NCBI GenBank assembly: GCA_951406725.2
Contig: OX597816.1
Location: 60,078,001 to 60,142,000, forward strand
Reading direction: 5' to 3'
Length of the DNA: 64,000 nucleotides
Source: Octopus vulgaris
Taxonomy: Eukaryota
The notes under the pieces: generated by a model
The model's database searches: none
What the model was told of the DNA's origin: nothing
The model's input: only the letters and a program-made list of their open reading frames with translations
Made by a program: the position numbers and the translations under genes
Part shown: one piece after another, positions 1-64,000 of the stretch
Layout: every line of letters begins with the position of its first letter
Position numbering within the stretch: the first letter of the stretch is position 1

Positions 1-1400
1 CCCCCCCTCTTTGATTTATTTGTTAAAAGAATACATTGACATCCACTCATTTCAAGCGAGGAAATCTTTATCCGATCCCCTTGAATATGTCAACATATGA
101 CTTTACACAATTTGATTGCTTCTTCTGCATACATTAGCAAAAAACCATTAACTTCTAGACATGAACTAACATACAGCCTTTTCTACTTAAGTTGACCCAT
201 GTCTCTGTCCAGCACATTAACTAACATACACACACCTCTACATAATTCAATTATTTCACCAGCATGGATTAACCACAGCTTCCATACAATTTGATTCCAT
301 TTCTGCTGTATACATTAACTTACAGCCACTCTCTTGTATTAATTTGATCTGTCCTAGGTTCATACATTAAGTAAAGGCCACTCACCTCTATATGATTTGA
401 TCTGCTTCTCCTGCATGCATTAACTAAAATATGTTCATATCTAGACATTTTCATATAACTCTCTTCTACACATTAATTAAGATGCATTCCCCTTTACACT
501 ATTGGACTGTTTTTAACAAACAAAAATCAACATAAAGGCAAGAAATAAAGATAAAAGTCATGTGCCATGACATATGAAACATTTCCAAGAGGGATTACTC
601 CAATACGAAGTGCTGTCCATGATATTTGCTGATGGTAGTGATATAGTAGTGACAATCGAGTGGAGATGGTACAGTAAAAGGTTGATAATGTCATGGTGAT
701 GATAGAGTGATGATGGTATAGCAATGATAGTGTAGTGGGATGGTAGGATGGAAACTGGTGATGGTAGAATCACCAGAACAAAAGATGCACAGTTGTAACA
801 ACGATTACTTAATCAAAAACCTGTCTCCTCATATTGGTAGTTTCTTCATGTAATGACCATTTGGTACCAGTAAGGCTATGTGTATTGAGCACCTTCATTC
901 ACATTGTTACTTCTTAATTGGAAGAGATTCCTTTAGTCTTTTATATGTTCCAGCCAAATGGCTGTGGCTATGTTGGAGTACTGCCATTTTCATCACCTTT
1001 TCAATGTCCATTCTTATGTGATTGGCTTTTGTTGAATGAGGGAGTTCGATATTGCTGCCCTCATTTATATTTCTTACCTTGATAGAGGCTCATCGGAGAT
1101 CTTAGACACCAGAAAGTAAAGGTTCTTCTTGAAAACATCTACCCATACTCCCTGTAGTTCCCCCAGGCTTTTCAGCAAGATACTAAACAGATTTGGGCCC
1201 ATATTTTATTTATATCATAACTGTTGAACAATAATGTCACTTGTTATAGTTTTCCAATAGGACAACTTCAGATTTACTGCATTTTGGATGATGTGAATGA
1301 CAAGAGAGTATTTGTCACAATACAGAATAAATATTACTAGTGACTTTGTTTAAAAGGCTCCTGGTTCTTTGGTTTTCTCATTAATATTTACATATTTATA

Positions 1401-1573
1401 CAGGAGTGGCTGTGTGGTAAGTAGCTTGCTTACCAACTACATGGTTCTGGCTTCAGTCCAGCTGCGTGACACCTTGGGCAAGTGTCTTCTACTATAGCCT
1501 TGGACCAACCAAAGCCTTGTGAGTGGATGTGGTAGACGGAAACTGAAAGAAGCTCATTGTATATATGTATGTA

Positions 1574-1624
<51 letters not shown>

Positions 1625-1848
1625 ATATGTTTGTGTGTCTGTGTTTGTCCCCCCAACATCGCTTGACAACCGATGCTGGTGTGTTTACAACCCTGTAACT
1701 TAGTGGTTCGGCAAAAGAGACCGATAGAATAAGTACTAGGCTTACAAAGAATAAGACCTGGGGTCGATTTGCTCGACTAAAGGCGGTGCTTCAGCGTGGC
1801 CACAGTCAAATGACTGAAACAAGTAAAAGAGTAAAAGAGAGTAGAGAG
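1401..1848 (+). mobile_element. tRNA-derived SINE family A, full length
   Basis: A box tggctgtgtggt, B-box-like gcttcagtcc, caccttgggcaagtgtctt, internal (TA)/(TG), tail (gagtaaaa)n; more than 10 copies in the window. Confidence 0.85.
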
Positions 1849-2655
1849 TATCTTTTGATGTAAGAGCACACACACATTTTTATATAAAACAAGCTTCTGC
1901 TCAGTTTCCATCTAACAAGTTCCAACCCCCAAAATATCAGCCAACCTAAAGCTGTTCTTAACTCCTGATGTATTTTATCTGTCACCTGATTTTACACAAT
2001 CACTTGGCTCTTGGTTGTTCTTCATAGAATTGACTCTGTTGCAAGTATTCAGTTCAGTTGTCTGGTGTAAGCATAGCTTCATCCCTTCTGCCCTTTAATC
2101 TCTGAGAAAAAATCCTGTACACTACCCTTCCTCCACTGAATAAATCTTTTACAAAATGCTGGACCAATTGTCGTGTTAACAAAATTTGCTCAATCTGCTT
2201 TTAATTTTTAAACCATTTGAACTTATAAAAACAAATGATCTACGAAAGAGCCTCAGATTGTGAAACTATTACTATAGCACGCTAACACCTGTCAATACAT
2301 TAATCAAATCACCTGTTTTGACTATTAATAATCTGCTTAGTCGATATTGAGAAACAAGGTAGATAACAAATATTTCAAGTCGCTATTTTAACTTCCAGTG
2401 CTCTCCCTTGTGCATTTTTTTTTTTAAACTTCAGCAAGTATTTCCCAAACAATAATTATTGTTGGTTGTAGGATTTCAATGTACCGAACATTGGGACCCC
2501 GAATTTCTGAGTGGCATAAGGGACAAGGTAGTATCAATTCAAACCAGATAAAATAAAATTTCACTAGGCTTTTTTTTTTTCTTATTTGAATGTTGCAGTT
2601 TATCGAACTATTTTGCCAACGTGTTCACCTTCGCTGATATAATTATAATATTAAG

Positions 2656-3079
2656 GAAATTATTGTATACAGTGCTCAGGTGCACCACAACTTGTCAAAA
2701 GTGCGTATAAAGCATATGCAGTTTTATGTACAAATGTCTGGGAAGTGAACAGTGTATGAGTCAGATACATGCTTGCGTGTGTATGGAGGGGAGAAAATCA
2801 GGTGTAGTGTTGGCGAATCTCAGGAAGCATGGAAATTTTTAAGGATGCAGAGCTCCGACAACTAACAACTGATGCTGGCAGTTTGTTCCATACTTCAGCA
2901 ACTCTTAGAGTGAAAAAAATGTTTCTGTGCTGCTTTCTGACTTTGTAAACCTGTCCACGTGTGTTAGACAGGTGGAGTTTGAAAAGGTGTTCAGAGTTAT
3001 TGTTAGTAAGATGCTTATTGTTCAGAGTTATTGTTAGTAAGATGCTTAATAATTTTATGGGTGTCTGCCAGACGTCGGA
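2656..3079 (-). mobile_element. Second, shorter copy of the same CR1-clade LINE 3' end
   Basis: Near-identical to 4267-4680 (gaaattattgtatacagtgctcaggtgcaccac...), with an internal ~30-bp tandem duplication at 2989-3048. Confidence 0.9.
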
Positions 3080-3245
3080 GTTACATACATCTGCAAAGGA
3101 AAAATATATGCAGACACAACGTGCATCCACGGAGCTTCAATCTTTCAAATTTCTCTCACAAGTTATTGTCAAATCGATGCTACAATAGAAGACACTTACT
3201 TAAGATGCTGTTCAGGGGAACCAAAACGATAAAGTTGCGATTGCA

Positions 3246-3634
3246 GGTACTATTTAAGAAGAGTGGCCCCCAGTGCGCGCACTCGCGCATCCGCGCTAGC
3301 TAGTCGTGACTAGTCGATCCTACAACGACTAAAATAAAAATAACACACTACCTGTTTTTGGTACCCCCATCATACTCTGAAAACGTCATTTTACGTTATT
3401 CTAACTTTCAACCGAATTTGTACGAACATTTGTTATAGGAGCGACAAAATTTTCGGAATGGCTCACCTTGAAATGGGTGTATTTTGGTATCACATCTATT
3501 TGTTTAAAAAAAACCCTATTTGTTAAAAAAAAAAAATCTAATACTTTGCATACGTGCACACGCGCTAGGTAGTCATAGTAAGATCGACTAGCTAGCGCGG
3601 ATGCGCACCGGGACCACTCTTCTTAAATAGTACT
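3246..3634. mobile_element. MITE with terminal inverted repeats and 9-bp TSD (Merlin- or MULE-like)
   Basis: GGTACTATTTAAGAAGAGTGG...CCACTCTTCTTAAATAGTACT; subterminal gcgcatccgcgctagctagtcg also inverted; GCGATTGCA duplicated at 3237-3245 and 3635-3643. Confidence 0.85.
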
Positions 3635-3682
3635 GCGATTGCAAATGTCTTAGCTATGACTGTCGGCCGGTCTTGGTTAAAT

Positions 3683-3972
3683 TTCTTCCAATCACTTGAA
3701 GTATCTCAGATTTTCACCTGATTATATATATATTTTTAATGTAGTTTTGATGTTGTTTTGTGGGCTGAGGACGAAAATTGAGACTTATTTATTATTGAGT
3801 TCTAGCAATTAATAATAGAAATTATAGTAGAAATCATTAATTTCTAATAAAAAAAAAAAGGAAAGAAAAAACGAATGCACTTTTCGTCATCAGCGTGCAA
3901 AGCCACATCAAAATCAAACTTTTTGAAAATATATCTGGTGAAATTTGAAATACTTTGGTTGGTTTGAAGAAA
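3683..3972. mobile_element. Old degenerate fold-back/MITE
   Basis: ttcttc..aagtatctcagattttcacc..ttttgatgt..gctgaggacgaaaa mirrored by ttttcgtcatcagc..acatcaaaa..ggtgaaatttgaaatactt..gaagaa. Confidence 0.55.
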
Positions 3973-4266
3973 TGTAGCAAGATTTGTGTTGGTATCTGGT
4001 AGATACAGTTGTCATCTTTTAATGTCTAAAAGATGTGGAATTTTGGAGAATACAAAAGGAGATTGGCAGACAATCGAGGAATGTATGAGACAAACAAGTT
4101 GCTCAGTGGGGTGAATTTTAAGAAATACAGTGAACTGGTGAATTAAGGGATTTGTTAAATATCAAGAAATCTTTTTGCAATAGAAATACATGTTACATAA
4201 TTATGTTTGAATTATTTGATAAGCAAAATAGATACAAGATAAAACAATCTTATAAAAATAATAATG

Positions 4267-5170
4267 AAATTATTGTATACAGTGCTCAGGTGCACCACAA
4301 CTTGTCAAAAGTGCGTATAAAGCATATGCAGTAATGTACAAATGTCTGGGAAGTGAACAGTGTATGAGTCAGATACTTGCTTGCATGTGTATGGAGGGGA
4401 GAAAATCAGGTGTAGTGTTGGCAAATCTCAGGAAGCATGGAAATTTTTAAGGATGCAGTGCTCCGACAACTAACAACTGATGCCGGCAGTTTGTTCCCTG
4501 CTTCAGCAACTCTTAGCATGAAAAAATGTTTCTGAAAGTCATGGGAGCTGTACTGTTTTCTGACTTTGTAAACCTGTCCACGGGTGTTAGACAGATGTAG
4601 TTTGAAAAGGTGCTCAGAGTTATTGCTAGTAAGATGGTTAATAATTTTATGGGTGTCTGCCAAGTCGGTCGCCAGATGTCGGAGTTTCAATGTATCCATG
4701 CCCAAGGAAGTAAGGCATTCAGAATATGGCAAATGCCTGATGGAGGGTATTCTCTTGGTAGCACGTCGCTGAACGGCTTCCAGACGATTAATATCCTGGG
4801 CAAGATAGGGGTTCCAGACCGATGATGCAAATTGCAGGTGAGGCTGCACCATAGCTATATAAATCCTCAGATAGTTAGCCGGAGAGCGACTCACAAAAGA
4901 CTTGCCTTCTTGGCAATTTTAGCGATGTGTTTTGTCCAACGCAAATCGCTGTCAACAATAATGCCCGGGTCATATTCACAAGATTAGTGTAGTGGAGAGA
5001 GTAAGTAGATGCTGGGTTTTTCCTCCCAAAATGCATGGTGGTACATTTGTTCACAGCCAGCTTGAGTTGCCAGTCCATGATCCACTGCTGCATTGTGTCT
5101 AGGGCTGATTGCAATAAAGATCTATAGTGTACAGGATCTGTCCTTTTTATTTCGATGTACAGCTTGAGAA
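4267..5170 (-). mobile_element. CR1-clade LINE 3' fragment (RT C-terminus and 3' UTR)
   Basis: LQSALDTMQQWIMDWQLKLAVNKC; LRIYIAMVQPHLQFASSVWNPYLAQDINRLEAVQRRATKRI...NTRGQ..K..FF..RV...NKLP. Confidence 0.9.
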
Positions 5171-5961
5171 AACTTTTTGAGATTAGTGTTGTGGAGGGAG
5201 TAAGTAGATCTTGAAACAAGAGAGGCTAATTACGTCTTATATATTCTCATTTCACTTTCCTACTTCAATATTTGTGTTGGTTACTAGGATCTAAATACTT
5301 AAATGATAGCTCTACTAAATCTAAAATTCTTTAATAGAGGTGGCATGGTGATGTAGTATTAGTTGATATACTGATCTAAGCAAACAATTCATATTTCTGT
5401 TGGTTTGTCATAGTGCTGATACTATCTGTCAACCACAACTCTTAACAGAACTTTTACCATTTTTCAGTGATGGGGTGGAGTTTGAACTCAGAATGTGCAG
5501 AGCTGGAGCAGATATTATGAAGCATCCTTTCCAGTGCACTAACAGTTCAATCAGTCTACTGATCTAGACTAGTATCTTCTTTTATTGACCCCAAAAGATG
5601 AAAGGCAAAGCTGACCTCATTGAGATTTGAATTCAGAACATAGATAGATGGAATAAATACTACAAGGCATGCCACTCAATACTCTAATGCCTCTGCTAAT
5701 TCACAAACTGAATAGTATTGGGTCTTATTTTTATCAGCTGAGTAGAGCGGAATAAAAGTGTACTGTTAGGGTAATTGAAAAGAATAAAGCTGTTGTGAAG
5801 CTATATATAAATATATAACAAAAAACAAACAAACATAAATATGTGTATTCAATGCATTTTTTGCCTTATTCCTTAATTTCAAATTCAAACTTCTAATCCT
5901 GCCAAATATTGTTAGGAAATGATTATCTCCTTTGCATTAATTTCCAGCCAGGGTCATCAGC

Positions 5962-6281
5962 AAATCGACTCCAGGACTTATTCTTTGTAAGCCTAGTACT
6001 TATTCTATCAGTCTCTTTTGCCAAACTGTTAAGTTACAGGAATGTAAACACACCAGCATCGGCTGTCAAGTGATGTTGGGGGAACAAACACAGACACACA
6101 AACAGACATATATATATGAATATACATATATATACGACGGGCTTCTTTCAGTTTCCGTCTACCAAATCCATTCACAAGGCTTTGGTTGGCCCGAGGCTAT
6201 AGTAGAAGACATTTGCACAAGATGCCACGCAGCAGGATTGAACCCAGAACCATATGGTTGGTAAGCAAGCTATTTACCACA
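5962..6281 (-). mobile_element. SINE family A, partial
   Basis: Reverse complement of 1401-1848. Confidence 0.8.
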
Positions 6282-6600
6282 CATATATATATATATATAA
6301 TGCATAATTTCATTTCATTTCATTTCTCTCCTTCTTGAAACATCACTTCTAAATTTTAAGCCAGTTGTCCTAACCTCAACCAATGAGGGAACCTGTATGC
6401 AGTTATCTGATGTGCTAGAAATAGCAGCAAATCTCTCCATTGCTACCTTTTTTACTTTCTTAAAAAGAATGACACTTTGGATATTGTGGTTTTAGATACT
6501 CACTACCTGAAAAAACAAAAAGAACACAAAAAAAAAACCCCAACAAAATCTACCAAATGATCACAGGATAGCTTTGATCAGATGTTGGGCCTAAGAAAGA

Positions 6601-6677
6601 GATTCAGGTAATATATTGATTCAGGTAATATATTGATTCAGGTAATATATTGATTCAGGTGATATATTGATTCAGGT
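6601..6677. repeat. 17-bp tandem repeat (gattcaggtaatatatt) x4.5
   Basis: Direct inspection. Confidence 0.95.
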
Positions 6678-6880
6678 GGTACATTAGCCTGTGGCCCAGA
6701 GAATTAATTGTAACCACCTTGAATTTTGAGAAGATTGTTTTGGTTCAAAAGCACTCTTGTTCAGGGTTGTAAGATTTATCTCAGAGTCCCTGATCATAGG
6801 TGTGTTTCATTAGAGCTCACCTGAAGAAATAACAAGAACCTCAGCCTGATCTATCCTTACAACACACAAATGCACACACA

Positions 6881-6922
<42 letters not shown>

Positions 6923-7697
6923 GAATATTATACAGGAAAATACTACTGAGAAAGCTGACACCTAGAAATAATTATTCAGGTGTGTTGTTGTGCACTAAAT
7001 CTAGTGTAAACAGTCTGAATTTAAGATTTTTATGTTCTCTAAATTACTCACTGAGATAATTTGATATTTAAAAAAAAAAATCTAATCAACAATTTTATAT
7101 ATCTCCTGGCAGCATGAATATGAAGAAGCTCAATGTTTAAAGAAATAATGATGCTTCTAAACTAAAAAAACAAAATCCCCTAAAATTTTTACATTTCAAA
7201 TTATCCTGAAAGTATTTTAAAGACTGAGCCAATGAAAAAAGAAATAAAAAATATTAAAAAAGTTTCTTAAAATCTCATGAAGAAAATAAGTAACAAAAAA
7301 ATTATATTTATTAAGAATATGGCATTTCCCTTCTACTTTGAAAACAAATTACATTTGTCACTGATATCAGAATTCTTTGATAAGAATTACATTAATCACT
7401 GATCATAAGAATTCTTAAAACAATATTTTCACATCTCTTTCAGAGATACCATTACTTGGAGTTGAAAGTTTTCAGGGGAAGTAACTCCATACTTCCAACG
7501 TTCGCTGCTGCTACAGAGAGAAAATATACTCAATTGGGTCATTTAAGAATTAAACACACAAACACACACACACACACACACACATTGAATACATATACAT
7601 GTATATATATATCTATATATCTATATATATGTATATATATATATATGTATGTATATCTCTCACTCTCTCTATATATATATGTATGTATATATATATG

Positions 7698-7739
<42 letters not shown>

Positions 7740-9146
7740 CATATATATATATATGTATGCATATATACACACACACACACATAATAAATTTTATATATAG
7801 AATATATGTTTTATAGATGCTATCATATATTTGTTACAATAACGTTGTATCTAATATATAACACATGTGTATATACTTCATATATTATATATAACATAAC
7901 AAATATACACACATATATACATATCTATAATGTATATGCCATATATGTGTATACTCACACACAAACACACAAATACATATGCACACATTTTCACATGAAC
8001 TGAAAATAAACTTTCTCAGGAGTTACGTAATACAAAATAGTCAAGAGTATCTTGAAAAAATTAATCTCAGTCCTGGAATTAAAGACTCATATTTATTGAA
8101 TAAAATACTCAAGAATTTTGAATATGTTACCCAAAACCTCTTGAATAAAATACTTTCTTCCATTGCAGTTTCTTGTAAATCAGTTCTTATAATTCTTTAG
8201 TGTTGGGTGGGAGAGGAATGAGTGAGGAAAAAGAACAGCCATTTTTTTTAAGGATTTTCTGAAATATAACATCCTTGCATCCCTTTGTCATTTTATAAAT
8301 AATTAAATATATTATCAGACAAAAAAAAAAAAAAGAAAAAGAATGTTCCATTACTGGAGGAAGTTTTGAAGGGAAAGGGTAAGTTTCAGATAAAAAAAAA
8401 TTAAAGAAATAAAATACAAAAAGAAAAAACATTTCAAACAGAAAAGGCAAACAAAAAATACCTAAAACAATTAACATAATTTTTCTTCATTTTTAAAAAA
8501 TATTTTATGAGGAGATACGGGTTTTTGTTAAGGAGCTTTATGATTTTGGTCAAATATGGTTACTTTTAATGCATACATTATGATAGAGGAGAATTCTGTG
8601 TGTAAGTTTAGAGAGGTATTGTGTATATATATTGTAATGTTTGCTTGATGTAAAGTTACCTACATTCCGGAAAATAAAAAACAAAATTGAATTCTCTGTG
8701 ACTCAAGACAGCATTTAATCATAGAGTGCCCCACGAAACTAGGAATGAGGGAGACAGAGTTAGGTTGATGATATGGAGCACTTGATAGTAAGGAGGTACA
8801 TGAAGTCGATTTTACATTGAATATCAGATGGTATGGAGAGTAAGAGATAAATAGAAGGGTGGATGAATGGATGGATAGATAGATATAGATAAATAGCTAG
8901 ATAAGTAGACAAACAGATAGCATGTCCAGTGGTAACTTTTTAGTGTCCTATAAGGGTAAAACATCCAATCTTTCTCTGCTGTTCTCACAGCTATACTGCA
9001 TTTGAAATTCACTTTCTTGTCTGTGAAATACGAACACATTCGACACTTCTAAAGTTTGTTTATAATATATATATATATATATATACACATACACATACAT
9101 ATTTATATATGTGTATATATATATATATAAAACATCTATCTATCCA

Positions 9147-9338
9147 CTCAGTCAAAGTCGACTCTCAGTTACTCGATGGATCAGTGTCCTCCAGTCAGTT
9201 TATCCTGGGCCGCTTCTTTCATATTGGCTTTGTCCATTCCGGTATCACTCTTGCTGGTGTCAAGCCAGCGGGTTCTTAGTCGGCCTCTTTCTCTCTTGCC
9301 ACTGACCATTCCGAGCATGATGTCCTTCTCCAGGGACA

Positions 9339-9340
<2 letters not shown>
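9147..9340 (-). mobile_element. RTE/BovB-type LINE C-terminal fragment
   Basis: [26 protein letters not shown] matches the typical RTE ORF end. Confidence 0.75.
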
Positions 9341-9392
<52 letters not shown>

Positions 9393-9430
9393 AATACATA
9401 CATATATATATATATATAATACATACATAA

Positions 9431-9483
<53 letters not shown>

Positions 9484-9488
9484 CATAC

Positions 9489-9559
<71 letters not shown>

Positions 9560-10181
9560 CAAACAGACAAAATGACTCATAAAGATGGAGGGGATATAGA
9601 CTTAAAAAGAGAAATATACAGATAGATTGACTGAGGTAGAGGGACAGAAAGAGATATAGAGATACAGTGAGCTATAAAGAGATGTACGTAGAGAGAGATG
9701 GACAGATAAAGAGAATGAAATGGGTGTGGAAAGACAAACTATACAGCTTGAGAGGGATCCTTGATTCTGTGTTTACTACTAGAGAGGAACTAGTAAAAGC
9801 AAAAGAAAATGAAAACAAAAAACAGGGTAGATAACTCTACTAAAGCTTAAAGAACAGAATAAATTAAAAAACCCCCAACAAAAATGCTAATTTAGTCTAA
9901 AAGATAAATGCATATGTGACTAATTTTTTGTTTTTTTTTTGGAAATTTTAATGCCACTAAGTGTGAAAAATGGTAGAATGAAAAGAAAAGGATGTTGGAA
10001 TTTTTGATGGATTTTTTTAAAAGTATTTTTATGAAAAATAAAGATTCCTTTCAGATTTGTGCCAGGATAAACGTCCTTGGAATAAAGGTCCTTGATGCTT
10101 TTTTTTTGATGGATTTAAAGGAAAAGCAGAGGAGGGAAGAGAGAAAACAGTAGGGATGTTAGAAAAGAAATGAGAAGAATG

Positions 10182-10216
<35 letters not shown>

Positions 10217-10987
10217 GAAGAAAGAGAATTATAGAAAGAGGGATAATGATATAAATTTAGATAAAATTAAGAAAAATGGAAGATTGCGAACTTTGTGTAC
10301 ACACACACACACACACACACACATATGCATGTTTATATATTATGTATATATATGTGTGTCTTTGTGTATGTATATATTGTAATACACACACACACATATA
10401 TATGTACACTTGTGCATATATGTATACATCTATATACACATCTATTTATATATGCACATATATATAATATATGTCATATATGATATGTGTATGTGTGTTT
10501 GTATTTGTGTGTGTATTGCATATAAATATATATGCATGTATGCTTTGCATTATATATTTGTTACATAATTCATATATATATATATATACAATACATACAT
10601 ATACATATATATATATATAATGTGTTATATATGTGTGTGTGTGTGTATACATATATATGATGTATATATGTTATAATATATGTACATCATCATAATCATC
10701 ATCATCATCTTTCTACATCTGTTTTTTTTCCATGTTTGCATGGGTTAAACTAGAATAAATAAACATTACACCTAGAAAAATTAAAGACTAATTCTTTTTT
10801 TTTTTAATTTCCCATAATGTTGAATTAATTATTTCTTGATAAATTTTTTTGTAAGTTTTTTCAAAACTTTTTTAATAATTTATATTTTACTGTCATTTGT
10901 GTCTGTTGGTTCCGCTATTTGTGTCTCAAATACACATCCATAGAATATATGAATGCTTTTTTTTTTATCATGATTACTTATAACTTC

Positions 10988-11027
<40 letters not shown>

Positions 11028-11261
11028 CCATAATAATAGATAGACTTGATAGGGAAGATTTGAATTTTGTTTATTTTGCAATTAAAAAAAAAAAATTTTT
11101 TTTAACAGCAATAAAATACTTTTTTTTCCTGGCTACTGAAATGATGTTTCTGAGAGATATTTTAGTGTTTTTGTATGTGTGCAGTAAATAACTATCATTC
11201 ATCAATCCATGTGACTGGAACCCTCCTGATTCAACATTTTCAGCTTGTCAATCCACACACG

Positions 11262-11310
<49 letters not shown>

Positions 11311-11375
11311 CCATGTATACACACATATATATTTTGCTGGTATTTTCTCTCCTCTCTGTTAACACTATTAGATTG

Positions 11376-11420
<45 letters not shown>

Positions 11421-12272
11421 ACCGTAATCTGGGTTGAATAGGGACTAAGGGGTAAAAAGGGACAATAACCAGGAAAAAATATTTTAGAACAATAAAGATG
11501 AGATAACTCAAATTGTGCTAATTTCTTTCTAGCTATTTTGTAGTACAAAATAACTAGAAAGAAACGAGAAAATATTTTTCCCCGGTTATTGTCCCTATTC
11601 ACCCCAGATTACGGTATATATATATATATCATATATATATATATATATATATATGATATATATGTATCTATATATACACATACATACATACATATGCATG
11701 TATACATGCATGCATGCTTACACACACACACATACATACATGCATACATACATACATATAATTTCAGTAACCTTTCTCTCTTTTCATCCTTTATTTGCTT
11801 CAAAGAATTTTGTTGTTGTTTTTTTCTTTCTTTTTCAAATTTCTCTTACTGGAGCACACCTAAGAATATGCCATCAACCATAATTTTAATACTTAACCAA
11901 AACATCAAATGCCTTGATAAAACATTTTTTGTTTGATTTTTTTTTTCTGTTTTTCTTTTTATATATATAACCACAAACACTATTATTATTAAAAGAATTT
12001 TTTTTTTCCTCTCTTTTCAGAAAATCTAAAAGGACAGAAAATTTACTGCCAGAAAATTGAAAGAGATATATTTTTCTTTTTCCTATCTTTTTATCTTGGC
12101 AACTTCTATTTTTAATGTAAGTGTGTCTATAAACTAAACACACATTTTCTGTTCTGTGTATATGTCTTCTTTTGTATTTAAATTTGAGTGGAATTAGTTA
12201 TAACAACCCCAGCTATGGACACAAACAATTTAGGACAGATGAAGCATAAGGGAAAGAATTCTAAAACCAATT

Positions 12273-12625
12273 CTAGGTGAGTCCAGCAGACAAATATTGA
12301 TATAAAGTCTGCGAAAGCCAAAATATATGTACATATTTAACTAAATTACACCAAAAGCTGCTTGATGATTTAAATGTTAAAAGGAGGTGGCTAGAACCAC
12401 CTGCCATGACAGCCGAATGATTGCCAAACAGTTGCAACTCTCGACATTTAGTTACATTTTGGGAAGGGATGCTGTCACAGCCTGTTGTAGATTGGGAAGC
12501 TGCAAGCTGTGATTCCAAGTGACAACGTTCGTAGCAGTCTTGCGATACATTATTGTCATCATCTGACTTATTTTCACCATCACGTAGAACCTCAATGTAA
12601 TTTTTATGACTTGCAATGAAGGGAT
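12273..12625 (-). CDS. FAM155: Terminal coding exon of the FAM155/NALF homologue
   Basis: Long pyrimidine tract ending ttttttcag|ATCCCTTC on the minus strand. Phase-1 join with the upstream exon gives ...SFICK-D-PFIASHKNYIEV...DCYERC...GGSSHLLL...FWCNLVKYVHIFWLSQTLYQYLSAGLT, with TAG at 12275-12273. The junction F.C.DP.I resembles invertebrate Mid1/FAM155 proteins; frame is open for 353 nt of non-repetitive sequence. Confidence 0.8.
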
Positions 12626-12896
12626 CTGAAAAAAGAAGATACAAAGAGAAAAAAAAAAAAAAAAAGATATATTAGATTATATGATAAGTTCGACATTTTA
12701 ATTATTACTTTTCAAAAGATATTGGACATTAAGAAATTTATAAATAGATGTTAAAAAGATTATAATATTCTGTTGCATTAACATTTCTCTGTCTTTCTCT
12801 GCCAACTGATATCTAAATTAGGGTATTTTGGACTAATAAAATAATTTGATAATGCTACATAATAAAATTATATATGTATGTATGTATGTATGTAAG

Positions 12897-13140
12897 CAGC
12901 AGCAGCAGCAGCGTCGTCGTCGTCGTCGTGTCGTCGTCGTCGTCGTGTCGTCGTCGTGTCGTCGTCGTCGTCGTGTCGTCGTGTCGTCGTCGTCGTCGTC
13001 GTCGTCGTCTTCGTCTTCTTCTTTTAACGTCCGTTTTCCATGCTTGCATGTGTTGGACGGTTTGACTGGGGTCTGGGAAGCCAGGAGGCTGCGCCAGGCT
13101 CCAGTCTGATCTGGCAGTGTTCTGATCTGGATGCCCTTCC
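12897..13140 (-). mobile_element. RTE-family 3' end with (GAC)n-type tail
   Basis: ttaacgtccgttttccatgcttgcatg...ctggatgcccttcc is the reverse complement of the family 3' end; tail reads (tcg)n on plus. Confidence 0.8.
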
Positions 13141-13700
13141 TTGTTTGTGTGTGTGTACATATGTATGTATGTGTATCTAGGTGAGCTTATGTTTGTGTGA
13201 GTGCATTCATATTTGTCTTGCATTTTCCGGTTTATAAACAATGTCTTCCTGAAAGCACGTCCAGACTTCTTGACATGTCTTGACATGTTGTTATATATTG
13301 ACCTGCTCGCTTAGCCAGCGGGGTGGCGTCATTTGAAGGCTAAAACAATGCAAACGCATTGTGACCAGCAATGTGTAACAACATCTGATGGTCTGGTCGG
13401 TCACGTGATCACGTGATATTTATATATATATATATATATATAAGTAGGTGAATGAATTATCCTATGTTTATCGTCAGCATGGAAAATTCGTTTAACCGAA
13501 ACCTAGGTAGCAAATTTACATCAGAAAACACGGTTGAAGCGACCTGTCAAGGGTAGAAACTCCGGTTTCTTGTGTAGAAATTTGTGTGTTGTATATGAAT
13601 GAATGAAAGAATGGAGTCGAACGAAGATGCTCTCGTCGAAACATATGTCGAGAGTAAAGGAATTTTGTTAACATCTTCGTTTGACTCTATTCTTTCATTC

Positions 13701-13732
<32 letters not shown>

Positions 13733-13928
13733 TTATTTTATAGAAGGAGCTTCTACAGGACTAGAACTGTTTCATTCAAATGAGATCATCATATATTTAT
13801 ATATATATATATATGCATACATGTCCTTTTTGTGTGTTTTTTTCTATCGTCTATCTGGATGTTTTGTTGTCCCTTTTTGTATCACCTAGTTGTCCGGATG
13901 TTTTGCGTTCTTGTCCCATTTTGTATTT

Positions 13929-13968
<40 letters not shown>

Positions 13969-14621
13969 AAAATATATTCGAGCAAATTCTCCCTGAAAGC
14001 CTGTGGGTTCCATATAATTTTTATCCAAAGTTAAATCCATGAGAAACTTATAGAACATGTTCCATTTTTCACACACACACACACATGACATGTATATGTA
14101 TGTATACATATACATGCATATGCATTTACACACACTCAATTTATAATGCTCTAAATGTAGCTTTTTAGAGATAGATTCCTCCATTTAAGATACATTACTG
14201 ATGCATTTTGAAATAATTATATACTTAATACTCTGAGTACAGATCGTTCTGCATCTCTTGATGCATTCTAATATTCATCTGCACATGTATATGGGAGACT
14301 GGAATCAGTCATGTTACAACAAAGTATTGACACCTTGCACATTATCGTTTTGTTTGCATGAGTGCACTTATATTCTGGTTAAATGCTCTCTCTTTGTGTT
14401 TATGCCTGGCTGACAAAGGTTCCAATTAATTTTCTTGGAGATGAGTTGGTTCCCAGTGACATGCATATGTTCTGGTAATTAATACATATTTTATTTTAGT
14501 ATTTATATATATATATTTATTTATATGTATGTATGTATGCATGTATGTTTGTATGTATGCATGTATATATATGTGTGTGTGTGTATGCGTGTGTGTATGT
14601 GTGTGTGTGTGTGTTATGATC

Positions 14622-14825
14622 TGTTATAATCCTTAATAACGTTAGGATTATTATAACACACACTTCAGTATACAGTATATTTAATAAAACTAGTACAGAC
14701 ACGACCATCTCTGACCGCCTACTATGCACTCTGGTACTTCATGTACTTCTCTTTACTTATAGTGACTAAGTTATTCCATTCCTCATGTGGGAGGGATGTA
14801 CCATTATTACTAATTCCCTACAACA
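14622..14825 (-). mobile_element. 3' LTR of a Gypsy (Mag-like) retrotransposon
   Basis: Minus strand: polypurine tract GAAAGGGGAGA immediately before TGTTGTAGGG (14825); ends ...ATTATAACA (14622); downstream of the integrase ORF. Confidence 0.65.
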
Positions 14826-14930
14826 TCTCCCCTTTCAAGCTTTCCTTAGGTAGTGTCATTTTATTCAGCAATAATCCTTTTTTATTCACCCTACCTCCCA
14901 TTTGTGAGTCTTTCTTTTTTCCATACAATT

Positions 14931-15810
14931 TTAATATTTTTTGTACTTGGCATATATTTTCAGGAACTCTGTATATTTTCTTTTCCTCTCACTTGTACAC
15001 CTGGGTTCAATCACCTGCAGTGGTGTTGGTACTTGGAACATTTCATACAGCCATTCCATCGGTTCCTCCAACTTCTTTGGTTTGCTTTCCACAAATCTCT
15101 TTTCCAGTTGGTTCCTGTGTCCCCTTTGTAGGCTTTTTCTACTTTTTACCCAATACATCATTTTACCTATGCATTTGGTAATTACACCATCTTCCCAACT
15201 CTGCTTTCCATTCTTGTGTGCCCTCATATACACCTTTTCACCAACTTTAAAGAATCTTGCTGTGTCTTCCCAGGCACTTTTTCTTTTCTTGCCAGGTAGC
15301 AATTTATCAAAGACTGATTTTACTTTCATTGCAAACATCAGCTCCACTGGTGAGTTAGCCCCTGGTGCATTCAGACTGGGTGTCACACAGTACACTCTTA
15401 AGGATTGTTGTAGAGCTACCTCATCCATGACATCCTTATTCAACTTTCTTAGGGCTCTCTTGAAGGTATCAACAAAACATTCTGCCTGTCCATTAGATCT
15501 GGGATGGTATGGCACTGTAGTTATATATTCTACCATGAATGTTTAACAAATTTTTTTCAATTCACTAGACACAAATTGCTTTCCATTGTCAGACACTATC
15601 TTGTCTGGGATGCCAAACCTTGCAAACAATTTATGTTAAAAAATTTATCATAGTTGAAGAGGGTTTTTTTTTATTTTACACTTGCAAATTTCTGGCCATT
15701 TCGAGAAACTATTGATTACCACTAAGTAGTAATAACCGTTTAAAGGACCAGTGAAATTGATGTGTAGTCTGGACAACAGAACATCTACTTTTGAACAATG
15801 TTTACTTTTT
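14931..15810 (-). pseudogene. Gypsy/Mag-type integrase relic
   Basis: ORF 14931-15536 has PYHPRSNGQAECFVDTFKRAL...SPVELMF...WEDGVITKCIG; upstream frame-shifted LHINFTGPLNGYYYLVVINSFSKWPEI and LFARFGIPDKIVSDNGKQF. Confidence 0.9.
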
Positions 15811-15830
15811 GCCATGGGCAATTTTTATTT

Positions 15831-16088
15831 ACATTATTTACATTATTTACATTCGATGGATATTTGTCCTCATCTTGTTTGTTGTTAACACAACGTTTCG
15901 GCTGATATACTCTCCACCCTTCTTCAGGTGTCTTGCAGAAATTTCGAATCTGGGTTCTCATTCCTAAGGTATTTTTTGATGTTATTATTATTATTATTAT
16001 TATTATTAGTGTTCAGGTCACTGCTTGGAATCGAACTTGGAATCTTGGGGTTAGTAGCCTGTGCTTTTAACCACTACACCATATGCCC
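15831..16088 (-). mobile_element. tRNA-derived SINE-like element carrying a hammerhead motif, inserted in the Gypsy relic
   Basis: Minus-strand head GGGCATATGGTGTAGTGGTTAAAAGCACAGGCTACTAACCCCAAGATTCCAAGTTCGATTCC (A box TGGTGTAGTGG, B box GTTCGATTC), then (AAT)n, the hammerhead and a (TGTAAATAA)n tail. Confidence 0.7.
15887..15932 (-). ncRNA. Minimal hammerhead motif in the tail of a tRNA-headed element
   Basis: GACAC-CUGAAGA-a gggug..cagcc-GAAA-cg-UU-GUGUU; stem III reduced to the palindrome ACGU (dimer-type). Confidence 0.6.
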
Positions 16089-16139
16089 ACGGGCATATGG
16101 TGTAGTGGTTATAGAACTGTATTATGGGGAATTTTTATT

Positions 16140-17141
16140 TCATTTTAGTTGACATACAGATGCTCCACTATGTTTTACAGCAATGTTTTGTTTCAGCCCC
16201 TCAGCTGCATTCGAACCTTCAACTGAACCGACTACATTTCTGCACAAAACACTTATGGCTGTATTCCATACTTTGAATAGTTCTATGCATTCTGAGCTGA
16301 ACAGATTAAGTGAACTTCTTAACACATATATCTTAGCCTTTTTGTTTGACCTTGTAATGTTACATTCCATATGAATTCACCAAAAAAATATAATCTTTTT
16401 CCTGTAACACCATGTGCTACCTTTTGGCTTGTCGAGATATTTCCACACTTTTTCATTTATAATGTTGATATTGTCCAACTGCATTTTAACACTTGTATTT
16501 CTGATTTTTGCTTTCACAAACTTTCTCATCATTATATTGCCAATTTCTTCCGATGGCATACTATTTATTCTTTTGCCATTGTTCTGGCTTTTTTCATCTT
16601 TGTTCTACACTATATTTTTATATGTCCTATATTTCCACGATGAAAGCATTCTGCTTTTTTAAATGGATAATTTTCCCTCCACATGCATAACATGGGTTTA
16701 TTTCCTGATTTTTGTCATGATTTTATAAAACACTTTATCTCTGTTCTGACTATTTTGCACCTGCTTTACTTGGAAGTAATCTTTACTTTCAATTTCCTCT
16801 GTGTCATGTCTTAATTTGACTATCCTTTCACATTCTTCTGACACTTGCTGTAGGGTTACATCCTGGTTTTGTTTCAGCTTTGTGAGAATTCTAGTTCTAA
16901 CTTTTGCGTCCTCTTCTGCAGTAAGTCCCTGTGTAAAAATCAGGAATTTGAACATAAGTGGTATTAATTCATCCACCTTAAACTTCTCGCATTTCCTGTT
17001 AACTCTACCAGCATGTGATATAGTCCTTGTTGTTGTTTTTTCTCTATGTTCAGACACTTCCAACATGTGTTGAACAATGAGCTTTTTTTCACTGAAAGTT
17101 TTATACAACATATCTATTGTGTCATTAAAGTTTAGCACCAC
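16140..17141 (-). pseudogene. Gypsy/Mag-type gag and protease relic
   Basis: VNRKCEKFK...FKFLIFTQGLTAEEDAKVRTRILTKL (gag), CYACG/GNIGH knuckle remnants, VKMQLD..IINEKVW and KIYVLRSSLNLFSSECIELF (protease). Confidence 0.75.
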
Positions 17142-17507
17142 CTGTCAAGTGCTGAAGTGATTGTAAAGGAATGTGAGATGAAGTGTTTTGCTCAATGAGA
17201 CAACACACCAGCCGATCCAGGAATTGAAACCACAGTTGCCAGATTGTGGGTGCAATACCCTAACTACTAGGCCATTTAGTATAATTCTGAGCACATATAT
17301 TAACACAAACATGTATACATAATTTCTTGCATACTATGAAAAAAAGGTCACAAAACAGGCATAATCCCATGAAAGTCACTTGGTTAAATATATATATATA
17401 TATTGATAGAAAAGGTAAGACAACAAAAGAATGAAAGAGACCTCGATATTATGTAAATAGAGGAATTTATATGTAAATATAATATGTGACAATTAGTCGG
17501 TAGCCAT

Positions 17508-17568
17508 GATAAAACCCCGAGTTTCAGATGTTGGGGCGGAAACCCACGCCACCATCTCCTCAGTTATC
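17508..17568 (-). ncRNA. Type-I hammerhead motif, left arm of the inverted repeat
   Basis: Minus strand GAUAA-CUGAGGA-gaug...cauc u-GAAA-cucgggg-UU-UUAUC. Confidence 0.6.
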
Positions 17569-17594
17569 CAGTCATGGCATTTTTTTGATGGCCA

Positions 17595-17655
17595 GATAAC
17601 TGAAGAGATGGCAGCATGGGTTTCTGCCCCGACATCCGAAACTCGGAGTTTTATC
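17595..17655 (+). ncRNA. Type-I hammerhead motif, right arm of an inverted repeat
   Basis: GAUAA-CUGAAGA-gaug...cauc c-GAAA-cucggag-UU-UUAUC; GUU triplet. Confidence 0.65.
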
Positions 17656-18264
17656 ATGGCTACTGAATAATTGTCACATATTATATTTACATATATATAT
17701 ATATATATACATACATATTTTCAATTCTCAGATCTATTGGCTTTATATTCTTACATATAAAGAGTAAAGGATAAAGACTCCACTTTATTCATGAATGACC
17801 ATAGGATTGCGTCGAGGAAGTTCTCCCCGAGACACAAGTCCAAGCAAGATTGTTTATGGATGACCAGTAGTTAACCAAGCATACCAGCCGCCCCTCACCA
17901 TACCATTGATGTTATCCAAGAGAAAGGTAAAAACTGATACAGTTTGTCACCAATGACATCGCAACTCATTTCTACAGCTGAGTGAACTGGAGCAATGTGA
18001 AATAAGTGTCTTGCTCAAGAACACAATGCAGAGCCCGGTCTGGGAATGAAACTCAGAGCCTCATGATTGTGAGACTGATGCTCTAACCACTGAGTGATGT
18101 GCTGGTGCCATGTAAAAAGCACCCAATACTCTCTGTAAAGTGCTTGGTGTTAGAAGGGGCATCCAGCCATAGAAACGAGGCTTATTCAGGCTGGAACCCA
18201 GTACAGCTCTGCAGCTTGCCAGCTCAGGTCAAAAACTCTCCAAACCATGCCAGCCATGCCATAA

Positions 18265-18302
<38 letters not shown>

Positions 18303-18304
18303 TT

Positions 18305-18846
18305 GTGACACTTGTGAAGACCTGTTGAGGCAAGTGAAAATCAAACCAAATCAAAATAGATGAATATCAATGGAATTTGTATCTTTGTGGTACCAGTGCC
18401 GGTGGCACACAAGAGAACCATCCGAACGTGGCCATAGCCAGTACCGCATCGACTGGTCTCCGTGCTGTGGGCACGTAACAAACACCATCCGATTGTGGCC
18501 GTTCGCCAGCCTCATCTGGCACCTGTGTCGGTGGCACATAAAATACACCATCCGAGCATGGCCGTCTGCCAGCCTCGTCTGGCACCTGTGTCGGTGGCAC
18601 ATGAAAAACACCATCCGAGCGTGGCCGTTCGCCAGCCTCGTCTGGCACCTGTGTCGGTGGCACATAAAATCACCCACTACACTCTCGGAATGGTTGGCGT
18701 TAGGAAGGGCATCCAGCTGTAGAAACACTGCCAGATCTGACTGGCCTGGTGCAGCCTTCGGGCTCCCCAGACCCCAGTTGAACCATCCAACCCATGCTAG
18801 CATGGAAAACGGACGTTAAATGATGATGGTGATGATGATGATGATG

Positions 18847-18848
<2 letters not shown>
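18305..18848 (+). mobile_element. RTE-family 3' end with 63-bp internal tandem subrepeats
   Basis: acaccatccga..gccagcctc..ggcacctgtgtcggtggcac at 18482, 18545 and 18608; ends ggacgttaaa(tga)n. Confidence 0.8.
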
Positions 18849-19399
<551 letters not shown>

Positions 19400-19552
19400 G
19401 TTATATTATATTAGAGACAAAACCACTATTATGCAAATCAAACAAAGAAAGACTTAAGCCAATACATAATATATAATATTTTACTATAAAATTGGATTCA
19501 ATCCTAAATCTGATTTTTCCCTGTAAATTTGGATTTATTCCCTAATATTTAT

Positions 19553-19600
<48 letters not shown>

Positions 19601-20345
19601 TTTTTCTATCTTTTAGTCAGTAGACAAGCCAGTGCCCATACACACACACACACATATATATATATATCTATATTTTGTCTATTTATAAACCTAACAAAAG
19701 AGGTTTGAAATATTTTGGAAGAATAAAAATAAAGACAACCATGCAGAGAAACAGAGTGCAAATCAGCTGCACAATCAGTACAGCGCTATAACTCTTTGAC
19801 TGTGTAAACACTGGATAATAAATGTAATTGATCTCATTGAATACATGGTTAATGTACAAATAACACAGTATATGGTTTCTTTTGATAGAAATTGGATAAA
19901 TGGAAGATGGAATCAGAATGAGAACAATAGGTTGGGTTTTTGTTGTTGTTGTTGTTTTTTTAAATGGTATAACGAGTTTCTTTGTGACGACTGGTAAGTA
20001 CAAGATTAACCTCATTGAGTGTGTATGCATTTCTGCAATACTCTCTCTCTCTCTTTCTTTACACACACACATATACTTATCTTATCATATATACATATAT
20101 ACATATACTTACATACACACACACATATGTGCGTGCGCGCACACACACACACACACATTATATGTATGAATATATGTTTGCTTACACACAAACATATATG
20201 TATGTGTGTGTGTGTCAGTGTTTCTGAGTGTGAGTATGAGAAATTCATCCAATCTCACCTGGTTTGGAAATTTGACGTAAAGCAAGGATGCTGATAATAT
20301 AAATTGCATGCACACTCGCGCACGCGCACACACACACACACACAC

Positions 20346-20494
20346 ATGTGGCTGGGTGGTTCAAAGCTTGCTTCCCGACCATGTGCAGTCGCAGGTTCAG
20401 CCCCACTGCAGGAGAAAAAGTCTTTTGCTATAGCTCTGAGCTGACCAAAGCCTTGTCAGAGGATTTGATTGATGAAAACTGAAAGAAGCCCATG

Positions 20495-20530
<36 letters not shown>
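20346..20530 (+). mobile_element. SINE family A, 5' half, diverged
   Basis: gtggctgggtggt..ggttcagcccc..ctgaccaaagccttg..aaactgaaagaagccc. Confidence 0.7.
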
Positions 20531-20610
20531 CTTTGTTTTGCCAACATATGATGATTAATTATTCCCACTTAATTATGGATGCTCTCTTAAAATAAACTAT
20601 ACTATGGTAG

Positions 20611-21180
20611 ATACTATGAGAGAAATTCTCATTCTGGCTTTTGGTGCAAAATGCATTGTTGCTTACATTGCTAGTGGGGAGACAAATCTCCACCATCTTC
20701 AGCACTAAGACCACCAGATCACATGATTTCAACCTTCCTTGGTCTTGTCAATGATGTATCCTTGACTGCTAGAGATTGCAGCGACTCATCTCTCTGCCAG
20801 CGATATATAGTAAAACAGTGCCAGAACAGGTACTGGAGTTGCAATTAAAAAAATATATATTAGCAACAGAGGTAGGATTAATACCAAGAGGTAAGATTTA
20901 TTGCCACTTAAATGTGGATGTTCTGTTAGAACAGACTATACTGTAGGAGATACCATGAGAGATACTCTCCTATAGGCTTTTGGTGCAAAAATTCTCTCTT
21001 GTTTGTATCACTAGTGGGGAGATAAATCACCACCTTCTCCAGCCTTGAGACCATCAGATCACGGGATTTCGATCTTCTTTGGTCTCATCAATGATAGGTA
21101 CTTGACTGCTAGAGATACCAGTGACTCATTTCTCTGCTGGTGATATAGAGGAAAACAGTGCCAGAACAGGTGCTGGTGTC
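20611..21180 (-). repeat. Diverged direct repeat (about 230-bp units, 340-bp period), each unit with a decayed hammerhead
   Basis: Units 20611-20840 and 20951-21180 share ggcttttggtgcaaaa, ctagtggggaga, cttgactgctagagat and aaaacagtgccagaacaggt; hammerhead-like motifs at 20711-20757 and 21051-21097 on minus. Confidence 0.75.
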
Positions 21181-21644
21181 ATGATTGTAAACAAGAATCA
21201 CTGTCATATGAGCAATGCTGTTCATTTCCAGTCTTCCACAATAAAATGTCTGGACAAAGGGAAATATTACGTTACTTGGAAACAGTTGAGTGTTGGCAAC
21301 AGGAAGTACCTCTGCCTCAACAAATTCATCTGACCCATGCAGGCATGGGAAAGTGAATAGTAAATAATAATGATATCTATGTATTTAAGCATTATGGAAG
21401 CGCATGAGTATGTGTGTATGTATGTACATACATATGTATGTATGTATGTATGTATGCATGCATGCATGTATGTATCAATGTATGTTTGTTTGTATGTATG
21501 CATCACCACCACCACTACCAGCACCAGCACAACCACCACCACCACCACTACCACCATCATCATTTAACATCCTTTTTCCATGCTAGCATGGGTTGGACAG
21601 CTCGACAAGAGCTGACATACATTATTTATATACATACATGTATT

Positions 21645-21959
21645 TTATTTATGTCTGTTCCTTCTCGAGCCATGCCTGGGTCATAAGGGCCAGTTTCCTG
21701 GTTTCCTTGGCGTATAGGTTCTCCACCTGGACGGGACGCCGGTCCGTCACAGGTGAGCTGCAAGATGCAGCAGGAAAGAGCAAGAGCAAGAGAAAGTTGT
21801 GGCGAAAGAATCAGCAGGAGTTCGCCATTACCTCCTGCCAGAGCTGCGTGGTACTTAGGTGTTTCGCTCATAAACACACACATGGCTTGGTTTGAAATTC
21901 AAACCCGCGATCCCTCGTCTGTGAGTCCGTTGCTCTAACCACTAGACCATGTGCCTCCA
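21645..21959 (-). mobile_element. tRNA-derived SINE family B; other copies 23385-23684, 24195-24436, 27443-27741
   Basis: Minus-strand head GGAGGCACATGGTCTAGTGGTTAGAGC...GGGTTTGAATT (A/B boxes) and a shared body. Confidence 0.8.
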
Positions 21960-22895
21960 TTTCATTTATGCCTAAACATTTTACACACATACACACACAC
22001 ATACACACACACATACATATATATATGCATTATGTATGTATATCTATGTCTATATATCTTGAGCATAAACATGCATATTTTGTGTATGAACATATGGAAT
22101 ATTCTCATATACTATAAGCACTTTTACCATTAAGTTATTTAAAAGTGTCATTGTTTTTAAACCTGATGATCTCTAAGGCCTATATATAATTAGTTAATCC
22201 TGCATTAATTAATTAGAAGGAAACTGGGCTCCTGACAAATTATAAATAATACAAAGAAACACATTTTTATCTCTTATATCTTTTTTCTCTGCCTGTGACT
22301 ATGTTTCTTTTTAATACAATTGTACAATATAGAATTTCTTCAATTGGAATTTACCTATGATTTTTCGAAGTAGATTCCATTGGGTCATGGCATATACATT
22401 TTTTTCAATTTAACCCCCAATTAAGCAAAAATTCGAGAAAACTCAATATTTTACGATTTGCCTCTCTCATTTCAAATGCTTTGCTCCTGCTATTACCACA
22501 CTTTCTCCTACTTTCTCTTTGCAAGTGTATACCACTATCATATCCTCTTTCTGTAACTCTTATTCAACATCACACATTCTGTTACTTTCTCTTATTAATG
22601 CTTAAACCAATCCTCAAAAAAAAAAAGGCAACAGAGATCAGTCGCTAACTTTTGGTAGTATTCATTGGCGAGCGTACTTCAGTTGTCAATTGTTGAAAGA
22701 AAGAAATTGTAAGCTAAGAAGGTGTGTGTGTGTGTGTGCGTGTGTGTGTGTGTGTGTAGGAAGTGAAGGATAAAAATATGGCAAGAAGTGGACAGATGTA
22801 CATATATACATACATACATACATACATCCATACATACATACGTGTGTGTGTGTGTGTGTGTGTGCGTATGTATGTGTATTAATGTGTGTGTGTTA

Positions 22896-23263
22896 TCTCT
22901 CTCTATATAAAGCTGAAGTTGTCTGTGTGCAGCAGGTTTGGTAGCCTTCAACTAACACTATCTCCTCCGAGACCCTGCGGTGCAAGTTGACTAAAATTGA
23001 GAGTATGATAGAAGAAGATAAAATTCAAATCGGACCATGTTAACACCAAAAATTATTTACATAAAAAAGGTGCTTTTTTCTATGAAAATCCTTATTTTTT
23101 ACGATTTTTTCACTGCTGTGTCGCCACTTTTCGGTGTATTTCAACCAGAAAAATGTTTACTTGAAGAGAATAACAAGCTACATAATGCAAAATTTTTACT
23201 TTTCAAAAATTCCAATTCCAGCGGGTTGAAACAAACCCGAGCAACGCCGGGCGATACTGCTAG
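22896..23263 (+). mobile_element. Non-autonomous Helitron-type element
   Basis: A|TC start, 3' hairpin CCCG-agcaacgc-CGGG (23236-23251), 9 nt before CTAG|T; A/T insertion site without TSD. Confidence 0.75.
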
Positions 23264-23384
23264 TTCTATGATAAAATGAGAAATTATGCAGGGATTGTTA
23301 AGTGAGATTAATGTAAAGAGAAATACATCAGAGAAATGAATTATGATTGAAGCTACTTGTTCCAGTTGGATAACTTTTTATTTT

Positions 23385-23684
23385 ATTTTATGCGCCCTTT
23401 TCAAGCCTAACTAGGTTCATGGGCCCGGTTTCTGTGGCATATGTGTTCCCCCCAGCTGGACAGGACGCCAGTCCATCGCAGCATTACTCAAGATACAGGA
23501 AGAAAGAGTGAGAGAAAGTTGGGGCGAAAGAGTACAACAGGGGTCGCCACCATCCCCTGCCAGAGCCTCGTGGAGCTTTTAGGTGTTTTCGCTCAATAAA
23601 CACACAACGCCCGGTCTGGGAATCAAAACCGCGATCCTCTGACTGCAAGTCCACTGCCCTAACCACTGGGCCATTGCGCCTCCA
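23385..23684 (-). mobile_element. SINE family B variant
   Basis: Head GGAGGCGCAATGGCCCAGTGGTTAGGGC...GGTTTTGATTCCC on minus. Confidence 0.75.
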
Positions 23685-25636
23685 CAATTGGATAACAATT
23701 GGATAACTGCAATACATTTAATACTTTTATGCAAAGTTGTAGGAATATGATACGGACTGCATCAGGACTATCTTTTGGTGTTTGCAGATCCAAGCACTGC
23801 ATAAAGGAAATGAGCGCTTAATCATCATTGACAAGACCAATAAGCCTGAACCAATTTTTGATAGTTTGATATCTCATCTGCATGCACCACAACTACAGAT
23901 TGATAGGTAACTGAACTGGTTAATCCTAGCCATTGATAGTTTGTTGACTCAGCATCTAGTGATATTTGCTATTAACAAAGTAAGTTCATCTGTTGAAATA
24001 GTTCACATCCATCTCATGATTTCAATGTGACCAAGACTTGGATGGTTACCAGGTGTTAGGCCTTTCCAAGAGGCCACTGGTGATTTGTTTGTGAGCTGTT
24101 TGTTTCCATATTCACAGCTGACCTCTATTTGCACACATTAGCATAGCCAGGACTCTGATAGATGCTTCTTCTCTGGGTCAGAATAAAAAGTTACCTTCTT
24201 GAGTTATGCCAGCTCATAAGGGCTGGTTTCTTGGCTTCCATGTCATATAAGTTCCTCACCAGGATGGGATGCCAGTCCATCATAGGATTACTCATTTTTG
24301 TCAGCTGAGTGAACTGGAGCAATGTTAAATGAAGTGTTTTGCTCAAGAATGCAGCGCATCGCCCAGTCCAGGAATCAAAACCACAATCTTATGATCATGA
24401 GTCTAACGCTCTAACCACTAAGCCAAACGCCTCCGCATGGGTCAGAATAGACCTGGAAACAATAGTGACTAAGAGGTGGTTCTACACTTCACAAAATCCT
24501 GCAACTCCTGAACCAGGGCCCCACAACTGGATGCAGTTTAAAGTTATCCCCAGGACAAGTAGGCACTTACTCCAATCAAAATGTGATAAATTTATGTTAT
24601 TGATGGCCACCACAGAGTGCAGTCCTTGTTACCATGTGGTGGCTAGTAATGACCCTGCAATGACCCTACGAGATATGCCAGCAGAGCACAAGCTCTTGAT
24701 AGGGCCTCCCAGGCTGGACAGATCAACGAACAGAGGCCAGGGTAATATGGACCACCTCTTCCAAGAGGTAAAACTGAGGTAGCATCAGGCCAACAACTCT
24801 CCCTAGAAAAAAAATCACTACTTGATATTTCTATCAAAGACAATTTAAAACTGAGAGAGGAAGACCTTCTCTCAGGGGGATGGACAGATGACAAAAAGAC
24901 TGCTCAGAGCCAAGAACAGTGAAGAAAAGTTGTTGATGCCCTCTGCTCCATAGGGACTGATGGGCTTAACCAGCACCAGGGTCAAGGAAGCCCAACCTAT
25001 CAATAACAATATGTTACCAATGGACTTGGCTTCCTGGATCCTGGTTCTGTAGCACTTGTTGCACCTATCTTAAAATTGCATTGACTATAAGTGTATCTTT
25101 GTACAAAATTAGCATAGAATATATATATATATGTTTTATTCCAACTAAATTAGCTCTCTTCAATCATTAACATATGTAATTTATCTTAATATCTGAGACA
25201 TTGTGATAATTAAAGTCAGTTTTGGTAGCAGCAATGGGTCACAATATAGGGAAACAATAGACAGCTTTGTTATAATTCTGACAATTAACACCAAAGTTGT
25301 GTACAGGCAAGTTATCAAGTAAAAACTTGCAAATTATTCACCAAGAAGCAGATGGAACTAATTAAGTTGATTGCAGATGTATCTGTATAACTTCTGAAAC
25401 ATTTTGTTTAGATGAGAATTTTAAACATTAGAATTTATTTTAAAGGATAATTAACAATACTTAATGAGGTATATTAATTCAGAATGATGAGAAACAAGTT
25501 TGATTTTTTTACTTGCCATATGATTATAAATCATCAAAATGGAAGCTTGAGCAAATGAGCAAGGCCTTGGCACAGTCATTTGGCTTTCTCAAATGAGCAG
25601 CCAAATCTCTTTCATATCATACTCAACCATTTTAGG

Positions 25637-26585
25637 TTGGGCAAAGTTCAGAGAGCTCCTACTTCTGAGTGAAAGGCAGATTGTATGATGATGCCTGTGC
25701 GTGAAAAGCCATGCTACATGGCAGTGAAACATGGACTGTGACTGAGGACATGTATAGGCTTGAAAGAAATGATGCTAGTATGCTTTGCTGCATGTGCAAT
25801 GTTAGTGTGCATGTATGACAGAGTGTAAACGTCTTGAGAGAAAAGTTGGGCATAAGAGGCATAAGATGTGGTGTGCAAGAGAGATGACTGCAGTGGTATG
25901 GTCATGTAATGCGTATGGATGTGGACAGCTGTGTGAGGAAGTGCTGATCTCTACAAGTGGAAGGAAGCTGTGGAAGAGAGAAATCCAAGAAGACCTGGGA
26001 CAAGGTGGTAAAGCATGATCTGCTAATGTTGGGTCTCACGGAAGCAATGACTAGTGACTGAGACCCTTGTTGATATACCGTGCTTGAAAAGACCCGGCAA
26101 GCTAAATGAAACCATAGTTGTGACTATTATCAGTGTCATGTAACTGGCACCCATGCTAGAGGCATGTAAAAATCACCTTGCGAGCACTGGACCTCACAGA
26201 GGCAATGTGGCTGATCCCAGTGTCATGTAACTAGCACCCATGCCAGTGGCTCTTAAAAAGCACCTTTTGATCATTGGGCCTCACAGAGGTAATGACAAAT
26301 GACCAAGACCTTTGGCAGTATACTGTGCTTAAGAAAATCCATCAAGCCAAGTGAAATTGTAGTTGTGGTAGATAATGGTGTCACACAAACTGGCACCTGT
26401 GCTGGTAGTATGTAAAAGCACCCATTAAACTCTTGGAGTGGTTGGTGTTAGGAAGGGCACCCGACTATAGAAAGCATGCCAAATCAGACTGGAGTCAAGT
26501 GCAGACTGGAGTCAGCATACCAGCTCTGGTCAAACCACCCAACCCATACCAGCATGGGCAACAGACGCTAAATGATAATGATGAC
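25637..26585 (+). mobile_element. RTE-clade LINE 3' fragment
   Basis: Decayed WAKFREL..KGRLYD..AMLHGSETW..RLERNDASML..LREKLGIR..LQWYGHVMRMD, then the family 3' UTR and (TGA)n tail. Confidence 0.85.
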
Positions 26586-27113
26586 TAATTGGTCGATGTA
26601 ATTCTAAATGTTCTATAAAATAGGAGAGTCATGGCTGGAATACATATAATCATAGTTCTGCTCATTCAGAGCTGGACCAAGGCTAAATAATGACAACAGT
26701 TCTGAAGCTGTTGTCCAGCCTTCATGTTTTAATGTTTCCAACATTCACTTTATATTGACCTTTCACTTTTAAAACATGTCTGTTCCATAAATTAATCATT
26801 GAAGAGGTTCGCACGTGAAGTTTTAAAATGGAAATTAATGGAAAAAATGGACGCTCTAAAAAAAAAATGAAAATGAAAAAATATTCCATTTTGAAGCAAA
26901 AAATAATGCAATGTTCTAAAAATTTTATCAAATGAACATTTACTTCACAAAATGATTTTATGAGTGAAACTATATATAAAAAAAGAGATTTTGGCTCATA
27001 TGATCACAGATATAGTTGTGAGGTTGCAGAATTAACTTTGTAATCCCATGGTCCCAAAGGCTCTATAAGCAACAAGTAAAAAAAATGGTCCAAAGTGAGA
27101 CATATAAGATGTA

Positions 27114-27148
<35 letters not shown>

Positions 27149-27290
27149 ACACACACACACGCATGCAGACATGCAAGCAGAAACAAGTAGATGCACACAT
27201 ACACACAAGCATGTCTACACACTCATACACACATGCAGAGACAAATAAGAACAAGCATCAAGAGAAAAATACACAGACACATGCATGCAT

Positions 27291-27336
<46 letters not shown>

Positions 27337-27442
27337 ACACACATACATACACAAACATACACACACACATGCATGCAAAGACAGGCTTATACATGCAGAA
27401 GTACACACACACACACACACACAAACACACACACTCATATTG

Positions 27443-27741
27443 CTTGTTCCTTCTCAAGCCACACCTAGCTCATAAGGACCGGTTTCCCGGTTTCCTTGGC
27501 GTATAGGTTCTCCACCTGGATGGGACACTGGTCTGTTGCAGGTGAGCTGCAAGATGCAGGAGGAAAGAGTGAGAGAAACTTGTGGCGAAAGAATCAGCGG
27601 AAGTTTGCCATTACCTTCTACCGGAGTTGCGTGGAGCTTAGGTGTTTTGCTCATAAACATACACATCACCCGGTCTGAGATTTGAACCTGCGATCCCTCG
27701 ACTGTGAGTCCACGGCTCTAACCACTAGACCATGTGCCTCT
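27443..27741 (-). mobile_element. SINE family B
   Basis: High similarity to 21650-21959. Confidence 0.8.
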
Positions 27742-28033
27742 ACAGACACTCATATAGCGACAAACTGAGACAGAGAATGAGAGATCTTCATTTATAAGCT
27801 TTTTACATGTAGCTTTTTTGTTGTCAAAGATCAGGTCTAATTGAGCAAACTTATATAACATAAATGAGTCGATAGTTTGGCTGAAAGGCTCAGTGTGGCC
27901 CTAAATTAACTGCTTTAGATTTACTATGCTCTGCTTTACTGAAAACCATGTCACAAATGTTTACATTTCTGTACGTCTGCATTATTAATCATGTGGAGCA
28001 CTGTGGTGCAGCCTGTGAACGACACTTTATTCA

Positions 28034-28065
28034 CTAATCAGTGTATTGCTGTAGATCTGCAGAAT
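28034..28065 (-). CDS. Candidate alternative last exon (D-SADLQQYTD*) of the FAM155-like gene
   Basis: Minus strand: T-rich tract, (TG)n, ...cacaatcag|ATTCTGCAGATCTACAGCAATACACTGATTAG, with AATAAA at 28031-28026 just after the stop. Phase 1 compatible with the upstream exon. Very short, so could be chance. Confidence 0.3.
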
Positions 28066-28541
28066 CTGATTGTGAATACACACACACAAAAAATAGAAAA
28101 AAAAAAACCGGATACAGTGGACTGTGTGAGAAAGTAGAGAGCTGACATTTCTGTATGCTACTAAATATTGGCAATATGTGTTTCCCTGTACAATGTTTGG
28201 GTCTAATAAAGTGACCGTTGATACAGCAATACATTAGAGTTTCTTTTTCTTTTTTAATCTGGGTTGAATGGGTATGACGGTGTTGTCAGATTATGTGACT
28301 CAAGTATTTTCTATGTATGAATCTGTATAACAGTTTAGATTTTGTGAATGTAAGTCTATATATAATTTTTATAATTGGGTGTGTTACAGTATATAATTTT
28401 TATAGTTGGGTGTGTTACAGTGTGTGAAACAAGGTGGAAAAAAAGAGTACTCAAATACCAGTGGTAGAGTAATATGCTTTATTTAAAGCAGCAGAAAATT
28501 CAGTAACAGGTTTTGTTGAATTTTCTGCTGCTTTAAATAAA

Positions 28542-28589
<48 letters not shown>

Positions 28590-28804
28590 ATGTATATATA
28601 TGTATATATATATATATATGTACATATATATATGTATGTATATGTATATATATATGTATATATATATATATGTACATATATATATGTATGTATATGTATA
28701 TATATATATATATATATGTATGTATATGTATATATATATATATATATATGTACATATATATATGTATATAGATGTATATATATATATATATGTGTATATA
28801 TATA

Positions 28805-28971
28805 TCATCATCATCATCGTAACGTCCGTTCTCCATGTAGCATGGGTTGGATATGTATATAGATGTTCTGGGAAGCAGAGGCTGCACCAGGCTCCAGTCT
28901 AAATTTGGCAATGTGTCTACAGCTGGATGCCAAATTTAGACTGAGCCTGGTGCCTTCTGGCTTCCCAGAAC
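28805..28971 (-). mobile_element. RTE-family 3' end with internal fold-back
   Basis: (cat)n-aacgtccgttctccatg...; 28865-28910 is inverted at 28928-28971. Confidence 0.7.
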
Positions 28972-28973
28972 CG

Positions 28974-29004
<31 letters not shown>

Positions 29005-29020
29005 GTATATATATATATAT

Positions 29021-29460
29021 GTAGGTCCCGGGTTGAGTCGGGGTTAACCACAGTAAATAAGGTACTCAATACATAGCAGAGTAAATTAATTTATTTTATA
29101 GAAGGAGCTTCTACAGGACTAGAACTGTTTCACTCAAAAGAAATCATCAGGAAGCTAGGTGACAAGAATAGTTTTGGCATTTATACACTTAGGCAGGTTT
29201 AAGGGGTGGTGGTGGGGGACTTTTGGGGTAGGCATGGCGCAAACTATCATTCTTAGGGGAGTGGTCAAAGGAATCAGTGATAAAGTAGATAAAAGAATAA
29301 ATAGAATAATAGAGTTTACATACACATACCCACATACATCCATATACACATGTACATATACATTTACATACATCTACGTACTCACCCATACCCATACTCA
29401 TACATACACACAAATATCTACACACATATATATGTAAAATAAATAAATAAATATAAAAGA
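29021..29460 (-). mobile_element. Penelope-like terminal-repeat fragment with hammerhead
   Basis: Contains the 29106-29156 motif; partial copies at 13731-13790 and, inverted, at 31475-31696; preceded by (TA)n. Confidence 0.55.
29106..29156 (-). ncRNA. Minimal type-I hammerhead ribozyme motif (Penelope-like repeat), sense to host pre-mRNA
   Basis: AGCUUC-CUGAUGA-u uuc uuuu gag u-GAAA-cag uucuaguc cug-UA-GAAGCU: 6-bp stem I, intact core, GUA triplet, weak stem II. Confidence 0.75.
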
Positions 29461-29484
29461 GTATATACACCCCCATACACACAC

Positions 29485-29748
29485 GCTCTGCCAGCCTCGT
29501 CTGGCACCTGTGTCGGTGGCACATGAAAAACACCATCCGAGCGTGGCCGTTTGCCAGCCTCGTCTGGCACCTGTGTCGGTAGCACATAAAATCACCCACT
29601 ACACTCTCGGAGTGGTTGGCGTTAGGAAGGGCATCCAGCTGTAGAAACACTGCCAGATCTGACTGGACTGGTGCAGCTTTCGGGCTCCCCAGACCCCAGT
29701 TGAACCGTCCAACCCATGCTAGCATGGACAGCGGACGTTAAATGATGA

Positions 29749-29752
<4 letters not shown>
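29485..29752 (+). mobile_element. RTE-family 3' end, near-identical to 18566-18830
   Basis: Direct sequence match by eye. Confidence 0.8.
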
Positions 29753-29788
<36 letters not shown>

Positions 29789-29839
29789 TCATACACACTT
29801 ATATATATATATATATATATATCAACAATTGAGGGTAAA

Positions 29840-30324
29840 ATTATACCCTCAATTGTTGATATTATAATTCATTTCTCTCGGTCATACTGCCTCGGTTCTC
29901 GCGGTTAAAATATAATGTTTGCTAGATAGACCACGTGGGTGGAAGGGGAGTGCAGAAATTTACGCCTGCGCATTTTGAATTTGTTGACACTGTTAGTTGG
30001 AGTGGTTCATCTGAAGCGACAAGTTTGCTGATAGGTAAAGTTCCTTCTTTTTAGTGTTTCCAAATCCAAATTAAGAAATTTTGAGCTGACGAAAGAAATG
30101 CTGATTTTATTTGGCTAATCTTGAAACGTTAACGTACTCAAACGATCTATGTACTTGTGATATTTTTCTGTATTTACCTCCAAACCTTCGTGAGCTGTCT
30201 GGAGTAAGCATTATCTGAGAGAAATTTTTCTTTAAGTAGTAGAAACGCTAAGAAAATTTTTCTTGGCTGCTATTTCTACTAAGTTCAGTATGTGGCAAAG
30301 TAATTTATTTTACTAAGCCCTAAT

Positions 30325-30330
<6 letters not shown>
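29840..30330 (+). mobile_element. Penelope-like terminal-repeat fragment with one intact and two decayed hammerheads
   Basis: Intact motif 30080-30142; decayed ctgaagcg.. (~30011) and ctgagag..gaaac (~30215-30246); fold-back at 29821-29860; (TA)n on both sides. Confidence 0.55.
30080..30142 (+). ncRNA. Minimal type-I hammerhead ribozyme motif
   Basis: UUUGAG-CUGACGA-aaga...ucuu-GAAA-cguuaacg(palindrome)-UA-CUCAAA; all core positions consensus. Confidence 0.85.
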
Positions 30331-30360
<30 letters not shown>

Positions 30361-30366
<6 letters not shown>

Positions 30367-30523
30367 AGATAGGGGTTGAAAATTCAACCCACCATGGGAT
30401 AACATATATCCAATATACTGCTAGATAGGTACCCAACAAGACTAATACATAGATGTTAAAAATTGCCAAACAATCAGTTCATCTATTGTATTAGGATGGA
30501 CTTGGTGCAAACATAACTGTATC

Positions 30524-30554
<31 letters not shown>

Positions 30555-31186
30555 ATTAATAGTAATTTTTATTGACTTTTATAGCTTTATAATTTTATGA
30601 ACTGAACCATGGTTTTAATTATTATTATTATTTTTCATCTCCCTATGTGTTAGTTTTTTAAAACTATTAGCCAAATATGTTTAATAACTGTGCTTATTAA
30701 TATTAATATATACACTGATATATACTTTGTTTTATTTTGTTCTGTTTACCTTGCATTATTGTACCAATGAGTATTATATTATATAAGTGTAGCATTATGA
30801 AGTTTATGCATAAGTTTTTATATTTTACATTTTTATATTTATATGTATATGGAAAAATAAATTTTTTTCACAATTATAACAAATTTAATTCTCTGAAGAG
30901 GCCGTGGGGCATCCTTGTTAATGCCTCATTTATACCTACCTTTATGGCTTATAGGTTAAATGAGGTATGACTGCCCTCGCTGCCGAAACAGCTGTCAGAT
31001 TTGATTTAATTACATATTATATTTGAAATTTTATACTTATATCTCTTTGTCTATTTACATTTACTGTATATTTTGTATAATGCCTTTACTGATATGTAAT
31101 GGTGTAATAAAGTGTTGATTGGGTATCATCTGATAGTTGATGTTTTATTGATTTAAGTATGTTTCTCCATTTTCTAATTTTGTAGT
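30361..31186 (+). mobile_element. Penelope-like fragment with long-stem hammerhead
   Basis: Contains 30887-31002; its start (caacccac...tatccaatatactgct) is related in reverse orientation to the duplicated unit at 18890-19335; (TA)n on both sides. Confidence 0.5.
30887..31002 (+). ncRNA. Type-I hammerhead ribozyme motif with long stem II
   Basis: aauUCU-CUGAAGA-ggc..ggggca..[ccucauuua/uaaaugagg]..ugcccu..gcc-GAAA-cagcug(palindrome)-UC-AGAuuu; GUC triplet. Confidence 0.8.
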
Positions 31187-31222
<36 letters not shown>

Positions 31223-31694
31223 TATACATACATACACATATATATATTGTTTTTATTTGACCTCGACCAACGAAGCCGACACAGAGGTAGGTTTCTCCCA
31301 AGGGAGCTTGCTTAGCTGGCTTAAAAAACCATTTATTGCCCCTCTACATTCCCTTCTATCTTTCTACCCACTGATACGAACACAAATACTCACACACACA
31401 CACTCACACGCACACTCATACACATACACAGACGCACGTGTTATATTCATACATACATAAGTGTACCGACTAAGTGTACATGTGTATATGGATGTATGTG
31501 GGTATGTGTATGTAAACTCTATTATTCTATTTATTCTTTTATCTACTTTATCACTGATTCCTTTGACCACTCCCCTAAGAATGATAGTTTGCGCCATGCC
31601 TACCCCAAAAAGTCCCCCACCACCACCCCTTAAACCTGCCTAAGTGTATAAATGCCAAAACTATTCTTGTCACCTAGCTTCCTGATGATTTCTT

Positions 31695-31764
<70 letters not shown>

Positions 31765-31879
31765 GAAAACCGGTTTGAATAAATATATATTTATATATTT
31801 TATCAATTTCTCATTTCATAAAAATTTTCTTTCATTTGAGCATTCTGCATTTTTACAATTTTTCCTTGCTTATATGTAT

Positions 31880-31939
<60 letters not shown>

Positions 31940-31951
31940 ATTTTTAAATAG

Positions 31952-33150
31952 GTTACATGACCAGAGTATATTTTGTATGAATGTGTCAGTATTTCACTAA
32001 AGACTACATGACCATAGAATATATTCTATGTTTGCGTCTGTGCTTCAACACAGATTATGTGACTGCGAATATATATTTTCTATGTATCTGTTTCTAATTC
32101 AATAAAGACTATGTGCTTGTAAGTCTTTATTTTGTATGTGCTTTTATTCCAATAGATATTATGTGAGTGTAGTTATGGTTCGTATGTATGTCTGCATTTC
32201 ATTACAGATTACGTAGCTGTAAGAATATGTTTTGTTTTCGTGTTTGTATTTCAGCATAAATCATTTGGTATCTTCTGCATTGGATTACAGTCAAGCTGGG
32301 GCACCATCTTGAATGGTTTAGTCAGACAAATTAACCTCAGTGCTTTTATTTTTTGCTTTTTTTTTATGAGTTGAGTACATATTCTATCAGTCTCTATTGC
32401 CAAACCACTAAGTTATGGTGATATAAACAAACCAACACAAGTGTAGTGGTGGAGAACAAACACAAAGCTACACACACACAAACACACACACACACACACG
32501 CACACACTCATCCATCCATCCATCCATCCATCCATACATACATACATACATTCATACATACATACATAAATACATACATACATTCATACATACATAAATA
32601 CATACATACATTCATACATACATACAGACATATGTACATACATACATACATATGTACATACATACATACATAAATACATACATACACACACACACTCACA
32701 TACATACATACATTCATAGATACATACATACATTCATACATACATACATACATACACACATACATAAATACATACATACATACACACACACATACATAAA
32801 TACATACATACATACACACACACACACATACATACATACATACATACATACATACACACACAAACACATACATACATTCGTATAAATAACAGGCTTTCAC
32901 AAGTTTCTGTCTACCAAATCAATTCACAAGGCGGTAGTTGTCCTAGGGCTATAGTAGAAGACACTTGTCCAAGGCGCCACCCAGTGAGACAGAACACAAA
33001 ACCACATGGTTGCAAAGCGTGCTCCTTAACTACACAGCTATGTCTGGTAGTCGTATATTTCTTATGTGTGTTTTTATTTCAGTGTAGACGATATGACCAT
33101 AGTATATTTTGTATGTATGTTTCCTGTATTTCATTACAGAATTATTTCTA
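31952..33150. repeat. Degenerate ~50-bp minisatellite split by a SINE insertion
   Basis: Units like gactacatgaccatagaatatattctatg..tatttca repeat about 6 times (31952-32260) and resume at 33050-33150. Confidence 0.6.
32270..33045 (-). mobile_element. SINE family A with expanded (CATA)n centre
   Basis: Both halves recognisable around about 420 bp of microsatellite. Confidence 0.7.
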
Positions 33151-33929
33151 GATGATTGTAAGCATTTATAAGTGATTATATGAGTTTACAATAGAAGAAA
33201 TTTGCTAAAGCTGCCATATTGTGTGATCAAACGCATAAGAATGAGGCTGAAAAGCAAATCTTTTCAGCAACCACATAGTGATGCTTATGCTGATGTTGAA
33301 ATTGCAATCCAAGCCTACTTGAGACAAAGCCAAAGGAAACTCTGGTTCAAAGCACCTCAATCTAGTGCACATATTTCCTACAGGTATTAGTACAAAGAAG
33401 TTCAAACCAGATATCAGGAACTTCAACCTCACAAGGCTGAGCTTCTTCATGGACACTTGATCGGTTAGAAATAATAGCAATTTTCCTTAAATCCCACATT
33501 GATACTTTTAAAAAATGAAGAACATGTTCAATATAGCTCTAGATATCCATAACGATGGAATGATCACAAGTTGAGCACCTTTGATAATAGATCTGTTTAG
33601 TCAGGGCTGCAAAGAAAACCTTGAGTTCTACCCCATTTCAGACTAATTAATACAAATTAAAGTAAACATTTCTAATGTCGGCACCAAGCCAGAAATTCAT
33701 GGGACAGGGAATTAGTCTATCAAATCGACCTTAAGTACTTGACTGGTACTTTGACAACCTGTGAAGGATGAAAGGCAAAATTGACCTGGGTGAAATCCAA
33801 TTCAGAGCGAAGAGAACAAAACAAATTACAGCAAGGCATTCTAGCCAATGCTCTAAAGATTCAGCCACTTCACTGTCTTACTACTACTACTACCACTACC
33901 ACAACCACTACTACTTAATAGTATTAATA

Positions 33930-34500
33930 AATGCCCTGGCGCAGTACAAGGCACTGGTTCGCATGCCTTCGGATCTTAACTGATTGGAAGTGTTATCATG
34001 TACATTGTTTTGTCTTGATATAAAAGATGGGCTACAGCAAATATTCTGCTCTATACCACAGATTTGCATGTCAGTTGTTTGACCATAACCAGTTGAACAT
34101 GTCCCTTAGTGGCTGACAATATGTGCATTTCTGATCATGAGCAGAAGTAGTGGGGGAGCATCATAGCCATGTGTTGAGAGGGATTATTTGGGGTTTGAAT
34201 AATTCACCTCTGGAAACATGGGTGTTTCATTCGACATCCTTAAACAACCCTTATTCAGGGACTTTTTGAGGGGTATGGGCTACTCGACCAGAAGAAAATT
34301 CTAAGTGGGCCCCACCTGCAAGGTCGTGTGCTGTTTGTCTTGATATGAGATCACCATGTCACGTGCATATGGTTGTGATGCATGTGCCTGGTGTACCCCT
34401 ACCAGATGGGTAGTCATGATGGGTATACTGATCTTCGTATATTTGTACCCCAGTGTCACTTTGATGGCATGCACTGCTCTCTCACTCAATAATAATAATG
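33930..34500 (+). mobile_element. Dispersed ~570-bp repeat ending in (TAA)n; other copies 52254-52480 and 56025-56400
   Basis: Shared gggccccacctgcaaggtc...gggtagtcatgatgggtatactg...gcactgctctctcactcaataataat; 5' truncated with a common 3' end. Confidence 0.7.
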
Positions 34501-34631
34501 ATGATAATAATCATTTCAAAATATGGCACAAGACCATCAATTTCAAGGGAGGGGTGATATTGACCCCAGTGCTCAACTTATTTTACCGACCCTGAAAGGA
34601 TGAAAGGCAAAATCAACCTTGCTAGTGTCAG

Positions 34632-35300
34632 TTAGGAGTGAGAGAGCATTGAAAGCAGAGTAAAAAGAAAAAAACAAAGGAAGAAGCACAAAAAGGACAT
34701 GAAAAAACATGACACAATAAGGGACTTCACAACCAGTTCCATGTAGCCACTACAAAGGTTGCTGGAAAACATAGGTGGAATTGGCTGAAGAAAGAAACAC
34801 TGGAAAAAGAGACTGAGAGTGCTATAATGGCAGCACAAGACCAATCTTTGGCCATGAATTGGTGAGTCAACCTTAGGATTGAGCAAGTGTCTCCACTGTG
34901 CTGCATCTGTAACAGGCTGGATGATACCATTGCCCATATCATGTAAGAAAGCCCTAGACTTGCCCAAAACTACAATAAGTTGTGGTGTCATGATAAGGTA
35001 GAGAAAGTGCTACATTGGAAACTGTGCAAAAAGTGGGGGCTAGAGAGAGGCATGGTATGAAGACATGGTATGAGCACAAACTGCAGAGAGTGACAGAGTT
35101 GGAGACTTGTAAAATACTCTGGGATTTCCCAATCCAAACAGATCATGTGTTAGAGTTAGTGGTGGTTGACAAGATACACTACATGTGCTATATAGTTGAT
35201 GCTGCATGTTGCTTTGGCCCATGAATAGTCAAGAAGGAGGTTGAAAAAATAGATAAATACAACTGTCTTAAATACGAAACGACCCAGCTATGGAAAATGG
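34632..35300 (+). mobile_element. Second R4/Dong-like LINE relic
   Basis: KETESAIMAAQDQSL, HDKVEKVLHWKLC, WYEHK..CKILWDFPIQTDH, KKEVEKIDKY. Confidence 0.75.
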
Positions 35301-37089
35301 CAGGCGAGTGAATGAGCATGCGTGCGTGTAACTCCAAACCCATCACTTGAAAACCAATGTTAGCTTGTTTACGTCTCTGTAACTTAGCAGTTTGACAAAA
35401 GAGACTGATAGAGTAAGTACCAAACTTTAAAAAAAGCTAAGTACTGTGGTTTGTTAAACTGAAACCCAGCATGGTTGCAGTCCAATGACTGAATCAAGTG
35501 CAAAAACTTTTTCCTGACTTGGATTCCACTTGAGAAAATTTCAGCAGTGTCCTTGCCAGAGATGCTCAACAAAGACAATGTTAATTAAAGAGTATAACAT
35601 CATGAAGCATTTAAATTGGTATGGAATGTTACTTCTGTTATTTCCCCACCCATATCTGAGATGTTGATGAAACATTCCTTTTTTACCTCTACTTTCTTAT
35701 CAGTACATAATTTAGGATACATAATGTTTGATTAATTAATTAAGAACAAGCAGAAATGCAACATGCATAATAAAAGGTGTGAGATATACTACTATGCCAA
35801 CAAGATACATAACATCATTGAAAGAATTTTAAGGAAATATCTGGTCTTAACTTTTACAATCCCAACCCTCCTGAAATTGATATGATACAAATTCCCTATT
35901 TTAAAGTGATCTAAATTAAACCCTTCTATCAAAATTCCATATTTATCTACATTCCAAACACCAGTTTTGCTAAATTTTTCCTTATTTTCAAAATTAACTG
36001 GAACAACAGCAATGTATTTCAGCAGCTGTATGGTAACAAATGGGTAAAAAAACTTACAAATAGAAACAATGAGATGATTTATAGACTGATAAGCAATCAG
36101 AATGGATATTTTATAAGACTTGACCAGAAGAGGAATGTCAGTACCTATGAATTTTTTTTTTCAGCAGTGCTAGGCTTGTGACTGGTGGGAAAAATGAAGG
36201 AACATTTTGATATTGTCAGACCAGACACCTCGTCTGAATACTCTCAAGAGAGTTGAACTCAGAGGTATAGGAGGTGGTGTTTAAGTCTACCAGGTGGCAG
36301 TTTAAGTTTACAACCTACGAGCAAATCCAAGACATCTGTCGAACTGCCCCATAGTTTCTATCTACCCACTTTCTCCCACAAATTCTTGATCAATCCAAAA
36401 CAATGGTAAAATACACTTGCATTGTTGCAGAATGGGATTTAAGACAAGACCTACAGTTTGTGAAGTAAACATCTTCAGAACATGAACAGTTATAGTAGTT
36501 ATGAAGTAAATGAATCTCTCTAGATTTTGAAAATGAGTATTCCAACAATGGTTGGTGCAAATATGCGATCACACTTTTGCTTACCTACCTACGGTTAATG
36601 TAAATATACGATGTAGAGCTGCCCTACATCTATCACGGACTTTTTAGCGGCTAACATATGTTTACGTTCGCTATCATATACTTTATCTCTTGGGGTGCGC
36701 ACACTTGCCATCCCATGCATTATATTAGCTATTTTAGGTTATGTTCAAGTCATGAGACTAGCAGTAGACCAATGGCATGCGGATACTTTACATGCATAAT
36801 ACCGTGTTTTGAGTTGTACCACACGCAAGCTATTTTTTAAACTTGTGCATATCATATTATGATAAATAGCTTCACATAATTCGTTTTCATAAACCGGTAG
36901 ACATAAATGTACCATGCTGTGTTATTGTAATGGTGAACATAAATAGACACAAGCTCATTGGCACTTATGTGTTTGTGTGGCCTCATTAGACAAAAAAAAA
37001 AAAAATCGGAGCAGTGTCTCGCATGCTTCGGGTAATACCGGCATCAAGGGGTTAATTAATCGAAACTACCAGCTCACTATATTAGTATT

Positions 37090-37477
37090 TACCTGTTTTA
37101 GTCATTCGACTGAGGCCATATTAGTGTACCACCTTAGAGGGTTTTAGTCGAACAAATTGAACTCAGTACTTATTTCTTTTTAAGCTTGGTACTTATTTTA
37201 TTGGTCTCTTTTGCTGAACTGCTTAGTCACAGGGACATGAACAAACCAGCACTGGTTGTCAAGCTGGTAAATGAGAGACAAACATGGATACATACACATA
37301 CACACACACACATGACTGACTGCCACACAGTTTCCATCTACCATATACTCTCTCAAGGCATTAGTCATCTCAGGGTATAGGAGAAGATACTTGCCCAAGG
37401 TTCCACACAGTGAGATTGAACTTGAAATCATGTGGTAACAAAGCAGGCTTCTTAACCACACAGCCATGTCTGTGCCT
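37090..37477 (-). mobile_element. SINE family A, diverged
   Basis: Reverse-complement similarity. Confidence 0.75.
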
Positions 37478-37745
37478 AGATGTGTGTACTCTTAAGATAA
37501 TTCTTGAGCAGTATCAGCACGACACAATGTGTAAGACAAGACCAGACCTTTAATTTGCAAGAACAATCCATCCAAAAGGCTTTGCACAGTTTTCACTTCC
37601 TCACAAGGTTTGAGTCAACATGAAGTTATGGTAAAAAAAAAAACACTTGCTTAAGAAGTCATGCTTAAGACATCATGACTGAAAAGTGAACTTCTTAAAC
37701 ATTTGGTCGTGCGTTCATATTTATGAGATTAGTTAAGTAATCAAT

Positions 37746-38121
37746 GGTGCAGGAGTGGCTGTGTGGTAAGTAGCTTGCTTACCACCCACATGGTTCTGGG
37801 TTCAGTCCCACTGCATGGAACCTTGGGCAAGTGTCTTCTACTATAGCCTCGGGCCTACCAAAGCCTTGTGAGTGGATTTGGTAGACAGAAACTGAAAGAA
37901 GCCCGTTGTATATATGTATATGTATATAAATATATGTGTGTGTGTGTTTGTGTGTCCGTTTGTCCCACCACCATCGCTTGACAACTGGTGCTGGTGTGTT
38001 TACGTCCCCGTAACTTAGCAGTTCGTCAAAAGCGAAGTCCTGGGGTCGATTTGCTTGACTAAAGAGCGGTGCTCCAGCATGGCCGCAGTCAAATGACTGA
38101 AACAAGTAAAAGAGTAAAAGA
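37746..38121 (+). mobile_element. SINE family A
   Basis: ggtgcaggagtggctgtgtggtaagtagc...aacaagtaaaagagtaaaag. Confidence 0.85.
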
Positions 38122-39100
38122 ATGGATCACAAATGAAATACCACATAACTCAAGATTTTACTGGGGTGGTAAAGTCATGTCCTTACAATGATATCAAGCT
38201 TAGTGAAGAAAACTAAGTAGACAAAAGATCACATTCTCCATTCCACTGCATACACACACATGTACAACATATACATACAGCACAATCAATACATTCATAC
38301 ATTAATAAAACAATTAAAAACGAATATTTATAAATACACGTCTATTTCTGTAGACAATATCTTAGAGATTCAAGCAAACAATCTGGTGTTGCATGTAAAA
38401 TAATTAAAAGCAGCTGAAGGACAAGAACACCAGATGAAAAAAAAAAAAAAATCTATTTATCTCAACATAAACTCATGTTTGTTTATATCACTACATGATA
38501 TCATCAATGAAAGATTAACAGTTTAATATCATATTCTCTTCCCTACCAACTAACTCACATAATGATAACACCAAGTCTTTGCACCTTCTACACACATCCT
38601 TTTTCACAAAGCATATTGATCTGGAACAAATCCCAAACAAATGTTATGTTATCCAACACACTTTTATATTTCATACGGAAATAGTTACACATCCTTTAAC
38701 TACTTCTAACCTTAAGTATTCATTTTGCTTTGAAAATACCTTCACAATTTGATAATCCTCTACAGATATAATCGGCTATTCTACATGGTTTCTAATTCTC
38801 TTGCTGATTAGAATATTTCAACAATTTTTTTTTTATCTGACAGCACCAGATTTTTCCCCCCATTTCCTCTATTTTCTTCGCTGCTTCTTCATCCTCCATT
38901 TTTTTTTTTTATATATTCAAGCCTGCTGTTTTACAGGGATTCTCTGACTAGTAATGCATGCAGATTCATACCAATTTCTCATCTAACAAATGCTCATAGA
39001 TTTTCTAGCGTTCATTGTATCCTCTATAATCAATATTTGTTGATACAGTTTCGTTTCTATTCAGTACAGTTTGAGATATGAGAATATTGAGATAAAAATA

Positions 39101-39140
<40 letters not shown>

Positions 39141-40219
39141 GAGAGAGACAGAAAGGAAGAGAAATCTAATTGTCTATTCCCCAAGCTGACTTCATCTTTA
39201 CAGACAAAAATCATTCATTTAACTAGCTGAATAGAATTACTAGTAACTAATTAATTCTTTTCTATAAAGCAAGACTTCTTTAAAGATTTACATCTTTGAG
39301 TAGCTAACATTGTCAGGACAAATATCTAATTTCATTGAACATCTATCTTCCTCATAACTCATTTTTCTTTTCTTTTTTTTTTTCTTTTTTTTCATAGGTA
39401 GAGGGAAAATATTTGTACAATATTATCAAAACAAAGAGAAATGTGAATAGTATGACTATTTGTTTCTATAGAGGAAAAAAAAAATTGTTAGTTTGCCAGT
39501 GTAATAAAGGGGTTCTTTATGATGGTACATATTATGTTTTGTAATGTAGATTGAAGAAGAAAGAGAAACTAAGAAGTTAGCCATATCTGATGATGATGGT
39601 GGTGGTGGCAGTGGTGGTGGTAGTGGTGTAGAGAGACAAAGAGAGACAGAGAGAGAGGGAGGGAGAGAGAGGGAGGGAGTGAGAGAGAGAGAGAGATTAT
39701 GATTGAGAAATTGAACTAGAAATAAATGACTAATATCATTCTTGATTACAATCTGAGTTAAACTCATCTGTTTGTCAAGTAGCCAAAACTAGAAGGAAGT
39801 TTCTACATAGACAAGTTAACTGCCTCCTTACCATAAAAAAAACTGAACCAGTATAAAAAAAAAATATATATATATAATAAAGTGGAGTCTTGCCATATGC
39901 AATTAGTTATAATTACATATAATTAATTTCCATGAAAATATTAACCTCTACTCCACCAAAAGGAAAAAGAAAAGAAAAGAAAAATCAGAAACAAAACTAA
40001 AAATACACGAATGTCTTTATGGATTGTTATTTGTTTATGATAAAAATGAATGGATATGAATGCTACTAATATCACAGTTTTTTAGGGATCAGGAAAGAGG
40101 GGGCAATAGCTATGAAATATAAGTCTTATAGGTTTCAGGTTCAATCCCTATACTAGGAAGTTAAATCATCATCATTCTTATTTAACATCCATTTTCCATG
40201 CTAGAATGGGCTGGATGGC

Positions 40220-43060
40220 AATGTATTACAATATTTTGAGATTTATCATTGATTTCTTTTTAAACATACTTGCTTGGGTCAGATGGAATTTATTAAAGTG
40301 GACTTTTTATAGAGAAAGGTCAACAAATAGGTGCCAAAACATCAGAGAGAGAATAAACCCTAGCATCATGAATAAAAAAATTATTTCAGATGGAACTAAA
40401 GCAACTTTATAAAGAACAACTACAATGGATATAATGAAATATAGAATATCAAAATACAAGCTAACTACAAAAACAACAACTGAAGAGTTACTAATAACAA
40501 GAATAATATAAAGAATTCTCATTCCAATTATAGTGATTCAGACAAAATTCAAAAATAGAGGAACATGAGATGAATTCCAATTGAGAAAACTCAAAAATAA
40601 TCCATCACAAAAATTATCAACATCTTTACAAGTAGATACACATACATCTATTCCATTTTATCATAAGGAATTGGTTCCAAAAGAATTTAAAATCACTGTG
40701 ATAAATGAATCAGTGCAGTGATAAACGAATCATCTCCATGGACTTTGTTAGTAGAACAAATGGTAGGTTCATTGACACCAAATTCATGGTCTACAGCAAT
40801 GAAACTTACACCATCACATATTTTCTTGATCATTTCTAGCCTTTCCTATAGAGAATATACTTGTCATTTGTTAGAATCAAGCACCTTCATATTCTTTTCT
40901 CTCCATTGGTCCCATGTTCATGGGTGCTAGTAAATAAATCTGGCAGCATGGTCATGTAAACACAAGTGATGATCAGTACATTCCGAGTAACTCAGCTTTA
41001 TGGTTGATTGGGCGAGTTTTTGTGGAACAAGCAGAATCTTTGACTGATTAATGGCCCATGTTATCAAAGATTAATCTGTGATAAGCATAATATGGTCCAC
41101 ATTTAAGTGTACCATGTCATCACGGATCAGTGATGAATTAATGATAAACAAAGATGCATGTACTTAATAAAAGATTAAAATTTACACTGACTCTTTGAAA
41201 AATCATTCATAACAGAAATCAAGGGTGGTACTTTAAAATTCTGCAGAAAACATAGACTAGCAAAACAGTTTTTTTTTTTTTTTTTTTGAGGAAGAAAACA
41301 AAAATGAAACCTTAATTAAAAAAACCAAAAAAATTAATAACACTCTGAAAAGAAATGCAAATATAGCTGTTGATGAATTGTATGAATATATCTCAAACTT
41401 TCCAGTAGAAAAACTTAAAACAAAGTAAACAGAATCTAACTTTAGCAGACAACAATGGAACCATCTGACCAATTTAAAATTAGACAAAAACATAATTATA
41501 AAAGAAGCCAACAAAGGAGACTCTGTTGTTATGGATACTAAATACTACACAAATATTGTACTGAATATACTACAAGACAATATATACTATAGAAATAAAA
41601 AAAATTACAAAGCTGTTAAAATTGTAAAATAACTGATCATTTTACTACAGTCATATAGAAATTGTTTAATAGATGAAGGACTGAATTACCTCACAAATTT
41701 CAAATATAAAACGAGTAACATCTATGGGCTACCAAGAATACATAAAAACAAAACTAATCAATGAAGCACATGAAAGGGCAAAGACTACTATGTGAATATA
41801 TCCTCACTGACTGATTTAAAACTGAGACTGATTGTAGCAAGCTTGACTAGCAAGATACATCACTTAAGTGATTTTCTAGACATTTTGTTTAAATCTTTCT
41901 TCAAACACATAAAGTGCTTTGTATGAGATGATATTGAAATGCTCAGCCATACACCCAATGCAGTAAACAAAAAATACCTTCATTATTACATTTGATGTTG
42001 TGAAGTAATATAATGGTTTCAGATTTTGCCACAAGGGCAGTGTTGTGAAGTAATATAATAACATTCTACAGAGTTAGAGAATCAAGACTATAAAATATTG
42101 GCTGGAGACTTATGAAATACTGAAATAATCTGATAGAAAATTTTTAGTAAATGGTCTGTTCATTTTAGGAAATAATTACTTCACATTTGATGAAATTGCT
42201 TACCAGTAAAAATCAGTGGTAGCTATGGGAACCAAGGTTGTGTCAACCTAGTTATGGGATACCATAAATTGAAGATTTTTTTAATCATCCCTGAGATAAA
42301 TTCAGCTATTATTTGAATGAAAACTGAAAAAGATTCCTGGATAACGGCTTTATTCTAGGGGTGGAAAAACATCACTTTATTGAACAAATTTCAAAATTGC
42401 ATCAATAATATAATGCCTGACATCCAATTCACTATGAATTTCAGTAATGATAAACTCCCTTTTTTAGATATATTAATAACAAAGAGAAACATCATACAAG
42501 AAGCTGATATACATTTTAAATCCATCAACTCTCAATTTATCTTCTATTTATATTGAGTCATCTGAAACATTCCATGGACTTGAAGAAATGAGAAATATAC
42601 TTATCAAAAGAAAATCCCATCTAAATTTAATAATTTTTAGGATTGAAAAAGCAAAGCAAGGTAATGCCTTGAAATATCAAGAAATAAAAATGAAAATGAG
42701 AAAATGTTATACCATATACTTTAACTTTTAATCCAAAGAACATCAAATTCTTTACTAAAGATCTAAATCATACAGATAATTTAAGATGCATTAAAAAGTG
42801 CAAAAGTTACCATGAACACTGCACTGAATAAACAGGTACGATATTCATAAAAAAAGATGACAGCTCATTACCAACAGATCAGGGAATCATATACAAGGAA
42901 AATTTCCTTGAATCAACATAGAGAAAATTGTTGGTGATACAGTAAACTACTCCATCTTCTCATTCTACTGGCGCAGTAGTGACTCAACAATGGAACAGTG
43001 ACAGGCCAAGAAAGAAATACATTTTATAAACAGATACTAATCAAAAGTTAAATGCATTAT
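40220..43060 (+). mobile_element. Decayed Penelope-like retroelement (RT and probable GIY-YIG end)
   Basis: Frame-broken peptides NIIIKEANKGDSVVMDTKYY (~41490), FKYKTSNIYGLPRIHK (~41700), NNYFTFDEIAYQ*KSVVAMGTK (~42171), EN*KRFLDNGF (~42320), DIQFTMNFSNDKLPFLDI (~42420), KKEIHFINRY (~43010). Boundaries approximate. Confidence 0.8.
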
Positions 43061-44319
43061 GCTTTGAATAATATATGCCCTGATTATGATTTCAAAAATT
43101 GTGAAGAAATTACTTTTTTTTTAAGCATAGAACCACTGGTTACATCTTGTATCATTAAAAAAACATAACATTAACCACACAATTAACAGCTCTATCCCTT
43201 GTCCTTAAAACAACATAAGTAACGTATATTTTCAAATCTAACAAGACCACGTATGAAATAAACATGAGGACAGAAAGATGGCTTAGAAGAATCTTGGGAA
43301 AACACTACACATTTAGATAAGTGCCAATATTATTCTTTGATAAGCCCAAAACAACGAAAACCAGTTAGTGAATTCCTATTTTTATGGAAGCAATCTTGTA
43401 CTTTAAATTTGTGTATATGATAAAAAAAAATTCCATTATCTTTTGTGTGAAAAAAGAAACTGTAATTTATCCTGTAAAATTTGATCTACCTGAATTATAA
43501 GAATCAGAATAACCCCACCTGGCACCTTTTCAAATTTTTGTTATTTTTTCCTCCTCTCTCTCTGTATGTGTGTGTGCTTATATATAAATATATATATATA
43601 TATATGAACACCCACACACACACATTGCTTAATGTTGAACAGATGAGAAAGGAGTGCTCCATATATGTTGCAGAGAATGTTTTTTTTTTTATTAAAACTG
43701 AATCTTTAATAAAGTTAGTTTTGTGACTCAAATATCATACCACTGTGATCTTCAGGTGAAACTCTGAAATGCTTGAAGATTGCAGAGAAACTCAAGTTAT
43801 GAAATAAACTCTCAGCTTTAGTTTTAATAAGAAGTTACAAATATACACATTCTACAGAGCTAGGAACCCCTTTTGTACAATATGTATTGTATTATCCATA
43901 TTGGCCTTTGTGAGCAATAAAATGGAAGCTGGCAGAATTGTTAGCACACTGGACGAAATGCTTAGCTGAATTTTACCCGTTGCTGCATTCTGAGTTCAAA
44001 TTCCACCAAGGTCAACTTTACCTTTTATCCTTTTGGAATTGATAAAACAAGTACCAGTTGAATACTGGGGTCAATGTAATCGACTCATCTTCTCCTCCAA
44101 AATACATGCCCTTGTGGCAAAATCTGAAACCACTATTATTATTATTATTATTATTATTATGGTAGTGGAAGTCAGGGAGCTGGCAGAATCATTGCAGTGC
44201 AGGGCGAAATGCTTAGTGTTTCATCTGTCTCATATGTTCCAAGTTCAAATTCAGCCAAAGTAAACTTTGCCATTCATCCTTTCAGGGTCAACAAAATAAG
44301 CACTAGTTGAACACTGGGT

Positions 44320-44482
44320 CACTAGCGTAGTTAGAGTATGTGCCACCCAGGGTGGCCCTTCTGTTCTCCACCCCCAGACCCCACTAAAATCCATATATTG
44401 CTTACAGCAGACCCAAAAGTACTGCCCCTTTAAAAGTACTACCTGGGGTGGACCACCCTTACTCCCCACCGCTACATTAGTG
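44320..44482. mobile_element. Small TIR element nested in a family D SINE
   Basis: CACTAGCGTAG...CTACATTAGTG flanked by actggg(g)t on both sides (hAT-like TSD); related copy near 54592-54730. Confidence 0.55.
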
Positions 44483-44729
44483 ACTGGGGTTGATGTAATT
44501 GACTTGCATCCTCCCCCAAAACTGCTGGCCTTGAGCCAAAATTTGAAACCATTAATTTGGTGGTGGATTTTAGTGGTATTTAGTTTCAGCTGTTTACATT
44601 CTGAGTTCAAATCCCACAAAGGTCAATTTTATTTTTCATTTTTTTGGGGTTGATAATATAAATTTCAAGTCAACCACTAAAATTAATACAATTTACTGCT
44701 ACCTGAATTTCAGGCCTTGTATCTTTGTT

Positions 44730-45087
44730 AGTACATCAACATCAAAAAATCAAATGGAAATTGTAGTTGTGATACCTGTGCTGGTGGCACGTAAAAAGCA
44801 CCATCTGAACATGGCCGATGCCTGTGCCGCCTTGACTGGCTTTTATGCCAATGGCACATAAAAAGCACCAACCGATTGTGGCCGTTGCCAGCCTCATCCG
44901 GCACATAAATAGCACCCACTACACTCACAGAGTGGTTGGCGTTAGGAAGGGCATCCAGCTGTAAAAACACTGCCAGATCAGCCTGGTGCAGCGTCCTGGA
45001 TTCCCAGACCCCAGTCAAACCGTCCAACCCATGCAAGCATGGAAAACGGACATTAAACGATGATAATGATGATGATGATGATGATGA
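44730..45087 (+). mobile_element. RTE-family 3' end abutting the splice donor
   Basis: cacccactacactc..gttaggaagggcatccagctgt..catgcaagcatggaaaacggac..(gat)n; ends about 30 nt from 45117. Confidence 0.8.
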
Positions 45088-45117
45088 GAAGCAAAGCAAT
45101 TTATCCAGATTTCTTAC

Positions 45118-45283
45118 CTTTGCATATAAAACTTGGATCTCCCGCATGAGTTTCTTTTAGAGCCGGACGAAAAAAGGGACAAGTTTCCTCAACTTTGGAA
45201 CAGAAGGCGTTGCATGGCTTCACAAAAACCCCATCAACATAGAAAGGTATAGACACAGCACATAACCATTCTCGGTATGCCTT
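45118..45283 (-). CDS. FAM155: Internal coding exon of a FAM155/NALF-family (NLF-1/Mid1-like) NALCN channel auxiliary subunit, cysteine-rich domain
   Basis: Minus strand: acceptor tgtattgtctctatttcag, then 166 nt encoding KAYREWLCAVSIPFYVDGVFVKPCNAFCSKVEETCPFFRPALKETHAGDPSFICK+G, then donor G|gtaaga. The pattern Y..WLC...PC...C..V...CPF......G..SFIC is what I recall for the FAM155A/B and Mid1-like frizzled-type CRD. Phase 0 start, phase 1 end. Confidence 0.9.
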
Positions 45284-46512
45284 CTGAAATAGAGACAATA
45301 CAGAATTTTTTTAATAAACTTAGTAACTAATGAAAGCATAATGAACATGAAGAAACTCTAATGAAGTGCTTTAATATTTGTCCTCTAATGGGCACTATAA
45401 AATTATACAACAGATTCACATTTTTACAGATAGATTAATTATTTAGGGAGATTTGGGTGCTGTTTCTAGAAGGTTGAATTACCACATAAAGGTCACATAT
45501 GAAGAGAACTGGTGCAGTGTATGTATGTGTGGGTTTGATCAAGGGTATTCTACAACAAAAATAGCAACAATGTGGTCACATGAAATGCTAGAAATAGCAG
45601 TAAGACTCCTATTAAATCATTCTTTAGTGTCTTGAAAAAATAAATAAATAGACCTATAAAATCATGCAGTCATAGATAATACTGTGCCTGAAAAGATGAG
45701 AGGGTCATGGATGGGACTTAATTGGTTATAATTAGGTTCATTTAATCAGGGCTGGCCTTGGCTACACAACAATACTACCAAATGAATAATCTAGTGCAGA
45801 GACTGTCTGTGGTTGCTCAATCTGCTTGAAATTGCAGCAAAGTCTTCAACTCATATCATACGATATTAAGGAAGGAGGGGAGTTATTGGATGCCGCTGCC
45901 TTAGATAAGCTATACTCAGAAGTAAAGCAGTATGGTCGTGGCTGAAAGACATTTGATTGTAGCTCTAATGGGTCAGAGCTGTATAGGGGCTAAGCTACAA
46001 GTAAGTTGCTGGGAATTTCAAACAATGATGTCTTTCTGGTTGGTATGAGAGACACTTCTGTTTTGGTGAGAGAATATTAAGGAATATGAACCATGAGAAC
46101 CAACAAACATATTTCTTTGATTTGCTGTCATAAATGTATGTTTGTGTATGTATGCATATTTGTGTATGTGTGTGAACATAGTGCATGTATATAGTATGTA
46201 TGTAGTGTGTGTGTGTGTGTGTGTGTGTGTATTCTAAATGTATATCACATCTTTCTAGCACACACACACAAATACTGGCAGACATATATAGACCACACAC
46301 TGTTCAGTTTATAAGAAAAAATAAATGGGATATAAAAGCTTTATATATTTTTCTCTTTTTTTATATTACTGGTTTCAGTCATTGAACTGCAGCCATGCTG
46401 CAGCAACACTTTCAAGGATTTTAACCATTTCTATCATCCCAGTACTTATTCCTGTTGCATATTTATTTTATTGAACTATATTCCATTGAATGGTTATCAT
46501 TTTGTCATAACC

Positions 46513-46730
46513 TCTCTTTCTCTCTTTTCTCTTTTACTTGTTTCAGTCATTTGACTGCGGCCATGCTGGAGCACCACCTTTAATCGAGCAACTCGACCCC
46601 GGGTCTTATTCTTTTGTAAGCCCAGTACTTATTCTATCGGTCTCTTTTGCCGAACCGCTAAGTAACGGGGACATAAACACACCAGCACCGGTTGTCAAGC
46701 AATGCTAGGGGGACAAACACAGACACACAA

Positions 46731-46761
<31 letters not shown>

Positions 46762-46932
46762 CATATATACGACAGGCTTCTTTCAGTTTCCATCTACCAA
46801 ATCCACTCACAAGGCATTGGTCGGCCCGGGGCTATAGCAGAAGACACTTGCCCAAGATGCCATGCAGTGGGACTGAACCCGGAACCATGTGGTTGGTTAG
46901 CAAGCTACTTACCACACAGCCACTCCTGCACC
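46513..46932 (-). mobile_element. SINE family A, full length
   Basis: Reverse complement, high similarity to 1401-1848. Confidence 0.85.
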
Positions 46933-47334
46933 TCACAATTTTTTATTGACCAATGCCATGTCAAATGCATAAACACACACAAAAATCACACACAGAATCA
47001 AAAACTAAATTGTACATTTACTAAAAAACATCTTACATTAAATGCTATGCCTGAAAAGATGACAGGGTCCTGAGATGAGTCACAGAAGGCTCGGGGCTAA
47101 ACAACACCTCCTCCCACCATCAAACAAAGAAGCTGATAGAGATATTATATGGTTGTAACCAAATCTTCCTCAAATTATACTTTATTATCTTAAAGAAGGA
47201 GAGATACATTGGATGATGTCACTCTAGATACACACTATGCCTGAACAAAAGATGAGGTGGTCATTACTGGAAAACATTTGGTAGTATTTCGTTTTGGGAT
47301 TTGGTTTGCAGTATATATATATATGTGTGTGTGT

Positions 47335-47520
47335 GTGGCATGTAAAAAACACCCACTACACTCACAGAGTGGTTGGCGTTAGGAAGGGCATCCAGCTGTA
47401 GAAACACTGCCAAATCAGACTGGAGCCTGGTGCAGCCTCCATCGCTTACCAGACCCCGGTCGAACCATCCAACCCATGCTAGCATGGAAAACGGACGTTA
47501 AACGATGATGATGATGATGA

Positions 47521-47523
<3 letters not shown>
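47335..47523 (+). mobile_element. RTE-family 3' end
   Basis: Same 3' UTR consensus and (gat)n tail. Confidence 0.8.
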
Positions 47524-47567
<44 letters not shown>

Positions 47568-49108
47568 GCACATATAGGTTTTAGATGATTTTTCACTTTA
47601 AATAAATCATCTTTAGAGATGTAATATGGTGTAATATTTATCATCATACTTGCTCTTCTTTCAGTCTCTTTCTCTCTTTCTCTATCATTTTGGTTTTCAC
47701 TTTCTCTCTTCTATTTAGCCTCTCAGTCATGCCTTCAATGTATAAAGACAACGTAGAAATAAACCACTTCACTCAGTCTTACACAGGGCAAGGTAATTTC
47801 TTTAGCGTTAGTATTAATGAGAAATGTATCTGATACACTCTATGAAATATATAATAAATGAAAGAGATAACATAAGGTAAACAAACTCTAGTCTTGTTGA
47901 TGATATGTCAAGTTCAGTAGTGCTGATAGCATATTAAAATGCACTCAGTGTCCCACATAAACTTGTTGGATTTATGGATGGCATCCTACCACAGAAACCA
48001 TGTATAAAATGAATGCATGTGTGAGATGTTATTCTCTTACCTGTCCAACCCTTGACCTCATATCACAGTGATAAGGTTAAATGAATGTTAGAGCTATGCC
48101 ATCAAGGATTTCAAGTGCCTGGAAGAGCTATCCAAGGTGGACAGATCTGACACTGGCAGTGCTAGGGCTGCAACCTGGCTAACTGGAGGACAATGGGGAA
48201 TTCCAGGCAGCATCTGATGCAGAATCCAGCGGCTTCCTGGTGGTATTGAATCTCATCTACAGGCATCCTGCAGCAAGAAGCATAACACAAGGACAACCTG
48301 CCATCGGTCATGTATGGAGGTTTATGAATACAGACGGGAACTGCTTCCACGGATGTTGATTGACCTGTAAAACTCCCATGAACTCATAATAGGCTTAACC
48401 CCCTCTGGATGAATGCCATTACAAGTCAAGAAGAAGACTAGAATGGTAATTAACTCTAAATATGAACTGACTCAGATTGTGAAGACCTGTTCAACTTAAG
48501 CTGGCATGGGAAGGAGTTGATGACATAGCAGATTTGAAACTGATTCACCAAATTGCTGAGTTAAAGTCATGGCTTAGCCATAACCAGTTCATGTGATTGG
48601 TTGATTAACTGACCAATCAGTATTGAGCCATCATGTGATGCTACCTTCTAGAATCTTTTAGAATGTCTCCTAATGAGGCTTATAAATAGATGAGATTTTG
48701 TTCTAAATTTCAGAATATTGGAAATCACAGCCATGGAAACCATATTCTCATTTTTGAATACTCAACAGTTGTTTTAACACTTATTTTTCAACCAAGCTGA
48801 CAGCAGTTATGGCTTTGCAGTCATGAATTTAGTATATTTATCCAGCTGTGACAGCGTACTCACAGAGCCTTACTAACCAACAGTTTTGTCATAACTACAG
48901 GATTGTCTTTACCAATTATTAATTGAAGACCAGCATGGAAAATTTATTGTGCAGTGAATAAAGATTCTGTTAATTGTTCACAAGAGTTGTGCATCATTTA
49001 TAAGCAGCCAGAGAACACCTCAACCACCAGAAACTCCATATATCATCCTTTGTGACTATGGTATGGATTTCATAATTTTATGCATGAGTACACACATGCA
49101 CGCACACA

Positions 49109-49160
<52 letters not shown>

Positions 49161-49883
49161 TTTAGGGTAAATACTTGTATGCTGAGGTTGCAGTTGTACT
49201 CCATTTCCTAAATAAGAGTTGCTGTCTCAACAAGCAGTGAACCCAACTTTGCTGGTATTGTAGCTCTTTCCTTCATGAGACCAGAGCTGCCTGGACCCAT
49301 TCACCAATGTAGGATACAAAACTCCCACACAACCAGCATGAACTTTGTTGAGTCAGATTTTGTGACTCTGGGCCAGATGTTTCTATCATCCTCATAGTTC
49401 ATTCTTGCATCACACATCCTCTCTCAAGCATATATGTCTATATGCACACGGACACACAGACACACTCACACAGGTATATAAAGAAAGATATTAATTAAGC
49501 ATATTCATATAACTATGAGTGTGTATATGTATATATTTCTATGGTGTGTTTTTTAGAAAGCAGTAACCTTATCATATCTGACACAAAATACCCGAACTTT
49601 AGTTATTTCTAAATGTTTTGAAATTATCCAGAAACAAAACATAGAAACAATGTTGACCAAAGTGAAAGGTCATGAGTTGAAACTTTCTTAATTTGCACAG
49701 TGTAACTAAGAAACCAGTTAAAAACAAAACATATATACATATAAGCCAATGAAAATGCTCCAAGTGGTCACTCATTCTGCTAGAAATAATAATCAAATTT
49801 TTCTCAAATTGGCTTTTACTGTCCTTGCAAATGAATAAATGAATAAATAAATAAATGAATACAAGAAAGAATGCTGGATAATA

Positions 49884-49928
49884 TATTGGGTTGTCCGGAA
49901 AGTTTGTGCCGATTTATAGTAGCTTACC
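49884..49928 (+). mobile_element. Tc1/mariner-type TIR fragment
   Basis: TA|TTGGGTTGTCCGGAAAGTTTGTGCCGATTT resembles mariner termini. Confidence 0.45.
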
Positions 49929-50429
49929 TGGACCATCAGATGTGATATGATTGGGATGGTGTGAATTCAGAGAAAAAAGAATTGTAACTTGATAACTGAG
50001 ATTGCTCTTGGTAGATTTAAACCAAGGAAGACATGGAAAGGGCAGGGCGAAGTTAGATATGAAAATGCTGGAACTCACAGAAAGGAAGATATATACATGA
50101 TTGAGACACATGAAGAGTTGCTGATTTCCTCAACAAATGAATGTTTGGAAAAATAGTTACTAAAAAGAAAAGGGTGAAAAAGATGGAATGAGATCAAGCA
50201 GAATCTTTAGTATGGAGTCTGTCTAGGATACAGAAACATTGAATATGAAGTAGGAAAGGAGACAGGTGTCTTAAGTGGGTTTAGTTGGGAGAGGAGCCAA
50301 CTCCCCTGCTGTTTTTGTAAACATTGCTTGTTTTTGTAGCTAGAAGTTTTGGTCTGGAGATGGAAATCCATCTCTATTAACTAAAATATAAATAGAATGG
50401 TTATATGTGTGTGTGTGTGTGTGTGTGTG

Positions 50430-50901
50430 TCACTAAAGTGAACAAGGACACTAATCAGCACCAATATTGCTAGAAATAAGAGTCAAATCAACTCAATAGC
50501 AAACAAAAGCACTATTTTAATGAGCTGACAAGGTCCCTATGGTTGCAGATACAGTTAGATCAACAATGATCTTGTGTTCTGATGCTTAATGCATCTTAAC
50601 ACTCATCAATGGCTCGCACCGTGCCTAGGGTTAAACTCATCTCACCTTGTCAGCTTTCTGTTGAGATCATACACTGATTTCAAAAATGGCAAAAGTGAAA
50701 ATTATAAATGATATGGGTGGCTAATTCGCAATTTTACAACCTAAAAGCAAAAATATATACATCAATTAAAATAGAGCTTTTGTTGGCTATTGAGTTGTTT
50801 TGACTATTATTTCTAGCAATACTGGTGCTGGTTAGTGTCCTTGTTCACTTTAGTGATGTATATATTTTCGCCTTTAAGTTGTAAAATTGCGAATTAGCCA
50901 C
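50430..50901. repeat. Interlocking inverted repeats
   Basis: 50430-50521 vs 50765-50856, and 50717-50764 vs 50854-50901. Confidence 0.8.
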
Positions 50902-50932
50902 TCATATATATATGCGTATGTATATCTGTCTG

Positions 50933-50977
<45 letters not shown>

Positions 50978-50991
50978 TTATCTATCTATTC

Positions 50992-51023
<32 letters not shown>

Positions 51024-51031
51024 ATGTATAT

Positions 51032-51432
51032 AGGTGCAGAAGTGATAAGAAGCTTGCTTCCCCACCACACAGTTCCAGGTTCAGTCAAACTGCATAGCAC
51101 CTTCGGCAAGTGTCTTCTATTATAGCTTTGGGCTGACCAAAGCCTTGTGAGTGGATTTGGTAGATGGAAACTGAAAGAGGTGCATCATGTGTGTGTGTGT
51201 GTGTGTGTGTGCGTGCGTGTGTGTGTATGTGTATGTTTGCGCATTTGTGTTTGGTCCCCACCATTGCTTGACAACTGCTGTTGGTGTGTTTATGTTCCCG
51301 TAACATAGCGGTTCGGCAAAAGAGATCGCTAGAATAAGTACTAGGCTTACAAAGAATAAGTCTAGGGGTTGATTTGTTTGACTAAAGGTGATGCTCCAGC
51401 ATGGCTGCAGTCAAATGACTGAAACAAATAAA

Positions 51433-51434
<2 letters not shown>
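51032..51434 (+). mobile_element. SINE family A
   Basis: Family consensus. Confidence 0.8.
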
Positions 51435-51497
<63 letters not shown>

Positions 51498-51587
51498 ACA
51501 AATACATCTGAGATACAGATAGAGAAGAAAAGGAGAGAAAGAAATAGCAAGAGAAAGACACAGATAGATAGATAGATAGATAGATAG

Positions 51588-51793
51588 ATACATACATACA
51601 TACATACATACATACATACATACATACATACATACATACATACATACATACATACATACATACATACATACATACATACATACATACATACATACATACA
51701 TACATACATACATACATACATACATACATACATACATACATACATACATACATACATACATACATACATACATACATACATACATACATACAT
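51588..51793. repeat. Pure (CATA)n microsatellite, about 50 units
   Basis: Direct inspection; representative of dozens of (TA)n, (CA)n, (GA)n, (TAA)n and (GAT)n tracts. Confidence 0.95.
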
Positions 51794-51868
51794 GGATGGA
51801 TGGATGGATGGTCAGAAAGCAGTGGGGAGAACATAGCAAAATGGTACGTGCTTAATTGTAAAATGTAT

Positions 51869-52250
51869 TCTTTTCTTTTATTCTTTTACTTGTTTCAGTC
51901 ATTTGACTGCAGCCATGCTGGAACACCACCTTTAGTCGAATCAAATTGACCCCAGAACTTATTCTGTGTAAGCCTAGTACTTATTCTATCGGTCTCTCTT
52001 GTCAAACTGCTAAGTTACAGGGACATAAACACACCAGCATCGGTTGTCAAGCGATGTTGGGGGTGACAAAAACAGATACACAATATATACACACACATAC
52101 ATATATATACATATATACGACGGGCTTCTTTCAGTTTCCGTCTACCAAATCCACTCACAAGGCTTTGGTTGGCCCGAGGCTATAGTAGAAGACACTTGCC
52201 CAAGGTGCCACGCAGTGGGACTGAACCCGGAACCATCTGGTTGGTAAGCA
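51869..52250 (-). mobile_element. SINE family A
   Basis: Family consensus, reverse. Confidence 0.85.
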
Positions 52251-52483
52251 ATCTTGGGCCCCACCTGCAAGGTCATGCACTGCTAATCTTGGTATGAGAT
52301 CACCATGTTGTGCACATATGGTTGTGATGCATATGCCTGGTGTATCCTTATCAGATGGGTAGTCATGATGGGTATACTGGGCTTCATATATTTTACCCCA
52401 GTGTCACTTTTTTTTTTTTTTTGATAGCATGCACTGCTCTCTCACTCAATAATAATAATAATAATAATAACAATAATAATTAT

Positions 52484-52696
52484 CCTTTCTGCTATAGGCA
52501 CAGGGCCTGAAATTTTTGGGGGAGACGAGCCGATTACACCGACCCAGTGCGTAACTGGTACTTAATTTATTGATCCCGAAAGGATGAAAGGCAAAGTTTG
52601 ACCTCAGTGGTATTTGAACTCAGAATGTAGCGGCCAGGCGAAATACCGCTTAAGCATTTTGCCCGTGTACTAATGATTCTGCCAGCTTGCTGCCTT
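52484..52696 (-). mobile_element. SINE family D (MetaSINE-like domain); copies near 5575, 33672, 43925, 44172, 55780, 57443, 57945
   Basis: Minus strand aggcagcaagctggcagaatc...gagttcaaat...gcctttcatcctttcgggatcaataaattaagtaccag; the central motif resembles the Meta domain (from memory); usually next to (TAA)n. Confidence 0.7.
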
Positions 52697-52773
52697 AATA
52701 ATAATAATAATAATAATGATGATGATGATGATGACGACACTGATGATGGTGAAGATGACACTGATGATAATGA

Positions 52774-52804
<31 letters not shown>

Positions 52805-53477
52805 GCTGACACTGATGATGGATGATAGGGATGATTAGGATATTAATGATGCCTAATGTAAGGCTATAATTTTTAACTGTAGCTTATCAGATTGATTTTA
52901 TCTTGGTAGTTGACTGCTACATATTTTGTTGCTGCCCCCCCCCCCGCCCCACCTTTATCCATCCTAATGGATGAAAGATAAAGATGACCCAGGTAAAATT
53001 TGAATTCCAAATGTAAAACGGCTGTAATTAAGTCTAAGGTATTTATAGTCTTGCACTCTACCATTTCCATCACCAATTTTTCCGTTTAATTGCTGAAATT
53101 TTTATCAGTTTTCCCGTTATTAAGCTGACAGCTCCCCATGGGATCTGCTAAAGTGGAGATAACTACTCCTTCCCTCTCCTTGACATCACTACAGCTAATC
53201 ACTCACTGATTGATGATGTTTCTGATGAGGAAACTGCTCTACTATTTGTCTCTGTTTAGCACACTAGTGTGAGATAAATAATTTATCAAATATAACAACA
53301 TGCTTTGCCAAGAGGTTCAAGGAAGATAACATATTTAATATAGTGTGGATGTGTGGAATGTATAAAGATGAGAGAGAAATTGCCACACAATACTGAACTG
53401 AGGCTGCAATTATACAACTTCAAATTTTTTTTTCCTGTATCAACAGTGTAGGCACCACACAGCCATGCCTGTGTAGG

Positions 53478-53665
53478 CACAGGCGTGGCTGTGCAGTAAG
53501 AAGCTTGCTTTCCAACCACATGGTTCTGGGTTCAGTCCCACTGCATGGCACCTTGTGAGTGTATTTGTTCACGCATGCGTGTGTGTGTGTGCGTGTGTAT
53601 GTGTGTGTATGCGCATGTGTGTGTGTATGTGTGTGCATGCGTGTGTGCGTGTGTGTGCGTGTGTG

Positions 53666-53713
<48 letters not shown>

Positions 53714-53832
53714 TGTGTCTGTGTGTCTTTGTGTCTGTGTTCATTCCCTGCCACCCTTTGACAACTGGTGTTGGTGTGTGTTTGTGTCCCCATAACTTAG
53801 CAGTGCAGCAAAACAGATTGATAGAATAGGTA
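53478..53832 (+). mobile_element. SINE family A with inverted head duplication
   Basis: cacagccatgcctgtg-tagg-cacaggcgtggctgtg at 53458-53493. Confidence 0.7.
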
Positions 53833-55367
53833 CCACAATCATCATCATCATCATCATTGTTCAACGTCTACCTTTTGCAAACACTGTTAATGATAATCCC
53901 TTGTCTGAGAAACGAGCCATGTGAGAAAGGGTGTGAGTAGGTGTCTGTGTTTGTGTGAGTCTTCCACTAATGCTCAACAACTATGTCTCCATAACTTAAT
54001 GGTTCAACTAAAAGAGACCAACAGAATAAGCACTAAACTTAAATAAGCATCAAACAGTGTCCCAGCATGGTTGCCATCCAATGACTCAAAGAAGCAAAAA
54101 GATTTTTAAAAATAACAATTATATATCTAAGTGTGGTGGGTTGACTAAACCACTAGGATGTTAGACAAAATGCTAAATTATATTTTGCAGTATTTGTTCC
54201 AGGACTTGAATTTTCTGAATTCAAAACCTTCAGAGGTCAACTTTCTCTTACACCCTTGTGAAGTAAAAGGGTAAAGACCCCCTTTGGTCATGAATGACCA
54301 TGAGATTGCACCTAGAAAGTTCCCGTCCTAGGCACAAGTCCAGGCAAGGTTGATTATGGAAGGCCAGTAATTGCCATTGCATACCAGCCTCCCTTCTTTA
54401 CACCACTGATGTTATCCAAGGGAAAGGCAAAGGCTGATACAGCTTGGCACCAGTGACATAGCAACTGAAGCAACGTGAAATAAAATGTCTTATTCAAGAA
54501 CACAACGCATAGCCCAGTCTGGGATTCAAACTCACTACCACATGATCATGAGCCCAATGCTTTAACCACTGAGCCATGCATCTTGTGAAGTAGTAGCATA
54601 GCTAAAGGGAGTGATGGTGGGAGTGGTCTGCCTCTGGTTACGCTTTTATGGAGGCAACATTTTTGGGTCTGTTGTATAAGCCTGTATATAGGGGCCTGGG
54701 TGACAGTAGACTAAGGCTGGCCTGGGCTACACACTCTCTAGGTCTGCCTGGCCACTGTGCTGAAGCCAATGAAATAAAGTACTCTTCAGGCACTCTTTTG
54801 CTATTTTGCAACTTATCCAAATAACAAGGTTTTTGAGAATTTGGGATTGTTGTCTGTGAAACAAGTAATATTTTGGCAAAACTAAATAATAGTGCTTGCA
54901 AAATTAATAGAAAATTCCTGGCACACATACACACACCCACACAGAAGAGCTTCTGTCTAATAAGTCGAGCTAAGGCTAGAGATTATAGTAGAAGATCAAG
55001 GTGCCATGCAGTAATATAGAACTTGAAACCATATTGTTACAAACTATACTTTTCTATTCAGAAAGTCATGCTTAAAGCCTCTGTGTGTGTGTGTGTGTGT
55101 GTGCATGCGTGTGTGTGTGTGTGTGTGTGCGTGTATAAGATGTAAACTTTACTAATGTTTAGTGGGGTTATCAGCTTCCAGTAGATAAGATAAAACTACT
55201 CTAGATCTTGTATTGAGTGCTCTCTTTTCTCCTTTCCTTATTACACTATTTCTTGTGGCAAAACTCCTGCATACTGATATATATGAGTATAAATATATAT
55301 GCATGCATATATATGCTAGTACATGAACATGCATCTCTCTCTCTCTCTCTTTCCCTGTCCCTCTCTC

Positions 55368-55423
<56 letters not shown>

Positions 55424-55701
55424 CATACTTATATATATATCAGTTGGTAAAGAATAAATGATTACTGATTTTACACTAAGCTGACACATTTGTATTATGA
55501 AACCATCCAAATACACACACACACACACACATACACAGGAACTCGAATGGTACATCAGTGTTCACAAGTGAGCCAACAGACTTGTCACAATATGGACTTT
55601 CAGAGTGAATGATGAGTCTCAGACTTGTAGGTGTCAATTTCAGTTTGCTAGTCAACCTAACTCAAGCTGGAAATAGATGGATACATGGACATAAAGAGCA
55701 A

Positions 55702-55762
<61 letters not shown>

Positions 55763-55993
55763 TAATGATAATAATGGTTTGAAATTTTGGCACAAGGTAA
55801 GCAGTTTTTGAGGGAAGGTGTAAGTCAATTACATTGACCCCAGTACTTGACTGCTAAATATTTTATTGATTCCAGGAAGATGAAAGGCAAACGTTAGCCT
55901 TAGTGGAATTTAAACTCAAGATGTAAGAATGGATAAAAAAACTGCTAAGCATTTTGTCTGGCATGCTAACAGTTCTGCTAGTTCACCACCTTA

Positions 55994-56027
<34 letters not shown>

Positions 56028-56419
56028 CCTTAACCAGTTGAGCATGTCTCTTAGTGGCTGACGATATGTACATCTCTAATCCCAAGCAGAAGTAGTGGGG
56101 AAGCATCATAGCCATGTGCTGAGAGGAATTCTTTGGGGTTAGGATAATTCACCTTTGGAAACATGGGTGTGTCATTCAACATCCTTAAACAACCTTTATT
56201 CGGGGTCATTTTAAGTGGGATGGGCTACACAACCTGAAGAAAATTCTAACTGGGTTTCACATCCAAGGTCATATACTTTTAATCTTGATATAAGATCACC
56301 ATGTTGCGCACATATGGTTGCGATGCATGTGCCTGGTGTACCCTTATCAGACAGGTAGTCATGATGGGTATACTGGTCTTTGTATATTTTACCCCACTCA
56401 GTAATAATAATAATAATAG

Positions 56420-57309
56420 TCTGAAAAATTATGTTGTACACAGTAAAGAAAGAATACTATTGGCAGCCAATGATACTCAAAAAGTAACTGAAACAGTAGG
56501 AGAATTGAAACCAAAAAGGAAACAACAGAACCAACAAATGGAAAGAACCACATGACCATTTCATACAAGAAACCAAGATGATTGGAATTAAAGATTGCTG
56601 GCTCTGGTTGATGGACATAAATTTTAAATGAGAGACAAAAATGCTAATTTTTATTGCTAAGGAACAAACCTTTAAAAAAAATTTGATAAAGACAAAGATC
56701 AATAAAAGTTATTCAGGTAGTTAATGTAGATAAAAGCATCAATCACCTTTTGACTGAGTGCAGTATACTAAGAGATAAAGAGTATAAGTGCAGACATGAC
56801 TAGGCAACAGAGTGGATTAGGTCATTAGCTGGGTGTGTGGCTTCAAAACAACAGAAAAGTGGTATGAACATGAACCAGAGGCTGTGATAGAAAATGAGAG
56901 TTACAAGATCTTATGGGATTTCCCCATAAAGATTGACCATATTATTGAAGTGAGAAGACCAAATATGATTGTAGAGGACAAAATAAACTAACAATGTAAG
57001 ATCATAGATTTTGCATTTCGCTATGATACCAAAGAAATTGAAAAAATTGAGAAGTATCAGGATCTAGCCAGAGAGTTGTGGAGACTGTGGAAGACCAAGA
57101 CAACAATTATTTCTGTGGTAATTGATGCACTTAGCACAACGCCCAAAACGCTACCTAAAAGACTGAATGAAATTGGAATTAAAACTTGTATTGTTGACCC
57201 TCAGGAAAGTACCATCTTATATTCTGTAAGAATCTTAAGAAAGATTCTTAAGATTTTGAGGAGACTTGTCACCAAATGTCAAGATAAAATAGCTGCCAAC
57301 AAAATTAGC

Positions 57310-57349
<40 letters not shown>

Positions 57350-57369
57350 TAATAATAATAATAGTAGTA

Positions 57370-57439
<70 letters not shown>

Positions 57440-57440
57440 T
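56420..57440 (+). mobile_element. R4/Dong-like LINE 3' relic (Zn knuckle and restriction-like endonuclease) within (TAA)n
   Basis: SINHLLTECS..KEYKCRHD, KWYEHEPEAVIENESYKILWDFPI..RRPNMIV, KEIEKIEKYQDLARELWRLW..ISVVIDAL; (taa)n at 56402 and 57311-57440. Confidence 0.8.
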
Positions 57441-58249
57441 AATCCTTTATACTATAGGCACAAGGCCTGGATTTTTGCGGTAAGGGGGCCAATTAATTAC
57501 ATTGATTCCAGTGTTTGACTGGTACATAATTTATTGACCCTAAAAGGATGAAAAGCAAAGTCGAACTCATTGTAATTTGAACTCAGAATGTAAAGACAGA
57601 CGAGATGCTGCTAAGCATTTTGCCCAGTGTGCTAACGATACTGCCAGTTCACTACCTTAATAATGATGACGATGATGATGATGTTTTCTGATTTAGGCAC
57701 AAGACCACCAATTTTAAGGGGAGGAAGTCAATTGGTACCACTGACCTCACTTGCCTGATACTTTATTTTAATGACCATGAAAGAATGAAAGGTGAAACTG
57801 ATCATGGTAAGAATTATACCCAAAATAAAAAGAGTCATAGTAAACAACATAAATAATTCTTTTCCAACAATCTAATGATTTTTATTTCTTTATTGCCCAC
57901 AAGGGGCTAAACATAGAGGGGACAAACAAGGACAAACAAAGGGATTAAGTTGATTAGATTGACCCCAGTGCATAACTGGTACTTAATTTATCGACCCCGA
58001 AAGGATGAAAGGCAAAGTCGACCTCAGCAAAATTTGAACTCAGAACGTAACAGCAGACAAAATACCACTAAGCACTTCTCCTGGCATGCTAATGTTTCTG
58101 CCAGCTCGCCACAGAATCTAATGATTCTATCAACTTACTATATTGATAATCCCTTCTATCAAAGACACAAGGCCTCAAATTGGAGGGGGTGGGATAGTCG
58201 ATTACATCGACCCCAGTGTTTCACTGGTATTTATTATTAAATAAATAGC

Positions 58250-58740
58250 AATTTCTTATATTTTTCATGAGGGGCATTGCAAAAACAACTTTGGGATTTT
58301 CACAGAATTAAAGAAAGAAAACTAAAAACAAGCATAGAAAACAAAACTAAAAGAAGGAATAGACAAAGATGTCCTAATAGGGGACTTATCACATTAGAAC
58401 GAACAAGGAATCCTACAAATTTAGGATTACCCTGACTCTAAAAGGCAAGTACCTTTTCCTGGCAGGAATATGTTGAGAGGACATTCATTCTACTGAGCCA
58501 TTGTCACCATTCTCTTCCACCTTTGAGAAAATTCACAGGAGAACAGCATGTTGCTCTCCAACCTTATCTTCTTCTTCTAGGTGATGAGGGCTTAGCTAAT
58601 GAGGAAAGTATTTGTCCTTAGTTCTTTCAACCTTATTCACTGTACAACCTTCCACATTTTAGCAAATGCCATATGCAACCTAGACACTTCATGCTGAATC
58701 TGCACTGACTTAATGAACAGAAACCTTGAAAAAGGTTTGT
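58250..58740 (-). mobile_element. Probable L1/Tx1-type LINE 3' relic
   Basis: Decayed minus-strand peptide resembling Tx1 ORF2 ends (AK..VV..IRLK.LRTNTFL); weak. Confidence 0.4.
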
Positions 58741-59133
58741 TTACCAACCACATGGTTCCGGGTTCAGTCCCACTGCGTGGCACCTTGGGCAAGTGTTTTC
58801 TACTATAGCCTCGGCTCGACCAAAGCCTTGTGAGTGGATTTGGTAGATGGAAACTGAAAGAAGCCCATTGTATATATGTATATATATATGTGTGTGTGTG
58901 TATATGTTTGTGTGTCTGTGTTTGCCCTTCCCCCCAACATCGCTTGACAACCGATGCTGGTGTGTTTACGTCGCTGTAACTTAGCGGTTCGGCAAAAGAG
59001 ACCAGTAGAATAAGTACTAGGCTTACAAAGAATAAGTCCTGGGGTCGATTTGATTTGACTAAAGGTGGTGCTCCAGCATGGCCACAGTCAAATGGCTGAA
59101 ACAAGTAAAAGAGTAAAAGAGTAAAGAGTAAAA
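58741..59133 (+). mobile_element. SINE family A, slightly 5' truncated
   Basis: Family consensus with (agtaaaag)n tail. Confidence 0.85.
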
Positions 59134-60559
59134 GCGTGGGTCTCTTCAACAACAAAAGACACAGTCACTGTGTATATATCAACAGAACGTTATCAGAGTA
59201 GTAGAGTTTGGAAGAAGGCTAGAGAGTTACAGATTCAGCTGTTTGAAGTTCACCATCAAATCCTTGTAGTCATTAATGGTCTAAGATGCTATGTCATATT
59301 TAAGTGTTGGGCCAATGCTTTTCCTCAAGATTATAATAATGATAATATTAATAATAATGATAACAATAATGATGATGATGATAGGAGGAAGTCAATTGAT
59401 ACACTGACCCTTACTCGCCTGGTATTTTATTTTATAGTCAACACAGCAAGCTACCAAGAGGTCTTTGTGCACTTTATGCTTTCATCAGCCAACAAACTAT
59501 TTGGTGATGCAAGATTTCTGTTCCAGTAAGGCTTGACGCCTGCACACAGTGCCAAAACTACCACTGCCTGGTTTGCTTTTCATCACACCAATGTGCTCTC
59601 TTGACCAGTTAACTCAGCTGACTTGAAACTGATAGCGAATTAATAAACTTGTTTCCACCCAGCAAACAGGCAGAGCTGAAGGCGGCTTTTAGGTCTCCAT
59701 CACACCAGAGCCATGTCACAGTTTGGCTTCCTCTAGGCCATGACATTTTCAGGCATATTCTGGTGCCCATAGAAGCTCCAACAAAGAACTAATTCACATA
59801 CTGTACACACTTTACAATTTGTGATAAACTTGCTTTACTATAGCTTCAGGTTGACCAAAGCCTTGAAATGGATTTCATAGATGGAAATTGAGAGAACGAA
59901 ACGGTAATATGATGTAAACAAAGAAGGGTGTGACTCAGTGAGTGATGCAGATGGCCATTTCAATAACAAATAAAATCCACCCAACAAATTTCTTCACTGC
60001 TTCTATCAACACAGTTTTCACTAAGAAGGTCAAGGCTGACTCGAGGCTATGGCTCTACTGTGTGACTGAACAAAAGACCTTGTGATTGCAAAGCAAACCA
60101 TTTAGCCATTTGACCATGCCTGCTATATAGAATCCCACTTCTCAAACAAGCCTACTTTGTTCGTAATTGCAGGAGAGATAGCATTTCAGGTTTATCATGA
60201 TGTAATACTAACTTAGTGATCGCTGGAATCTAATGATCAGATAAGAACAGATAGGGAAATGAGGGAAGAAATGAATGTATGTGGTGTGTGTATACATACT
60301 TGCGGGTATGTGAATGTATGAATATGCATGTATGTGTATGTAAGCATGCATCTGTGAGTGTGAGTATATGTCCATGTATATATGTGTGAGTGTATTTGTG
60401 TATGTCAGTCTCTCAGTTTGTATACATACCCTGTGTGTGTATATGTGTGCGTCTGTCTTTATGTATCTATGCCTGTACCTGTGTCTGTACGCTTATGTAT
60501 ATGTGTGTATGTCTGAGCATGTGTTAATGTCTGTCTTTGTGTGTGTGTGTACATGCACC

Positions 60560-60601
<42 letters not shown>

Positions 60602-61744
60602 TATGTATGTATCGTTGTAAGGAAGTGAAGGGAGAGATGCAGGGAAGGTATAGAGAAAGAGAGAGTGAATGAAAGAGAGTATGATAAAAGAGGGTTTGAG
60701 TTCAAGAACGGTTTTGATTATAAGGTAGGGGTTAAAATTAGGCAGCAAATGCGTGTTCAGATGTGTGTACATGTGTGTGTGTGTGTAAGAGAGAGAGAGA
60801 GAGAGAGAGTATGTGTGTGTGTGTAAGAGAGAGAGAATGTATGTGTGTGTGCGTGTGTGTATTAGGAATAAGAGACAAAGGTTGTGTACATGTTGAGAAA
60901 AACAGAGAGAGGGAGGGGGCGGCAGGAGGAATAAGTTGAATGTAATTGACTGAGAAGGGGGGGAGAAGAAAAGAGAGGAAGAACTAAAATAAGAAGTTGG
61001 GTACAAAGAGAAATGCAGAGAAAAAGATGATGAGAGAGAAAGAGAGAGAGAGGGAGAAAGAAAGAGAGAGATAATGATGATGACGAGAGGCAGACAGAAA
61101 CAGAGTAAATGAGAGCAGGAAAGATGCAGAGAAAAATAGAGAGAAAGTTAGTGAGAGAGAGAGAGAGAGGGGGGAGAGAGAAAGATATAGGGATAAAAAA
61201 AGATGTAGGTGAGAGAGAAGTAGAGGGAGAGACATGTAAGTGAGAGGAATAGAGGGATGCAGAGATGTGAGACAGAGGGATAAATGTAGGTGAAACATGA
61301 AAGCCTTAGAAAGAGAGAGGAGGAGAGAGGAGGAGAGAGAGATGGGGAGAGAGAGGAGGAGAGAGAGAGAGAGAGTTGGACAGTATTCAGTGTTCTAAAA
61401 TTTGCGTATTAATGTTTGAGAAGAGGCTAAATGTGTTTTTACTCCTCAGTCCAAGAGAGGAGTACTCACACTCCAGTAGTAAACAGATGACTTTCTGTAT
61501 TGACTCACACAGAATGAATATATACAAACATACATACATAGATGCACGCACACGAGTGTGTGTGAGTGTGTGTATAAATATATGCAAATACATACACACA
61601 TGAAGAAAGGGAGAGAGGCCACACATAAGCATGCACACCCACACACATATGTGTATGTGTGAGCATGTATATTATCACTTATGTTGTTTATAGATATATA
61701 TAGATGTATGAGTGTGTGTATGTGTGTGTGTGTGTGTCTGTCTG

Positions 61745-61841
<97 letters not shown>

Positions 61842-61904
61842 TATCATACAGACTCTTGCTCATGTACAGACACCACAGACATGTATGTATATAATATATG
61901 TATG

Positions 61905-61952
<48 letters not shown>

Positions 61953-61968
61953 TGTGTGTGTGTGTATG

Positions 61969-62009
<41 letters not shown>

Positions 62010-62786
62010 TGAGAGAGAGAATGAGAGTAGGAAAAAGAGAGATAGAGAGAGATCCGAATGAAAGGAAGATTTGAGTGGAGATTGTGTAGAAGAGTTAGTT
62101 ACTGGGTGAATTTAGATTATCTTTGGCCAATTGATAGAGAATTCTGCCAGACAAGAAAGTTAACTGTACTAGCAAGATAAGGAATAGTCTGTAGATAAAA
62201 TTATAAGGAACTCTTATCATCGTCTACTGCATCTCTGATAACTATTGAGCCAATGAAGGACCAGTTAGGTGGTCTTTTGACCTTGAGCAAACAGCAGCCT
62301 AAATATCTGAAATTCTCACCATATTGTGTCTTAAGAAAGTAAGTGCACATGCCATAATGTTCCCCTAAATATTGATAACAAGATGGGATGGCTTTCCTTG
62401 GAATGCTTTTGATCGTAGGTTTGCTTGACTAAGGTTAACGATATATAATTAATCCTCTTAGTATCCTGTGCTACTGCATACAAGAGCTCTTGGTCCTCCC
62501 TGCCTCCTCTCATCTAGCAGTTTGATCAAATGGGAACAGAAGTGCTTGGGTGAATGTTCTGGTTGCCATATTGTCACGTCACATGTCATACGCAAGCCAT
62601 GTCATACACAAGCACACACAAACACACACACACAGACACAAACATACACACACATACACATGTATGTATAGCTCATTTGTGGTGGTTGATGCCTGAGCTT
62701 GCAATATACCAAAGCTTAAGGTATAATATTAGTTTTGCAGTTTACTTATAGAATAGTATAATATAAACTACCTATTTTCTACTTGA

Positions 62787-63086
62787 GTGAAGGCGCATGG
62801 CTCAGTGGTTAGAGCATCGAGCTTACGATCGTGAGCTTGTGAGTTTGATTCTCGGACCAGGCTGCGTGTTGTGTTCTTGAGCAAGACACTTTATTTCACT
62901 CAGCTGTAGAAATGAGCTGTATCAGCCCCTTTGCCTTTCCCTTGGATAACACGGTGGTGTGGAGAGGGGAGGCTGGTATGCATGGGTGACTGCTGGCCTT
63001 CCATAAATAACCTTGCATGGACTTGTACCTCGGAGGATAACTTTCTAGGTGCAATCCCATGGTCAGTCATGACCGAAGGGGGTCTC
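62787..63086 (+). mobile_element. tRNA-derived SINE family C; inverted copies 17763-18095 and 54262-54583
   Basis: gtgaaggcgcatggctcagtggttagagc..gagtttgattc, gtgttcttgagcaagacac, tail gtcatgaccgaagggggtct. Confidence 0.8.
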
Positions 63087-63124
63087 CATTTTCTACTTGC
63101 ATCAGTTTCAATAATGAATGCTCA

Positions 63125-63342
63125 TTAACCCATTTGTTACCATATTTCTGTTGAAAAACACTGCCTTTGTTTTTGTTAATTTTAGAAATTTGGGGAAGAA
63201 TTTAGTAACTGTTGTTTTTAAGTGGTATTTGAAACATAAATAAATTTTGACGGAAGATTTCAATTTAGATATACCTTAAAACAGAAGGTTTGTATCATAG
63301 GATCTGAAGTGGTCTCGGGCAGGTTGGTATTAAAAGAGTTAA
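63125..63342 (+). mobile_element. piggyBac-like MITE (TTAA-flanked); inverted diverged copy 35847-36046
   Basis: ttaacccatttgttacc...ggtattaaaagagttaa. Confidence 0.55.
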
Positions 63343-64000
63343 TGAAGAGTTTACCCCAGAGCAGGGGTCAGTGAACCAGGGAAAATTACCCTAAGTGGGG
63401 TGAAAATGAAATTCTTGTGGGTAATGAAGACTCATTAGACATAAGTAAAATTATATAAAAAATGTGTTCCTTGTTATGACAGAAATTTTTCTCCTAGTAA
63501 CACTGCATCTGTCTAATGTAATGGATGTGTTTAGGAGATGTCATGTCATTTTGAACTACAAGCAATTTGGTAGCTAAAACATTGCCAAGTGACTAAACAG
63601 ATATTATTTGTCAGTTATCTCTTGCGTGCCATAACCTTATATTTTGACACATGTTTTTGGTTTGATTAAGTAGATTTAAGTAGTTATTCAATTCAACCCC
63701 AATTGGACCCCAAAGAATGTATCTAAATTGCTCTGGCATCAAAATACCCCAATTTTGATGTAATTGTAACAAAAATGAAACATCATTTCTCCAAAACCCT
63801 AAGTGAAAAAGTTTCTAGAAAAATCCTTTTTTTTTAATGAGGATATTAATTTATTTTATCACATTTATTTTATACATTTTATATTTATAATTATATAACA
63901 TTCACTCTATGTTGACTGATGATACAGTATGGACGGATTTTTGAAGTTCAATGATACCCTACACACATATTTGGTTATGAAGATTTACAAACATACTTTC

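Follow-up and report, generated by a model that had tools for sequence, protein, structure and literature searches.

Three hammerhead motifs that lie close together in one intron of Octopus vulgaris are very probably the predicted ribozymes of young retroelements with TA-repeat ends—two autonomous Penelope-like element (PLE) families, here called F1 and F3, and one retrozyme family, F2—that came together by nesting in a single F1 copy. The window, that is, the whole stretch of 64,000 nucleotides that was analysed (contig OX597816.1, positions 60,078,001 to 60,142,000), contains the following host intron and hammerhead motifs.

12626..45117, minus strand: host intron with GT-AG borders, about 32.5 kb, of a NALF1/FAM155-like gene
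29106-29156, minus strand: HHR1, type I hammerhead of F1; predicted cut after 29112; host-sense
30080-30142, plus strand: HHR2, type I hammerhead of F2; predicted cut after 30136; host-antisense
30890-30999, plus strand: HHR3, type I hammerhead of F3; predicted cut after 30996; host-antisense
15889-15930, minus strand: fourth hammerhead motif, found by descriptor; a further family in the same intron; host-sense

The original prediction placed the motifs inside the intron of a gene for an ion-channel subunit. The flanking exons (45118-45283 and 12276-12625, minus strand) confirm this, matching NALCN auxiliary factor 1-like and FAM155A-like proteins, named from Octopus vulgaris and O. sinensis, at 98-100%; the subunit is thus an auxiliary one. 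A Pfam search of the host exon gave a Mid1 match below the cut-off only, and an alternative terminal exon at 9742-9786 (minus strand) matches a shorter NALF1-like protein (P0122). Because the gene lies on the minus strand, HHR1 is the only one of the three motifs that is carried in the pre-mRNA.

All three motifs combine the CUGANGA, GAAA, and UH core with three stems, of which stem I is open, the arrangement that defines a type I hammerhead. HHR1 has a stem I of 6 bp, CUGAUGA, a stem II of 12 nt, GAAA, a GUA triplet, and a stem III of 4 bp with an 8-nt loop; HHR2 has a stem I of 6 bp, CUGACGA, a stem II of 30 nt, and GUA; and HHR3 has a stem I of 3 bp, CUGAAGA, a stem II of 84 nt with covariation, and GUC. 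At the base of stem II, HHR1 has U-U and HHR2 has A-U rather than G-C; of the three motifs, G10.1-C11.1 is present in HHR3 only, and the window copy of HHR1 carries a U-G in place of the family's U-A within its 3-bp stem II. The motifs and their cut sites were recovered at the positions originally proposed, with next to none in shuffled sequence; the limits of HHR3 had been drawn at 30887-31002, which exceeds the core range by imperfect stem I pairs. The descriptor used (core, stem II, stem III, and three Watson-Crick stem I pairs) was tuned on these three motifs, and it found four motifs in the 64-kb window, whereas 60 dinucleotide shuffles gave 0.017 on average; among 1000 shuffles of 29001-31100, one motif appeared in 2 and three motifs in 0. 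A first, strict scanner returned only HHR2 and one loose match, because it required the first stem II pairs.

Two of the stems III had been described as palindromic. This holds for HHR2 and HHR3, but the stem III of HHR1 is also self-complementary, around a central CUAG. The perfect palindrome of HHR2 is present, yet it is a variant of the window copy: 38 of 53 aligned rows have a G at that place, which still pairs (G-U). For HHR1, HHR2, and HHR3, respectively, the predicted energies of stem III are -12.8, -11.6, and -11.1 kcal/mol as a self-duplex and -1.4, 0, and 0 kcal/mol in the monomer; each stem is thus modelled as weak as a hairpin and strong as a self-duplex, and action as a dimer is predicted.

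A covariance-model search, one of the checks proposed with the original prediction, failed to recognize the motifs: Rfam returned no hammerhead match at the gathering score or at E<=10, and the 54 rows at E<=10 were TA-repeat artefacts only. This silence is a library score and not a biochemical definition of the hammerhead. It nevertheless agrees with the view that the motifs are chance look-alikes in AT-rich repeats, devoid of ribozyme function, as do the isolated minimum-energy folds of HHR1 (z +0.76) and HHR2 (z -1.66), which are not the hammerhead fold, and the tuning of the descriptor to the same three motifs. We regard chance resemblance as very improbable, given the near-absence of matches in shuffles, the compensatory changes in HHR3, and the presence of exactly one motif per element unit, whose position and peculiarities match those published for the Hydra clade of PLEs (PMC8557442). 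Stem II of HHR3 does form in its isolated minimum-energy fold (z -4.73).

Conservation among genomic copies, on which the original prediction had been staked, was found for both stems and core. In eight F3 subfamily copies, the HHR3 core and stem III pairs are invariant, 94-97% of the cells in the 84-nt stem II are paired (slid controls, 25-43%), and two-sided changes occur at 4 of 34 pairs; shuffling reached the cell count in 1 of 500 trials and the pair count in 21 of 500. These eight rows are related and were hand-picked for divergence, so the covariation counts as support and not as a probability. Relatives of F2 at about 75-83% identity keep the core, stem I, and the lower part of stem II, with the upper part altered, in a compensatory way as judged by eye, while the variation of HHR1 affects N7 and loop II and none of its variants shows a two-sided change in a stem.

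The proximity of the three motifs is explained by the layout of the insertion, since F2, F3, and a SINE-like repeat sit within TA tracts of one F1 copy.

29021..29488, minus strand: 3' part of the F1 left arm, with the long end at 29021, the short-end site at about 29090, and HHR1, running into the 3' UTR
29489..29752, strand not assigned: high-copy SINE-like repeat, inserted at the first TA tract of F1
29819..29843, minus strand: inverted short arm of F2, carrying the long end
29844..30332, plus strand: right arm of F2, comprising most of a 565-nt non-coding unit up to the short end and TA
30360..30493, minus strand: inverted arm of F3, carrying the long-end tail
30493..31188, plus strand: right arm of F3, a 5'-truncated 3' UTR that runs up to the short end and TA
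31187..31471, minus strand: F1 left arm, resumed beyond the nested inserts
31475..31696, plus strand: inverted right arm of F1, 99.55% identical to 29136-29356 over 221 bp

The F1 insertion thus extends in two arms from 29021 to about 31700, and its inverted right arm stops within a second HHR1, in the loop of stem II, which leaves a broken half of that motif (31676-31696). In uninterrupted F1 copies, the sequence corresponding to 29488 is followed by that corresponding to 31187 about 70 nt away, across two TA tracts; in the window, the SINE-like repeat occupies the first tract, and the F2 and F3 inserts lie one after the other, in this order, in the second. Each window insertion carries one whole hammerhead. 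The original prediction spoke of three unrelated repeats, which does not hold: F1 and F3 both belong with the Hydra-clade PLEs (43% identity between their reverse transcriptases, RTs), and all three families end in (TA)n and insert in the same two-armed form. Its proposal of several distinct hammerhead-carrying families in the intron survives as to the three families, although they are nested in one F1 and do not reflect an accumulation specific to this intron. TA-ending elements themselves carry TA tracts where other such elements sit. In one F1 subfamily (L247-L252), the 3' UTR contains a fixed tail insert of F2 type, and nested inserts are therefore copied along with their host element. A DNA transposon, suggested by the 221-bp inverted repeat, was rejected on account of the variable inner junctions, RT open reading frames (ORFs), and unequal ends of the copies.

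Other repeats were observed in the same intron. A tiny F1 remnant at 13731-13791 (minus strand, host-sense) lies between TA tracts and runs from the 3' half of HHR1 to the short end, with the core broken; broken fragments at 14931-17144 (minus strand) resemble LTR-retrotransposon integrase and gag by eye; and a 76-bp palindromic repeat between TA tracts at 28472-28547, with copies elsewhere (L097, L100), looks like a further two-armed mini-insert.

Each motif retrieved dispersed copies from the genome, the best of them 96-99% identical. A 25-nt exact tag of F1 occurs 6,060 times and an 18-nt exact tag of F3 occurs 1,296 times, with 0 matches to either reversed control. Longer copies of both families have an RT ORF upstream of the hammerhead on the same strand; HHR1 and HHR3 are the predicted 3' ribozymes of autonomous PLE families. 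The intact ORFs comprise 713 aa in F1 (L250) and 947 aa in F3 (L164, with Asn-rich inserts), and frames of 955-962 codons are found at L150 and L163. Same-strand hammerheads flank the ORF in both families, 5,387 nt apart in F1 and 5,573-5,603 nt apart in F3; the distance from the upstream cut site to the start codon is 137 nt in F1 and about 518 nt in F3. The single ORF encodes an RT with YRDD followed by a C-terminal GIY-YIG domain (YIG). The Hydra clade is defined by RWK, DKT, a CxCx5C linker, CxxC, and CxH, and by the lack of Cx2-5CxxC (Craig et al., 2021, PMC8557442); the F1 and F3 ORFs show RWR (for RWK), DKT, YRDD, CxCx5C, YIG, CxxC, and CxH, and Cx2-5CxxC is absent from them (absence of CCHH judged by eye). 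Neptune and Nematis are ruled out by the linker motif. Insertions of F1 and F3 likewise have (TA)n targets and a 3' hammerhead, and consist of tandem and inverted truncated copies with a tail at one end, the tails being longer than published. By these motif traits, F1 and F3 fit the Hydra clade, labelled Hydra references having been compared by eye only. Pfam gave no RT or GIY-YIG match for five ORF pieces, and a search with the F1 protein gave 1,467 relatives among 8,000 scored, the best 120 of them at 37-54% identity and mostly unnamed.

F2 is a different kind of element. Its 22-nt exact tag occurs 453 times (reversed control, 0), and its copies resolve into a closed repeat unit of about 565 nt that is present as monomers, dimers (L082), and two-armed inserts, with same-strand hammerheads about 565 nt apart, one per unit. 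The unit folds strongly (z -6.7), and no ORF of at least 130 aa is shared by the F2 loci. The search for an F2 partner led to a sister retrozyme (763 exact matches in the genome) and to no ORF; sister units of 545-560 nt, about 75-83% identical to F2, form arrays with up to 12 hammerheads, and more distant relatives are present in arbitrary genome stretches. With its tandem units and a type I hammerhead in each, F2 fits a non-coding, non-LTR retrozyme whose circular form may be presumed. No autonomous partner sharing the F2 ends, and no pLTR homologue, was seen among the fetched loci. In the arrays, units are identical in 11 of 11 cases at L255 (G000:C1:71596000-71604500) and without mismatch in 5 of 5 at L217 (units of 546 nt and 560 nt), and between loci retrozyme units are 92-98.5% identical; recent rolling copying, local expansion, or assembly polishing could each account for the identical units. 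In contigs of four runs guessed to be RNA, the cut site of an F2 dimer is crossed and most depth falls over the tail, although ends, strand, and circles cannot be read from such contigs, which are uninformative on F2 circles; all three families are also covered by four other runs, whose kind is not recorded. Over the retrozyme hairpin and tail (L082:1910-1948), the guessed-RNA contigs show A>G and T>C differences in clusters, as expected from A-to-I editing of inverted repeats; such editing may be the cause, or they may be alleles.

The insertions of all three families share one anatomy. Each family has a short and a long fixed end, both downstream of the cut site and both running into TA, with the long end about 70, 95, and 170-190 nt beyond the short end in F1, F2, and F3, respectively. 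The two-armed insertions examined have arms that point outward, one ending at the short site and the other at the long site. Among selected inverted pairs, this pattern was seen in 20 of 20 small F1 inserts (one with its long end cut by another insert), in 9 of 9 F3 inserts, and in all 8 F2 inserts that could be scored clearly among 27 loci (2 were ambiguous and the rest showed one end only); the three inserts in the window conform to it, with the short arm of F1 damaged. Among the first 100 F1 tag matches, 46 lie in inverted pairs 41-80 nt apart, and 20 of the 23 such pairs were fetched for junction analysis. The arms join at AGCU, part of the 5' strand of stem I, or a few nt away from it in 14 of these 20 pairs (4 of the 14 being perfect palindromes), and all 16 informative cases have a loop variant common to both arms. 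The F1 mini-inserts with this junction at the stem I AGCU (L223-L242, G000:C1), palindromic and about 200 bp long, are very common, each with a long and a short end. Inverted pairs of F3 cluster at a spacing of about 1.1 kb, which implies that junctions concentrate some 550 nt upstream of the F3 tag, at a hot spot unrelated to the hammerhead. The idea that hammerhead dimers join two templates to make the arms is not supported, since the commonest F3 junctions lie far from the hammerhead.

Priming takes place downstream of the cut site, and copies cross it and often exceed one unit; the template is therefore either a re-closed circle or an uncut multimer. On the circular route, two hammerheads in a read-through transcript of a partial tandem would pair as a dimer through their self-complementary stems III, and the transcript so cleaved would be released at unit length and closed to a circle. 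The element's RT-endonuclease would nick (TA)n and prime at two fixed sites, and copying past the rejoined cut site would yield inserts that are inverted, 5'-truncated, or longer than one unit; F2 would borrow the enzyme of a PLE. We favour the circle over the uncut multimer as template, while cleavage, circles, and enzyme borrowing are all steps that we infer, and on balance we judge the sequence from tandem read-through RNA through hammerhead dimer and unit-length cut to circle to be somewhat probable. The single active dimer among 9 predicted Xenopus retrozyme dimers (Li et al., 2026, 10.64898/2026.07.22.740005) and the low activity of minimal PLE hammerheads tell against it. The same elements and the same nesting could instead have been produced from linear, uncut read-through RNA of tandem masters, with the hammerheads cutting rarely or serving just to trim the RNA and the retrozyme arrays growing in the DNA by unequal crossover. 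Every insert that reaches the cut site spans it intact, in line with such a template, and the monomer stems III are predicted to be unstable; in addition, weak cutting has been published for minimal PLE hammerheads (Cervera and de la Pena, 2014, PMC4209133), and hammerheads may merely parasitize PLEs (Craig et al., 2021, PMC8557442). We consider a linear template rather unlikely, as core and stems have been kept across subfamilies and the dispersed F2 arms, which often exceed one unit and sometimes do so on both sides, are more simply explained by circle copying. The window copies appear as truncated passengers that are predicted to cut poorly alone and do nothing for the host gene.

The density of hammerheads in the genome bears on whether this cluster is special. 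Forty arbitrary 10-kb stretches, taken at round coordinates, contained 14 motifs in 400 kb (none in 30 of the 40), compared with 0-1 motif in each of 8 shuffled sets, and one of them, L205, holds three motifs of two families within 650 bp. This density of about 35 per Mb extrapolates to a likely total of about 98,000 motifs in the octopus genome (Poisson range 54,000-164,000, wider with clumping) and suggests that octopus is among the hammerhead-richest genomes, a point of relevance to intronic RNA annotation in this animal. Two further motifs within 1.9 kb are then expected for about 0.2% of motifs, clumping ignored; triples are thus expected, and the cluster is ordinary. At least 12 further hammerhead families were observed; in many of them stem II measures 40-70 nt and stem III is palindromic.

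L173, L176, L183, L186, L188, L190, L196, L198, L199, L205: loci of further families
L101, L104, L112, L152: also loci of further families

Could HHR1 or the whole cluster have been co-opted to cut the NALF1-like pre-mRNA and so tune NALCN leak-channel levels? HHR1 and the motif at 15889-15930 are both on the transcribed strand of the host, and the HHR1 3' half at 13731-13791, on the same strand, is a possible dimer partner. However, the window copies are young (96-98% identical to their families) and some 16 kb distant from both splice sites, the orientation of HHR2 and HHR3 is antisense to the host, the U-G of the window HHR1 falls in a stem II of just 3 bp, and about one motif is expected in a 32-kb intron at background density. 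A regulatory role of the hammerheads for NALF is accordingly unlikely, and co-option in this specific form is highly implausible.

More broadly, and tentatively, octopus may possess a still-active system of Hydra PLEs and retrozymes that runs on hammerhead-made circles and has left about 100,000 hammerheads, with priming at two fixed sites 70-190 nt apart downstream of the cut site and with a hitherto unreported superfamily of retrozyme circles of about 550 nt copied by rolling reverse transcription into arrays of identical units; this is quite possible. If true, the intact ORFs and a small passenger circle would offer a ready system for studying the role of PLE hammerheads and the origin of inverted, tailed inserts. 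Two young families with intact ORFs, a 565-nt passenger, the end pattern, and the junction hot spot constrain any mechanism. Craig et al. (2021, PMC8557442) state that it is unclear what hammerheads do in PLEs with an endonuclease and that no in vitro system exists.

The occurrence of Hydra elements with hammerheads in octopus is already published: the same study lists Hydra-1_Obim of Octopus bimaculoides with a hammerhead and (TA)n targets (PMC8557442), and the hammerheads described here differ from it in sequence and thus belong to other families. That report was the only relevant one on cephalopod hammerheads that our literature searches returned, and they returned no cephalopod retrozyme; the supplements of PMC7229834 and of the preprint of Li et al. 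(2026), and file 1 of PMC4209133, may list octopus. The repeat annotation of O. vulgaris (PMC13282606) gives 31 recently active Penelope-like families and, in its passages used here, leaves ribozymes unmentioned.

Like the Hydra clade (PMC8557442), F1 and F3 have a single ORF with RT and C-terminal GIY-YIG, (TA)n targets, the linker motifs, tandem and inverted truncated inserts, and a 3' type I hammerhead, often with a U-U base of stem II (U-U in 14 of 26 Hydra hammerhead rows) and an ACAG/CUGU stem III. They differ from it in their units of 5.2-5.6 kb (mostly <3 kb in the published set), in the 947-aa ORF of F3 with its Asn-rich inserts, in the 84-nt stem II of HHR3, which is longer than in any Hydra row of the published table, and in tails of about 70, 95, and 170-190 nt (published, 30-40) (PMC8557442). 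With minimal PLE hammerheads (Cervera and de la Pena, 2014, PMC4209133) the motifs share the palindromic stem III and predicted dimer action, the location in terminal repeats, the many families per genome, and pairs on opposite strands a few hundred bp apart; unlike in those, whose activity is low, the stems III are longer (3-4 bp plus loop) and G10.1-C11.1 is found in HHR3 only. The same authors had proposed a circular template for PLEs (PMC4209133). F2 resembles metazoan non-LTR retrozymes in its non-coding head-to-tail units with one type I hammerhead each (PMC7229834) and in coexisting with PLEs and spanning monomers to multimers (PMC7229834; Li et al., 2026, 10.64898/2026.07.22.740005). 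The units here are of 546-566 nt, compared with about 300 typically (PMC7229834) and 51-972 in Li et al. (2026), who report cleavage in 1 of 9 predicted Xenopus retrozyme dimers (10.64898/2026.07.22.740005); F2 also departs from metazoan retrozymes in its PLE-like, two-armed inverted inserts with fixed TA ends, in the parent pLTR, of which none was found, and in its circles, so far presumed. F1, F2, and F3 are explained as novel families of already described kinds of element, and what is new lies in the detail: the greater length of the Hydra units, a stem II of 84 nt, a retrozyme superfamily for which our literature searches returned no cephalopod report, the density of motifs, and the two-end pattern of insertion.
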